Shown one piece after another: positions 1-64,000 of a stretch of 64,000 nucleotides of DNA; positions within the stretch are counted from its first letter, which is position 1; every line of letters begins with the position of its first letter. The position numbers and the translations under genes are program-made. Source of the DNA: Centroscyllium fabricii (lineage: Eukaryota). The notes under the pieces are model-generated. The model was not told the DNA's origin, searched no databases, and worked only from the letters and a program-made list of their open reading frames with translations. The stretch covers positions 60,698,001 through 60,762,000 of the forward strand of contig JBNRSN020000019.1 in the NCBI GenBank assembly GCA_051313645.2. Direction: 5' to 3'.

Positions 1-604
1 AGTCCCGGCCCAGCCCGCGTTTGGGGAGTCCCGGCCCAGCCTGCGTTTGGGGAGTCCCGGCCCAGCCTGCGTTTGGGGAGTCCCGGCCCAGCCTGCGTTT
101 GGGGAGTCCCGGCCCAGCCTGCGTTTGGGGAGTCCCGGCCCAGCCCGCTATCGGGGAGTCCCGGCCCAGCATCGTTCGGATGGTCCCGGCCTGCTTTCGG
201 GGAATACTGGCCCAGCCCACGTTCGGGGAATCCCGGCCCAGCCCGCGTATGGGGAGTCCCGGCCCAGCATCGTTCAGATGGTCCCGGCCCGCGTTCGGGG
301 AATACTGGCCCAGCCCGCGTTCGGGGAATCCCGGCCCAGCCCGCCTTCGGGGAATCCCGGCCCAGCCCGCGTTCGGGGAATCCCGGCCCAGCCCGCGTTC
401 GGGGAGTCCCGGCCCAGCCCGCTATCGGCGAGTCCTGGCCCAGCATCGTTCGGATGGTCCCAGCCCGCGTTCGGGGAATACTGGCCCAGCCCGCGTTCGG
501 GGAGTCCTGGCCCAGCCCGCGTTCGGGGAGTCCTGGCCCAGCCCGCGTTCGGGGAGTCCTGGCCTAGCCCGCATTCGGGGAGTCCCGGCCAAGCCTGCTA
601 TCGG
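1..604. repeat. 26-bp GC-rich minisatellite (cggcccagcccgcgttcggggagtcc)n with variant units
   Basis: More than 20 copies are visible. The variants cagcatcgttcggatggtcc and gggaatactggcc recur periodically. Confidence 0.95.
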
Positions 605-788
605 CTCGGAGAGACCATTGTGAATAATCTGCGCATGTGCTCGCCTTTCGGCAGCACATGTGCAGATCATTCGCCGAAGCATCAATCGCAGCGGCCATTT
701 TGCGCATGCGCAGCGCAGTCGGGGAAATTATTGCCGGACGTTCGAAGCTGCCGGTTGTTCGGGTAACGGATTAACGGTGCTCAACCTG
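1..788. mobile_element. pogo/Tigger-like non-autonomous DNA transposon (one end only) containing the minisatellite
   Basis: Ends ...cggattaacggtgctcaacctg|ta. Its reverse complement matches the terminus at 60471 (caggttgtgcaccgaaaatccgtgacccgaaatgccggcagcttc). TA target. Confidence 0.75.
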
Positions 789-1255
789 TATAAACTTACC
801 CAAGGTGAACTCGCAAGCTTTCAGACAGCTTTACCTGACAGGATAGCCGTGGTAGGTGCTCCGCTCAGGAGCGGCTTAAAATGCCATCGGTGACCCATGT
901 ACATCAGAGGTCCCTGAATTACATTTATTAATGAGGCTTCTCATCTGCTACCAAAATCTGCAATGTTAAAGCACAGATTGGGGAGGAAGGACGCAGGATG
1001 GAGCCGCTCTATTTTCATTGCTTCCTTCCATCTGATTGGGGAGCATTAAAATACCACTGAGATTGTAGACGAATTGATAAAGATTGATTGCCATGATTAG
1101 CAAACAACTCCACTATCGTACTTTAAGGAAAGGTTTAATCAGACTGTCCTGAAGACTGTTATTGATTTCTCTTGATATTGTAGCAATACTAATCTTTAGA
1201 CTTTGCAGTGAAGCAGAGAAGTTTAAGTCAATGTAAAGTACCCTGTACTACTGGG

Positions 1256-1398
1256 CAATGTTCCCTCGAATTATTTTGTTTCCGATGCGGGCCCTTTAAA
1301 TTTGCTGTGTGGTATCGCTTTCAGCGGCAACAGCTGGTGAGCGGCTTGCGCGGGACCTCGCGATTGATACCCGGCTGCGCACCTTAAGGGGAACATTG
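1256..1398. mobile_element. hAT MITE
   Basis: TIRs caatgttccc...gggaacattg. Perfect 8-bp TSD ctactggg (1248-1255 and 1399-1406). Confidence 0.88.
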
Positions 1399-3329
1399 CT
1401 ACTGGGATATTGAGTCAAGGCTAACCTTAATACAATTGTCAGTTTAGTCAGTTCAGTAAACATAAAGACATTCCAGTACATACTCATTCATATCGTTCAG
1501 AGAACTTTAATCAGTTGATAACAAGTGCAGGAAAAAATGATTTTTGCAACGGTAAACATCTGAGTTGACTGGTACAAAATGGTACTGAATCAAAGACAAA
1601 CTTATAATTAAAAGTTTCACTCCGTGGTATCGTAATTATATGTAACAAGAGAAAAACTATTGATAACAAAATAAGGGAGTCATACCGGTCTACTGAAGAA
1701 TAAATAACTTGTTAAAAGAAAAGTTATTTGTTAAGGGATGTCAATTAATGATCCTTAGATGGAGTTGTATTTTAACTTTGATATAATTATGTAATACAGA
1801 ATTATGTGGATTGTCACGTGGAGGGAGTAAGAGAAATGTATAAAAACTGCTGTTTATAATGAGTATTTGGATTTGTAAAGGCCCAAGATACTGAGCTCAG
1901 AACTGTAAACCTGATGAATCCTCAACTAACCATCATCAAGTCTGGTTGTAAGTACAGGGTATTACCTTTTAAGTGTATGTTTAAATATTATTACATGCGC
2001 TGTATACTTTATAAATTTGTGATACCTGATATTTAATGTATAAAAACCTTTTTGATTTGAGTAGCATAAGACTACCCCGGGGTGGTAGAAGGGAAACTTG
2101 ATGGATCGCAGTCTTTTTCCATGTAGCAATTCCTATGTCTGTGCAGATATCTAGAATATACTTTGTCGCACTGCAATGTCACTTCAAAGGTGGTGTATAA
2201 ATCATTCCTGTTTAGTATGACTTAACAAGTGTCAAGTACACATAGGTGACAACACTTAATATTGATTGCCTTGCTGCAGGAAGGAGACTGCGGTAACCAG
2301 CAATTGATTGACAATGCATTCGGAGTCCTGCAAGCAAGGATCTCACAGCTTGCCTTGTCCTAAAAAGAGGTGAACAGTTGTAAACATGTTTCTAGGAAAG
2401 TAGCCCGATGGTTTTGATCCCTACGGTCAGTGATAGCTGTATTTAATGCTGAATGACACCTTTTGGCAATCCTTCATCTCAGTTTAGATTTCAAAATTAA
2501 GAACAGGTAGAACAGTTGTCTGTATCTAGCATCTTGAGATTTTGGCTTCGCTAGGCTGTTGGCATATGGGGCCAGTAGCAACACTTTCTTTATGCCTCTG
2601 AGTGCTAAAGGCACTATATAGATGCAAGTTATTGCTTAAACTTCACATTACAGATATCAGCCTCAAGCACTTGGAGACATATTCACTGTTTTAGAACAGG
2701 GACTGCATTTTTAAGTAAACTTTTGTATTCTAGTAAAATTTGCCATGTTTGCTCTTCCTTCTAACAATTTTACTTTTTAACAAACCGGAGTCATAGTTTA
2801 TAACCTAAAATACAATTTGTCAGAAGGTAATTCTTCCATTTATAAAAGGGGTGGTGAAAGATGGGCAAGGTAGAATTCAGGAGAATTCCAGAGTGCAGAA
2901 AAAGATGTCTGAAAACAGTCACTGATGGTGGAATGGCAGGGCAGGGCAGGGCAGGGCGGGGTGGGGGGCAGGGCAGGGCGGGGTGGGGGGAAGGCACGAT
3001 ATGTGACAGACTAAACTCAAATGTGCAAGTGGGATCACTGGGCTGGGGGAGGTTGCAGAGGTATCCAGGACTGAGACAATGGAGGGATTTGTAACTGATT
3101 TTGAAATCTGTTGTTTTAGGTGACTGTGATGAGAATAGTCTTTTTTGGCACACCTCGCCAAGAATGTAGCATGTCTGGGAGGAGGTAGCAACTAGAGCCA
3201 AAACAGTGTACAGTATTTGTATGACCTAGGAACAACATATATTAAGGAAACTGCCCCGGTTAGACTGTCCAATGGTACCATTTACCAGATGGCCCAAATG
3301 TGCACACCACAAATTGTTGATGGGGATGT

Positions 3330-4936
3330 GTTCAGGAGGACCTTGGCGCAGTGTCAGAAATGTTTCAATGATCTCAGTAGATCAGGAAAGGCGAGTACAA
3401 AGCCACACTCAACTTCATCTTGCTCTTCCTCTCATCACATCCCCATCACTCTGCCTTCCCAACCCTACACATCCTTACTCACACCAACATACCTTGCACC
3501 ACCACACATCCCCATCTTACTAGCCACCCATCACACTCACCCTCATCCTAATGTATCATACCAACTAACACCACACAAGGAGGCCACTTGGCATTGCCAC
3601 CCCAATCCATCATAGTCTCCCTCTAAAAGTGTAACCCATCCATTCCTTACACTCATTCCATCACTCTCACTCAACCTTCTCTTCTTTCCCTCCTTGTAGG
3701 AGAACGCAGCACACAATAAGAGGGAAAGGGAGAGAACTGGAGGTGGGCCTCCATCATTTGCCACTCTCAACAGCAGAGGAAGATGTGTTGGAAGTATCAC
3801 GATTGGCTGAGCAGCTGGAGGTGGGAGACGGAGAGAGGGGGGCATCCCAGCAACCTGGTGACAGAATTACATCTCATACATCAGTCACTCATAGAGTCAT
3901 CATGTGCATAATGATATGTGTACCCATTCTTCATTTGGCATATCTAACTCATCTCTTTACTCTCCCACAGCTCCATCAAAGAGCCCCCTCCACTGTCCAG
4001 GAGGTAGAGGACTCCTCAGAGGAACCTGCAGGCTGAGGGCACAGCGTCACCAGGCATGAGCACACCCATTACCAAAGTAGAGACGGACACCTCAGTGGGT
4101 TCCATGCGAGATAGAGTAGTGTCATCACCGGGTCAGTCACAAATGAGCAAGAGAGGATGGTGGAGACCGGGACAGCAGTGGAGACTCCTCGCTGGAGGGT
4201 GCAGGACGCTTCAAGCTCTGCTCAGCTGCATGCAGACGCTGAGCCTCAGGAGGCCATCCAGAAAGAGAGCGATCCTGGAGTTGCTGGAAGAAGTGCAAAA
4301 GGGTTTGACAGGTTTTGCGAATGCGATGTCTGCAAATGGGCAGAGAATGAAGGAGTCCATCTCCAACATGCATACCACCGTGTCGCAGGCGATGGCGACT
4401 GTAGGCTCTTCCATGGATAGGATGGCCACCTGCATGGAGCAGCTAATGTGCCACTCAGAGGAGCACATGGTCTCTATAGAGAATAGATGGTTATCTATGG
4501 AGCATAGATGGCAGAGACTCATAGACCTCCTGTATAGGAGGGATGTCAGCGTAGATGTGGGTCTTCATGGCCCCAATGATGTGCAGCAAGGTGCTCTCCA
4601 ACTCCTTGCTAGCAGGGAAATGCGGGTGGCTCATCAGAGGGATGATGGTGAGAGGGGACTTGGAAGTGTGGGCTCCTCTCTTCTCCCCCATTGCCACCCC
4701 CTCAGTCAGAGCCCCAGATGGCTCTTCAGATCGCAATGGCCAAGTCTGCCCCTGCAAAGTCGCAGGAGATGCAGACTTTGGTGGGGCCATCAAAGGCTCC
4801 AAAGCCCAGAGGACGACTGCCAAGAGTGTCCAAACAGACACAGCAGGGAAGTGAGCAGGGTGCCTCTACCTCTGCTGAAGCCACAGGGGTAGCACCTCAT
4901 AGAAGCATGCAGAAGAGAAAGATGACACACAAGTAG
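3330..4936 (+). pseudogene. Harbinger Myb/SANT-like DNA-binding gene remnant (spliced, frameshifted)
   Basis: RRTLAQCQKCFNDLSRSGK, then an intron (3391-3699, gc..ag), then ENAAHNKRERERTGGGPPS...TAEEDVLE, a second intron to about 3970, and a coiled-coil-like region. The SANT C-terminal and TGGG motifs are typical of Harbinger ORF2/NAIF1-like proteins. Confidence 0.75.
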
Positions 4937-5239
4937 ATTCACAAGAGTAGCCACTTGGGTGTTTCAGTCAATGCTAATGTCAAGTTTCCGTTAATGTATT
5001 GTCAACAATAAAAATCTTTATTTTTACCACTTTCCCTTCTTGGGACATCTCTGTGCACCTTTGGAAGTGGCTTAGTGAGTTGCAGTGAATGGTGAGATGT
5101 AATGGTTGGTACTTCCAGCAATGGTGGCGAGTGTGAAAGGAATGTCTTGGTCATTGTAGGGATCCTTTATGGTGTTGCTATGGGGCGGTGCCAATCTAGC
5201 GCAGCATGTGGTAACACAATAGGTGTGCTGTGTAAAGTT

Positions 5240-6396
5240 AAGCAATTTGGAGATGATGAGGCCATTCCTGGTCAGCAATGTGCTCAGGTGCTGGTGGGAT
5301 CTGGCCCACAGGTTCCTCCAGCCCTTGCTCCTCCAAACAGGCTGTGCACTCAGTGCCTTGCTCCTCATGCAGCGCTAATCCTCGCTACTGCAATATATTG
5401 TGAATGGTGCAGTAGGCCACAATGATTCTGGAGACCCTGGCTGGTGTGTACTGAAGCGCTCCTCCAGATTTGTCAAGGCATCGGAAGCGCATTTTGAGCA
5501 TTCCTATTGTCTGCTCCATGGGTATCTCTCCTGCTCTTCAGTACTTCATCTCCTCAAGGGTGTCACGAGTCACATCTTCAGTGGATAGGCCTCGTCTCCA
5601 AGCAGCCAGCCAGAAAATCTGTTTGGGGAGTGAAGAGCTGAGGGAGGGTGGACTGGTGAAGGATGAGTCATGGCAGCTGCCAGGGAATTTGGCACACACA
5701 TGCATAATGATCTTCCTATGGTTGCAGACCAGCTGCACATTGAGGGAGTGGAAGCCCTTGCGTTTGACAAAGAGTCCTGGGTTATGATAGGGTGCCCTGA
5801 TGACGTGTGCAGTCGATGTCACCCTGCATCCATGGGAAGCCAGCCAGAGTGGCAAAGAAGAGCGCCTGCTCAGTAACACTAGCTTCATCAGTGGCAAAAC
5901 TGATATCATTGGCTGACTTGTCAAACAAGGCATCGGTGATCTGTGTGATGCATCGGTGATCTGTGTGATGCATCTGTGGGTGGCCGACTGCGAGATGCCG
6001 CAAATGTCTGCTGCAGATCCCTGGAAGGAGCCCGAGGCGAAGAAGTTGAGGATACTGGTGATTTTGACAGCCAGCCACTGGTAAGGTGTTCCCACCCACT
6101 CGTCTGGGCTGTAGGTCTTGCTTGAGCAATGTGCAAATGTCTGCGATGACCTGGCACGATAACCTGAGTCTCCTTTGGCACTGCTGCTCAGTCATGTTGA
6201 GGAAGCTTATCCTCTGCCTGTATAACCTGTGTTGGGGGTATTGCTGATGCCCTCTGTCCTGTGCAGCATCAGGTGGTTGAGAAGATGATTGGTGGTGTTG
6301 TTGTTGGTGCTGATGGTGTGCCTGGTACTGCTGGTGTTGGGGCTCATTGTGATCCGATTCAGAGGACCAAGGTGACACAGCATAAACAGCACCCAT
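5240..6396 (-). pseudogene. Harbinger (HARBI1-like) DDE transposase remnant
   Basis: Motifs across frames: QCQRRLRLS, ILNFFASGSFQ, GISQSAT, GFPWMQGDIDCT, RKGFHSLNVQLVC, AKFPGSCHDS, WLLGDEAYPL. Multiple frameshifts. Confidence 0.92.
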
Positions 6397-7148
6397 GCTG
6401 ATGGAATAGATGGCAGGTCAAGTAGAGATCAGAGGAGCAAGCTGTCAATGGTGTGATAGGTTGTAGCAATCAGGCGAGATCGATAGCGACTTTGTTGGAA
6501 ACACTTGTGGTCTGTAGAAATCCAAATGTGCACTGGGAATACAGTCAGCAATAGCTTCTGCCTGAGGAAAGTGACCAGCTGTGAGGCGAGAGGTTTTATA
6601 GTACATTTCATGCTGTCATCTAATCAGCTAGATCAATGGCCACTCAACTCAGGCTGACAGATGTGGCTCCCGGGCTCAGTGAATCCCATGGACAGCCAGG
6701 AATATTGAAAAGGTAGGCTGAAAAATACTCTTCAGGGTCTGACAACGACCTGTTAATATGATGAATTGGGTCGCCCTCCTCTGCTGGTTGGGTCGCTGCC
6801 GCACCAGCAAACGCGCCAGAGGGAAAGGCGCTTGGGGGCGGGATTCCGATCCGCTGCAACTTTTATCAAATTTCCCACCTGACCCGCCGCCAACTGCACC
6901 CACAAGAACGGCAGAACATTCCGGCCTACTACTCTTCTTCCAAGGGCACATAACCAAACTGGGTCAGAAATGACAAGCCTTCAACTCCTTTGGAAGGAGG
7001 CATTCTAGATATCCTAGCTCTGATCCGTTCCTGCTGGTTCTCACCTGGATCTAGATTCTGCTCCCACACTGCTACATGACCTCTGCTTTGTAGCTGTTCA
7101 CTTGCTTCCTGTGACCACTGAATCCACTTAACCTTCAGAACCCCTTCA

Positions 7149-8458
7149 TCAGGGCAGTGTCCTAGGCCAGCGGTCCCCAACCTTTTTTGCACCACGGACC
7201 ATTTTAATGCTGGACAATTTTTCCACAGACCGGGGGGGAAGAATTAGCTTGTGGGCTTAATTCGATCAGGTCCCGTTCCACTGTCCATCCCGCCCCCAAC
7301 CCACCCCTTGCACTCACCGTCGGGGGGGCCGTCGATTGAGGACCGGCCCCGGATCTCTCCAGCTTCACTCCCAAGGCGCGGTAGACTTTCAGCCGTTTTG
7401 GGGTGCCGTCGGGGGGGCCGTTATTCTTTCTGTGCGGCCCGGTACCAAATGGTCCACGGCCCGGTGGTTGGGGACCGCTGTCCTAGGCCCAACCATCTTC
7501 AGCTGTTTCATCAATGACCTTCCCTCCATCATAAGGTCAGAAGTGGGGATGTTCGCTGATGAGTGCACACTGTTCAGCACCATTCGAGACTCGTCAGATA
7601 CTGACGCAGTCTGTGTCCATATGCAGCAAGACCTGGACAACATTCAGACGTGGGCTGACAAGTGGCAAGTAACATTTGCACCACACAAGTGCTAGGCAAT
7701 GACCATCTCCAACAAGCGAGACTCTAACCATCTCCCCTTGACATTCAATGGCATTATCATCGCTGAATCCCCCACTTTCAACATCCTGGGGGGTTACCAT
7801 TGATCAGAAACTGAACCAGCCATATAAATACTGTGGCTACAAGGGCAGGCCAGAGGCTGGGAATTCTGCGGTGAGTGTCTCACCTCCTGACTCCCCAAAG
7901 CCTTTCCACCATCTACAAGGCACAAGTCAGGAGTGTGATGGAATACTCTCCACTTGCCTGGATGAGTGCAGCTCCAACAACACTCAAGAAGCTCGACACC
8001 ATTCAGGATAAAGCAGGCCGCTTGATTGGCACTCCATCCACCACCTTCAACATTCACTCCCTCCACCACCGGCGCACTGTGGCTGCAGTGTGTACCATCT
8101 ACAAGATGCACTGCAGCAACTCGCCAAAGCTCCTTCAACAGCACCTTCCAAACCCACGACCTCTACCACTTAGAAGGACAAGGGCAGCGGACGCATGGGA
8201 ACAGCACCACCTACAAGTTCCCCTCCAAGCCACACACCATCCTGACTTGGACCTGTATCGCCACTCCTTCACTGTTGCTGGGCTAAAATCCTGGAACTCC
8301 CTTCCTAACAACATTGTGGGTGTACCTACACCATATGGACTGCAGTGGTTCAAGAAGGCGGCTCACCACCATCTTCTCAAGGGCAATTAGGGATGGGGAC
8401 TAAATGCAGGCCTAGCCAGCCAGCGACGCCCACATCCCATCAATGAATAAAAAAAAAA
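7149..8458 (+). mobile_element. 3' part of a CR1-superclade (Zenon-like) LINE
   Basis: GSVLGPTIFSCFINDL, MFADE, LSTIYKAQVRSVMEYSPLAW. Tail ...cccacatcccatcaatgaataaaaaaa. Confidence 0.85.
7168..7480. mobile_element. hAT (Charlie-like) MITE inserted in the LINE
   Basis: TIR cagcggtccccaacc...ggttggggaccgctg. Perfect TSD tcctaggc. Confidence 0.93.
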
Positions 8459-8519
8459 TCACTCTTCGTTAGACTGGCTCAAACTCCTTGCCCCAAGCCC
8501 CATCAAGAATTTCTCACAG

Positions 8520-9620
8520 AGATATCTTCTTTCCTCCATCAGTTTTTGCACTGAGAGACTCGTCTGCTGATTTCAATCTCCATCTTGGCTCTCCATGCCT
8601 TCACTCCTTCAAATTCACCACCCTCCTGTCCTCCCTAGACCTCTCCCTCCATATAAACTATCCTACCGATATTCACAGCCACCTCCTCTACTCCCATACT
8701 CTCACAGACAACGCCATCTCCGACCACTTTCTTGTATCCCTTACCACGTACGTCCCCCAATTTCCTTCGAATTGTACCTACTTCTGCATCAGTCCTGGGA
8801 GAAACTCCCCCTCCCCAAGTCAACAGCACTTTCAAACTGCCAAGGCCCTTCATTTGCCACAAAAACTCTGCAGCTGTCAATCTGCTCAACTCTCAGTTCC
8901 ACCTTTGCTGCCCTTGTCCCCAGCAAAAGCTTTACTCTCTCCTATCCCAGTCATTCCTACTGGTATGGCTCCAACTTTGCTCCCTCAAGTATGAGGGGTG
9001 CAGAATTGAACAAAATCTGGCACACAACTGGTTTAGTTATCCAAAACTAGACAATCTCAGCATTACATTTGAGCCCGAGCAAAGCTTCCTCCTCCATAAC
9101 CTCTCCAACACAAAGACCACGGTGTCCACCTCTGCAACAGTGCCTACATCCGCCCCAACTCAGATCACGTGCGGCAGAAACCCTCAACTATAGACTCGAC
9201 TATTCCAACGTTCTCCTGGCTGACTTCCCATCCTCCACACTCCATAAATTTTAAATGATCCACTTTAACACATCCAATTCTTTGCTGTCCATATGCACTC
9301 ATGCACCAAATTACACTCGCCCAGAAATGCATCCTTGCTGATCTACATTGGTTCCTAGTCCTCCAACACCCCAAATTTTAAATTCTTGTGGTTAAATCTT
9401 TTTATGGCCTTTCCTTTTCCTATCTCTAATCTCCTCCAGCCCTACAACTCCCACCTCAAACTCTTGATTACTTCAACCCTGGCCTTTTGTATATCCCCAT
9501 TCCCCTTTGCCCAATCACCGGCGGCCATGCTTTAAGCTGTCTTGGCCCCACACTCTGGAATTTCAACCTTTGCCTCCCCAAGATCCGACTTAAAATCCAC
9601 CTCATCGATCACCACCTCCT
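8520..9620 (+). mobile_element. Old L2-like LINE fragments
   Basis: ADFNLHL (APE-like), ISDHFLV, RLDYSNVLLA, and an LHW-type 3' segment. Confidence 0.6.
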
Positions 9621-10060
9621 GCCAGGCTTGATTCACTCCTGTCTTAGAGAAGTTGCCCCAGACTGCCAAACAGGGCAACCCTTCTCGTACCCACCTAATA
9701 CACTATCTCCATTTTGCCAACCTTGAAGCACGGTGGGTTGGATGCTGTGCCACTCCATCACTTCCTCATGACCTCCATTTATTTTGACAGCCTCTAATTT
9801 TTGCATCATGTAGCCTTTGCATAAGCTGCTGCAACTCACCGCACCCCCATTTAAGTTTTAGCTACATCCCTTTAATAACGGTCACCCTTCGCAGGGACCA
9901 GTAGTTAGAGATTGTATTTTTTTTTAAATTTCAGTGTCTTAGAATTGCAGTCAGAAGGAGTCATGTGTTAGTTATAAGTCATTCAAACTCAAGAAAGAGA
10001 TACCACAATGCATCATTTACTACAAACCTATTTAAAACTATACCGGTGGCAAAATAGTAC

Positions 10061-10130
10061 CTTGGAGCTAAACTGTGGTTCATCATCTTCATTTGAAGAT
10101 AACCAGGAGTCACCTGCATCCTTTGAGGCC
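10061..10130 (-). CDS. ANKRD26: Exon H (70 bp)
   Basis: gtttttag| ... |gtacta. Encodes (R)ASKDAGDSWLSSNEDDEPQFSSK, which resembles the DSWPTSDDED linker I recall from ANKRD26. Phase 2-0. Confidence 0.85.
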
Positions 10131-10251
10131 CTAAAAACAAAACATGGAATGAAAAATCTCGAGGAAGAAAAACCTACGGCTGTGAGAAAGATACCTATTT
10201 TTAAAATGTTTAAAATACAACAGCAAAAGTCACAAAATAAATATTTCTTAC

Positions 10252-10288
10252 CTACTGACTGCCTCGGTCTCAGATGCTTCATCTGCTA
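10252..10288 (-). CDS. ANKRD26: Exon G (37 bp)
   Basis: ttttgcag| ... |gtaaga. Encodes (V)ADEASETEAVS(R), phase 1-2. Confidence 0.8.
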
Positions 10289-10403
10289 CTGCAAAACAAA
10301 GTGAACAATTTATATGTGGAATTTCATTTATTAAAATTTAGCATTGGTTTGGTTTTCTACATTGTTTTAATGTAGTTTATCCTTCAAACACAACAGGATA
10401 GAG

Positions 10404-10753
10404 CAGGGGTCCCCAATTACCGGGCCACGGACCGGTACCGGGCCGTGGATCATTTGGTACCGGGCCGCACAGAAAGAATAAAAACGTTTTAATTTTTATT
10501 TTATTTCCATTTTATTGACTATCGCAGTCTGCAGGGCGTTTTATTTTGAAAAATGACCACTTCTGTCTGTGCCTCTTTTCCGCACTTGTCTCAGTCGCAG
10601 TTTTTTTCCATGCACCGATAAATTAAGCCCACAAGCTAATTCTTCCCCCCCGGTCCGTGGAAAAATTGTCCTGCATGAAACTGGTCCGTGGTCCGTGGAA
10701 AAATTGTCCTGCATGAAACTGGTCCGTGGTGCAAAAAAGGTTGGGGACCACTG
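10404..10753. mobile_element. hAT (Charlie-like) MITE, same family as 7168-7480, opposite orientation
   Basis: TIR caggggtccccaa...ttggggaccactg. Perfect TSD ggatagag. Internal tandem duplication of about 38 bp. Confidence 0.92.
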
Positions 10754-11291
10754 GGATAGAGCCATTGTCCAACACAGAAATATCACAAGGACAGAATCCA
10801 TTTAAGAGCTTTATTCTATGCAGGTTTGTGCAAGTTATGTACGACTTGTGCCTCCATACAGGCCCCCAGTTTTTGAACAGGGGCATCTTCCAGAACAAAT
10901 TTTGCTTACATACAAAACATTAGATAACTTAATTGTAGATCTTTTAATTACTCTGATGCCTCAGTATCTACATGCAAATGAATGTTACATTGTTCAACAA
11001 AGGAGAAAAGCACCTAGGGAAGAAGACCCTTGACTTGTTTCACAGCACAGGCCCTATCATTATCAGGTGCTCTTTCCCACTTCGAAAAGATATACCTTCG
11101 TTTTTTAATAGTGGAGGCAGCAAAGAGCATGCAACATTAGGCACAACAAATGTATTAGTGTGCACAAAACTGCAGCTGGCCAGAAAGAGAACTAAAGGCA
11201 AGGGCAACAGTTCTTTGTCCGTGAAGTAAGAACTATATTCAAAAGTAAAGACTGCTGCATTAATGCAGTGTTGATACTGCAGGCAATCTAA

Positions 11292-12080
11292 TGTTAGTAT
11301 AAAATTCGGTTTTGAATATAAAGGGGGGTCCTCAATATTTAACCGGTATAAAACTATCTGAAAGGTTTCATGTAGTCCTGTTAGGGAAATGAAATGCAAA
11401 GCATCATGGGATGTTCTGAAAGGTACCATTTAGTCCTGTTAGCCGAGAAGCGAAATGCAAAAGCGTCATGGGATGTTCGAGTTGGATGTTAACCTTTTAA
11501 ACCTAAAACCAATTAAAACTAAAAACAACATAGATAGCTAGCTGACCAAAGAGCCTCGCTCGTAAATTGCCCTGACATGTTCGAAGAAGGCCTCTTGGAA
11601 GAGATAAGGATACAAAGACATTCCCAGTTAGGCCTGGGAAAATAGACAGCTGGCCACAGGTTTGACTAGGGCTTTGTTCAAAGTGCTGGGAATGCCTACC
11701 TCCCTATTTTGATAACAGGAGTAAGAGATAAACTGATGGATGTTACTTAAGGTGATGCCTTCACAGTCCATCAGCTTCTTGCTGGCATGTCCAGAGGGTA
11801 CTCGAGTTCAAGAGGCAGGCTTAGTAATTGATTAATTACTTATGTAAACCAATGAAGCATCAATATTCTCATATATACACCCCATTAATAGTAAGTGGGT
11901 GTTGTCTAATAAACTGTATAAAGTAAGCTGTAGCACCACTTTTCCTCTGAGAACGGTGTCTCTGGCTAAGGGTAGCCAAGACGGTTCTCCCGCATGCACT
12001 CGTAATAAAAACTATTGGTTTGGGAATAACACCTGAGTCTGTTAGTTTTATTTTACCATCCAGATTTTCCTCGCTCCACA
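11292..12080 (+). mobile_element. Solo LTR (ERV- or LTR-retrotransposon-derived)
   Basis: TG...CA ends with a perfect 5-bp TSD tctaa. TATA-like tataaa at about 11917, AATAAA at about 12004, and a duplicated U3-like block at about 11372-11478. Confidence 0.8.
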
Positions 12081-14351
12081 TCTAATATTTCCTTATTTGT
12101 TCAACATGAATGTACAAATGTATTATATGAAAGCAGTACAGAAAACTGGAGGTAGGATTCTAACCTCTAAATGAAATGGTTGGCTTCCAGCAGTCGCAAT
12201 GAAGCACTTGTCACCTTGAAATATTGGTGGAGATGTTAAATTTTCACTGCCGAGCAGAAAATTGCTGGTAACGGATCAGTTGCCCGTTATAAACCCTGCT
12301 CAATTTTTCTTTTATATTGAAGTCATTGAAATGCGGCACAGTGTAGAACAGGCAGCAACAGTTTTCTGCCTGATGTTAAAATTTACCCCATTATATTATA
12401 ATAATGTTAAAAGATAGCGTGAGATGTTCAAATAGCTTCCCTAGAGACAGTGTCAAGAAAACCTCTTTGCATATTGGCCATCTGGGAATAAGCTCAATAA
12501 ATCTACGCTAAAATTCTTAGGGATCGTTAAAATTCCAATTACAATGCAAATTGTAATTGTAGTCAAAGCAAACTGGAGAAGAACCTGATATCCAAAAGGG
12601 TAGTTTGTCTACATCTAGTTATCTTGCACTCCTTTTGAGAAGTTTGAGGCCTCTTCCTAGATTCCCACTTGCTTCACCTAATTTGTGCAGTATGAATGGA
12701 CCAACAAGAATAATGATAGATGCTTAGTAGAAGACAGTGGCACTCGAGTTTCATTATAACCTCCTGGGTCTGCATGCACCCTATTATTCTGAAACTTTTC
12801 AAAGCTAAAGTTTCAAAATGTCCTGTATTTACATGAATTAGGTAAGAGGAAGGTTTATAAACAAAGCTTGATGCTGCAAACCTGTGGTTGGAATCTTGAT
12901 AAGGACCAATGAAATGATAGCTGCATCAGAATATTCCGATGAGCACTCTAAAGCCAGTACATGAATTGCCTAAGTGTCAAAAGATTTTGTAGCAAGTAGA
13001 TATTGTGGATATTAAGGAGGATTCAAGGCATTCAAAACAGATTTTAAAACCAAGCAACTAAACTGACCAGAGCACTGAGGTTCACTGATAAAGGAGGGAC
13101 CTGGCCTAACGGAAATCAACATTTTAACCTACTGAGCAAACATGCACAGCTGAAAAAAAGCATAGTTGAGAAAACATGGACCACCACTTACACCTTTGCA
13201 AAAGAACATTTGTTCAATTTGTTTCCCCGTGGAAAACAATTTTTTTTCTGGGAGGATTTTTTGCAAATGAATGGACATTATAATTTTAGCACTGATAAAT
13301 GACAAGTGTTTCTTAGCTAGTTGTCATTCATAGATGATTTTTACAAAATAATTACATAACAGAATTGGACTGGGAGATTGCCAGGCATTAATATTTATGT
13401 TAATTTTTCTACTTGACTGCATATTTAACATGGCACTCTGAAAAGTAATTAAACTATGTATGGAGTACTTAAATAATAATATCTAATATTTAGCAATACA
13501 GCACAACAGTTGCTATGTTTTAATACTTTCTTTGGTTGTGTTTTGCTTTTGACGGAAAGATAGCGGAGCAGGCTCGAGGGGCCGATTGGCCTACTCCTGC
13601 TCCTATTTCTTAAAAACAGAAACACAAAAAGTAAAATGATCAAATGATAGGGAAACTCACCTATAGATTTCCTGCAATGAATGCAAAGCTGAAATGCCTA
13701 CCTGATTAATTCTGGTAGAGTTTGGCTTGAAGCTGCAATCAAGCAAATGTTGCAATCTGTGGTACTGAAGTGGCAACATAAAGTAAACCTCTTCCATTTG
13801 AAATTCTGTGCCTTCAGAGTGGAAGATTTCTGGTTGGTGAAAGTGTATTTCCCACTGAGGGTGGAGAAACATTCTCCTAACTATCCTCCTGAAATTTTGG
13901 AGGATGGTCTTTCACTTTCTTCAAAGTCATCTCTCATTAAGATCACTTTTTCCCCTCTTCCTCACTGCCAATTATTGATGAGTCAAGCTTCACATGAGAC
14001 TTGGGTTAAGCTTGGTGTGACAAAAATGAAGCATATTTGTCTTTATTGGATTAGTTATCAGGTTATTTTTTGATGAGTGGCCACACAGGGCTAAAATTTG
14101 ATCGCTAGCTCTATGGTCTGGTATGCCAAAGGCATTTGTAGGTGTCTGTGGCTGATTCCTGTTGAATAAAGGGATTTTGTATGCAAAGATATTTTGAATG
14201 AAGAGTTATTGATGTTATCTTTATTAAGCATTGTCCTTGACAACAGGTTGTACAGGTTGCACAACATGCTAATTGCTTGAGTAAATGTTCAGGGGGAAAA
14301 ATCAACATGGAAGCTCAAGCCAACATCACAAAATCTTTGAAGTGATTTCAT

Positions 14352-14855
14352 TTGGTGGGTGAAACTAGGACTTGGGGGCATAATCTTAAAATAAGGGGCT
14401 GCCATTTCAAAACGGAGATGAGGAGAAACTTCTTCATTGAGAGGGTGGTGGGGCTGTGGAATTTGCTGCCCCAGAGAGCTGTGGAAGCTACTATGTTGAA
14501 TAAATTTAAAACAGAGATAGACAGTTTCCTGGAAGTAAAGGGAATTAGGGGTTACGGTGAGCGGGCAGGTAAGTGGACGTGAGGCTAGGTTCAGATCGGC
14601 CATGTGATCTCCTGGACCAGTTTTCGATCGCCTAGATGGGTCGGAGAGGAATTTCCCAGAGTTTTTCTCCCAAATTGGCCACTGGGTTTTTTATCTGGTT
14701 TTTCGCCTCTCCCGGGTGATCACATGGGTTCGGGCGGGATCGAGAGTAAAAGTAAAATTGAGGTTAGGATCAGATCAGCCATGATCTTGTTGAGTGACGG
14801 AGCGGGCTTGAGGGGCCGATTGGCCTACTCCTGCTCCTATTTCTTATGTTCTTAT
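14352..14855 (+). mobile_element. CR1 3' end
   Basis: TRTWGHNLKIRG...RRNFFIERVVGLWNLLP, 3' UTR, and a ttcttatg tail. Confidence 0.9.
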
Positions 14856-15756
14856 TAGTAGCATCTTGCTTTGGATTGGTAGCTTTCAGAAAAAAATACT
14901 AAACAATCTAATTGCTCAGTTTTCTGTTTACTCATTTTTTATCTTCACGTACTGAAACTGAATCACTTGGATTCATTCATGGTTAGTTAATTGGATATTT
15001 CATGATTTCACATATGACCTCACATCAGAAATATCTATTTTTTGCCCAAAGGATACATGACACCCAAGGTGTGATGTCTTTGAAAGCCATGGCACTGACA
15101 TGTTCTAGACTTGTGTGGAAATATGTACTTCTTCACTAAAATTACTATTGAAGTTTTATTCTAATGTGCATGGGAAACAGAAGAATCAAAATGTATACTT
15201 AAAAGTTAGTTTCACAAACCTGAGTGCTATACTAAGAGCTTTTCACCCTAGGCAATTAAATGAATTGATTTTAATGAGCTTAAGACACTATCATTTCATC
15301 AGCAATACATTAATGTGGGAATTAAGGTTGATCTTTAACAAATGAAATTTACATACAACCTTTTATTTAGGCAGGAGACAGATATGGGAAAAAAAGCTCA
15401 ATAGATGTAGAAATATTCTCTTTATACAACAGGGTGGCACATGTGACAACAGTCCCACCTCCACTCCTAAGAAAGTGACATTTTCACTCAAGTAACAGAG
15501 CAGAAAAAAAGTATAAACTTGTGAAAGTTTTAAAATATAAAATGATGCAGTTTTGAGAAAATAGGACAGAAGAAAAAAATTGATGACCATTATTAAGCAG
15601 AGTACGGTTGGCTATTTCAAATATTCTGAAATATAATTAAACGGCTTTTTTCACACAGCAATTGTTCAACCAACATTTGCTGTAAACTTGATTTTCCTCA
15701 GTACATCAATTTAAAAATAACAATTTACACATCTGAGTTTTACTGGGGGAGCGATT

Positions 15757-16157
15757 AGAAACATAGAAACCAGGAGCAGGAGTAGGCCATTCGGCCCTTC
15801 GAGCCTGCTCCGCCATTCAACGAGATCATGGCTGTTCATCCAAACCCAGTACCCCGCCCCTGCCCTCTCCCCATATCCCTCGATCCCTATCGAGCCTGCA
15901 TCGACACATATCCCATCCTATCCCCGTAACCCCACATATTCAATCCCCCTAACACTGAGGGCCAATTTATCATGGCCAATCAACCTAACCCGCACATCTT
16001 TGGACTGTGGGAGGAAACCGGAGCACCCGGAGGAAACCCACGCAGACACGGGGAGAATGTGCAAATTCCACACAGATAGTACCCGAGGCTGGATTTGAAC
16101 CCGAGTCTCCAGTGCTGTGAGACAACAGTGCTAACCACTGTGCCACCGTGCCGCCCC
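15757..16157 (-). mobile_element. tRNA-derived V-SINE (HE1-like)
   Basis: Head ggcggcacggtggcacagtggttagc, V-domain tgcacattctccccgtgtctgcgtgggtttcctccggg, CR1-type tail. Confidence 0.9.
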
Positions 16158-16314
16158 AAGCACAAGTACAGATTGGAAAATCCTAGTAAACCCATTTTGT
16201 ATGAGGACTCAATAAAGCAAATGCCATGTGAAAGGGAGCAACCATAGATATCAAGTTGGATTATGTTTATTAGTGTACATTTTTTTGCCAGAAAGCTTCG
16301 ATTGTCAATACTAC

Positions 16315-16365
16315 CTTTCTCGGAATCACTTGTTCCCGACTTCTGCTCAGGAGACTCCTGAAATT
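16315..16365 (-). CDS. ANKRD26: Probable symmetric 51-bp exon F (possibly alternative)
   Basis: Long pyrimidine tract, cctag| ... |gtagta. Encodes (E)FQESPEQKSGTSDSEK, phase 1-1, which fits between exons E and G. Confidence 0.65.
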
Positions 16366-17460
16366 CTAGGTCGACAGGAAAAGGCATGAGGAACAGATGA
16401 AACAAAGTCAGAAACAAGAGAAGAGTAAACAGAAACTAAGTAGATAAAACAGCAGAACTCTAAACACAAATTACTGCCACGGGAATTACAGACAAGGAAA
16501 CACCATCTAAAAGGTTTATCTGGGCTTTCCGAATACAGTATTGCACTAAGAAACTTGAGTGGCCCAAATGTTAATTTACTGTTGAAATACTAAGTTTGAA
16601 ACTGAATTACCTATAAAATTATTGGTATTGCTGAACTGCAACACAGTGCCATGTTTACATTTTCACTAGGTGGCTACACAGAATTATTTTCCCAAGTTAC
16701 TATCTGAAATGATGGAGGGTCAAATGAAAATAGTCCAGTCATTTTTGTTCCACAAAAGCTAGATTACAAATAAAAGAATTTCGAATCTTCATGTGTTCTA
16801 CAGACAACTTTTCTTTAGTATTTTTAAAAACTGGAATCTGGGCATTGCAAATGATTTGGTTGTATAAATCACAGGAAGTATTGTATTTTGTGAATTAAAA
16901 ACATTATTTTGATTTAAAAAAAATTGTCCTCAAGTTAAAGAATGGCAGTTCTCAGGAACAACAAACTTTTCTACTCTAGTCTTCCAGTGTCCTCAAGTTC
17001 ACAGTTCGATGTTGCTTGATCTGATAAAGAATAAGGCTCTCCCTTTTCTGTCCCAAAACAGTATATTAATCCCAACCCTAGAAAATCTCTCACTCTTGGG
17101 TATGCTTCCATCTCCCACAACAACTATCTTTCTGGGCTCTACCAGTTAGATTGCCAGGCTCCCACATAACAGCCTATGGGATGGAGTGGGGATTAGGAGA
17201 TGTACAGTATGTTCAGCATCTTTGTTTTGAAGAATAGCTACCCCAGCAGCAAAAAGCTATCTGTTCGCAATTCAACAGTATTTTACAAATCATACTTGCA
17301 CCTTATCGAGGGTGGCCTATCCCGAGATCCAGCAGAATTAATAATAGCTCTGTTGAGCTGTACCTCATTTACCAATTACATCTATGCAGTAGCATTTGGT
17401 GAGGCATTAGTTAATCATAACTGATACCATACAACTGCTTGAAGGTTACCTTGGTATTAG

Positions 17461-17696
17461 GGACAAATGCAAAAAGTCACACAACACCAGGTTTATAGTC
17501 CAACGTTTTATTTTAAATCACAAGCTTTCGGAGCGATGCTCCTTCCTCAGGCGGCAGAAGAGACTCTTCTGCCGCCTGAGGAAGGAGCATCGCTCCGAAA
17601 GCTTGTGATTTAAAATAAAACGTTGGACTATAAACCTGGTGTTGTGTGACTTTTTGCATTTGTCCACCCCAGTCCAACACCGGCACCTCCACATTA
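17461..17696. mobile_element. Penelope-derived mini hairpin element with hammerhead cores on both strands
   Basis: Perfect 205-bp palindrome 17461-17665. Contains CTGAGGA-aggagc-atc-gctcc-GAAA-gctt. TSD tggtattaggga. Confidence 0.85.
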
Positions 17697-18269
17697 TGGT
17701 ATTAGGGAAACCATGAGCAGAATGTTGCTCCATTTCCTATCGTGGCCAGTGGTTAGGGTGGAAGAATGTAATTAGCCTAGCACCCTTAGGATGCGTAAGC
17801 TTCTGGTCACAGGACACAACAGCAAAGATGACCTGATATTCCTGGTTAATGTATTTCAACTTATTTTTTACTTTGGCTACAAACCTTCATTTTTTCTGTA
17901 CTATATGGCAATGAACTTTACAGTTACAATTAGTTGCAGAGACGAAAGCAATGCATATTCTAATCATCGAAAGACAAAAAACACATTAGATGTAGTGGCA
18001 GTGTGTTAAAATTGCTGCTTTTCTCCAGTCACACAATGGCTGAGCAGTACATTAAATTATTGGCAGTGGTTGACACATTCCACATTGCAGGCAGCACATT
18101 ATTTATAACTATACTTATGTTTATACCATGTTAAGGATATCATCAGGGCCACTGATTTACAATGACCAAGTCAAATTCCATTTTTATGAAATGATATTTT
18201 GAGTTCCTGACCACTGCTTTGGATTAAATTCCACAACTCGGGTCTATTATTCTGTGAATACTACAAATG

Positions 18270-18986
18270 GGTGACCTTGGTTCTCGCATTTGACTCTGAA
18301 ATCAGCTTCCAACCACATAGCTGCAGCATAACTAAGACCGCCTATTTCCATCTCCGTAACATCGCCATCTCCATCCTTGCCTCAGCTCATCCGCTGCTGA
18401 AACCCTTACTCATGCCTTTGTTACCTCTAGACTTGACTATTCCAACACACTCCTGGCTGGCCTCCCACATTCGACCCTACATAAACTTGAGATCACCCAA
18501 AACTCGGCTGTCCATGTCCTAACTCACACCAAGTCCATTCAACCATCACCCCTGTGCTTGCTGACCGACATTGGCTCCCCAATTAAGCAACGTCTCGATT
18601 TCAAAATTCTCATCCTGGTTTTCAAATCCCTCCATGGCCTCGCCCCTCCCTATTTCTAATCTCCTTCAGACCCATCCCATCATCCTACATATCTGCGCTC
18701 CTCTAATTCTGCCATCTTGAGCATCCCTGATTATAATCGCTCAACCTTTGGTGGCCGTGCCTTCTGTTGCTGAGGCCCTAAGCTCTGGAATTCCCGGTCT
18801 AAACCTTTCTCTCCTCCTTTAAGACGCTCCTTAAAACCTATCTCTTTGACCAAGCTTTTAGTCACCTGCCCGAATTTCTCCTCATGTGGCTCGGTGTCAA
18901 TTTTCTTTGTCTTTTAATCGTCCTGTGAAGCACCTTGGGATGGTTTACTATGTTAAAGGTGCTATATAAATGCAAGTTGTTGTTGC
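18270..18986 (+). mobile_element. L2 LINE 3' end
   Basis: KTAYFHLRNI, RLDYSN, and a tail gctatataaatgcaag(ttg)n. Confidence 0.85.
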
Positions 18987-20653
18987 TATTCAATATTATA
19001 TATTCCATTACCTATCTGTTATTAACTTTTATCCCTCATCAGTTTTAAAGCTGAGAATACTCATGATATGCAAAATGGGCCAGTAGGTGCTAGATATTTA
19101 GGCCCCAAAATTGCTGGGTTGGGGGGGGGGGGGGGGGGGAGGGTGCAAGTTGGCAATTACGCCTCTGCAGGGCCAGGAATTTCTGATAAATCTGATGCAT
19201 TCCGGGGTTCTGCTGCAGAAGCACCTGGTACAAACCCATTCAGTTTCTGGGTGTGCTAAAGAAGTATCCTCCCTCACAATGGCAGGTACTGTAAATGTAA
19301 ATGACAGCCATCACCTGCCCTAAATTCCGGCTTTCACTCTCTGAACAGTCATTCATACAAAAAAAAATTGGTCCCCTCAGTCATCAAGAACTCACTGCAT
19401 CAAATAAGATGATACTTTGGCTGTGCTCTTAGATGTTGAAGGGCAAACATCCGATGGGGGTGACCATTCACCCATTCCATCATTCACCCTCTCTCCTCAG
19501 CAGCTCATAGACATACACTCAAGAGGATACAGGTAATGTAGATGAGGAATTGACAAGTTCTGAGACACAGAGGACAAGAAGGCAGAGGACACATATGTGG
19601 AAGTAGTCTGATTTAATTGAGCGGAGGCATAAGATGCATCAGCCTCTGGCTGAAGAGCAAGTGGATGATGACCTCAAGAGTCCTCTGAAACGAAGAATGC
19701 TGGGCGAGCATCGGACATGTAGAAGTTTTGTGCAGACTCTCCCAAGGTGTGCAGAAAATGACTGGGATAGTGGAGGAGTCGGCTGCCCTGTTATGTAGCA
19801 GCATTCAACATACTCCAGGAAAGCCTGGTGAAAGTGGCAGCTCCAGGAGCATCTGCAGATCTTCCCCTACTTCATTTGATCCAAGATCCAGGCAAGTCAG
19901 TCAACTCAATGTGGAGGCACTGAGTGAACAACTGCAGGTCTTGGGAAACCATCTGGAGAGACCATTGTTTCCTCGTCACATGCTGTTTAATTCCAGATTT
20001 TGGCATGTCCTCTACAAGTGGCCTGCCATTATATGCGGTCTTCTGCAGGAGGAATGAATAGCGTTAACTGGCTGCTACAGTCTCCAGATCCTGCATTTAT
20101 AATCACCTCAGGGTAATATTGGAATGGACAGTAAATGCTGGCCTTGCCAGCAACGCCCATATCACATGAACAAATACAATAAATAATGGTAAGGGAGCAA
20201 GGAATTGTTTACCATGATTCCTCATGTATTCTGTAACTGCCAGCTTAGTAAATTAAAATCATAAACGTTCATCTCAAATACAAATTATATTGAGGACGAT
20301 TCCTGATTTGTTCTAGTGATTTTGCTATGACAACCACCAATATCTGCTCCTCCATTCAGAAATAGGGCTGTCGGTTCTCAATTGAATGATCCAGCACAGA
20401 AGGAGATCATTCGGCCTATCGTACCTATGCTCTCCTTTTGTTCCATTCCCCTGCAATTTTTCCCCTTTCAAGCAATTATCCAATTCCCTTTTGAAAGTTA
20501 TTATTGAATCTGCTTCCACCACCCTTTCAGGCAGTGGATTCCAGATGATTAACAACTCACTGCTTAAAAAAAAATCTCCTCATCTCGTCTCTGGTTCTTT
20601 TGCCAATTACCTTAAATCTGTGTCCTCTGGTTTGTGTCAGCTGTGGCTCAGTT

Positions 20654-21146
20654 TTTTTTAATTCATTGATGGGATGTGGGCGGCGCTGGCTGGCTAGGCC
20701 TGCATTTAGTGCCCATCCCTAATTGCCCTTGAGAAGATGGTGGTGAGCCGCCTTCTTGAACCGCTGCAGTCTTATTGTTTTTTGTAGCGGTTGTTTACAA
20801 CTGAATGGCTTGCTAGGCCATTTCAGAGGGCATTAAGAGTCAACCACATTGCTGTGGGTCTGGAGTCACATGTAGGCCAGACCAGGTAAGGACGGCAGAT
20901 TTCCTTCCCTAAAGGACATTAGTGAACCAGATGGGTTTTTGCAACAGTCGACAATGGTATCATGGTCGCCATTACTAAGACTAACATTTCATTCCAGAAT
21001 TAAATTGAATTGAATTAAAATTCCACCAGCTGCCATAGAAACATAGAAGAAACATAGGTGGGATTTGAACCCATATCCTCAGTGCATTTGACTGAGCCTC
21101 TGGCTTACTAGTCTAGTGACATAACCACTACGCCACCGCCTCCCCC
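20654..21146 (-). mobile_element. tRNA-headed SINE with Zenon-like LINE tail
   Basis: Head ggggaggcggtggcgtagtgg (A box) ... ggttcaaatccc (B box). The 3' end is nearly identical to the LINE tail at about 8338-8458. Inserted in the head of a Deu-SINE. Confidence 0.85.
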
Positions 21147-21336
21147 AAGTTGGTAGCACACTCGCCTCGGAGTCAGAAGGTTGTGGGTTCAAGTCCAGGG
21201 ACTTGTGCACATAAGTCTGGCCTACATGTGACTCCAGACCCACAGCAATGTGGTTGACTCTTAATGCCCTCTGAAATGGCCTAGCAAGCCATTCAGTTGT
21301 AAACAACCGCTACAAAAAACAATAAGACTGCACATA

Positions 21337-22767
21337 AAGGGTAGTAGGGACAAACCGGGCAACTACAGGCCAATCAGTCTTACATCTGTAGTGGGGAAAG
21401 TAATGGAAAAAATTCTGAGGGATAAAATCAGTTCGCATTTGGACAACCAAGGTCTAATAAGAGACAGTCAGCATGGCTTCGTCAAAGGTAAGTCGTGCCT
21501 GACCAATCTGTTGGAATTCTTTGAGGAAGTAACAAAGAGGGTGGATGAAGGGAGTACTGTGGACGTAGTATATATGGACTTTAGCAAAGCTTTTGATAAA
21601 GTCCCACATAGGAGACTAATAACAAAGGTTAGAGCGCACGGGATACAGGGTAACTTGGCACAGTGGATCGAAAATTGGCTGGGGGATAGGAGACAAAGGG
21701 TAATGGTAGAGGGCTGCTTCTGTGACTGGAAACCAGTAACCAGTGGCGTCCCCCAAGGATCGGTTTTGGGACCCTTACTGTTTCTAGTATACATCAACGA
21801 TTTGGATATGGGAGTAGGGGGTACGATCAGCAAATTCGCTGATGATACGAAAATCGGAAGGGTGGTAAACAACGATGAGGATAGTAAGGGGCTTCAGGAG
21901 GATATAGATATAATGGTAAATTGGGCAGAAAAATGGCAAATGGAGTTCAACCCAGAGAAATGCGAGGTCATTCAATTCGGTAGACCAAATGGGGTAAGGG
22001 AATATACCATGAACAACAAAACGTTAAATAGGACCGAGGAGCAGAGGGACCTGGGGGTACAGGTGCACAGCTCCCTGAAGGTTGCTGGACACGTTAACAA
22101 GGTGGTTAAGAAGGCATACGGAATTCTCGCCTTTATTAACCAGGGCATAGTATACAAAAGTAGGGAGGTAATGTTAAACCTGTATAACACACTGGTGAGA
22201 CCTCAGCTGGAGTACTGTGTGCAGTTCTGGTCACCGCACTACAGGAAGGATGTGGCTGCCCTGGAGAGGGTGCAGAGAAGGTTTACCAGGATGATACCTG
22301 GTCTGGCGGACCTATGCTACGAGGAAAGGCTGGACAGGCTGGGGTTGTTTGCCTTGGAGAAAAGAAGGTGGAGGGGTGACATGATTGAGGTGTACAAGAT
22401 CATGAGGGGACACGATAGGGTAGACAAAGGGGCATTGTTTCCCCTGGTGGGAGAGTCAAGCACCAGGGGACATAGATTCAAGATCAGGGGGGGGAGGTTT
22501 AGGGGGGAGGTAAGGAGAAATTTCTTTACCCAGAGGGTGGTGGAAGACTGGAACTCCCTGCCTGTGAGGGTGGTGGAGGCAGGAACCATCACAACATTTA
22601 AAAAATACTTGGACCAGCACATGAAGGACCATAACATACAGGGTTATGGGCCAGGTGCGGGCAACTGGGGTTAGTACAGGGAGGAGTTTTCCTGGGCCGG
22701 TGCGGACTGGATGGGCCGAATGGCCCTTATCCGCACTGTAAAATTTCTATGATTCTATGATTCTATG
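21337..22767 (+). mobile_element. 5'-truncated CR1 LINE with an uninterrupted RT frame
   Basis: ORF 21391-22674 contains QHGF, DFSKAFD, GVPQGSVLGP and FADD. Tail (ttctatga)x3. Confidence 0.95.
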
Positions 22768-23139
22768 AAAGCTAGGCTGATACTCCAGTGCAATGCTGAG
22801 GGAGTGCTGCACAGTTGGAGGTGCTGTTTTTTGGATGAGATGTTAAACCGAGGCCCCGCCTGCTCTCTCAAGGTGGATGTAAAAGATCTCAAGGCACTGT
22901 TTCGAAGAAGAGCAGGGGAGTTACCCCCAGTGTCCTGGCCCTCAATCCACATAACAAAAACAGATTATCTGGTCATTATCACATGCTGTTTGCAGGAGCT
23001 TGCTGTGTGCAAATTGGCTGCTGCATTTCCCACATTGAAACAGTGACTACACTCCAAAAGTACTTCATTAGCTGTAAAGCGCTTTGAGACGTCCGGTGGT
23101 CGTGAATGGCGCTATCTAAATGCAAGTCTTTCTTTTACC

Positions 23140-24475
23140 AGATCATAACAACGGTATGTAAAAGTGCTTTCCTCATGTCGCCTCTGGTTCTTTTGCCAAT
23201 TATTTAAATCTGTGCCCTCTGGTTACCGGTTCTTCTGTCACTGGAAACAGTCTCCTTTATTTACTCCATCAAAACTCATAATTGAACACCTCTATTAAAT
23301 CTCCCCTTAACCATCTTTGCTCCAAGGAGAACAACCCTAACTTCTCCAGTCTCTCCACATAACTGAAGTCCCGTATCCATGGTACCATTCTAGTAAATCT
23401 CCTCTGCACTATCGAAGGCCTTGGCATCCTTCCTAAAGTGTGGTGCGCAGAATTGAATACAATACTCCAGGCTGAGGCCCAATCAGTGATTTTTAAAAAG
23501 TTTAGCATAACTTCCTTCCTTTTGTATTCTATGCCTCTGATTATAAAGCCAAGGAGTCTGTATGCTTTTTTTTTTACAGCCTTCTCAACTTATCCTGCCA
23601 CCTTCAAAGATTTGTGTACGTCCAACCCCAGGTCTTTGCTCCTGCACCCCCATTAAAATTGCACCATTTCGTTTATATTGCCTCTCCTCGTTCTTTCGAC
23701 TAAAATGCATTACTTCACACTTCTCTCTGTTAAATTTCATCTGCCATGCATCTGCCCATTTCACCAGTCTGTCTATGTTTATTACTATCTTCCTCACTGT
23801 TTACTACATTCCTGAGTTTCATGTCACCTGCAGACTTTGAAATGATGCCCCGTATGCCCAAGTCCAGGTCATTCATATATATCAAAAAGAGCAGTGGTGC
23901 CAATACTAACCCCTGGGGGACACCACAGTATACGCTTCTCTCCATTCTGAAAAACAATCGCTTTCTGTCTCTTAGCCTAGGGGTTCCCAACCATTTTTTG
24001 ACCGCGGCCCATTTTGGACTTGTCAATTTTTTCGCGGACCCGGGGGGGGGGGGCTGCTGCCGGAGATTTTTTGACTGACCGTGGGGGGTGGCCTGGCGGA
24101 GATTTTTTGACTGACCGTGGGGGGGGTGCTGGTGGAGATTTTTTGACTGACCGTGGGGGGGGTGCTGGCGGAGATTTTTTGACTGACCGTGGGGGGGGTG
24201 CCGGAGTTTTTTTGACTGACCGGGGAGGGGGGGGGGGGGGTGTGCTGGCGGAGTTTTTTCCACTGACCGGGGGCGGGGTTTCTTCCGTCTGTGCCTCGCT
24301 CAACGTCTTCCGTCGGCGAATGATCTGCGCATGCGCCGAGGCACAGACCCTTCCGCGGCCCGGTAAGAATGTCCCGCGGACCGGCGGTTGGGGACCACTG
24401 TCTTAGACAATTCCGTATCTTTGCTGCCACTGCCCCTTTAATCCCATGGGCTTCAATGTTGCTAACATGTTTATT
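23140..24475 (-). mobile_element. Degraded CR1 fragment
   Basis: WQMKFNREKCEVMHF, GVPQGLVLAPLLFLIYMNDL, and VQRRFTRMVP. Confidence 0.8.
23978..24400. mobile_element. hAT MITE with an internal ~36-bp VNTR
   Basis: TIR taggggttcccaacc...ggttggggaccactg. TSD tcttagcc/tcttagac. Repeats of ggagattttttgactgaccgtggggggg. Confidence 0.88.
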
Positions 24476-24477
24476 AT

Positions 24478-25890
24478 GGACAAAGAAGCTGAATTCCAGA
24501 GGTGAAATGAGAGTGACTGCCCTTGACATCAAGGCAGCACTTGACTGAGTGTGGCATCAAGGAGCCCAAGTAAAACACGAAAGTCAATGGGAATCGGGGG
24601 GGTAAACTCTCCACTGGCTAGCACAAAGAAAGATGGTTGTGGTGGTTGAAGGGCAATCATCACAGCCCCAGGACATCACTGCAGGAGTTCCTCAGAGCAG
24701 TGTCCTAGGCCCAACCATCTTCAGCTGTGAGGAGAAATTTCTTCACCCAGAGAGTGGTGAACCTGTGGAGTTCTCTACCACAGAAGGCAGTAGTAGCCAA
24801 TTCATTAAATATATTCAAGAAGGAGTTGGATATATTTCTTAAGGCTAAAGGGATCAAGGGATATGGGGAGAAGGCAGGGACAGGGTACTGAATTTGGCTG
24901 ATCAGCCATGATCGCATTGAATGGCAGAGCAGGCTCGAGGGTCTGAATGGCCTCCTCCTGCTCCTATCTTCTATGTTTCTATGTTTCATCATAAGGTCAG
25001 AAGTGGGGATGTTCGCTGATGACTGCACTGGAGTGTCAGCCTAGCTTTATGTGCACTCTTCAGATAATGAAGCAGTCCATGTCAGCATGCAGCAAGACCT
25101 GGACGACATTCAGGCTTGGCCTGATAAGTGGCAGGTAACATTCACGCCAGGCAATGACTATCTCCAACAAGCGAGTGGCTAACCACCACCCCTTGACGTT
25201 CAATGGCAGTACCATCACCGAATCCCCCACACCATGAATATCCTGGGGGGTCACCATTGACGAGAAACGTAACTGGACCAGCCACATAAATACTTTAGCA
25301 ACAAGAGTAGGTCAGAGTCTGGGTATTCTGTGGCGAGTGTCTCACCTCCTGACTCCCCAAAGGCTTTCCACCATCTACAAGGCACACGTCAGGAGTGTGA
25401 TGGAATACTCTCCATTTACCTGGATGAGGTGCAGCTCTAACAACACTCAAGAAGCTTGATACCAATCAAGGCGAAGCAGCCCGCTTGATTGGCACCCCAT
25501 CCACCACCTTAAACATTCACTCCCTCCACCACCGGCGTACCGTGACTGCAGTGTGTACCATCTACAAGATGCACTGCAGCAACTCGCCACGGCTTCTTCA
25601 GCAGCACCTGCCAAACCCGTGACCTCTACAACCTGGAAGGACAAGGGCAGCAGGCGCATGGGAAAACCATCACCTCCAAGTTCCCTTCCAAGTCACAAAT
25701 CATCCTGACTTGGAACTCCTACATCACTGCTCGGTCAAAATCTTGGAACGCCCTCCCTAACAGCACTGTGGGAGCACCTTCACCACACGAACTGCAGCGG
25801 TTCAAGGTGGCGGCTCACCACCACCTTCTCAAGGGCAACTAGGTATGGACAATAAATGCTGGCCTTGTCATATCCCATGAACGAATAAAA
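24478..25890 (+). mobile_element. Zenon-like LINE fragment, interrupted by a CR1 3' end (about 24728-24985)
   Basis: AGVPQSSVLGPTIFSC, gttcgctgatga, and the same 3' tail as 8338-8458. Confidence 0.8.
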
Positions 25891-26454
25891 ATGTTTTAAA
25901 AATTGATTTTGTTTTGGATTATTGTCTCTAAAAGTTTCCCCACCACCAACGTTAGGCTGACTGGCCTGTAATTGCTGGGTTTATCCCTCTCCGCTTTTCT
26001 GAATTGGAGTGTAATATTTGCAATCCTCCAGTCCTCTGGCACCGCACCCATATCTAAAGAAGATTGGAAGATTGTGACCAGAGCCTCCGCTATCTCCACC
26101 CTTAGTTCCCTCAGCAACCAAGGATGCATCCTATCTGACCAGGTGACTTTTCTATTTTTAGCACTGCTAACCTTTTAATGACTTCCTCTTTAACTATTTT
26201 TATCTTATCCAATTTCTCCACCACCTCCTCCATAACCGACATTGGCAGCATCCTCTTCTTTAGTGAAGACAGATGCAAAGTAGTCATTTAGTACCTCAGC
26301 CATGCCCTCTGTCTCCACAAGATGATCTTTTTGGTCCCTAGTCAGCCTCACTCTTCCTTTGACTACCCTTTTACTATTTATATGTTTATAACAGACTTTT
26401 GGGTTCCCTTTTGTTACCTGCTAATCTATTCTCTTTACCCCTCATTTCTTTTTT

Positions 26455-26888
26455 CATAGAAACATAGAAGATAGGCCCTTCGAGTCTGCTCCGCCATTTA
26501 ATGAGATCATGGCTGATCATCCAAACTCAGTACCCTGTCCCTGCCTTGTCCGCATATCCCTCGATCCCTCTCGAGCCTGCACCGACACATATCCCACCTT
26601 ATCCCCATAACCCCACATATTCAATCCCCCTATAACCCCACATATTCAATCCCCCTATAACCCCACATATTCAATTCCCCTAACACTAAGTGTCAATTTA
26701 TCATGGCCAATCAACCTAATCCGCACATCTTTGGACTGTGGGAGGAAACCGGAGCACCCGGAGGAAACCCACGCAGATACGGGGAGAATGTGCAAACTCC
26801 ACACAGATAGTACCCAAGGCCGGATTTGAACCCGGGTCTCCAGTGCTGTAAGGTAACAGTGCTAACCACTATGCCACCGTGCCGCCCA
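26455..26888 (-). mobile_element. V-SINE (HE1-like)
   Basis: Same family as 15757-16157, with an internal 25-bp triplication. Confidence 0.9.
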
Positions 26889-28017
26889 TAAAATGTATAT
26901 TATAAAAATGCAGACATGAGGAGCTATAGTATAAAAATGCAGACATGAGGAGCTATAGTATAAAACTAAGACAATTTGTTGCAATCAGGAGGCTAGTTAT
27001 AAGGAAAGTATCCTATTAAAAATACTCTCTTTCCCCACTGCCGTTCCCCCCACCCCACTTATCAACATAACACTAATAAAGAAGCATGAATATCTCCCAG
27101 CTAAAATTTTAATATTTTTTTCTCAGAAACATAAAAAGCTACTGTTTTAGGTCTTCTCTCGCACCCAGGGAACTAAACTGCAGATGTCAGTTAAAGCACA
27201 TCAGAATTCTATAGGAAACTGCATTGATCGATATCCTTAAATGACTCAAACGCCAAGTCAGATGCCATTCAAGCCAGGAAGAGTCGATAGCAATGGAGTA
27301 CAAAGTCAGAAGCCATTTGGTATTGATTTTTCCCAGTTCAGGTGCCTTGTGATCAGTATTCTAGTTGATATTGAATGGTGACGCTAGAGAATAAACTGTT
27401 AGTTGCCTAAACTGATAAATGGAAGCACAGTATTGTTTCCAATGATGTCAGGTACTCATATGGCTAAACAGTCAGTTACTGCCATACACAAAGCTGTTGG
27501 TCCGTTGTCAATAGAAAGTTCAATTTTTCCCACAAAGATTCCCCTCAAGGCAAACTGTTTTATTGGAAAATTGAGCTTGATCTTCCATAGATCAACTATA
27601 TTTTCTTTTTAGACATCTCAGACTCATTTTACAGAGATATATTTATAGCATTACAATCAATAAAACTATCAATGGATTGCAGAAATAGTCGAGTCTCTTC
27701 CAGCATGTGAAAAGATTATACTTACTTTTTGTGTTTTCAAAAAGGGGAAAAGAAAATCACTGAACTCAAATATCGCCACATTAAAATTATTTTCCACAAA
27801 CTTTTCAGGTTCTTGCATCAAATCTTCATATTATCTGCATCTACTTTAACACAATTTGATGTACATACCTTATTAGAAGCAGTTTTCAAACTACATTTAA
27901 ATTGAAATGTCTATATCCTCAGTACGCGACAGTGCCTAAAATATTCTATTGTACAATGCAGAAATATTTTCAAAAGATTTCAACATATGTATTTCTGCCT
28001 TTTCCCCTCAAACTCAC

Positions 28018-28175
28018 CATCTTTGTCTGTGGCTGGTCCTCCAAGTGCAAAGCCTAATTCAGCAGCATGGTCTGGACTGTTGAACATGGACGCCCCTTTC
28101 ACTTTGCTTGTTCGATAGTATGGTGACTGATGAAGTTTCTTCTTTGTATCATACTCAGTGATTAGATGAGAACAA
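28018..28175 (-). CDS. ANKRD26: Ankyrin-repeat gene, exon E (158 bp)
   Basis: ttttgcacag| ... |gtgagt. Encodes (A)CSHLITEYDTKKKLHQSPYYRTSKVKGASMFNSPDHAAELGFALGGPATDKD, phase 2-1, and completes the last ankyrin helix (GHHACSHLI). Confidence 0.88.
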
Positions 28176-28203
28176 CTGTGCAAAATCAGAATTAAGATGT
28201 TAC

Positions 28204-31200
28204 TGTAGCGCTTGCAGGACCCAAGAACCACACAGGAGCCGGAGAGACAGATAACACTTGTTTAATAAACAACTACATAAGCAAGAAAGAGACTGAACCA
28301 CGAGGAGCAGGCTTATTTAAACTACCCGCCGCTCGTGACCTCATCACGCCGAGAGACGTGGTGACGTCATCGCGTCACCCGGTGGGCGGGGCCATGCCCC
28401 GCAGTACTCCCGAGGCGGATTCGCCAGCCGGCGTACCGCCACACAGCTCCCCCCAGAATCCGTCCGAGAGGAAAAGAGTCTATACGAGGCGTCGTGGTGG
28501 CCGTAAGATGCGGCTGGCACGTGTCGTGCGTTGCTCCTGGTGCTGCGGTGGAGTGTGGGCGGGTGTTGGTGCGGGAGGGCGTCCGCGTTGAGGTGGTTGG
28601 GCGGGGACTGTCGCGTTGCCCGCTGTTACGTGTGCCGGTTTCAGCCGGTCGATGGAGACTGTTTCTGTCCGGTTGCCCAGCTGTAGCTCAAAAGCTTTAG
28701 ATCCCGCCCGAAGCACTCTGTAGGGGCCGTCGTAAGGTGGCCGTAGAGGTGAACGATGGGCGTCGTGGCGGACGAACACGTACTTTGCGTGCTTGATGTT
28801 GTCCGGTACACGTGCCGCCGGCTCTCCGTGCCGGGCCACCGGTAAGGGGGTGAACACTCGTGCCGGGATGGCAAAGTCCTTGAGGAACTGGTCGGCCGAC
28901 CAGGGAGCGTTTGATTCGGCGAGAAACTCGCCCGGCACTCTTAATGTCTGGCCGTAGACGAGTTCCGCTGCGGAGGCGTGCAAATCTTCTTTGGCCGCCG
29001 AGCGTATTCCGAGCAGTACCCAAGGAAGACGGTCTGTCCATGATGCGTCTTTGAGGCTGGCCCGCAGGGAGGCTTTCATGGAGCGGTGGAACCTTTCGCA
29101 GAGCCCGTTAGCTTGTGGGTGGTACGCGGTGGTTCTATGCAGGGTCACCCCGAGGTCGCGGGCGATGGCCGCCCATAGTGCCGACGTAAATTGGGGACCT
29201 CTGTCCGACGTGATGTCGGTGGGCACGCCGAAACGGGCGACCCAAGTCGCGATGAACGCACTGGCTAAGTCCGTGGTGTTAGTAGCAACCAGGGGGACTG
29301 CTTCTGGCCAGCGAGTGTTGCGGTCGACCATGGTCATGACGTGTGTGTGGCCCCGGGATGGCGGCAGTGGTCCAACGAGATCAACGTGGACGTGGTCGAA
29401 GCGCCTGGCTGGCACGGTAAACGTTTCCAGCGGGGCTTTGATGTGCTTGTGCACTTTGGCCCGCTGGCAGGCGATGGTCCAGGCGCGGACGTCTTTGCGA
29501 AGGCCGTGCCACACAAAACGGGCCGAAATAAGTTTAATGGAGGCGCGGGTGCCGGGGTGGGACAGGCAATGGAGGGTCTCGAAAATGCGCCGCCTCCATG
29601 CGTGGGGGACGACGGGTCTGGGCTGCGGTAACGATACGTCGCAGCAGACGACGGTGGCCGCGGGGCCATGTGCGATGTTGGCCAAGCGTAGGCCAGGGAG
29701 GTTTTCTGCTGGGTCGAGCAGGTCTGGGTCTGCCAGCTGGTCTGCTGCCAGCTTGGCGTAATCGACCGCCATTTGGGCGGCGTTAATGGTGGGACGTGAC
29801 AGGCAGTCAGCAACCACGTTGTCGCCGCCGGAGATGTGCTGGATGTCGGTTGTGAATTCCGACACGGCTGCGAGTTGGCGCTGCTGCTGCCTGGCCAACC
29901 AGGGTTCGGAGATCTTAGCCATTGCGAATGTCAGTGGCTTATGATCCACGAAAGCTGTGAAGGGACGGCCCTCCAGGAGGAAGCGAAAATGGCGCACAGC
30001 GAGGTAGAGAGCGAGGAGCTCCCTGTCGAAGGCGCTGTACTTGACCTCCGGGGGCCATAGGTGCCGGCTGAAAAAGGCCAGGGGCTGCCAGGAGTTGCCC
30101 GCCCAGTTTGAAAACGGCCCCGACAGCGTGGTCGGAGGCGTCAGTGGTGAGGGCCACTCTGGCATTGGGCCTGGGGTGGGCTAGGAGGGTGGCGTTGGCC
30201 AGGGCGGTCTTGGTTGCGGTAAACGCGGTGGCGGCGTCGGCCGTCCACTCGACCGCGGTTTTGCCGGACTGCCCGCGTGTGGCCTGGTATAGGGGGGCCA
30301 TGAGAGCGGCTGCGCCTGGGATGAAGCGGTTATAAAAGTTAACCATCCCGAGGAACTCCTGCAGGCCCTTAATAGAGTGTGGGCGGGGGAATTCCTGGAC
30401 TGCCTGCACTTTGGAGGGCAGGGGTATGGCCCCGGTTTTGGAAATGCGGTGGCCCAGGAAGTCTATAATTTCTAGGCCAAATTTGCATTTGGAGGGGCTT
30501 AATATGAGGCCGTGTTCGGTCAGGCGCTGGAACAGGGTCCTGAGATGCAGGAGGTGCTCCTGGGGGGAGGTGCTGGCCACGAGGATGTCGTCTAAGTAGA
30601 CGAAAATGAACTGCAAGTCCCGCAGGACTGAGTCCATTAGGCGCTGAAAGGCATGGGCCGCGTTTTTGAGTCCGAAGGGCATCCTGAGGAACTCGAACAG
30701 GCCGAAGGGGGTGATGACGGCTGTCTTGGGGACATCCGCCGGGTGCACCGGGACCTGGTGGTAGCCACGCACCAGGTCGATCTTGGAGAAGATCGTGCAG
30801 CCCGCTAGCCTGGCGGAGAAATCCTGGATGTGGGGTACGGGGTACCTATCTGGGGTAGTGGCGTTGTTGAGGCGGCGGTAGTCGGCGCAGGGGCGCCAAC
30901 CCCCGCCCGGCTTGGGGGCGATGTGGAGGGGAGAGGCCCAGGGGCTGCTGGAGCGGCGGATTATGCCGAGTTGCTCCATAGTGCCGAACTCGGTGTGCGC
31001 AATCTCCAGCTTGGCCGGGTCCAGCCTGCGGGCGTGGGCATGCACGGGAGGGCCGGTGGTGGTGATAAAGTGTTCCACCCCGTGTTTGGCCGTGCGAGCG
31101 GTGAAGGTGGGATTGGTAAGGGCTGGGAACTCAGCGAGGAGCGAGCCGTACGCGTCAGAGTTCCGGGCGCGGCATTGTGCCGCCGCGTGGGCCAGGAGTG

Positions 31201-32625
31201 CCGGCCCTGTGGAGCATGGGATGGTCGACATATTTTTAATGTCGACCAGGCGGCGCCGGGTCATGTCGACCAGGAGGCCGTGGGCACAGAGGAAATCTGC
31301 TCCGAGGAGGGGTGATGTGACCTGGGCCATGACGAACTCCCATTCGTACGTGTGGCCGGCAAGCTGGATTGTTAGCTTGCGGGTCCCGTACATTTTGATG
31401 TCCAAGCCGTTGGCAGCCGCGAGTGGCGGGCCCCGGGTGCCTTTTTTGGCTTCTGCGGGGGAGGCTGGCACGATGCTGTGCTGTGCGCCTGTGTCGCAGA
31501 GGAACCGGAGGCCTGTGCCGCTGTCTGTGACGTAGAGCAGGGCTCCGGTGTGGCCGACAGACATGGTGGGGGCTGGGCCGGGCTGTTGCTTGAACGTGAA
31601 GGGCAGGACGCAGCGGTGCGCTTTAGTGCCGAACCGCGCGTGGTAGTAGCAGTGACCGGTGCTTGCGGCACGCGGTTGCTTGGGAGGGCGCGGGGGCCTG
31701 GGTTCAGGCGTTGGGTTGGACCTGGGGAGCGAGTGGGTGGGCTCGACTGCCGCGGCAGTGAGGTCGCACGTGGCGGAGCGGGTACGCTCGGCCGCCATGA
31801 GCCTGTCGGCTTCCTCGGCTAGCTCGTCCCCGCTCCGGTGGCAGAAGGCCGCCAGGGCCGGTCTGATGGAGGGGGGCAGCTTAAGGAGGAAAATGGTGCG
31901 GAACAGGGAGGCGGGATCGGCGGTGAGCGCGTGCATTTGGCCCCAAAGGTCCGATGGGTCTGCGTCCCCGAGTTCGGGGAGGTTAAGGAATTGGCAGTCG
32001 AGCTCGAACTGGGAGGGGGTGAATTTTTTAAGTAGCGCGGCCTTGATAAATTCATACCTGCCTGCTGCGGGCACGCGCTGTAGCTTCGACCACATCCGAT
32101 CGATCGTCGATTGCGGTAGGGCCGAGAAGACCAGGTCGTAGCGGTCGTCCCCCAGGATGCCATGAGTGCGGCAGCTGGTCTCAATACACATAAACCACGC
32201 TGCCGGGCGTTGCTCCCAGAACTCCGGTAGAGTTAGTCTGTGCCCGGGGTTCTGGCCAAGTCCTTGTAGACGAGAAGCTTGGTTTCTGGAAGTCATGTTG
32301 TTTTAGAAAGTGTTCTGAGGCTGCTTGGTTTTCAGTCCTGTAGCTGCTGTTTTCTCCTTGGAAGACGTTCCAAGTCAGGGTCACCACTGTAGCGCTTGCA
32401 GGACCCAAGAACCACACAGGAGCCGGAGAGACAGATAACACTTGTTTAATTAACAACTACATAAGCAAGAAAGAGACTGAACCACGAGGAGCAGGCTTAT
32501 TTAAACTACCCGCCGCTCGTGACCTCATCACGCCGAGACGTGGTGACGTCATCGCGTCACCCGGTGGGCGGGGCCATGCCCCGCAGTACTCCCGAGGCGG
32601 ATTCGCCAGCCGGCGTACCGCCACA
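28204..32625 (-). mobile_element. Full-length Gypsy LTR retrotransposon, CsRn1-like (copy 1)
   Basis: LTRs 28204-28443 and 32388-32625 (TG..CA, two differences). TSD ttac. PBS tggtgaccctgac (tRNA-Trp type). PPT ggattctggggggag. Confidence 0.97.
28480..32296 (-). pseudogene. gag-pol of Gypsy copy 1 (frameshift near 30110)
   Basis: Gag [13 protein letters not shown] and CYYHARFGTKAHRC, protease CDTGA, RT YLDD, RNase H TDAS...RELLA...DHKPL, integrase HVDL...SDRG...GLCER. Confidence 0.93.
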
Positions 32626-32918
32626 TTACTTACATAAGATTTACCCAAACTAGAAGAAATATATTTGGACAACTGTTTTTCTACCATGGAAATATTAAGC
32701 TAATTTTTAATAATTTGTAGGCACTGTGTCTTAATATAGGGAGGGAAGAGCAAATTTTCAGCTGTTTCATTCTGAAAGTTTAGAATCAGTGAAAATACAG
32801 CACATAAGGCGGCCATTCGGCTATCCAATTAGTTCCACTGCCCTGGCCTTTCCCCATAGCCCTGCAATTACCCCCCCCCCCTTCCAAATATTTATCCAAT
32901 TTCCTTTTGAAAGTTGTT

Positions 32919-33663
32919 GGCCTGGATTTTCCAGGGCCTATGACCACGTACACACAGCGTGCGCGGTCGTAAATGCCCCGTATGTTCCAGGTTTCCGCAT
33001 GTGATGTGCACGCCGAAAACCCGGAACTTGCGATCTGTCAAGATTCTGCTCGACAGATCATACGAATCCGAAGGAAATGGAGATTCACTGGCGCGGGGTT
33101 GGGATATTACTGCTGCTCAGCGAATACCCACAAAACTCTTATGCCTGGTAAAAGCAGGCGTAAGGCTTTAAATAAATATTAAAATAAAATTTTAAAAATC
33201 ATTTAAACATTCAAAACCTTTAAAATTAGTTTAGGTTATTTTTTGCCCCTTTAAAAATGTTTAAATTTATTTTTCAAAAAATTATATTTTTGTTTTAAAT
33301 GTTTAATTAAATTGTATTTTAATTAATTTTAAAACATGTGATGATTTATTTTTATTAAGATAGCGTGAAAATGTATTTTTTTCTGTGATTCTTAATATGC
33401 TTATGGGGATTCCGTACATAAATGGAATCCCCATAAGCATAATGGGAATCCCACTTTGTAATTGATTGGGCTTACCCACGTGATCCCAAGGATGCTTGCA
33501 AACCACATGCACCCCTGAAATAAATGGATCTTCATGTGGGCGTACGCCTGCAGGCCCAGTAGCGAGAGTCTTCGTAGGTCCGGGGCCATCAGATAAGTTT
33601 GGAGTTTACTTGCGGTTCGGAGGCATTCGCCTGGGGGAAGTCTCCGACCGCAATTGCCGGTCC
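32919..33663. mobile_element. Non-autonomous Harbinger-like element inserted in a CR1 fragment
   Basis: Splits ...ttgaaagtt|attgaatctgcttcc (intact version at about 20490). Imperfect ggcc-type termini, 3-bp TSD gtt/att, AT-rich centre. Confidence 0.6.
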
Positions 33664-34335
33664 ATTATTGAATCTGCTTCCATCAGCCTTTCAGGCAGTG
33701 CATTTCAGATCATCATAACTCGGTGTGTAAAAAATGTTTTCCTCAGGCCACCTCTGCTTCTTTTGTCAATTATCTAAATCTGTGTCCTCTATTACTGACC
33801 CTTCTGTCAGTGGAAACAGTTTCTCTGTATTTACTCTTATCAAAACCATTCATAATTTTGAAAACCTCTATTAAATTTCCCCATAACCTTCTCCACTCTA
33901 AGGTCAACCCCAGTTTCTCTAGTCTCTTCACGTAACTGAAGTATTTCATCCCTGGTACCATTCTAGTATTTCGCCTCTGCACCCTCTCTAAGGCTTTGAC
34001 ATCCTTCTTGTGCGGTGCCTAGAACTGGCCACAATACTCCAGCTGAGGCCTAACCAGTGTTTTATAAAAGGATGAGAAGAACGTCCTGGCTTTTGTATTC
34101 TATGCTTCGGTTTATAAAGCCAAGGATCCCATATGCTTTTTTAACAGCCTTCTAAACATGTCCTGCCATTTTCAAAGACTTGTGTACGTACACCCCCATG
34201 TTGCTCTGTTCCAACACACCCTTTAAAATTGTACCACTTAGGTTTATATTGCCTGGCCTCATTTTTCCTACCAAAGTTTGTCATCTACAAACTTTGAAAT
34301 TATACCCGGTATACCCAAACCCAGGTCATTAAGAT
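33664..34335 (-). mobile_element. CR1 fragment (continues 32790-32918)
   Basis: RLEKLGL...GNLIEVFKIMNGFD...RGHRFR. Confidence 0.8.
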
Positions 34336-34355
34336 CTTATCCTAACTTCCATATT

Positions 34356-35281
34356 TCAATTCAATTCAGTGTATTTGTCACATGTACTAAATACAACAGG
34401 TGTAATCTAGACAGTGAAATGCTTTTTTCACGGCTCGAACACACCGCACAACAAAGAACACCAAGCTGCCTGACACACCCGGAGCCCGTAAGACGGCAGC
34501 TACCTCACCAGCGCCATCAATCACAAGTCCCGTTTCCGCACCGCTCCGACCACTCCTGCATGCAAAGTTCTTAAAGTCCTTTCTGCTGTTTCACTCGCTG
34601 ACCTTCTTCTGTTGTTTCACTCACTCCCCTGCATCCTCTCGATAGACCTGGGCTCCGGGTGCAGCATTCGAAGGCCCTGGTCCGGCCCCTTGGTCCGGCA
34701 TGCCGGCTCCTTCCGAATCAGCCGAGCTCCGAAGCACCTGGAGGCCTGTGATCTGCCTCTCGGGCTCCCCCCGAACCTTCTCGGAACCTGGGCTCCTGGG
34801 GCGCGTTCGAAGGCCCTGGTCCCTTGCCTTGCCTCGCGGCTCCAACCGAGTCCGCCGAGCTCCGGGAGCAAGTCCAAGTTCAAATTTTATTGTTACATGT
34901 ACTAAATAAAAAATCTAGACAGTAAAATGCATATTGCTTTCCGCACGCGCTATACAACAAGAACATTAAGATGCACGGCACGCACGGAGCCCGCAAGACG
35001 TCAGCCATTCTCCGGCGCCATCATCGTGGGTCCGTTGCTGCTCCGGCCTCTCAGTTCGATGTTATCATCCTCTTCCTTCCATTCCATACACTACAATACG
35101 CCGCTAAATCCAATGTTGACATTCATCGCAGACGCGAAGCGCGGTGTCCGACGGCCCGCCTTGCCGGCTCCCCGAGTCCTCCAGGCTCCACGTTCCCCTG
35201 CTCACTCCCGACTGCCTCTCCTCATCCTACCGTCTACGCCAGGCTCCTCCTGGCGTTCCTCATGGACGGATGGCAGCCGAT
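34356..35281 (-). mobile_element. Two stacked GC-rich non-autonomous retroposons with Rex1/Babar-like 3' tails
   Basis: Two related tails (...tttagtacatgtgacaaata..gaattgaattg at about 34356-34425 and ...tttagtacatgtaacaataaa at about 34870-34930). The bodies are non-coding and CpG-rich. Confidence 0.5.
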
Positions 35282-38200
35282 TTAACTTCGTGCTGGGACT
35301 AGGGTCCTGGCAAATCATATAACTAGGGCAATAGAGAGGTCTTTAAACTAAGTAGCGGGGGGGAGGATTCAAGAGAGATAATAACGACAGGGGTAAAGGA
35401 AATAGAGCAGGGTTTCAGTGGGGAATCTGAAAATCAAAGTGTGCTAGGAGGATACAGAATGTATGAAGATAAAGGTAGAGTCGTAAAAGGAGTAAAAACA
35501 GAAATAAAGGGTAGTAAAACACATGTGAAAGTGCTTTATCTGAATGCACGTAGTATTCGCAATAAGATAGATGAATTGACGGTACAATTAAGCACATATA
35601 GGTATGATATTGTGGCCATTACAGAAACATGGCTGCAAGGTGATCAGGACTGGGAGTTAAACATAGAGGGTTACTTGACAATCAGAAAAGACAGACAGGA
35701 AAGAAAAGGAGGTGGGGTGGCCTTTTTAATAAAGGATGGAATAACTGCAATAGAAAGGAAGGATATTGGGTCAAATGATCAGGATAGTGAAACAGCTTGG
35801 GTACAGATAGAGAATAATAAGGGGAAAAAAACACTAGTGGGTGTAATCTATAGACCTCCCAATAGTTGTGACTCTGTTGGTCAGAACATAAATCAGCAAA
35901 TAGTTGAAGCATGTAATAAGGGAACTGCTGTAATCATGGGGGACTTTAACTTTCATATCAACTGGACAAATCAGACTGGGCAGGGTAGGCTAGAGGAACA
36001 GTTTATAGAGTGTATTAGGGATGGGTTCTTAGAACAGTATGTCACTGAACCGACAAGGGGGGAGGCAATCTTGGATCTGGTCCTGTGTAATGAAGCAGGA
36101 TTAATTAAAAATGTCATAGTTAGGGACCCTCTTGGAACGAGTGACCACAATATGGTTGAATTCCATATTCAACTAGAGGGGGAGCAATTTGAAACTCAAA
36201 CCAGGGTACTTAGTCTAAACAAGGGAGACTATGAAGGTATGAGAACAGAACTGATTAAAGTAGATTGGGATAACGGACTAAAGAATAAGACGGTACATGA
36301 GCAGTGGCGTACTTTTAAGGAGTTAGTGTACAACCTTCAAGAAAAATACATTCCACTGAAGAAAAAAAGGGGTAATAGAAAGGGCAGCCAACCATGGCTA
36401 AGTAAAGTAATAAAGGATAGTATTCGGCTAAAGGCGAGGGCATATAAGGTAGCCAGATACAGTGGGAAGACAGAAGACTGGGAAGCATTTAAAAGTCAGC
36501 AAAAAATAACAAAGAGATTAATTAAGAAGGGGAAAATAGATTATGAAAGTAACTTAGCGAAAAACATAAAAACTAATAGCAAGAGTTTTTATAGTTATAT
36601 AAAAAGAAAAAGGGTGGCTAAGGTGAATGTTGGTCCATTGGAGGGTGAGACTGGGAAGTTGTTGGTGGGGAACATGGAGATGGCAAAAGCATTAAATGAA
36701 TATTTTGTATCAGTCTTTACCGTAGAAGACATTAAAAATATTCCAACGCTGGATAAACAGGGGGCTATAGGAATGGAGGAGCTAAACACTATTAAGATCA
36801 CTAAGGAGATGGTATTAGGTAAATTAATGGGACTTAAGGCGGATAAATCCCCTGGGCCTGATGGATTACATCCTAGGGTCTTGAGAGAAATAGCGGTGGG
36901 GATTGTGGATGCATTGGTGATAATTTTCCAAAACTCCCTGGAGTCAGGAAGGGTCCCGGTGGATTGGAAAATGGCTAATGTAACACCTATATTTAAAAAG
37001 GGAAGTAGACAGAAGGCTGGTAACTATAGACCGGTTAGTCTAACATCTGTGGTGGGTAAAATGTTAGAGACCATTATTAAAGAAACACTGACGGGGCACT
37101 TGGATAAACATGACTTAATCGGACAGAGTCAGCATGGTTTTACGAAGGGGAAGTCATGTTTAACTAATTTGCTCGAATTCTTTGAGGAAGTAACATCTCG
37201 GGTGGATAAAGGGGAACCGGTGGATGTGGTATACTTGGACTTCCAAAAGGCTTTTGACAAGGTGCCACATAAGAGACTATTGCATAAAATAAAAAATTAT
37301 GGGATTGGGGGAAATATATTAGCATGGGTAGAGGATTGGCTTTCAAACAGGAAGCAGAGAGTTGGGATAAATGGTTCATACTCGGGATGGCAATCGGTGA
37401 CTAGCGGTGTTCCGCAGGGGTCGGTGCTGGGACCCCAGCTGTTTACAATCTATATAAATGATTTGGAGGAGGGGGCCAAGTGTAATATATCAAAGTTTGC
37501 AGATGACACAAAAATGGGAGGAAAAGCAGGGAGTGAGGAGGACAGAAAAAGCCTGCAAAAGGATATAGATAAGCTAGGTGATTGGGCAGCAATTTGGCAG
37601 ATGAAATTTAATACTGATAAATGTGAAGTTATACACTTTGGAAAAAAAAATCATAGGGCAAGTTATTTTCTAAATGGGGAGGAGCTGCATTGTAATACAA
37701 CGCAAAGAGACCTGGGGGTATTAGTGCATGAATCACAAAAAGTTAGTATGCAGGTGCAGCAAGTGATTAGGAAGGCCAATGGAGTCTTAGCCTTTATTGC
37801 TAGGGGGATAGAGTATAAAAGCAGGGAGGTCTTGCTGCAGCTGTACACAGTATTGGTGAGACCGCATTTGGAATATTGTGTGCAGTTTTGGTGTCCATAC
37901 TTAAGAAAGGATGTACTTGCCCTGGAGGCAGTGCAGAGAAGGTTTACACGGTTAATTCCAGCGATGAGGGGGTTGACATATGAGGAAAGGTTAATAAGTA
38001 GGTTGGGACTCTACTCTTTAGAGTTCAGAAGAATGAGAGGCGATCTTATTGAAACGTATAAGATCGTGAGGGGCCTTGATCGGGTGGATGCGCCAAGGAT
38101 GTTTCCAATGATCGGGGAGACTAGAACTAGGAGGCATAGTCTTAGAATAAGGGGGGGCTCTTTTAAAACTGAGATGAGGAGAAACTTCTTCACCCAGAGG

Positions 38201-38751
38201 ATGGTTAATCTGTGGAATTCACTGCCTCAGGGAGCTGTGGAAGCGGGAACATTAAATAAATTTAAAACCGAAATAGACTGTTTTTTAGCTGACAAGGGAA
38301 TTAGGGGTTACGGGGAGCGGGCAGGGAAGTGGACCTGAGTTATGGTTAGTATAGTAAGACCTGAGTGATCTCCTGGACAAGTTTCGATCGCCTGGATTGG
38401 GGTCGGAGAGGAATTTCCCGGATTTTTTTCCCAAATTGGACCTGGGTTTTTATCCGGTTTTTCGCCTCTCCCAGGAGATCACACGGTTCTTTGGGTGGGA
38501 GAAGGGTGATAGTGGTACGAAGGTTAGGGTAGGATCAGCAATGATCTTGATGGGTGAGGGGGCGGGCTTGGGGGGCCGATTGGCCTACTCCTGCTCCTAT
38601 TTATGGGGTTCTTGTGTTCTTGTGTTCCTGTGTTCTTGTGTCTTCTGTTCTTGTGTCCCTGTGTTCAGCCATGAACGTATTGAATGGCGGTGCGGGCTCG
38701 ACGGACCGAATGGTCTTCTCCTGCACCTATTTTCTATGACTCTATGACTCT
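35282..38751 (+). mobile_element. CR1 LINE: end of ORF1, complete ORF2 and composite 3' UTR
   Basis: ORF1-like C-terminus AGTRVLANHITRAIERSLN*, then ORF2, then a (tctatgac)n tail. Confidence 0.95.
35441..38338 (+). CDS. CR1 ORF2: APE endonuclease + reverse transcriptase, uninterrupted 965 aa
   Basis: YLNARS, ITETW, GDFN, SDH (APE); KSPGPDG, QHGF, GVPQGSVLGP, FADD (RT). First ATG at 35459. Confidence 0.95.
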   Translation: MLGGYRMYEDKGRVVKGVKTEIKGSKTHVKVLYLNARSIRNKIDELTVQLSTYRYDIVAITETWLQGDQDWELNIEGYLTIRKDRQERKGGGVAFLIKDGITAIERKDIGSNDQDSETAWVQIENNKGKKTLVGVIYRPPNSCDSVGQNINQQIVEACNKGTAVIMGDFNFHINWTNQTGQGRLEEQFIECIRDGFLEQYVTEPTRGEAILDLVLCNEAGLIKNVIVRDPLGTSDHNMVEFHIQLEGEQFETQTRVLSLNKGDYEGMRTELIKVDWDNGLKNKTVHEQWRTFKELVYNLQEKYIPLKKKRGNRKGSQPWLSKVIKDSIRLKARAYKVARYSGKTEDWEAFKSQQKITKRLIKKGKIDYESNLAKNIKTNSKSFYSYIKRKRVAKVNVGPLEGETGKLLVGNMEMAKALNEYFVSVFTVEDIKNIPTLDKQGAIGMEELNTIKITKEMVLGKLMGLKADKSPGPDGLHPRVLREIAVGIVDALVIIFQNSLESGRVPVDWKMANVTPIFKKGSRQKAGNYRPVSLTSVVGKMLETIIKETLTGHLDKHDLIGQSQHGFTKGKSCLTNLLEFFEEVTSRVDKGEPVDVVYLDFQKAFDKVPHKRLLHKIKNYGIGGNILAWVEDWLSNRKQRVGINGSYSGWQSVTSGVPQGSVLGPQLFTIYINDLEEGAKCNISKFADDTKMGGKAGSEEDRKSLQKDIDKLGDWAAIWQMKFNTDKCEVIHFGKKNHRASYFLNGEELHCNTTQRDLGVLVHESQKVSMQVQQVIRKANGVLAFIARGIEYKSREVLLQLYTVLVRPHLEYCVQFWCPYLRKDVLALEAVQRRFTRLIPAMRGLTYEERLISRLGLYSLEFRRMRGDLIETYKIVRGLDRVDAPRMFPMIGETRTRRHSLRIRGGSFKTEMRRNFFTQRMVNLWNSLPQGAVEAGTLNKFKTEIDCFLADKGIRGYGERAGKWT

Positions 38752-39027
38752 AGGAGGTCTCCTCCATGGCGGCTGATGCGGCCGGAACCGGATTTGTCCT
38801 CTTGTATTTGACCACTTTTACCGAAGCGAACAACTTGGCTCGATTGAGTTTCTCAATCCCCTTCATAATTTAAAAACTAAAATTAGAACACCTCAAATTC
38901 TCCTCCCCACCCCAAAATAAACAAATCCACTACCATCAAAACTTAAAACCCTGATAATAGCAATCAGCTTCATTGAGCACCTCTGTTCGCTCTCGAGGAT
39001 AGTAGTTACTATGATTATATACAATAC

Positions 39028-42000
39028 TGTGGCGGCACGCCCACTTGGACACCGAATCCGCCACGGGAACACCGCGGGGCAGAGCCCCGCTCATCCGGGT
39101 GACGCGACGACGTCACCACGTCTTCCTGCGTGATGACGTCACCAACGGCGGGCAGTTTAAATAAGCTTGTTTCGAGTGGTTCGCTCTCTTTCCTGTTTAA
39201 CTCTTATGCATTAAACAAGTGTTTTCTCTAGCTCTCTGGCTCACGCGTGGTTTCTAGGCCTTGCTGGCGCTACAGTGGTGACCCCGAATTGGAACGACTT
39301 CCAAAGAAAAAAGCTGCCGCAGGATCAAGGATCACCAGCCTAAGGACACTTTAAAAGAGAAAACATGACTGCAAGAGCAAGGAACCAAGCTCCACGAACC
39401 CAAGGACTTGGCCAGAACTTCGGGCACAGACTTACCCTGCCAGAGTTCTGGGAGCAACGGCCAGCGGCCTGGTTCATGTGCATTGAGACCAGCTGCCGCA
39501 CACATGGCATCCAGGGGGACGACCGCTACGACCTGGTCTTCTCAGCACTACCGCAATCGACGATCGATCGGATGTGGTCAAAAATACAGCGTGTGCCCAC
39601 TACAGGCAGGTACGAATCCCTCAAGGCCGCGCTCATAATTTTTTTTACCCCCTCTCAATTTGAGCGCGACTGCCAGCTCCTTGACCTCCCCGAACTCGGG
39701 GACGCAGACCCATCGGACCTTTTGGGTCAGATGCAAGCGCTCACTGCCAATCCCGCCTCCCTGTTCCGCACCGTCTTCCTCCTCAAACTGCCCCGCTCCA
39801 TCAGACCGGCCCTGGCGGCCCTTGGCCAGCGGAGCGACGACGAGCTCGCTGAGGAGGCCGACAGGCTCATGGAGGCACAGCGCACCCGCTCAACCACGTG
39901 CGACCCTAACTCCGCATCCATAGAGCGCAACCAATCGCCCCCCAGGCCCAACTTTATGCCTGAAACTAGGGCCCCGCGCCCACCCAGGCAACCGCGTCCC
40001 TCTAGCACCGGCTGGTGCTACTACCACACACGGTTCGATAGTAAAGCGCACCGCTGCGTCCAGCCATGCGCATTTAAGCCACGGCCCACCCCAGCCCCCA
40101 CTATGTCTGTAGGACACACAGGCGCACTGCTCTTTGTCACAGACAGCGGCACAGGCCTCAGGTTCCTCTGCGACACAGGCGCACAGCACAGCATCGTGCC
40201 AGCCTCCCCTGCAGAAGCCAAACAAGGCACCCGGGGCCCGCCACTTGCAGCGGCCAACGGCTCCAATATCAAAACGTACGGCACCCGCAAGCTCATAATT
40301 ACACTTGCAGGCCACACGTATACCTGGGACTTTGTCACAGCCCAGGTCACTTCACCCCTCCTCGGAGCAGATTTCCTCTGCGCCCACGGCCTGCTGGTCG
40401 ACATGACCCGGCGCCGCTTGGTCGACATTAATAACATGTCGACCATCCCATGCTCCACAGGGCCCGCACTCCTGGCCCACGCGGCCGCCCAATGCCGCTC
40501 TCGGAACTCCGATGCCTACGGCACACTCCTAGCAGAGTTCCCCGCCCTAACCAACCCCACGTTCACCGCCCGCCGGGCCAAACACGGGGTAGAACATTTT
40601 ATAACTACCACAGGCCCTCCCGTCCATGGCCACAGGCTCGACCCGGCCAAACAGGAGATCGCGCGCACCGAGTTCCGCACTATGGAGCAACTCGGTATAA
40701 TCCGCCGCTCCAACAGCCCCTGGGCCTCTCCTCTCCACATAGCCCCCAAGCTGGGCGGGGGTTGGCGCCCCTGCGGCGACTACCGCCTAAACAATGCCAC
40801 TACCCCGGATAGGTACCCCGTACCCCACATCCAGGATTTTTCCGCCTGATTAGCGGGCTGCACGATCTTCTCCAAGATCGACCTGCTGCGTGGCTACCAC
40901 CAGGTTCCGGTGCACCCGGCGGACATTCCCGAAACGGCCGTTATCACTCCCTTTGGACTCTTCGAGTTTCTCAGGATGCCCTTCGGCCTTAAAAACGCGG
41001 CCCAGGCCTTCCAGCGCCTCATGGACTCGGTCCTACGGGACTTGAAGTTCATTTTCGTCTACTTAGACGACATCCTCGTGGCCAGCACCTCCCCCCAGGA
41101 ACACCTCCTGCACCTCAGGACCCTGTTCCAGCGCCTGACCGAACACGGCCTAATATTAAGCCCTACTAAGTGTAAATTCGGCCTCCAAACCATTGACTTC
41201 CTCGGCCACCGCATTTCCCAAACCGGGGCCATACCCCTGCCCTCCGAGGTGCAGGCGGTCCAGGAATTCCCCCGCCCGCACTCCATTAAGGGGCTGCAGG
41301 AATTTCTGGGGATGGTCAATTTTTACAACCGCTTTATCCCGGGAGCAGCCGCTCTCATGGCCCCCTTATACCAGGCCACACGCGGGCAGTCCAACAAGGC
41401 TGCGGTCGAGTGGACGGCCGACGCCGCCACCGCCTTCACCGCAACTAATACCGCCCTGGCTAACGCCACCCTCCTAGCCCACCCTAGGCCCAACGCCAGA
41501 GTAGCCCTCACCACCAACGCCTCCGACCACGCGGTCGGGGCCGTATTTGAGCAGTGGACCGGCAACTCGTGGCAGCCCCTGGCCTTTTTCAGCCGGCAAC
41601 TCTGGCCCCCAGAGGTCAAGTACAGCGCCTTCGAAAGGGAGCTCCTCGCTCTCCATCTTGCAGTGCGACATTTTCGCTTCCTCCTGGAGGGCCGCCACTT
41701 CACAGCCTTCGTCGACCATAAGCCACTCACCTTCGCGATGGCTAAGGTCGCCGAACCCTGGTCGGCCAGGCAGCAGCGCCAGCTCGCGGCCGTGTCGGAG
41801 TTCACGACCGACATTCAGCATATCTCCGGCCGCGACAACGTGGTCGCTGACTGCCTCTCACGGCCCACCATTAACGCCGCCCAAATGGCGGTCGATTACG
41901 CCCAGCTGGCTGCTGACCAGCTGGCTGACCCCGACCTGCTGAACTCAGCAGCAAATCTCCCCGGCCTCCACTTGGCCAATATCGCGCACGGCCCCGCTGC

Positions 42001-43475
42001 CACCGTCGTCTGCTGCGATGTGTCCCTGCCGCAGCCCAGGCCCGTCGTCCCCCACGCTTGGAGGCGACACATTTTCAAGACCCTCCATGACCTGTCCCAA
42101 CCCGGCACCCGCGCGTCGATTAAACTTATATCGGCCCGGTTCGTATGGCGCGGCCTGCGCAAAGACGTCCGCGCCTGGGCCAACTCCTGCATTGCCTGCC
42201 AGCGCTCCAAAGTGCATAAGCACATCAGGGCACCGCTGGAAACATTTAAAGTGCCGGCCAGACGCTTTGACCACGTCCACATTGATCTCGTCGGGCCACT
42301 ACCGCCATCCCGGGGCCACACGCACGTAATGACCATGGTCGACCGCAACACTCGCTGGCCAGAAGCAGTCCCCCTCGCTGCCACCGGCACCACGGACTTG
42401 GCCAGGGCGTTCATCGCCACCTGGGTCGCCCGCTTCGGCGTGCCCACCGACATCACCTCCGACAGAGGACCCCAGTTCACGTCAGCACTATGGGTGGCCA
42501 TCGCCCGCGACCTCGGGGTAACCTTGCATCGAACCACCGCATACCACCCACAAGCTAACGGGCTCTGCGAACGGTTCCACCGATCTATGAAGGCATCACT
42601 GCGAGCCACCCTCAAGGATGCGTCTTGGACCGACCGTCTCCCATGGGTTCTCCTCGGGCTGCGCTCGGCAGTCAAAGAGGACCTAAACGCCTCGGCAGCA
42701 GAACTCGTATACGGCCAGGCCCTAACAGTGCCGGGCGAATTTTTAGCCGAAGCAAACGCTCCCTGGTCAGCCGACCAGTACCTAAAAGACTTTGCCAACC
42801 CGGCACGAGCTTTCCAGCCACTACCAGTGGCCCGGCACGGAGAGCCGGCAGCACGAGTGCCGGACGGCATTAAAAATGCAAAATTTGTGTTCGTCCGGCG
42901 CGACGGACACTGATCACCACTACAGCCACCATACGATGGCCCCTATAGAGTGCTTCGGGCGGGAGCTAAAGCTTTCCAGCTTCAAATGGGCAACAGGACA
43001 GAAACTGTTACAATAGACCGGCTCAAGCCGGCACACGTTATAGCGGGCGAGACGACTGTCCCCGCACAACCACCGCAACGCGGACGCCCTCCCGCAACAA
43101 CACCCGCCCACACTCCACCGCAGAACCAGAAGCAACGCACAACACGGGCCGGCCGCATCATCCGGCCACCCCAACGGCTCACATAGACTCTTTCCTATTT
43201 CTCCCGGACGGATTCTGGGGGGGAGCTGTGTGGCGGCACGCCCACTTGGACACCGAATCCGCCACGGGAACACCGCGGGGCAGAGCCCCGCTCATCCGGG
43301 TGACGCGACGACATCACCACGTCTTCCTGCGTGATGACGTCACCAACGGCGGGCAGTTTAAATAAGCTTGTTTCGAGTGGTTCGCTCTCTTTCCTGTTTA
43401 ACTCTTATGCATTAAACAAGTGTTTTCTCTAGCTCTCTGGCTCACGCGTGGTTTCTAGGCCTTGCTGGCGCTACA
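39028..43475 (+). mobile_element. Full-length Gypsy LTR retrotransposon, CsRn1-like (copy 2)
   Basis: LTRs 39028-39274 and 43229-43475 (247 bp, one difference). TSD atac/gtac. PBS tggtgaccccga (tRNA-Trp type). PPT ggattctgggggggag. Confidence 0.97.
39365..43186 (+). pseudogene. Single-frame gag-pol of Gypsy copy 2 with two in-frame TGA stops
   Basis: ORFs starting at 39365, 40910 and 42950 share one frame. [40 protein letters not shown]. Confidence 0.93.
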
Positions 43476-44623
43476 GTACTGTGTAAAGGGTCGAGAATCA
43501 CCTTGTACAACAACACAACTTTTTGATCAGTACCCTCAGCATTATCCTTACTTACATGTTGACCGAGTGAACTGTAACTATAAAGTTTACAGCAATGCTG
43601 ATTTTTTTTAATTTGGTGACATTACAGTGTACAATTTCTTGCTATAATTCTAGAAATAAACTCATTTTGCAGAGTTCTACACCAATGCATTTGCTCTCTC
43701 CTGAAGATGACAATTTAGGCTGGGTGATGGTTCCACAAGTGCTGAGTCTCCAACTCAGTTAGCCACTCTTCAACTGCACGTCACAGCCAAGCCCGGTCCT
43801 GTCCTCACTCGATTTTCAATTTGTGTACTTCCCTTCCTTAGTTCAAGATCACTGGCTAAAATCAGGTCTGACTGGGGATGGGAACCATTAGAGGTTGGCC
43901 ATTCAGTCCTCATAATTTAACCCTTTAAGCCCAGTATAATTCTGGTGAACCTGCACTGCACCTGCTCCTGTAGTGTGGTGTGGTGTGCAGAACTGAACAC
44001 AGTACCCCAGATGGGGTCTGACCAAAGCTCTGTATAAATGAAGCACAACTTCCCCTCTTTCTGTATTCCAGCTACCTTGAGATAAAGGCCAACATTCAAT
44101 TAGCCTTTTTGATTACTTTTTATACCTATGCATTAACATTTAGTGATTAGTATACTTCGGTACCCACATCCTTTTGCTCCTCCACAGTTCCTAGTCTCTC
44201 GCCATTAAGAAAATGTTCCAATTATATCTTTCTTGGATCCAAACTTGGCCTCACACTGAACTCCATCTGCCAGAGATGTGCCCACTCACATGATATCTAC
44301 ACACATGCACTTTTCAGTCACGGTTCATTGGATTAAAAATAGCCAGAATCTGGCAGATTCTTTCTCCACACCAACAGCCAGAAGTACAGTACTCAGATCA
44401 ATTGTAGCACACAACTGTTGTCCTGGCTGAGATAAGCTGACCAAGCACTGACCAGGAATTGAGCATTCAGCTTTGCGATCTGTATGTCTCAGTATAAAAT
44501 GAGACTGTACCATTAAATACTAACCCACCAATGCATTAATAATACCACTGCCGCGCCAAGTGCATTACTGCACCACCTCTAAAAGATAAATAAATGCAAG
44601 ATATTATACTGTAAAATCCTTAC

Positions 44624-44761
44624 GCATGATGTCCATTCATAACTGCATGATCTTCAGCTGTCCATCCTTTATCTTCTTTTAAAGAAACATCTGCATTGTA
44701 ACGTAGAAGTAGCTTAACCAAGTTAATCTGTCCATTACTCGCAGCAATCATCAAGGCAGTT
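44624..44761 (-). CDS. ANKRD26: Ankyrin-repeat gene, exon D (138 bp)
   Basis: cctattag| ... |gtaagg. Encodes (R)TALMIAASNGQINLVKLLLRYNADVSLKEDKGWTAEDHAVMNGHH(A), phase 2-2. Confidence 0.92.
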
Positions 44762-46036
44762 CTAATAGGAACAGAAGACAGAAGATTTACAAATAATTGC
44801 CCTATGTCATATATGAATTACAAACCATAAGAGAAACATATTCCTCTCTTTTATGGCTGCCACAAACAGCTGACTGACTTAACTTGTCCTCAGGATTGGA
44901 CTCTTAAATAAATCTGAATGTACAATTCCCTTGAATTGTAATCAGTAATTCATGGGGATAAATTATTTGATACAAGTGTCCATTATGATCCCTTCCCACC
45001 TGGTTACAAAGAATTTAAGGCATCTCCTCCTTTTGGAGTGGGATTGTCATCAATGCTGGATTGATTTGATTTGATTTTTTTATTACAGCTCTACTGCGAG
45101 ATGGGCTTTTTTCCTCAGACTCAAAACACCATGTTTGGCATCATCGAGCAAGTCACAAAAGGCTTGTAATGCTATTTCAATTTGGCAACAGAGCAACTCA
45201 CTCCGCTGTGGTTGGGCTTGTATCATTGCCCATTTGCCATCCTTGGTATCGGATGAAAACTCTATTGGTAGCATTTCCAGCAGCACTAACCTGAATAGCA
45301 AAGGAACATCTTTACCCAAGGGCATTTGCAGCAGTTTGGACAGGGAATCCGGAAATCTCTAGCCAAACTGCTCTTGCCTACTTTCAAGGGATCAACTGTA
45401 GTGAGACTGTCTGCATAAGATTCGCCACAAGCTGAAAGGATGGTGCCCCAACAGGCCTCAACCCCACGCAAGTTGAGAGTCTGGTTGATCTTTTTAACTT
45501 CCAACAATTCTTTAGTGTCAATGAGCCACATGCATTTATATTCCTGGTACTCTCTTTCCTTTAATTCCTCCCCTTAATCAGCAACTAGAAGAATATAAAT
45601 CTGCAAAGTTCAAAGCAATTAACCTTTGTGGAATTCAGAAGAAATGTACTGCACTGAAAATAGATTAAGATATCAGAAGCTAATATTTCCTCTTACTTTC
45701 TATGGTACTTACAATATTAATATTACATGCTTGGAAGAACTAACTGTTCTCAATGAATGGCATTAAATGCATATTAAAAAATAAACAAGACTAGTCTGGT
45801 AGAACAATCAGATTCAATTCAAGCAATGGAATGCCCACTAGCAATTTCTCACATTTTCTTTTGTGTGTGGGCTCTTGTTGCTGGCAACCAGAAAGTACAG
45901 CATACCAACAGCAATAATCAGTGCTCGATAGGTATTACGTCAAGGATTCCACAAAGAAAGATTGACAGAAAATATATGCCAATTTTCCACAAAAGTTCTT
46001 AATGTAGTAATTTAAGACTTAGTGTGTAAACTGTAC

Positions 46037-46143
46037 CTCCCAGTTTTGTCCTTGACATTGACATCTGCGCCTTCTTTAAGGATAAATTCTACCATTTCTT
46101 GATGGTTCTCAATAACCGCCAACAGCAAAGGAGTATAACCATC
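46037..46143 (-). CDS. ANKRD26: Ankyrin-repeat gene, exon C (107 bp)
   Basis: ttcaaaag| ... |gtacag. Encodes [35 protein letters not shown](R), phase 0-2. Confidence 0.92.
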
Positions 46144-46839
46144 CTTTTGAAAACAAATAATTTCTTTAAATCATTTAATTACTACAGAGTAATTTGCATG
46201 GATATGGATATGTTAGTTCATTTCCACACATAAAAAGACTTGCATTTATATAGCACCTGTCACGGCCTCAGGATGTCCCAAAGCACTTTACAGCCAATGA
46301 AGTACTTTTGAAGTGTAGTCACTGTTGTAATATAGGAAACGTGGCAGCCAATTTGCACATAGAAAGAACAATGTGATAATGACCAGATAATGGCCCGGAT
46401 TTTGTGGTCGGTGTGGGGGTAGATTCAGAGTACACCGCCATACCTCCTTTGAAACCCACCGTAAGTTCGGGAATTCCACATGTGCTTCACGAAATCTGGA
46501 ACTTGCGGTCTGACAACGTACGTTGACAGGCCATCCGCACGGGCCACGAAATAGCAATTGCTGGCGCAGAGTTTGACTATGTGCCCACCGACTGGCCAGC
46601 AATTGCGCAAGGAAATGCTATGGTTGATGCAAACAGGCGCATCTGACACTTTTGTTAAAAGATTTGTAAATTTACTTTCTCATAAACGTCCAGTTCATAA
46701 AATTCAAAGCTTTTATGAGATTTTAATCACAAAAATGTCCATCTAGTCTTTATCTTACAACTGCAAAATTGGGGCGCTTTTACTTTTTAAATAGTTGTCG
46801 TACAAAATTACATTTTGCCAGAACCACTTAAAAATATTT

Positions 46840-48050
46840 TTTTATTCATTCTTGGGATATGTGGGTCAAACCCAGTTTATAATTTATTACCCACCCCTAG
46901 GTGTCCGCGAGAAGGTGGTGATCAGTCTTCTTGAACTGTTGCAGTTCATGGGGCGAAGGTATTAGGTACAGAGTTCCAGGAAAATGGTCAGCGGCGATAA
47001 AGGAACAGCGATGTATGTTCAAGTCAGGATGATGTGTGACTTGGAGAGGATGGTGTTCCCATGCACCTGTTGCCCTTGCCCTTCTAGGTGGTGGAGCTTG
47101 TGAGTTTGGGAGGTGTTGTCAAAGAAGCCTTAGCGAGTTGTTGCAGTGCATTTTATGGATAGTACACGCTGCAGCCACGGGGGAGGGAGTGGATATTTAA
47201 GGTGGCAAATGGGCTGCCGATCAAATGGGCTGCTTTGTCCTGGATGGTGTCGAGCTTCTTGAGCGTTGTTGCAGCTGCACCCATCCAAGCAAGTGGAGGG
47301 TATTCCATCACACTCTTGACTTGTACCTTGTAGGTAGTCGAGAGGTTTTGGGGAGTCAGGAGGTAAGCCATTTGCTGCAGAATACGTAGACTCTGATCTG
47401 TTCTATAACCATGACATTTTGTGGCTGGTCCAGTTAAGTTTCTGGTCAATGGCAACCCCCAGGATATTGATGTTGGGTGATTTGGCGATGGTAATGTTGT
47501 TTAAGGTGGATAGGCTCTCTTGTAGACTCTCTCTTGTTGAAAACGGTCATTACCTGGCATTTGTGTGGTGTGAATTTTACTTGCAACTTATTACTCGAAG
47601 CCTGGCTGTTGTCCAGGTTTTGTTGCGGGCATGGACTACTTCATTATCTGAGGAATTTTCTGACCTTATGATGGAAGGAATGTCATTGATGAGTAGCTGA
47701 AGATAGATGGGCCTAAAATGCTGCCGAGTAACTCCTGCAGCAATGTCCTGGGTTTGATATAATTGGCCTCCAACAACTGTCTTCCTTTGTGCTCGGCATG
47801 ACTCCAGCCAGTGGAGAGTTTTCTCACTGATCCCACTGACTTCAGTTTTATTGGGGCTCCTTGGTGCCACACTCGGTTGAATGCTGCCTTGATACCAAGG
47901 GCAGTCTCACCTCATCTCTGGAATTCAGTTTTGTCCATGTTCGAACCAAGGCTGTAATGAGGTCTGGAGCCAAGTGGTCTGGCAGAACCCAAACTAAGCA
48001 CTGGTGGAGCTTTTTGGTGAATAAGTGCCGCTTGATAGTACTGTTGATGA
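46840..48050 (-). mobile_element. Zenon-like LINE fragment
   Basis: LSTTYKVQVKSVMEYPPLAWMGAAATTLKKLDTIQ and LGPSIFS. Confidence 0.8.
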
Positions 48051-48153
48051 CTCCTTTGCATAGCAATACTGTTGCAATTTCATACAATAGTAAAAGTCAC
48101 CTGCAAGTTAAATCTGTTTGATTTTTGCCCATGTATACCTGTCTATATAATGA

Positions 48154-48365
48154 TGTGGAGGTGCCGGTGTTGGACTGGGGTGGACAAATGTAAGAAGTCA
48201 CACAACACCAGGTTATAGTCCAACAGTTTTATTTGAAATCACAAGCTTTCGGAGCGCTGCTCCTTCGTCAGGTGAAAGTCCTGAGGAAGGAGCAGCGCTC
48301 CGAAAGCTTGTGATTGTAAATAAAACTGATGGACTATAACCTGGTGTTGTGTGACTTCTTACATT
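48154..48365. mobile_element. Penelope-derived mini hairpin element with two hammerhead cores
   Basis: Inverted arms around about 48275, with CTGAGGA or CTGACGA-aggagcagcgctcc-GAAA-gctt on opposite strands. TSD ctatataatga. Confidence 0.85.
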
Positions 48366-48464
48366 AGGCTATATAATGACAGTGTAGTAGATTCCATTCG
48401 GCTCTATCAAAAACATTTTCCCAAACAGAGCTAGTTTCATCAGGTCTAAGAGGGAAAAAGACAA

Positions 48465-48770
48465 ATTCCATTTTTCTAGCGCCTTTCACAACCTCAGGAC
48501 GCCCCAAAGCGCTTTACAGCCAATGAAGTATCTTTTGAAATGTAGTCACTGTTGTAATGCAGGAAATACGGCAGACAATTTGCACACGGCAAACTCGCAT
48601 AAACAGCAATGTGATAATGACCAGATAATCTGTTCTGGTGATGTTGATTGAGAGATAAATATTGGCCAGGGCACTGGGGATAACTCCCCTGTTCTTCTAA
48701 ATAGTGCCATGGGATCTTTTACGCCCACCTGAAAGCGCAAACGGGGCCTCGGTTTAACGTCTTAACCGAT
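48465..48770 (-). mobile_element. Deu-SINE fragment
   Basis: Reverse complement of gacgttaaaccgaggcccc...gtaaaagatcccatggcact, plus an L2-like tail. Confidence 0.75.
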
Positions 48771-49149
48771 TTTCTTGTAGGCAATTGCTAGTTGTTTAAT
48801 AACTGGACACAACGTTAACATTCAGGCCACCATTACAAATATGACTGAAGCTCAGCACATTCCAAGTAGTCATAATAAAGCATCTAATTTATATTAATAT
48901 ATACAGTTTTAAACTTGGTTTGATTTGGTTTTGGTGTCAATGCCATAACTGGTTGGAGTTCTCTTGGAAGTAATACTACGGATCTGTGTCAGGCCCTTAA
49001 TGTATTCATCAGCAAGCATTGTAATCTGCAACATATCACATACTCTGTATTGTACCATGACCTGAGAAAGAGTGGCAATTTTGTCCAACTCAGAAAAAGG
49101 CAAGTGAAAAGATTGTAACAATTATTAAAAAACACACGAATGTAAGCAC

Positions 49150-49323
49150 CTTATTTTGAGCATTCGGGTGTGCATCATGTTCCATCAAATGCATTACCAA
49201 AGAGATGTTAGGGATCAGGGCAGCCAGATGCAGGGCAGTATTTCCATTAATGTCCACAAGGTTAGGATCAGCATCATGGCTTAGTAAGATAACAGCACAA
49301 CGCTCCTGTTTGCACTGTACTGC
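49150..49323 (-). CDS. ANKRD26: Ankyrin-repeat gene, exon B (174 bp)
   Basis: ccacag| ... |gtgctt. Encodes AVQCKQERCAVILLSHDADPNLVDINGNTALHLAALIPNISLVMHLMEHDAHPNAQNK, phase 0-0. Confidence 0.92.
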
Positions 49324-49982
49324 CTGTGGATGACATAACAAAAGGACATTTGTACAGTAACAATTTTTCACAACTGGATACATTTTTAATTTATCAACTA
49401 CCCTGTACTAGCAAATCTGGACTATAAATTGCATTGGCTTTGCCAACAATTCACAATTAAATAAAGTTCTGTGACATAGGATACACTATTTATGGGGCAT
49501 CATTTAATTGAAAACTTATTACAGTATAAGAACTCACAGTACTTGTTACTCCTGTAGGTGGCACTGTGATAGGTAGTTACAATGTAAAAGGTGGCACATT
49601 GCATGACACACAATAGCTTGCATGACACACAATAGCTGCTATTTTATATAGCATATATAGCATATATATATGCTGCTATAGAGAGAGCATATTATCTAAG
49701 GATTACCAAATTGTCTTCTCTGTATTTTAATGCCTTCATTTAAGTGTTTGCTTAAAAGCCCCCACATCAGGCTTGAATTTGATATTTTGCCCAGAACTGT
49801 GATTGGGAGCTGAATTTGGATTGTGCGGTCAAACACTGGATGCGCATCTGTACCAGTCAACGAAACTGATGGGATATTTTGCTGTAGTTTCTAGCACTTT
49901 TTGCTCACTAGTTTTTCTTCAACTCATTTTGAAAATTAACGAGGGCATATGACCTAGTCTCAGGCTTTTGTTAATACAGGTA

Positions 49983-50291
49983 CAGGTGATTATTCCTTTA
50001 TCCGAAGTTCCGGAATCCGAAAACCAAAAGTTTTTTTGGAGCGTCACATGACTCGAGTTGCGCCTAAACCAGGTGTTTATGAAGCTTCCCAGTCCACCCG
50101 CGGGTCCAATTCCTCCCCGAGCCCACAATCTCTTACCGCCTCCCGGGAGCGTCTCTTACGTTTCAGACCACTGCCAACACGGCAATGCGCAGGCGCCATT
50201 CCGCGCCTGCGCACCGTTCCGAAATCCGAAAAATCCCGAAATCCGAAACCCATCTGACCCCAAGAGTTTCGGATAAGGGATTGTGGACCTG
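49983..50291. mobile_element. pogo/Tigger-like MITE
   Basis: ta|caggtgattattcctttatccgaa ... ttcggataagggattgtggacctg|ta. Confidence 0.85.
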
Positions 50292-51061
50292 TACTGTTTA
50301 CAAACCAGCCATTAAGCTATGCAAGATGTGCTGAGGTAACAAATTTTACAATGTTCCCTTTCTATCAGTGGGGAAGAGGCAAGCCTTTGGTTACCATCTT
50401 GGGGAACTCAGCCCACGGGGACATAGGAACAGGAGTAGATCATTCAACCTCTTGAGCCTGTTTGGCCATTCAATTAGATCATGACTGATCTGTATCGCAA
50501 CTCCATTTATCCACCTTGGTTCCATATCCCTTACCCAACAAAAATCTATCAATCTCAGTTTTGAAATTTTAAATTGACCTGGCATCACCAGCTTTTTGGG
50601 GAAAGAGTGTTCCAGATTTCTACTACTTTCTGTATGAAGGGAAGTCGTGAACACATACCTACAGCCTACCACTCAACAGCACATTGCTTTGTCAAAGGAT
50701 TACATAGTTGGGGGATATTTTTATTCATATTTACTGGTTTTCTCCTCTTCAGCGAATAAATAAAAAGTGAATACTGGATGGTGACATGGTAATTGCACAA
50801 ATCTTTCTTTACCACGGCTATTAATCGGAGTATCAGTGTATTAACCAGCCCTCAAATTTTCAATAAAGATGCTAACTTCTCAGGGATTATTGCAAGTTTA
50901 AAAGTTGCATCCCTTATAAATTCAATAGCTCTCAGGGTCCTGGTTGATTCAGCAGCCTAAGCCTACAAGTCCTACCCTCTCCACAAGATTCAAAGGCATC
51001 CCAGATTAATAGCATGAAAGGCTCATCTTTCTGGAAAGTCAAGAGTTTGAAGCGAAATAAG

Positions 51062-51206
51062 CTGTGCAATCTCCTCCTCAATCCCAATGACTGCCCGCCT
51101 GTGCAATCTCCTCCTCGATCCCAATGACCGCCCGCCTGTGCAATCTCCTCCTCGATCCCAATGACCGCCCGCCTGTGCAATCTCCTCCTCGATCCCAATG
51201 ACTGCC
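51062..51206. repeat. 37-bp tandem repeat, about 3.9 copies
   Basis: ctgtgcaatctcctcctcgatcccaatgaccgcccgc starts at 51062, 51099, 51136 and 51173. Confidence 0.95.
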
Positions 51207-51834
51207 AGGCATGCTTGGTCTTTTTGACTCCAAAGATGGTTCCGGGCACCAGAAAAAATAAAGCTTACAAAACAATTTAGTTTAATCATTTAACAGAACT
51301 GCAAAGATAGAGTATTCTAACCCACTCCAGAAAACAGAAATAGTGGCTTGAAAGCTCCCTTCTTATTTGCTCGGTTCTAAAATGCAACAGCTACGCTGCC
51401 TATATTTATACCCAACCTGTTCACTACAATTGCCAACTGGCCTTGCCTTTTTGCTATACTAGAACCTTCTGACTATGACTACTTACAATGTTGATGCGTA
51501 AAGGTCACACTCGTACAAATGTTCAGTATTTTTCCATTTTAGGAATAATGAACAACAGTGCCAAAACCACTGATTAACTCACCAGTCTGCTCTCACTAAG
51601 TTCCTAGAAGTGGACTTAAACCCTTTTGGTTAGGGGAGTGAAGTTGACAACAAACTGAGATTTTCCTCCCAACAGCAGGTAAATTTGTTAACATAAATAA
51701 CTCAATCTTTGTTGTTCCGACAGCAGCACTGACCCATTATCTTGTATGTCTTTAGATCTTTCCTTTACATCTAACATCATTGTGTGTAATCTTCCAATAC
51801 CGACATGATCCTAGTTATTGCACTTAAATTACAA

Positions 51835-52718
51835 TCAGAAGTGGAGATGTTCGCTGATAATTGCACACTGTTCAGCACCATTCGAGACTCGTCAGATACG
51901 GACGCAGTCCGTGTCCATATGCAGCAAGACCTGGACAACATTCAGACTTGAGCTGACAAGTGGCAAGTAACAGTCGCACCACACAAGTGCCAGGCAATGA
52001 CCATCTCCAACAAGCGAGACTCTAACCATCTCCCCTTGACATTCAATGGCATCATCATCGCTGAATCCCCCACTATCAACATCCTGGGGGGTTACCATTG
52101 ATCAGAAACTGAACTGGACCAGCCATATAAATACTGTGGCTACAAGAGCAGGCCAGAGGCTGGGAATTCTGTGACGAATGTCTCACCTCCTGACTCCCCA
52201 AAGCCTTTCCACCATTTACAAGGCACAAGTCAGGAGTGTGATGGAATACTCTCCATTTGCCTGGATGAGTGCAGCTCCAACAACACTCAAGAAGCTCGAA
52301 ACCATTCAGGATAAAACAGGCCGCTTGATTGGCACTCCATCCACCACCTTCAACATTCACTCCCTCCACCACCGGCGCACTGTGGCTGCAGTGTGTACCA
52401 TCTACAAGATGCACTGCAGCAACTCGCCAAAGCTCCTTCAACAGCACCTTCCAGACCCGCGACCTCTACCACTTAGAAGGACAAGGGCAGCAGACGCATG
52501 GGAACAGCACCACCCACAAGTTCCCCTCCAAGCCACACACCATCCTGACTTGGACCTGTATCGCCGCTCCTTCACTGTCACTGGGGCAAAATCCTGGAAC
52601 TCCCTTCCCAACAACATTGTGGGTGTACCTGCACCATATGGACTGCAGCGGTTCAAGGAGGCGGCTCACCACCATCTTCTCAAGGGTAATTAGAGATGGG
52701 CACTAAATGAAGGCCTAA
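51835..52718 (+). mobile_element. Zenon-like LINE 3' fragment (close to the 7536-8415 copy)
   Basis: Near-identical 171-aa C-terminal ORF. Confidence 0.88.
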
Positions 52719-54043
52719 ATGAATGTTAACATTCGCAAAGACCTGATCCAAACATTGACAGACTCGTGGGACCCCAGGTCCTCACTTTGGAAAGAGAATT
52801 ACACCTTCCTGCCACTCGTGGCAAGACAGTATCTAAGTTTTGCATCCCCCAGCTTCTCAGTCTGCAATGCAGAGAAAGTGCTAGGCGCTAACCAATTCTA
52901 TTGCTTGGATTCCCAAATTGCTGTAAGCTTTGTAATTAACTATAAATAGTAAATATATATATATTTTTAAATCAAGTATTGTGCAAGATTAATAATAGAA
53001 AATACAACTTTAAAATGAGGACTGAATCAAGTCTGCACACTATCATCCCCCCAACTATAACCCCACTACACCCTGGGATCATCCTTGGTCTCGACTTCCT
53101 TGTGCAGCAACATCGAGATCAAATAGTTGATTTTCTGAATCTGTGCATTTTAGCTTTTTTAATAACAAATGTTTAATGTTCAAATTCAGAAAAATTGGAG
53201 AATAACTAAATTAAAATGAATTCAGGCAAATATTCAAATTTACTCTACTCAAGACAAGATAACCCACACACACTGCTCACGATTTGGAATTTGGCATTTT
53301 TTAAAAATAGAGATTATTTGACATTACATGGCGAGTCAAGACCAAGTCGGGGGGAGGGCGGAGAAAGAGGGAAAGAGATAAAGCAGAACAGGAAGGAAGA
53401 AAATTGGGGTAAAAAAAAAGGGCGAGAAGAGAGAGGGGACAAAAGGATTGGAGGATGTTTGGGTGAAAACTGGTGATGTTGTTTCCCCGAGACCCTTTTT
53501 GCTGCTCTGTGGGGGAAGTGGGACAGCAACTAACTCCCCGCTCAGTTTAGGGAAGGGAAGGAAAAAGGACAAAAAGTTACACATTTGCTTTTAAATCTAT
53601 TGTTTTTAAATCTAACTACTTACCTTTACAGGGTACTAACATTTTTGCTGAGACGTAAAGTTAGGCTGCTTGAGAGCCTACAAATACATGCAGACTCAAC
53701 CTTTACAATCAACTAGTATTTTAGCAAACGTCGACTCTATATTTCTCTCCACCGATGCTGCCTGGCCTGCTGGGTGTTTCCAGCATTTTCTGTTGTTATT
53801 TCGGATTTCCAGCATCTGCAGTATTTTGCTATCGTAATCGTTTTAGCAGCTAAAGTTTGACATCCAAGATTGAACGCACTATTACAGTCCCACCTACATG
53901 TGGAACTGGCACTGTACACAAATGTTGACACAGAGCACAACACAAAAGTTTTGAAATGGAACGCTGCAGCCGACTCTTCGTTTTTAATATAAAAGAGATA
54001 TACGATATTTGGTCAATTCAGTAACTACTTATTTATTTCTTAC

Positions 54044-54158
54044 CTTCATCAAAGGGGAGCGATTATCATTGTCACAGATGTTCAGTTTTGATTTGTTTGC
54101 CACGAGGAAAGCAACTGCGTCTGCATGCCCAGCTGCACAGGCAAGATGCAATGGTGAC
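54044..54158 (-). CDS. ANKRD26: Ankyrin-repeat gene (ANKRD26/POTE-like), internal exon A (115 bp)
   Basis: Flanked by ccttctag| and |gtaaga. Encodes (R)SPLHLACAAGHADAVAFLVANKSKLNICDNDNRSPLMK, an ankyrin repeat. Ends in phase 0 and joins the next exon in frame. Orthology inferred from exon pattern and the downstream DSW..S..D motif. Confidence 0.9.
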
Positions 54159-54620
54159 CTAGAAGGAAAGTGAAAATGTAAATATGCTAATTTCTTTATC
54201 ACAGGACAGAACACTGCTAGGACATTAATGCAATCCACGTAAAGCATTCTAATATGCTTCCGCTTTTTAAAATAAATCATGTTTAAAGTAACATTGATGA
54301 ACATATTCTCCTGGACTGCAGAATCAGAGGATGTTACAACACAGGAACACAGACCATTTGGCCCATCAAATCTTTCCTGGTATATTCCTCCACGTGAATC
54401 ATCGTATCTAAATCGCACTGTCCAGCTTTCTCTCCAAACCCATGAATACCCAACAACTATTTAATTCAGTTTTAAAAGAATGAATTTATGAACTTGGCTT
54501 CAAACACTGTTTATGGTAGAAAATTCCACCTTCTGTATTAAAAATGTTTTTCTCCCTCTACTTAAATTCTCTTTCTAAGTCATCTTAAAATTCTGTCATC
54601 TTGTCACAATCTTGCCAACC

Positions 54621-55355
54621 AATTCAATTCAATTCAAGTTTTATTGTCATTGCAGAGTACTAGTACAATACAACGAGACGAAGACTTGACTCTCCTGAGA
54701 GTATGCAAATAAAAATAAATAAATTACATGCAAAATGCATACAGTAAAGTACATTATCAGGCGTGCAGGTACCGGAGTTTATTTTTAGAGTTCAGGAGGC
54801 TGACAGCCCTGGGGAAGAAGCTGTTCTGAAATCTAGTCGTGCGGGTGCAAATTGCTCTGTAGCGTCTCCCGGAGGGCAGGGGGCGAACAGACTGTGGCTG
54901 GGGTGTGTGGGGTCTTTAATAATGTTCATAGACCTCCGTAGGCAGCGTTTGAGGTAGATGCTTTCCATTGACGGTAGCTGGGTACCGGTGATTCGTTGGG
55001 CAGTTTTGACTACCCGCTGCAGGGTTTTCCGGTCCGAGATAGTGCAATTACCATACCAGACAGTGATGCAGCTTGTCAGTATGCTTTCTATTGTGCAGCG
55101 GTAGAAGTTGGAGAGGATGCCGGATGACAGCCTGGCTTTCTTCAGCTTCCTTAGGAAGTACAGGCGCTGTTGGGCCTTCTTAACCAGAGAGGAGGTGTTT
55201 AGTGACCAGGAGAGATCTTCTGAGACGTGGACCCCGAGGAACTTGAAGCTGGACACCCTTTCCACCTCAGCCCCTTGGATGAAGATGGGGGTGTGTCTTC
55301 TGCTTCCAGTCCTCCGGAAGTCCACTATGATCTCCTTGGTTTTCTTGGTGTTCTT
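54621..55355 (-). mobile_element. Rex1/Babar LINE 3' fragment
   Basis: VDFRR...VERVSSFKFLGV...KKAQQRLYFLRKL...FYRCTIESILTSCITVWYGNC, with a tail gacaataaaacttgaattgaattg. Confidence 0.9.
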
Positions 55356-55557
55356 GGAAACAATCCACCAATTATCTTACCATAACCTTTCATGAAGACC
55401 TCTATCTGGTCACTACCTTAACCTCCTCATCTATAATGAAAAATCCTCATTTTTGAAGTCTCACTTCATTGTTAACACCACACCCTTGATGATATCTATG
55501 ATGTGGAGGTGCCGGTGTTGGACTGGGGTGGACAAATGTAAGAAGTCACACAACACC

Positions 55558-55876
55558 GTGGGCGGCACGGTGGCATAGTGGTCAGCACTGTTGCCTCACA
55601 GCGCCAGGGGCCCGGGTTCAAATCCGGCCTCGGGTGACTGTCTGTGTGGAGTTTGCACATTCTCCCCGTGTCTGCGTCGGTTTCCTCCGGGTGCTCCGGT
55701 TTCCTCCCACAGTCCAAAGATGTGCGGGTTAGGTTGATTGGCCAGGATAAATTGACCCTTAGTGTCAGGGGGATTAAATATGTAGGGTTACGGGGACAGG
55801 GTGGCATATGTGTCGGTGCAGGCTCGATGGGCCGAAATGGCCTTTATCTGCACTGTAGGGATTCTATGATTCAATG
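55558..55876 (+). mobile_element. V-SINE inserted in the Penelope arm
   Basis: tRNA head, V-domain, TSD aacacc. Confidence 0.92.
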
Positions 55877-56531
55877 AACACCAGGTTATAGTCCAACAGT
55901 TTTATTTGAAATCACAAGCTTTCGGAGCACTGCTCCTTCGTCAGGTGAAGTGAAGAGATGCACATAGGCACAGCATATATAGTCAGAAAACAATGCTAGA
56001 TGATTACAGGTAATTTTTCTAACTGCCCTTTATCACACCTCGGCAGAGTGATAATCACTGCAATCATAGGTGTAAATGGTGTCCAAACAGGTCAGTCAAC
56101 AAAATATTCCATCAAAGAAGAATGAGGTGGGGTCACAAGAGGTCAAATGTTGCACAGGCTGCATGAAAAACAAAAAACAAACAGAGCAATAAAAAATGAA
56201 ATGAAATAAAAATGTTTTGCTGGAAATCACAGCAGGTCCAGCCGCATCTGTGTAGAGAGAACAAGCCAACGACGATTCGAGTCTGGATGATTCTACGTCA
56301 GGTGGGGTTACATGTAGCGTGACATGAAGCCAAGATCCCGGTTGAGACCGTCCTCATGAGTGCGGAACATGGCTATCAGTTTCTGCTCGATAACTTTGCG
56401 TGGTCGTGTGTCTCGGAGCGGAGAAACTATGTCATGTTCTTCGCAGCCTTCAACATGTCATCGATGACGACAAACACCTCGCTAAGGCCATCCCCACGCC
56501 TCCACTACTCACCTTCAAACAGCCGCCTAAC

Positions 56532-56810
56532 ATAATAATAATAATAATTCAACTTTATTGTCATTATACAATGTACAAGTACATGAACAACGAAATGTGA
56601 TCTTGCAAGCTCCCAAGAGTCCAGCAAAGCCGCTGCGTCTGTGCGCGCCGCCATTCCATCTTTCCATCATTCCGACAATCTTCAGCCAACCGCCCCTCCC
56701 CGGGGCTCCTTTCGTGACCTTCTGCACCTGGCATTCCCTGGTGGTCGCCCCTCCAAGTACTAACCAGGCCTGGCTCTGCTTAGCTTCCAAGCCTTGCCAG
56801 TGGCCCTGTC
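56532..56810 (-). mobile_element. 5S rRNA-derived SINE (SINE3-like) with a Rex1-like tail
   Basis: Minus strand ttggaagctaagcagagccaggcctggttagtacttggaggggcgaccaccagggaatgccaggtgc resembles the 5S internal control region. Tail aatgacaataaagttgaa(tta)n. Splits the Penelope ORF at KQPPN|LKQT. Confidence 0.82.
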
Positions 56811-59354
56811 CTCAAACAGACCATCGTTCGCAGCAAATTACCCAGCTTTCAGGAGAACAGCAACCACGACACCACACAACCCTGCCACGGCAACCTCTGC
56901 AAGACATGCCAGATCATCAACACAGATACCATCATCACACATGAGGACAGCACCCACCAGGTACATGGTACATACTCATGTGACTTGGCCAATGTTGTCT
57001 ACCTGATACGTTGCAGGAAAGGATGCCCCGGAGCATGGTACATCGGCAAGACCATGCAGACACTGCGACAACGGATGAATGGACACCACACCACAATCGC
57101 CAGGCAGGAGTGTTCCCTCCCAGTCGGAGATCACTTCAGCAGTCAAGGACATTCAGCCTCCGATCTTCAGGTAAGCATTCTCGAAGGTGGCCTTCGAGAC
57201 ACACGACAACGCAAAATCGTCGAGCAGAAACTGATAGCCAAGTTCCGCACTCATGAGAACGGCCTCAAACGGGATCTTGGCTTCATGTCATTTACATGTA
57301 ACCCCACCTGACGTAGAGTCATCCAGACTCGAGTCATCGTTGGCTTGTTCTCTCTACACAGATGCGGCTGGACCTGCTGTGATTTCCAGCAAAACATTTT
57401 TATTTCATTTCATTTTTTATTGTTCTGTTTGTTTTTTGTTATTCATACAGCCTGTGCAACATTTGACCTCTTGTGGCCCCACCTCATTGTTCTTTGATGG
57501 AATGTTTTGCTGACTGACCTGTTTGGATACTATTTACACCTATGATTGCATTGGTTATCTCTCTGCCAAGGTGTGATAAAGGGCAGTTAGAAAAATGACC
57601 TGTAATCATCTAGCATTGTTTTCTGACTATATATGCTGTGCCTGTGTGCATCTCTTCACTTCACCTGACGAAGGAGCAGCGCTCCGAAAGCTTGTGATTT
57701 CAAATAAAACTGTTGGACTATAACCTGGTGTTGTGTGACTTTTTACATTTGATAATATCTGCAGCTTTGCAATTGCTTTTGATCCTTTTGCCTGAATAAA
57801 ACATTTTAAAAGTAAAAGGAAACTATTAGAATATATTTCTGGAACATATTGATGCCAACAATTCTTAATAACGCAGTAACAGTTTCAGGAAGGAGACGAC
57901 CGTTGGTCCATCCAGCCCACCTAGCCATAGTATTTCTTTGGCACATTTCTAATAACCCTGAAACTTATTTGTTGACAAGAACCTGGTTATAGTAACTAAG
58001 ATTATATGTGGATGCTTGGTCAAAGATTCTTTTCTGTAAATCACAGTCAACTATACATTTACTCGGGCCTGGACTAATAATCCAAAGACTGAGTTCAAAT
58101 CCCACCACGATAGTTTGCGAATTTGAAATCAGCTTAAAAAAAACCAATTAAGAATAAAAAGCCAGTATCAGTAGTAGTGACCATGAAGCTATCAGACTGT
58201 CAGAAAAACCCATCTGGCTCACTAATGTCCTTCAGGGAATAATCCTGCTGTCCTTACCCAGATTGGCCAAAATGTGCCTCCAGACCCCCATCCTCTGAAA
58301 TGGCCTAGCAAGCCACTCTGTTGTATCAAACCGCTACAAAGTAGCATAATACCAATAAAACTGGACAGACCAATCAGCTTCAACCTAGGCATCGGATTTG
58401 GGTGTGACAAAGGCATACCCAGCCCAGTCGACCCTGAAAAGTCCTTCTCTCTCACATCTGGGGACTTGTCCAAAAATTGGGAGAGCTGTCCCACAGGCAA
58501 ATCAAGCAACAGCTTGACATAGTCATACTCAGATTATTCAGAATCATACCTATCAGCCGACATCCCTGATTCCTCCATCGCCATCCCTTGCCAGAGGTAG
58601 CAGCACAGTGATATACAGTCGGGACGGAGTGACCCTGGGAGTCCTCAACATTGACTCTGGATGCCATGATATCACATGGCTTCAGGTCAGGCATGGGCAA
58701 GGAAACCTCCTGCTGATTACCACCTACCGCCCTCCCTGATGAATCAGTACCCCTCCATGTTGAACACCACTTGGAAGAAGCACGGAGGGTAGCAAGGGCA
58801 CACAATGTACTCTGGCTGGGGGTACTCCATTGTCCATCACTGAGAGTGGCTTGGCAGTACAACCACTGACCCTGAAGGACATAGCTGCCAGACTGGGCTT
58901 ACAACATGTGGAGAGAGAATCAACATGAGCTAAAAACCTACTTGACCTCGTCATAGAGTCATACGGCACAGAAGGCGGCCATTCAAACCATCGAGTCCAT
59001 GCCGGCTCTCTGTAGAGCAATCCAGTCAGTCCCATTCTCCTGCTCTATCCCCGGAGCCCTGCAAGTTTATTTCACTCAAGTGCCTATCCAGTCTCCCCTT
59101 GAAAACATTGAGTGTCTCCGCTTCCACCACTTCCATCAGCAGCGAAAATCCAGGTCCTCACCACTCACTGTGTCACATCCCACCTGTATCTCTTACCCAA
59201 AACCTTAAATCTGTGTCCTCTAATCCTTGTACCATCAACTAGTGGGAACAGCCTTTTCACGTCTAGCCTATCCAAACCTATCATAATCTTGTACACCTCT
59301 ATCAAATCCCCCCTCAACCTCCCCAAACAGTCCTCCCCAATCTGCCTGTTTCAC

Positions 59355-59755
59355 GAAACACAGAAACATAGAAGATAGGAGCAGGAGTAGGCCATTCGGC
59401 CCTTCGAGCCTGCTCTGCCATTCAATGAGATCATGGCTGATCATCCAAACCCAGCACCCCGACCCTGCCTTGTCCCCATATCCCTCGATCCCTATCGAGC
59501 CTGCACCGACACATATCCCACCCTATCCCGGCAACACCACACATTCAATCTCCCTAACACTAAGGGTCAATTTATCCTGGCCAATCAACCTAACCCGCAC
59601 ATCTTTGGACTGTGGGAGGAAACCGGAGCACCCGGAGGAAACCGACGCAGACACGGGGAGAATGTGCAAACTCCACACAGATAGTACCCGAGGCTGGATT
59701 TGAACCCGGGTCTCTAGTGCTGTAAGGCAACAGTGCTAACCACTATGCCACCACC
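59355..59755 (-). mobile_element. V-SINE (HE1-like)
   Basis: Same family as 15757-16157. Confidence 0.9.
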
Positions 59756-59894
59756 ACCGAAAGCATTGGTAGGAGTGACCACCGCACAGTCCTTGTGGAG
59801 ATGAAAGACCAGTCTTCACATTGAAGACACCCTCCATCGTATTGTAAGGTACTACGTGCTAAATGGGATAGATTAAGAACTGGAATTCTCTGCC

Positions 59895-60357
59895 CCACTA
59901 GGTTGATTCCAGTGATGAGGGGGTTTGACTTATGAAGAAAGGTTGAGCAGGTTGGGCCTATACTCATTGGAATTTAGAAGAATGAGAGGTGATCTTACTG
60001 AAATATAAGATACTGAGGGGGCTCGACAAGGTAGATGCAGAGGATGTTTCCCCCTGTGGGGAAATCTAGAACTCGGGGGCATAGTTTCAGATTAAAGGGT
60101 CGCCCTTTTAGTACTGAGATGAGGTGGAATTTCTTCTCTCAGAGGGTTGTAAATCTGTGGAATTCTCTGCCCCAGAGAGCTGTGGAGGCTGGGTCATTAA
60201 ATACATTTAAGGTGGAGATAGACAGATTTTTGCAAGATAAGGGAGTAAAGGGTTATGGAGATTGGGCAGGGAAGTGGCTCTGAGCCCAAGATCAGCCATG
60301 ATCTTATTGGCTCAAGGGGCCAAGTGGCCTATGCCTGTTCCTATTTCTTATGTTCTT
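59895..60357 (+). mobile_element. CR1 3' end
   Basis: TRGHSFRLKG...NFFSQRVVNLWNSLP and a ttcttatg tail. Confidence 0.88.
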
Positions 60358-60470
60358 AGATCCGAGATCTCAAAACTGGGCATCCATGAGGCACTGTAGG
60401 CTTATCAGCAGCAGCAGCACAATTGTATTCTACCACAATAGATTGGACTAGCATATCCCTCACTCTACTA

Positions 60471-61172
60471 CAGGTTGTGCACCGAAAATCCGTGACCCGA
60501 AATGCCGGCAGCTTCAGTCTGCCGGAACAAATTGCCCCGACTGCACTGCGCATGCGCAAGATGGCAGCTGCGATCGTGGCTTCAGCGAATGATCTGCGCA
60601 TGCGCCGCCGAATGGCGAGCGCATGCGCAGAGCATTCAAAATGGCTGCCGGGTGTTTTGAATGATCTGCGCATGTGTCGCATGCGCAGATCATTCAAAAC
60701 AGCCACCGGACGAGCCGGGCCTTCCGTGGCGTCAGGGCGCGGCAGCTCGACTACCATCCCTGAAACCCTTAAATGAAGGGGAACGGAGGTGAAGATGCAC
60801 AAATGCCCACAGCCAAAGGAACCGACAGTTAAGGGACAGAAGTGGGTGGTTGTGGGGTTGGTGGAGATTACCGAGATAGGGAGGGGTGAGCCCGAAGAGA
60901 TTTATACACCGAGGTTAGAATTTTAAGTGTGAGCATTGGGGAACTTGGTGCCAATGCAGGTCAGCGATGGACAAACAAGGATGCAAACAGCAGAGTTCTG
61001 GATGAGATGATCTAATATTTTGAATGTTCGGCGGCCATTTCCAATGTGCGCATGCGCGCGGCCATTTTGAATGGTGCGCGCATGCGCACTGACCGACTTC
61101 ATTCTGCCGGTTTTTTCACTTTCCCGGCACGGGCCTGGTCCCGCCCGTGCCGAATTTCCGGTGTGCAACCTG
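60471..61172. mobile_element. pogo/Tigger-like MITE (same family as the element ending at 788)
   Basis: ta|caggttgtgcaccgaaaat ... atttccggtgtgcaacctg|ta, inserted in the LINE ORF. Confidence 0.88.
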
Positions 61173-64000
61173 TATTACTATCAAGCTAGGCGACCAACCC
61201 TGGTACAATGAGGAGTGTAGAAGCTCATGCCAGGAGCAACTCCAGGCATACCTAAAAATGAGGTGCCAATCTGGGGAAGCTGCAACACAGGACAGAGCTA
61301 AGCAATTCCACAACCAACAGATCAGATCAAAGCTCTGCAGTCCTGCCACATCCAATCGTAAATGGCAGTAGACAATTAAACAACTAAGGGGAGGAGGAGG
61401 CTCGGTGAACATCCCCATCTTCAATGATGGTGGAGCCTAGTATACGAGTGTAAAAGACAAGGCTGAAGCATTTTCAACCATCTTCAGCCAGAAATGCTGA
61501 GTGGATGATCCACCTTGGCTTCTTGATGAGGTCCCTACTATCACAGATACCAGTCTTCAGCCAATTCGATTCACTTGACAAAATGCTATGGACTCTGTCG
61601 ACAGCCCAGCTGTAGTGCTGAAGAGTACATGCACCAAAACTAGCCACGCCTCTAGCCAAGCTGTTCCAGTACAGTTACAATACTGGCATCTACCTGACAA
61701 AGTGGAAAATTGCTCAGGTATGTCCTGTCCACAAGAAGCAGGGCAAATCCAATCTGGCCAATTACCGCCCCATCACCCTACTCCCAATCATCAGCAAAAT
61801 GATGGAAGGTGCTGTCAATAGTGATATCAAGCAGCACTTACTCACCAACAACCTGCTCACTGATGCTTAGTTTGCATTCTACCAGGACCACTCGGCTCCA
61901 GACCTTGTTACAGCCTTGGTCCAAACAGGAACAAAAAGAGCAGAATTCCAGGTGTGAGTGGAGAGTGACTGAAATCAAGGCAAAATTTGACCGAGTGTGG
62001 CATCAAGGAACCCTAGTAAAACTGAAGTCAATGGGAATCAGTGGGAAAACTCTCCACTGGCTGGAGTCATACCTAGCACAAAAGGAAGATGGTTGCGGTT
62101 GTTGGAGGCTGATCATCTCAGCCCCAGGACATCACTGCAGGAGTTACTCAGGGCTGTGTCCTCGGCCCAATCATCTTCAGCTACTTCATCAATGACGCTC
62201 CCTCTTTCATAAAAGGTCAGAAGTGGGGATGTTCACTGATGATTGCACAGTGTTCAGTTCCATTCGCAATTCCTCAGATAACAAAGCACTCCGTGCCCAC
62301 ATGCAGCAAGATCTGTGGCACGTAACATCTGCGATACACATGTGCCAGACAATGACTATCTCCAACAAGAGAGAGTCTATCAACCTCCTCCTGACATCCA
62401 ATGGCATTAGCATCATCGAATTCCCCATCATTAACACTGTCAGGGTCACCATTGACCAGAAACTTAACTGGACGAGCCACATCAATACTGTGGCTACAAG
62501 AGCAGGTCAGAGGCTGGGTATTCTGTGGTGAGTGACTCATCTCCTGACTCCCCAAAGCCTTTCCACCATCTACAAGGCACAAGTAAGGAGTATGATGGAA
62601 TATTCACCACTTGTCTGGACGTGTGCAGCCTCAACAACACTAAAGAAGCTCGACACCACCCAGGACAAAGCAATCCACTTGATCGGCATCCTATCCACCA
62701 CCTTAAACATATAATCCCTCCACCACCGGTGCACCGTGGCTACAGCGTGTACCATCTACAAGATACACTGTAGCAACTCATCAAGGCTTCTTCGATAGCA
62801 CCTCCCAAACCCGCAACCTCTACCATCTACAAAGACATGGGGAGTAGCTGCATAGGAACACCAAACTCTCCAAGTTCCCCTCCAAGTGAATCATCCTGGC
62901 CTGGACATATATTGCTGTTCCTTTATTGTCACTGGATCAAAATCCTGGAACTCTCTACCTAACAGCACTGTGGGAGTACCTTCACCACTCACACTGAAGC
63001 GGTCCAAGGTGGCAGCTCATCACCACCTCCTCAAGCGTAACCGGGGATGGGCAATAAATGCTGGCCTTGCCAGCGACGACCACATTCCGTGAATAAAAGA
63101 TAAAAATTTAATTCCAAAGAAAGTGCAATGCTTCACAATATATTTGAGGTGGTAGAGGTCACAGGTTTGGGAGGTGCTATCGAATAAGCCTTGGTGAGTT
63201 GCTGCAGTGCAACTTGTAGATGGTTCACGCTGCAGCCATGGTGAGCCGGTGGTGGAGGGAGTGCCTGTTAAAAGATTCACAGAATAATTTCTAGTCCGTA
63301 CCATCATCCAGCAAAGGGTCTGGATCTGGTAGGGGAGAAAAAGAGGATGGAGAGAAAAAAGAAATCAGAGGGATGGTCAGCTTCCTGGTGGCTGGCTACA
63401 GGGAACACTGAAAGCAAGCTGTGTGCCTATCCTTTTGGCTGCAGATATCAAATGAGGCAAAGAACAGGGAATAAAACATGAATAAAAATGGTACCATCAT
63501 AAACCTTTAAATATTTTTCTCCATTACCCAGCACGGAGTATGAAGATGGTAAATATAATTGCTTACTTGGGCAGAGTTGATCAGACTCAGCTTAACAAAG
63601 TTCACTTAATAAAAAAGCCAGGATTCCATAATGCATCCCTTATAAATTAAAACATGCTTCCAATCTAAATGGGTAAACTAAAAATGTTAGTCTAGATCAA
63701 TTTTTGCAACATGAAATGGTATTTCTTCCTTTCCACACTGCAGTTAAGTAACTTGATAAAATTAAGTCTGTGAATAGAGTCTTCACTGCAGCAAAATATA
63801 GCTTTAATAATTGCAAATATCAAAATAAATGTCAGCTACTGATTTGCTCATCTTTAAAACTGATACCACTGTTGAACTTTATATCCGGCTAGATACACAA
63901 TTCTGATAAACATTTTAGTGGACTCCTCAAACAAGTACTACAAGAGATCTTCAGCACATCTCGGAGTATTTCCTAAATGAACAAGTCAGACTAGTTTAAT

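Follow-up and report, generated by a model that had tools for sequence, protein, structure and literature searches.

An interrupted shark Zenon LINE with a tRNA-like head, and the possible transcription of its intact relatives by RNA polymerase III

The LINE at positions 58063–63106 of the window (the whole 64-kb stretch of DNA analysed) belongs to an abundant elasmobranch Zenon family, and this copy of it is dead and broken up by inserts. On balance, its intact relatives are likely to be transcribed whole by RNA polymerase III (hereafter Pol III) from a tRNA-derived head, the RNA serving both as mRNA and as template. LINEs are usually coding elements transcribed by Pol II, and SINEs non-coding elements transcribed by Pol III. 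If this reading is true, a successful shark and ray family joining a tRNA promoter to an ORF under selection would break that division, and would offer a one-step route for the birth of SINEs. It would also provide a naturally occurring mRNA synthesised by Pol III, the existence of which is still doubted (PMC6023835). The intact young copies (e.g., L111–L121) allow direct tests of the polymerase and start codon questions in cell assays.

Structure and family of the interrupted LINE

The first-pass annotation had described positions 58045–63098 as a LINE with a tRNA-like head, UTR, APE, RT and tail, carrying four nested inserts. This order was confirmed by alignment to a 3.3-kb consensus built by majority from 21 older copies, the window copy among them: a partial tRNA-like head is followed by a non-coding body, a single APE-RT frame and a poly(A) tail. 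The bounds had to be moved. The copy matches the older consensus only from consensus position 45 on, therefore its 5’ end lies at about 58063–58066, and the 3’ end is the A-tail at 63106. All four inserts were recovered, but as separate insertions into the LINE, none inside another (Table 1). Once they are taken out, the decayed copy has 3,085 nt (3.1 kb) and several frameshifts, and it is closer to the older consensus (81% identity) than to the young one (77%). The A box is missing, the B box being the only one left in its head. The APE was found where expected, with its start revised from about 58455 to about 58437. Only ~440 nt lie between the consensus 5’ end and this start, too little to accommodate an ORF1, as had been claimed. 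Five copies of the LINE, this one included, lie in the window, and its exact 5’ junction had 2,057 matches, in agreement with the earlier count and the proposed abundance.

Table 1 Features of the LINE copy, its inserts and related elements in the window.
Positions	Strand	Feature	Basis
58063–58113	+	5’-truncated tRNA-Thr-like head, A box lost	alignment to older consensus from position 45; full head in other copies
58091–58102	+	B box, GAGTTCAAATCC	sequence; retained in both subfamilies
58204–58326	+	conserved non-coding body (not Deu), with a deletion in this copy	comparison of subfamily consensuses
58437–58952	+	first part of APE endonuclease, frameshifted	tblastn against intact protein; Pfam Exo_endo_phos on intact copy
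58953–59331	-	insert 1, 3’ fragment of a CR1-like LINE	match to reverse of CR1-like copy at 21337–22623
59332–59356	+	short 20-nt LINE remnant parting inserts 1 and 2	18/20 identical to consensus
59357–59754	-	insert 2, unrelated tRNA-headed SINE, presumably V-SINE/HE1-like	93% match to 15757–16147; more copies at 26474 and 55569
59755–59880	+	LINE ORF segment, end of APE	
59881–60357	+	insert 3, 3’ fragment of a CR1-like LINE	77% match to 37950–38339
60358–60468	+	LINE ORF segment	
60469–61173	.	insert 4, MITE with terminal inverted repeats and TA duplication	comparison of ends
61174–63040	+	linker, reverse transcriptase (~61631–62525) and C-terminal region, with frameshifts and stops	
63041–63106	+	short 3’ UTR and A-rich tail, common to the SINE	
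7479–8456	+	young 5’-truncated copy of the same LINE	97.7% to young consensus
24476–25865	+	older copy of the same LINE, truncated and interrupted	
46882–48056	-	old truncated copy of the same LINE	73% to young consensus
51835–52717	+	young truncated copy of the same LINE	97% to young consensus
20653–21145	-	bipartite SINE: young LINE positions 1–356 joined to 3198–3316, 20-nt insertion after the B box	

We assign the family to elasmobranch Zenon (CR1 group). It has a single ORF with APE and RT, no ORF1, a poly(A) tail and identity to the published consensuses (first 400 nt, compared by eye). In a quick IQ-TREE phylogeny of RTs (65 rows, without a named Zenon reference), a 34-row clade (SH-aLRT 97) united the element with a butterfly protein and left out the CR1-like and Rex1-like RTs of the same genome. 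The earlier suggestion of an under-described system did not hold for the family itself, since elasmobranch Zenon was already catalogued and its lack of an ORF1 described in the accessible part of Stuart 2026 (PMC13343379). The terms “tRNA”, “polymerase III” and “promoter” have 0 occurrences in the main text of that article, as accessible, so the head, although present in its data, is not discussed there. For Zenon, the accessible literature appears to describe neither the tRNA head nor the question of Pol III.

The tRNA-type head and the derived SINEs

Head, body, APE-RT frame and tail travel as one unit, and the supposed linkage of head and ORF was seen in many copies. From 150 scored matches to the RT-linker protein we obtained 11 copies with an open frame of 970–976 aa. 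All 11 bore the head, ten from position 1–5 and one from position 17. With a head-only query, 28 of 30 loci continued into the ORF and two into a tail. The APE-only query gave 29 non-self loci, 28 extending into the 5’ body and 21 reaching the head (at least six of these 21 look like duplicates of one insertion). The flanks rejoined as one continuous other repeat in 9/13 head-bearing full-length copies, the offset ranging from about −5 to about +11 nt.

The full head, as found in other copies, has A and B boxes, and it aligned to a host gene of the tRNA-Thr(AGU) type with scores of 53 and 51, which 0/1000 shuffles attained (their means were 18 and 17); boxes and alignment together point to a tRNA origin. 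ARAGORN found no tRNA in the head and Rfam gave no call. ARAGORN was also silent on the two host loci used for comparison, whose Thr(AGU) label comes from the anticodon loop, the canonical spacing and near-identical repeated copies. The same head was recognized in 7/7 shark and ray Zenon consensuses and in 0/3 from hagfish and coelacanth, judged by eye on the first 400 nt (PMC13343379 Table S2, as accessible). In invertebrate relatives, a B box or head similarity was found upstream in 0/40 metagenome loci with a largely complete ORF (40 of 80 fetched loci; 130–990 nt of upstream DNA, some contigs possibly ending before the 5’ end). The 5’ region had no significant Rfam match to a ribozyme or known RNA family. 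In a search for an extra G left by a cap, five leading Gs occurred in 15/36 copies, most of them retrieved by a query that itself had five Gs. Young copies had short duplications or small deletions at the target site, and no convincing target-site duplications were found among 15 older copies.

The SINE that the LINE was said to have spawned at 20654–21146 is real, shifted by one position to 20653–21145. It consists only of the 5’ and 3’ ends of its partner LINE, which meet at a short microhomology, and is 92–97% identical to the young subfamily. Judged by this identity, its source is the young subfamily, not the older lineage of the copy at 58063–63106, so that the parentage had to be corrected. 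The exact SINE junction had 7,624 matches genome-wide, versus 2,057 for the exact LINE 5’ junction, and several different internal-deletion junctions were observed. This shows that abundant SINEs arise by internal deletions sparing both LINE ends.

Terminators, reading frame and competing explanations

Minimal Pol III terminators were defined as TTTT or TVTTT (PMC8466645), the definition including TVTTT being adopted after a TTT deficit had been noticed. The sense strand had one terminator (TGTTT) in the young consensus and none in the older one. Base shuffling predicted 8.4 and 7.2, respectively (P ≤ 0.002), and shuffling the ORF by codons 5.1 and 3.4 (P ~ 0.01), the two subfamilies being ~90% identical and not independent in this test. 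On the antisense strand there were 21 (young) and 23 (older). By these counts the sense strand is shown to avoid Pol III terminators, the depletion that the first-pass annotation had proposed to look for. No significant deficit was found in the same-genome controls: the Rex1-like element had 5 terminators (5.3 and 7.6 expected by base and codon shuffling) and the CR1-like element 17 (12.6 and 17.8 expected). Ten metagenomic relatives had counts near or above expectation. For TTTT the observed/expected ratio was 0 in the Zenon element here, versus 0.57–2.66 in 32/32 relatives; taken alone, its absence is a weak signal, with P = 0.12 (older) and 0.04 (young) by codon shuffling and 0.21 by a first-order Markov model.

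The intact copies (n = 11) have a single ORF starting at ~position 332 and no ORF1. Pfam APE and RVT_1 domains were found on an intact copy, the intact young copies are 98–99% identical to the young consensus, and copies of the family end in a poly(A) tail. The dN/dS of ~0.20 between the subfamilies shows, at the level of codon change, purifying selection on the ORF in head-bearing lineages. An in-frame ATG is absent ahead of the endonuclease, with no Met before residue 209 in 10/11 intact frames, and neutral evolution is seen over the first 33 open codons (dN/dS 0.85). An ATG/ATA/ATT codon ~85 nt upstream is in a different frame. The body of ~145 nt differs by one substitution and one 1-nt indel between the subfamily consensuses, at a synonymous dS of 0.22. 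Its predicted fold had z = −2.0, without net covariation support.

In the mechanism we propose, Pol III would start ~10 nt upstream of the A box, read through 3.3 kb and stop in flanking DNA, as it does on SINEs. Ribosomes would translate this uncapped RNA with no AUG in frame, probably aided by the near-invariant 145-nt body, either starting at a non-AUG codon or shifting over from an overlapping frame upstream. Target-primed reverse transcription from the 3’ tail, established for the LINE class, would follow, carried out by APE and RT. We are evenly divided on the broadest form of the proposal: an autonomous, recently active vertebrate retrotransposon, with a 3.3-kb uncapped Pol III RNA giving a 970-aa enzyme without an AUG via a conserved 5’ RNA element, and acting as LINE and SINE master that founds new SINE families by single deletions.

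The labour could also be divided, a possible but rather doubtful arrangement. Pol III would make the RNA that is reverse-transcribed, and the protein would come in trans from occasional capped Pol II read-through of copies in host transcription units; the full-length element would therefore act as an oversized SINE, with the ORF as an incidental passenger. This would account for the promoter, the precise 5’ end and the terminator avoidance without translation of uncapped RNA, and mobilisation in trans is efficient, since SINE derivatives exceed LINE 5’ junctions (7,624 versus 2,057 exact matches). However, purifying selection on the ORF (dN/dS 0.20) is easier to explain if the RNA encodes its own copier, and the missing in-frame AUG is a problem for a capped RNA as well.

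We consider it unlikely that a Zenon ancestor transcribed by Pol II captured the 5’ end of a SINE by template switch, with Pol II activity within or overlapping the head, the boxes being relics or kept by exchange with SINEs and the T-poverty an ordinary LINE strand bias. The Rex1-like control is T-poor too, with just 2 TTTT over 2.7 kb and slightly fewer TTT than expected; Pol II is recruited to some Pol III promoters; and LINEs are viewed as units of Pol II transcription (PMC5786205, accessible part). But the A and B boxes are retained although the spacer between them diverges, the element’s 5’ end lies at a SINE-like distance from the A box, and the terminator deficit is strand-specific and larger than in the same-genome and family controls. 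LINEs such as Dewa and TRE target tRNA genes, and the window copy, old, heavily interrupted and without an A box, might by itself be taken for a truncated LINE that happens to have a SINE or tRNA gene upstream, or for an insertion beside a tRNA gene. We rejected such a chance join or target sequence as extremely improbable: the same join recurs at dozens of loci whose flanks are unrelated, at 2,057 exact matches to the junction and in the accessible consensuses of five other species, the flanks rejoin as empty sites, and a 20-nt hairpin insert, along with other changes, sets the head apart from real tRNA genes. The insertions were not found in or next to tRNA genes, the flanks being unrelated and often within other repeats.

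Comparison with known systems

Like tRNA-derived SINEs (SINE2), the Zenon element has A and B boxes, a 5’ end that precedes the A box by ~10 nt, no terminator inside the element and a LINE-type tail. Unlike SINE2, it has a length of 3.3 kb and codes for an APE-RT of its own; only the derivative at 20653–21145 is short and non-coding. R2 is a single-ORF LINE which Pol I transcribes along with rDNA and a ribozyme then releases; its ORF has no normal AUG start. Zenon resembles it in the single ORF, the lack of a normal AUG and the proposed RNA that would not be a capped Pol II product, and differs in that no ribozyme family in Rfam matched its 5’ region.

The elasmobranch Zenon elements of CarCar, HypSab, RhiTyp, ScyCan and SquAca are likewise ~3.3 kb, with one APE-RT ORF, no ORF1 and poly(A). 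In the accessible data of PMC13343379, their consensuses are nearly identical to ours by eye over the first 400 nt, SquAca_Zenon-1 being closest to the older subfamily. Beyond that published account, as accessible, the present data include a young subfamily whose frames are intact. DeuSINEs (SacSINE1, AmnSINE1, LmeSINE1; accessible parts of PMC5499810, PMC4824008 and PMC7245038) are also tRNA-headed shark repeats with a conserved body. In contrast to them, no agreement was found between the Zenon body and the Deu alignment, as published and accessible, which ruled out a Deu/SacSINE1 identity. At the motif level, the young consensus had 0/3 short Deu motifs from PMC7245038 Fig. S4, and two to three short body motifs were absent from hagfish and bivalve SINE supplements.

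As in the bipartite LINE/SINE pairs of RTE, Ingi, Vingi and R2 (Kojima 2018, PMC5786205, accessible part), the short derivatives are the two ends of an ORF1-less LINE. For those pairs, the accessible text holds that a tRNA head must be added to make the SINE, and takes the bipartite LINE as Pol II-transcribed. The Zenon LINE belongs to a clade outside that list and, unlike those LINEs, already bears the head, therefore a single deletion yields the SINE.

Anatomy of the element

The window lies in genome G000 (7.2 Gb). The first-pass annotation had outlined a LINE with a tRNA-like head and no ORF1, broken by four nested inserts. Its structure was right and its coordinates were slightly shifted, as the 5' start lies at ~58063 and not at 58045. 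Self-comparison and alignment to consensuses recovered all four inserts as mutually independent insertions into one LINE, an older copy of the elasmobranch Zenon. Without them it measures 3,085 nt and matches the older-copy consensus from position 45 to the tail (81%). The B box is kept, the A box is lost and the ORF is frameshifted. About 40 nt past its tail lies an inverted 124-nt LINE-internal piece (young positions 2906-3029).

Features in and around the Zenon copy of the window
Feature	Position	Strand
Zenon-derived SINE	20653-21145	
Different tRNA-like head with Zenon body piece	21147-21327	
CR1-like APE-RT frame	35525-38266	
Rex1-like LINE, 3' part	54792-55376	
Element with repeated ends	56096-57513	
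GIY-YIG-like frame	56784-57311	
Zenon B box	58091-58102	plus
Insert 1, CR1-like 3' piece	58953-59331	minus
Insert 2, tRNA-headed SINE	59357-59754	minus
Insert 3, second CR1-like piece	59881-60357	
Insert 4, MITE flanked by TA	60469-61173	
LINE-internal piece	63149-63272	inverted

Elsewhere in the window, the long CR1-like frame served as control. The Rex1-like LINE is young and abundant, with a 906-aa frame in one genomic copy. The element whose frame resembles a GIY-YIG endonuclease, between repeated ends, is presumably Penelope-like. At locus L065 (80-3734), a 728-aa frame resembling RT/RNase H/integrase lies in a region that looks like an LTR retrotransposon.

The young consensus (3,316 nt) opens with leading Gs, has an A box ~10 nt in, and continues through a Thr(AGU) anticodon-type loop and a hairpin insert of 20 nt to a B box. 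This head aligned to a tRNA-type gene of the host at a score well beyond that of shuffles (0/1000 reached it), and was not called by ARAGORN or Rfam. In the hairpin insert three of four pairs had two-sided changes between subfamilies, amounting to one divergence, and overall covariation was not supportive. There follow a non-coding body, a single frame encoding APE and RT, and a short, poly(A)-containing tail. The ORF is under selection (dN/dS about 0.20), and the promoter boxes and the body are conserved, the ~145-nt body differing between subfamilies by one substitution and one indel, versus a dS of 0.22 at synonymous sites. A Deu domain was rejected as the identity of the body, as 0/3 short Deu motifs occurred in the young consensus. 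Six annotated shark proteins in public databases (P0001, P0002, P0004, P0010, P0012 and P0018) carry pieces of the Zenon ORF, probably gene-model contamination.

Head, body, ORF and tail are one mobile unit

The link between head and ORF, proposed from the window, held across many copies. A head-only query continued into the ORF at 28/30 loci. An APE-only query (30 loci taken from 40 scored, self included) gave 29 non-self loci, 28 running on into the body and 21 reaching the head. Since four of these 21 had common flanks by alignment and two more the same upstream pattern, about 16 are independent. Loci L004, L006, L007 and L011 contain one old Zenon insertion, flanks included, which was multiplied as part of a larger repeat or duplication.

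An RT-linker protein query revealed the young subfamily, with open frames of 970-976 aa in 11 of 150 scored matches. Twenty long-frame matches were extracted, and the head was present in 11/11 full frames (10 from position 1-5, one from 17). Among 29 unselected loci from this search, 7 extended to position 1, the others were truncated or interrupted at scattered points, and no alternative shared 5' end was found. An exact 23-mer spanning the body-ORF join occurred 2,057 times in the genome (control, 0). In 9/13 head-bearing full-length copies the flanks rejoined as one continuous other repeat, showing that head to tail was inserted as a single piece. That head and LINE are adjacent by chance is, beside these counts, extremely improbable. 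Two young full-length copies (L116, L126) sit inside older copies of their own family.

The LINE also spawned its own SINE, as had been suggested: the SINE of the window joins young positions 1-356 to 3198-3316, the two ends of the LINE, and this junction had 7,624 matches genome-wide. Further junctions lie at about 346/3169, 351/3195, 309/3221, 335/3240 and 335/3203, so SINEs were born repeatedly from the Zenon lineage. Some older copies, both SINE-like and LINE-like, have a head without the hairpin insert (10 loci read); the LINE head may first have been acquired from a SINE, or directly by tRNA fusion. Adjoining the SINE, a different tRNA-like head, which we take to be SacSINE1-like, runs into Zenon body positions 244-356.

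Terminators and transcription

Sense-strand TTTT, for which depletion had been anticipated, was absent from both consensuses. On its own this is weak evidence of terminator avoidance (codon shuffle P 0.12 and 0.04; Markov P 0.21), and the T-poor Rex1-like LINE of G000 likewise had only 2 TTTT in 2.7 kb. The shortage of TTT runs was clearer in the two subfamilies (7 against 15.1 expected, P 0.001; 5 against 11.1, P 0.007), with 13 vs 17.1 in the Rex1-like control (P 0.06) and 34 vs 40.1 in the CR1-like one (P 0.04). Counting both published minimal Pol III terminators, TTTT and TVTTT (PMC8466645), a wider definition adopted only after the TTT result was known, the sense strand had 1 (young) and 0 (older), versus base-shuffle expectations of 8.4 and 7.2, and the opposite strand 21-23. 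Controls were near expectation (Rex1-like 5 vs 5.3; CR1-like 17 vs 12.6), as were 10 metagenomic relatives, and 11 intact natural copies had 1-3 each. TTTT was present in 32/32 relatives, at 0.57-2.66 of expectation. The sense strand avoids Pol III terminators, strand-specifically. Given the late choice of definition and the common ancestry of the subfamilies, the test gives good support of an indirect kind and falls short of proof.

No Met was found upstream of APE in the intact frames, the first in-frame Met lying at residue 209 or beyond in 10/11 copies, whereas in most relatives inspected the ORF opens with Met shortly ahead of the same APE motif. Among 25 older copies an upstream codon in another frame read ATG in 15, ATA in 8 and ATT in 2; among the young matches it was ATA in 52/52. 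Some loci were counted twice.

We lean toward a reading in which Pol III would transcribe the full-length element and this RNA would be translated independent of cap and AUG. A Pol III template with protein supplied by Pol II read-through shares the terminator evidence and is clearly the less probable; the two together make Pol III transcription of the element likely. A Pol II element carrying a relic head, with which the scarcity of TTTT in the Rex1-like LINE is compatible, is rather unlikely and sits poorly with the conserved boxes. The observation itself is real, and the promoter question is surprising and directly testable.

Zenon relatives

The suspicion of an under-described family stood in part. 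Zenon without ORF1 is published: Stuart et al. 2026 (PMC13343379) describe it in elasmobranchs as well as in coelacanth and hagfish, where ORF1 is missing throughout and a poly(A) tail is always present. The main text of that paper has no mention of tRNA, promoter or polymerase III. A tRNA-headed autonomous LINE was not described in the full-text literature searched or in the available parts of shark genome preprints; Repbase, Dfam, subscription journals, bioRxiv supplements and the PMC5499810 supplement, outside this scope, could hold one. A quick RT tree, built without a named Zenon reference, put a butterfly protein in the clade of the element and left the CR1-like and Rex1-like RTs outside it. 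The head was found in 0/40 metagenomic relatives examined, so by sequence comparison it looks like an elasmobranch acquisition. Within the first 400 nt of the consensuses of PMC13343379, it is absent from 3/3 of hagfish and coelacanth, and the same head opens 7/7 of sharks and rays.
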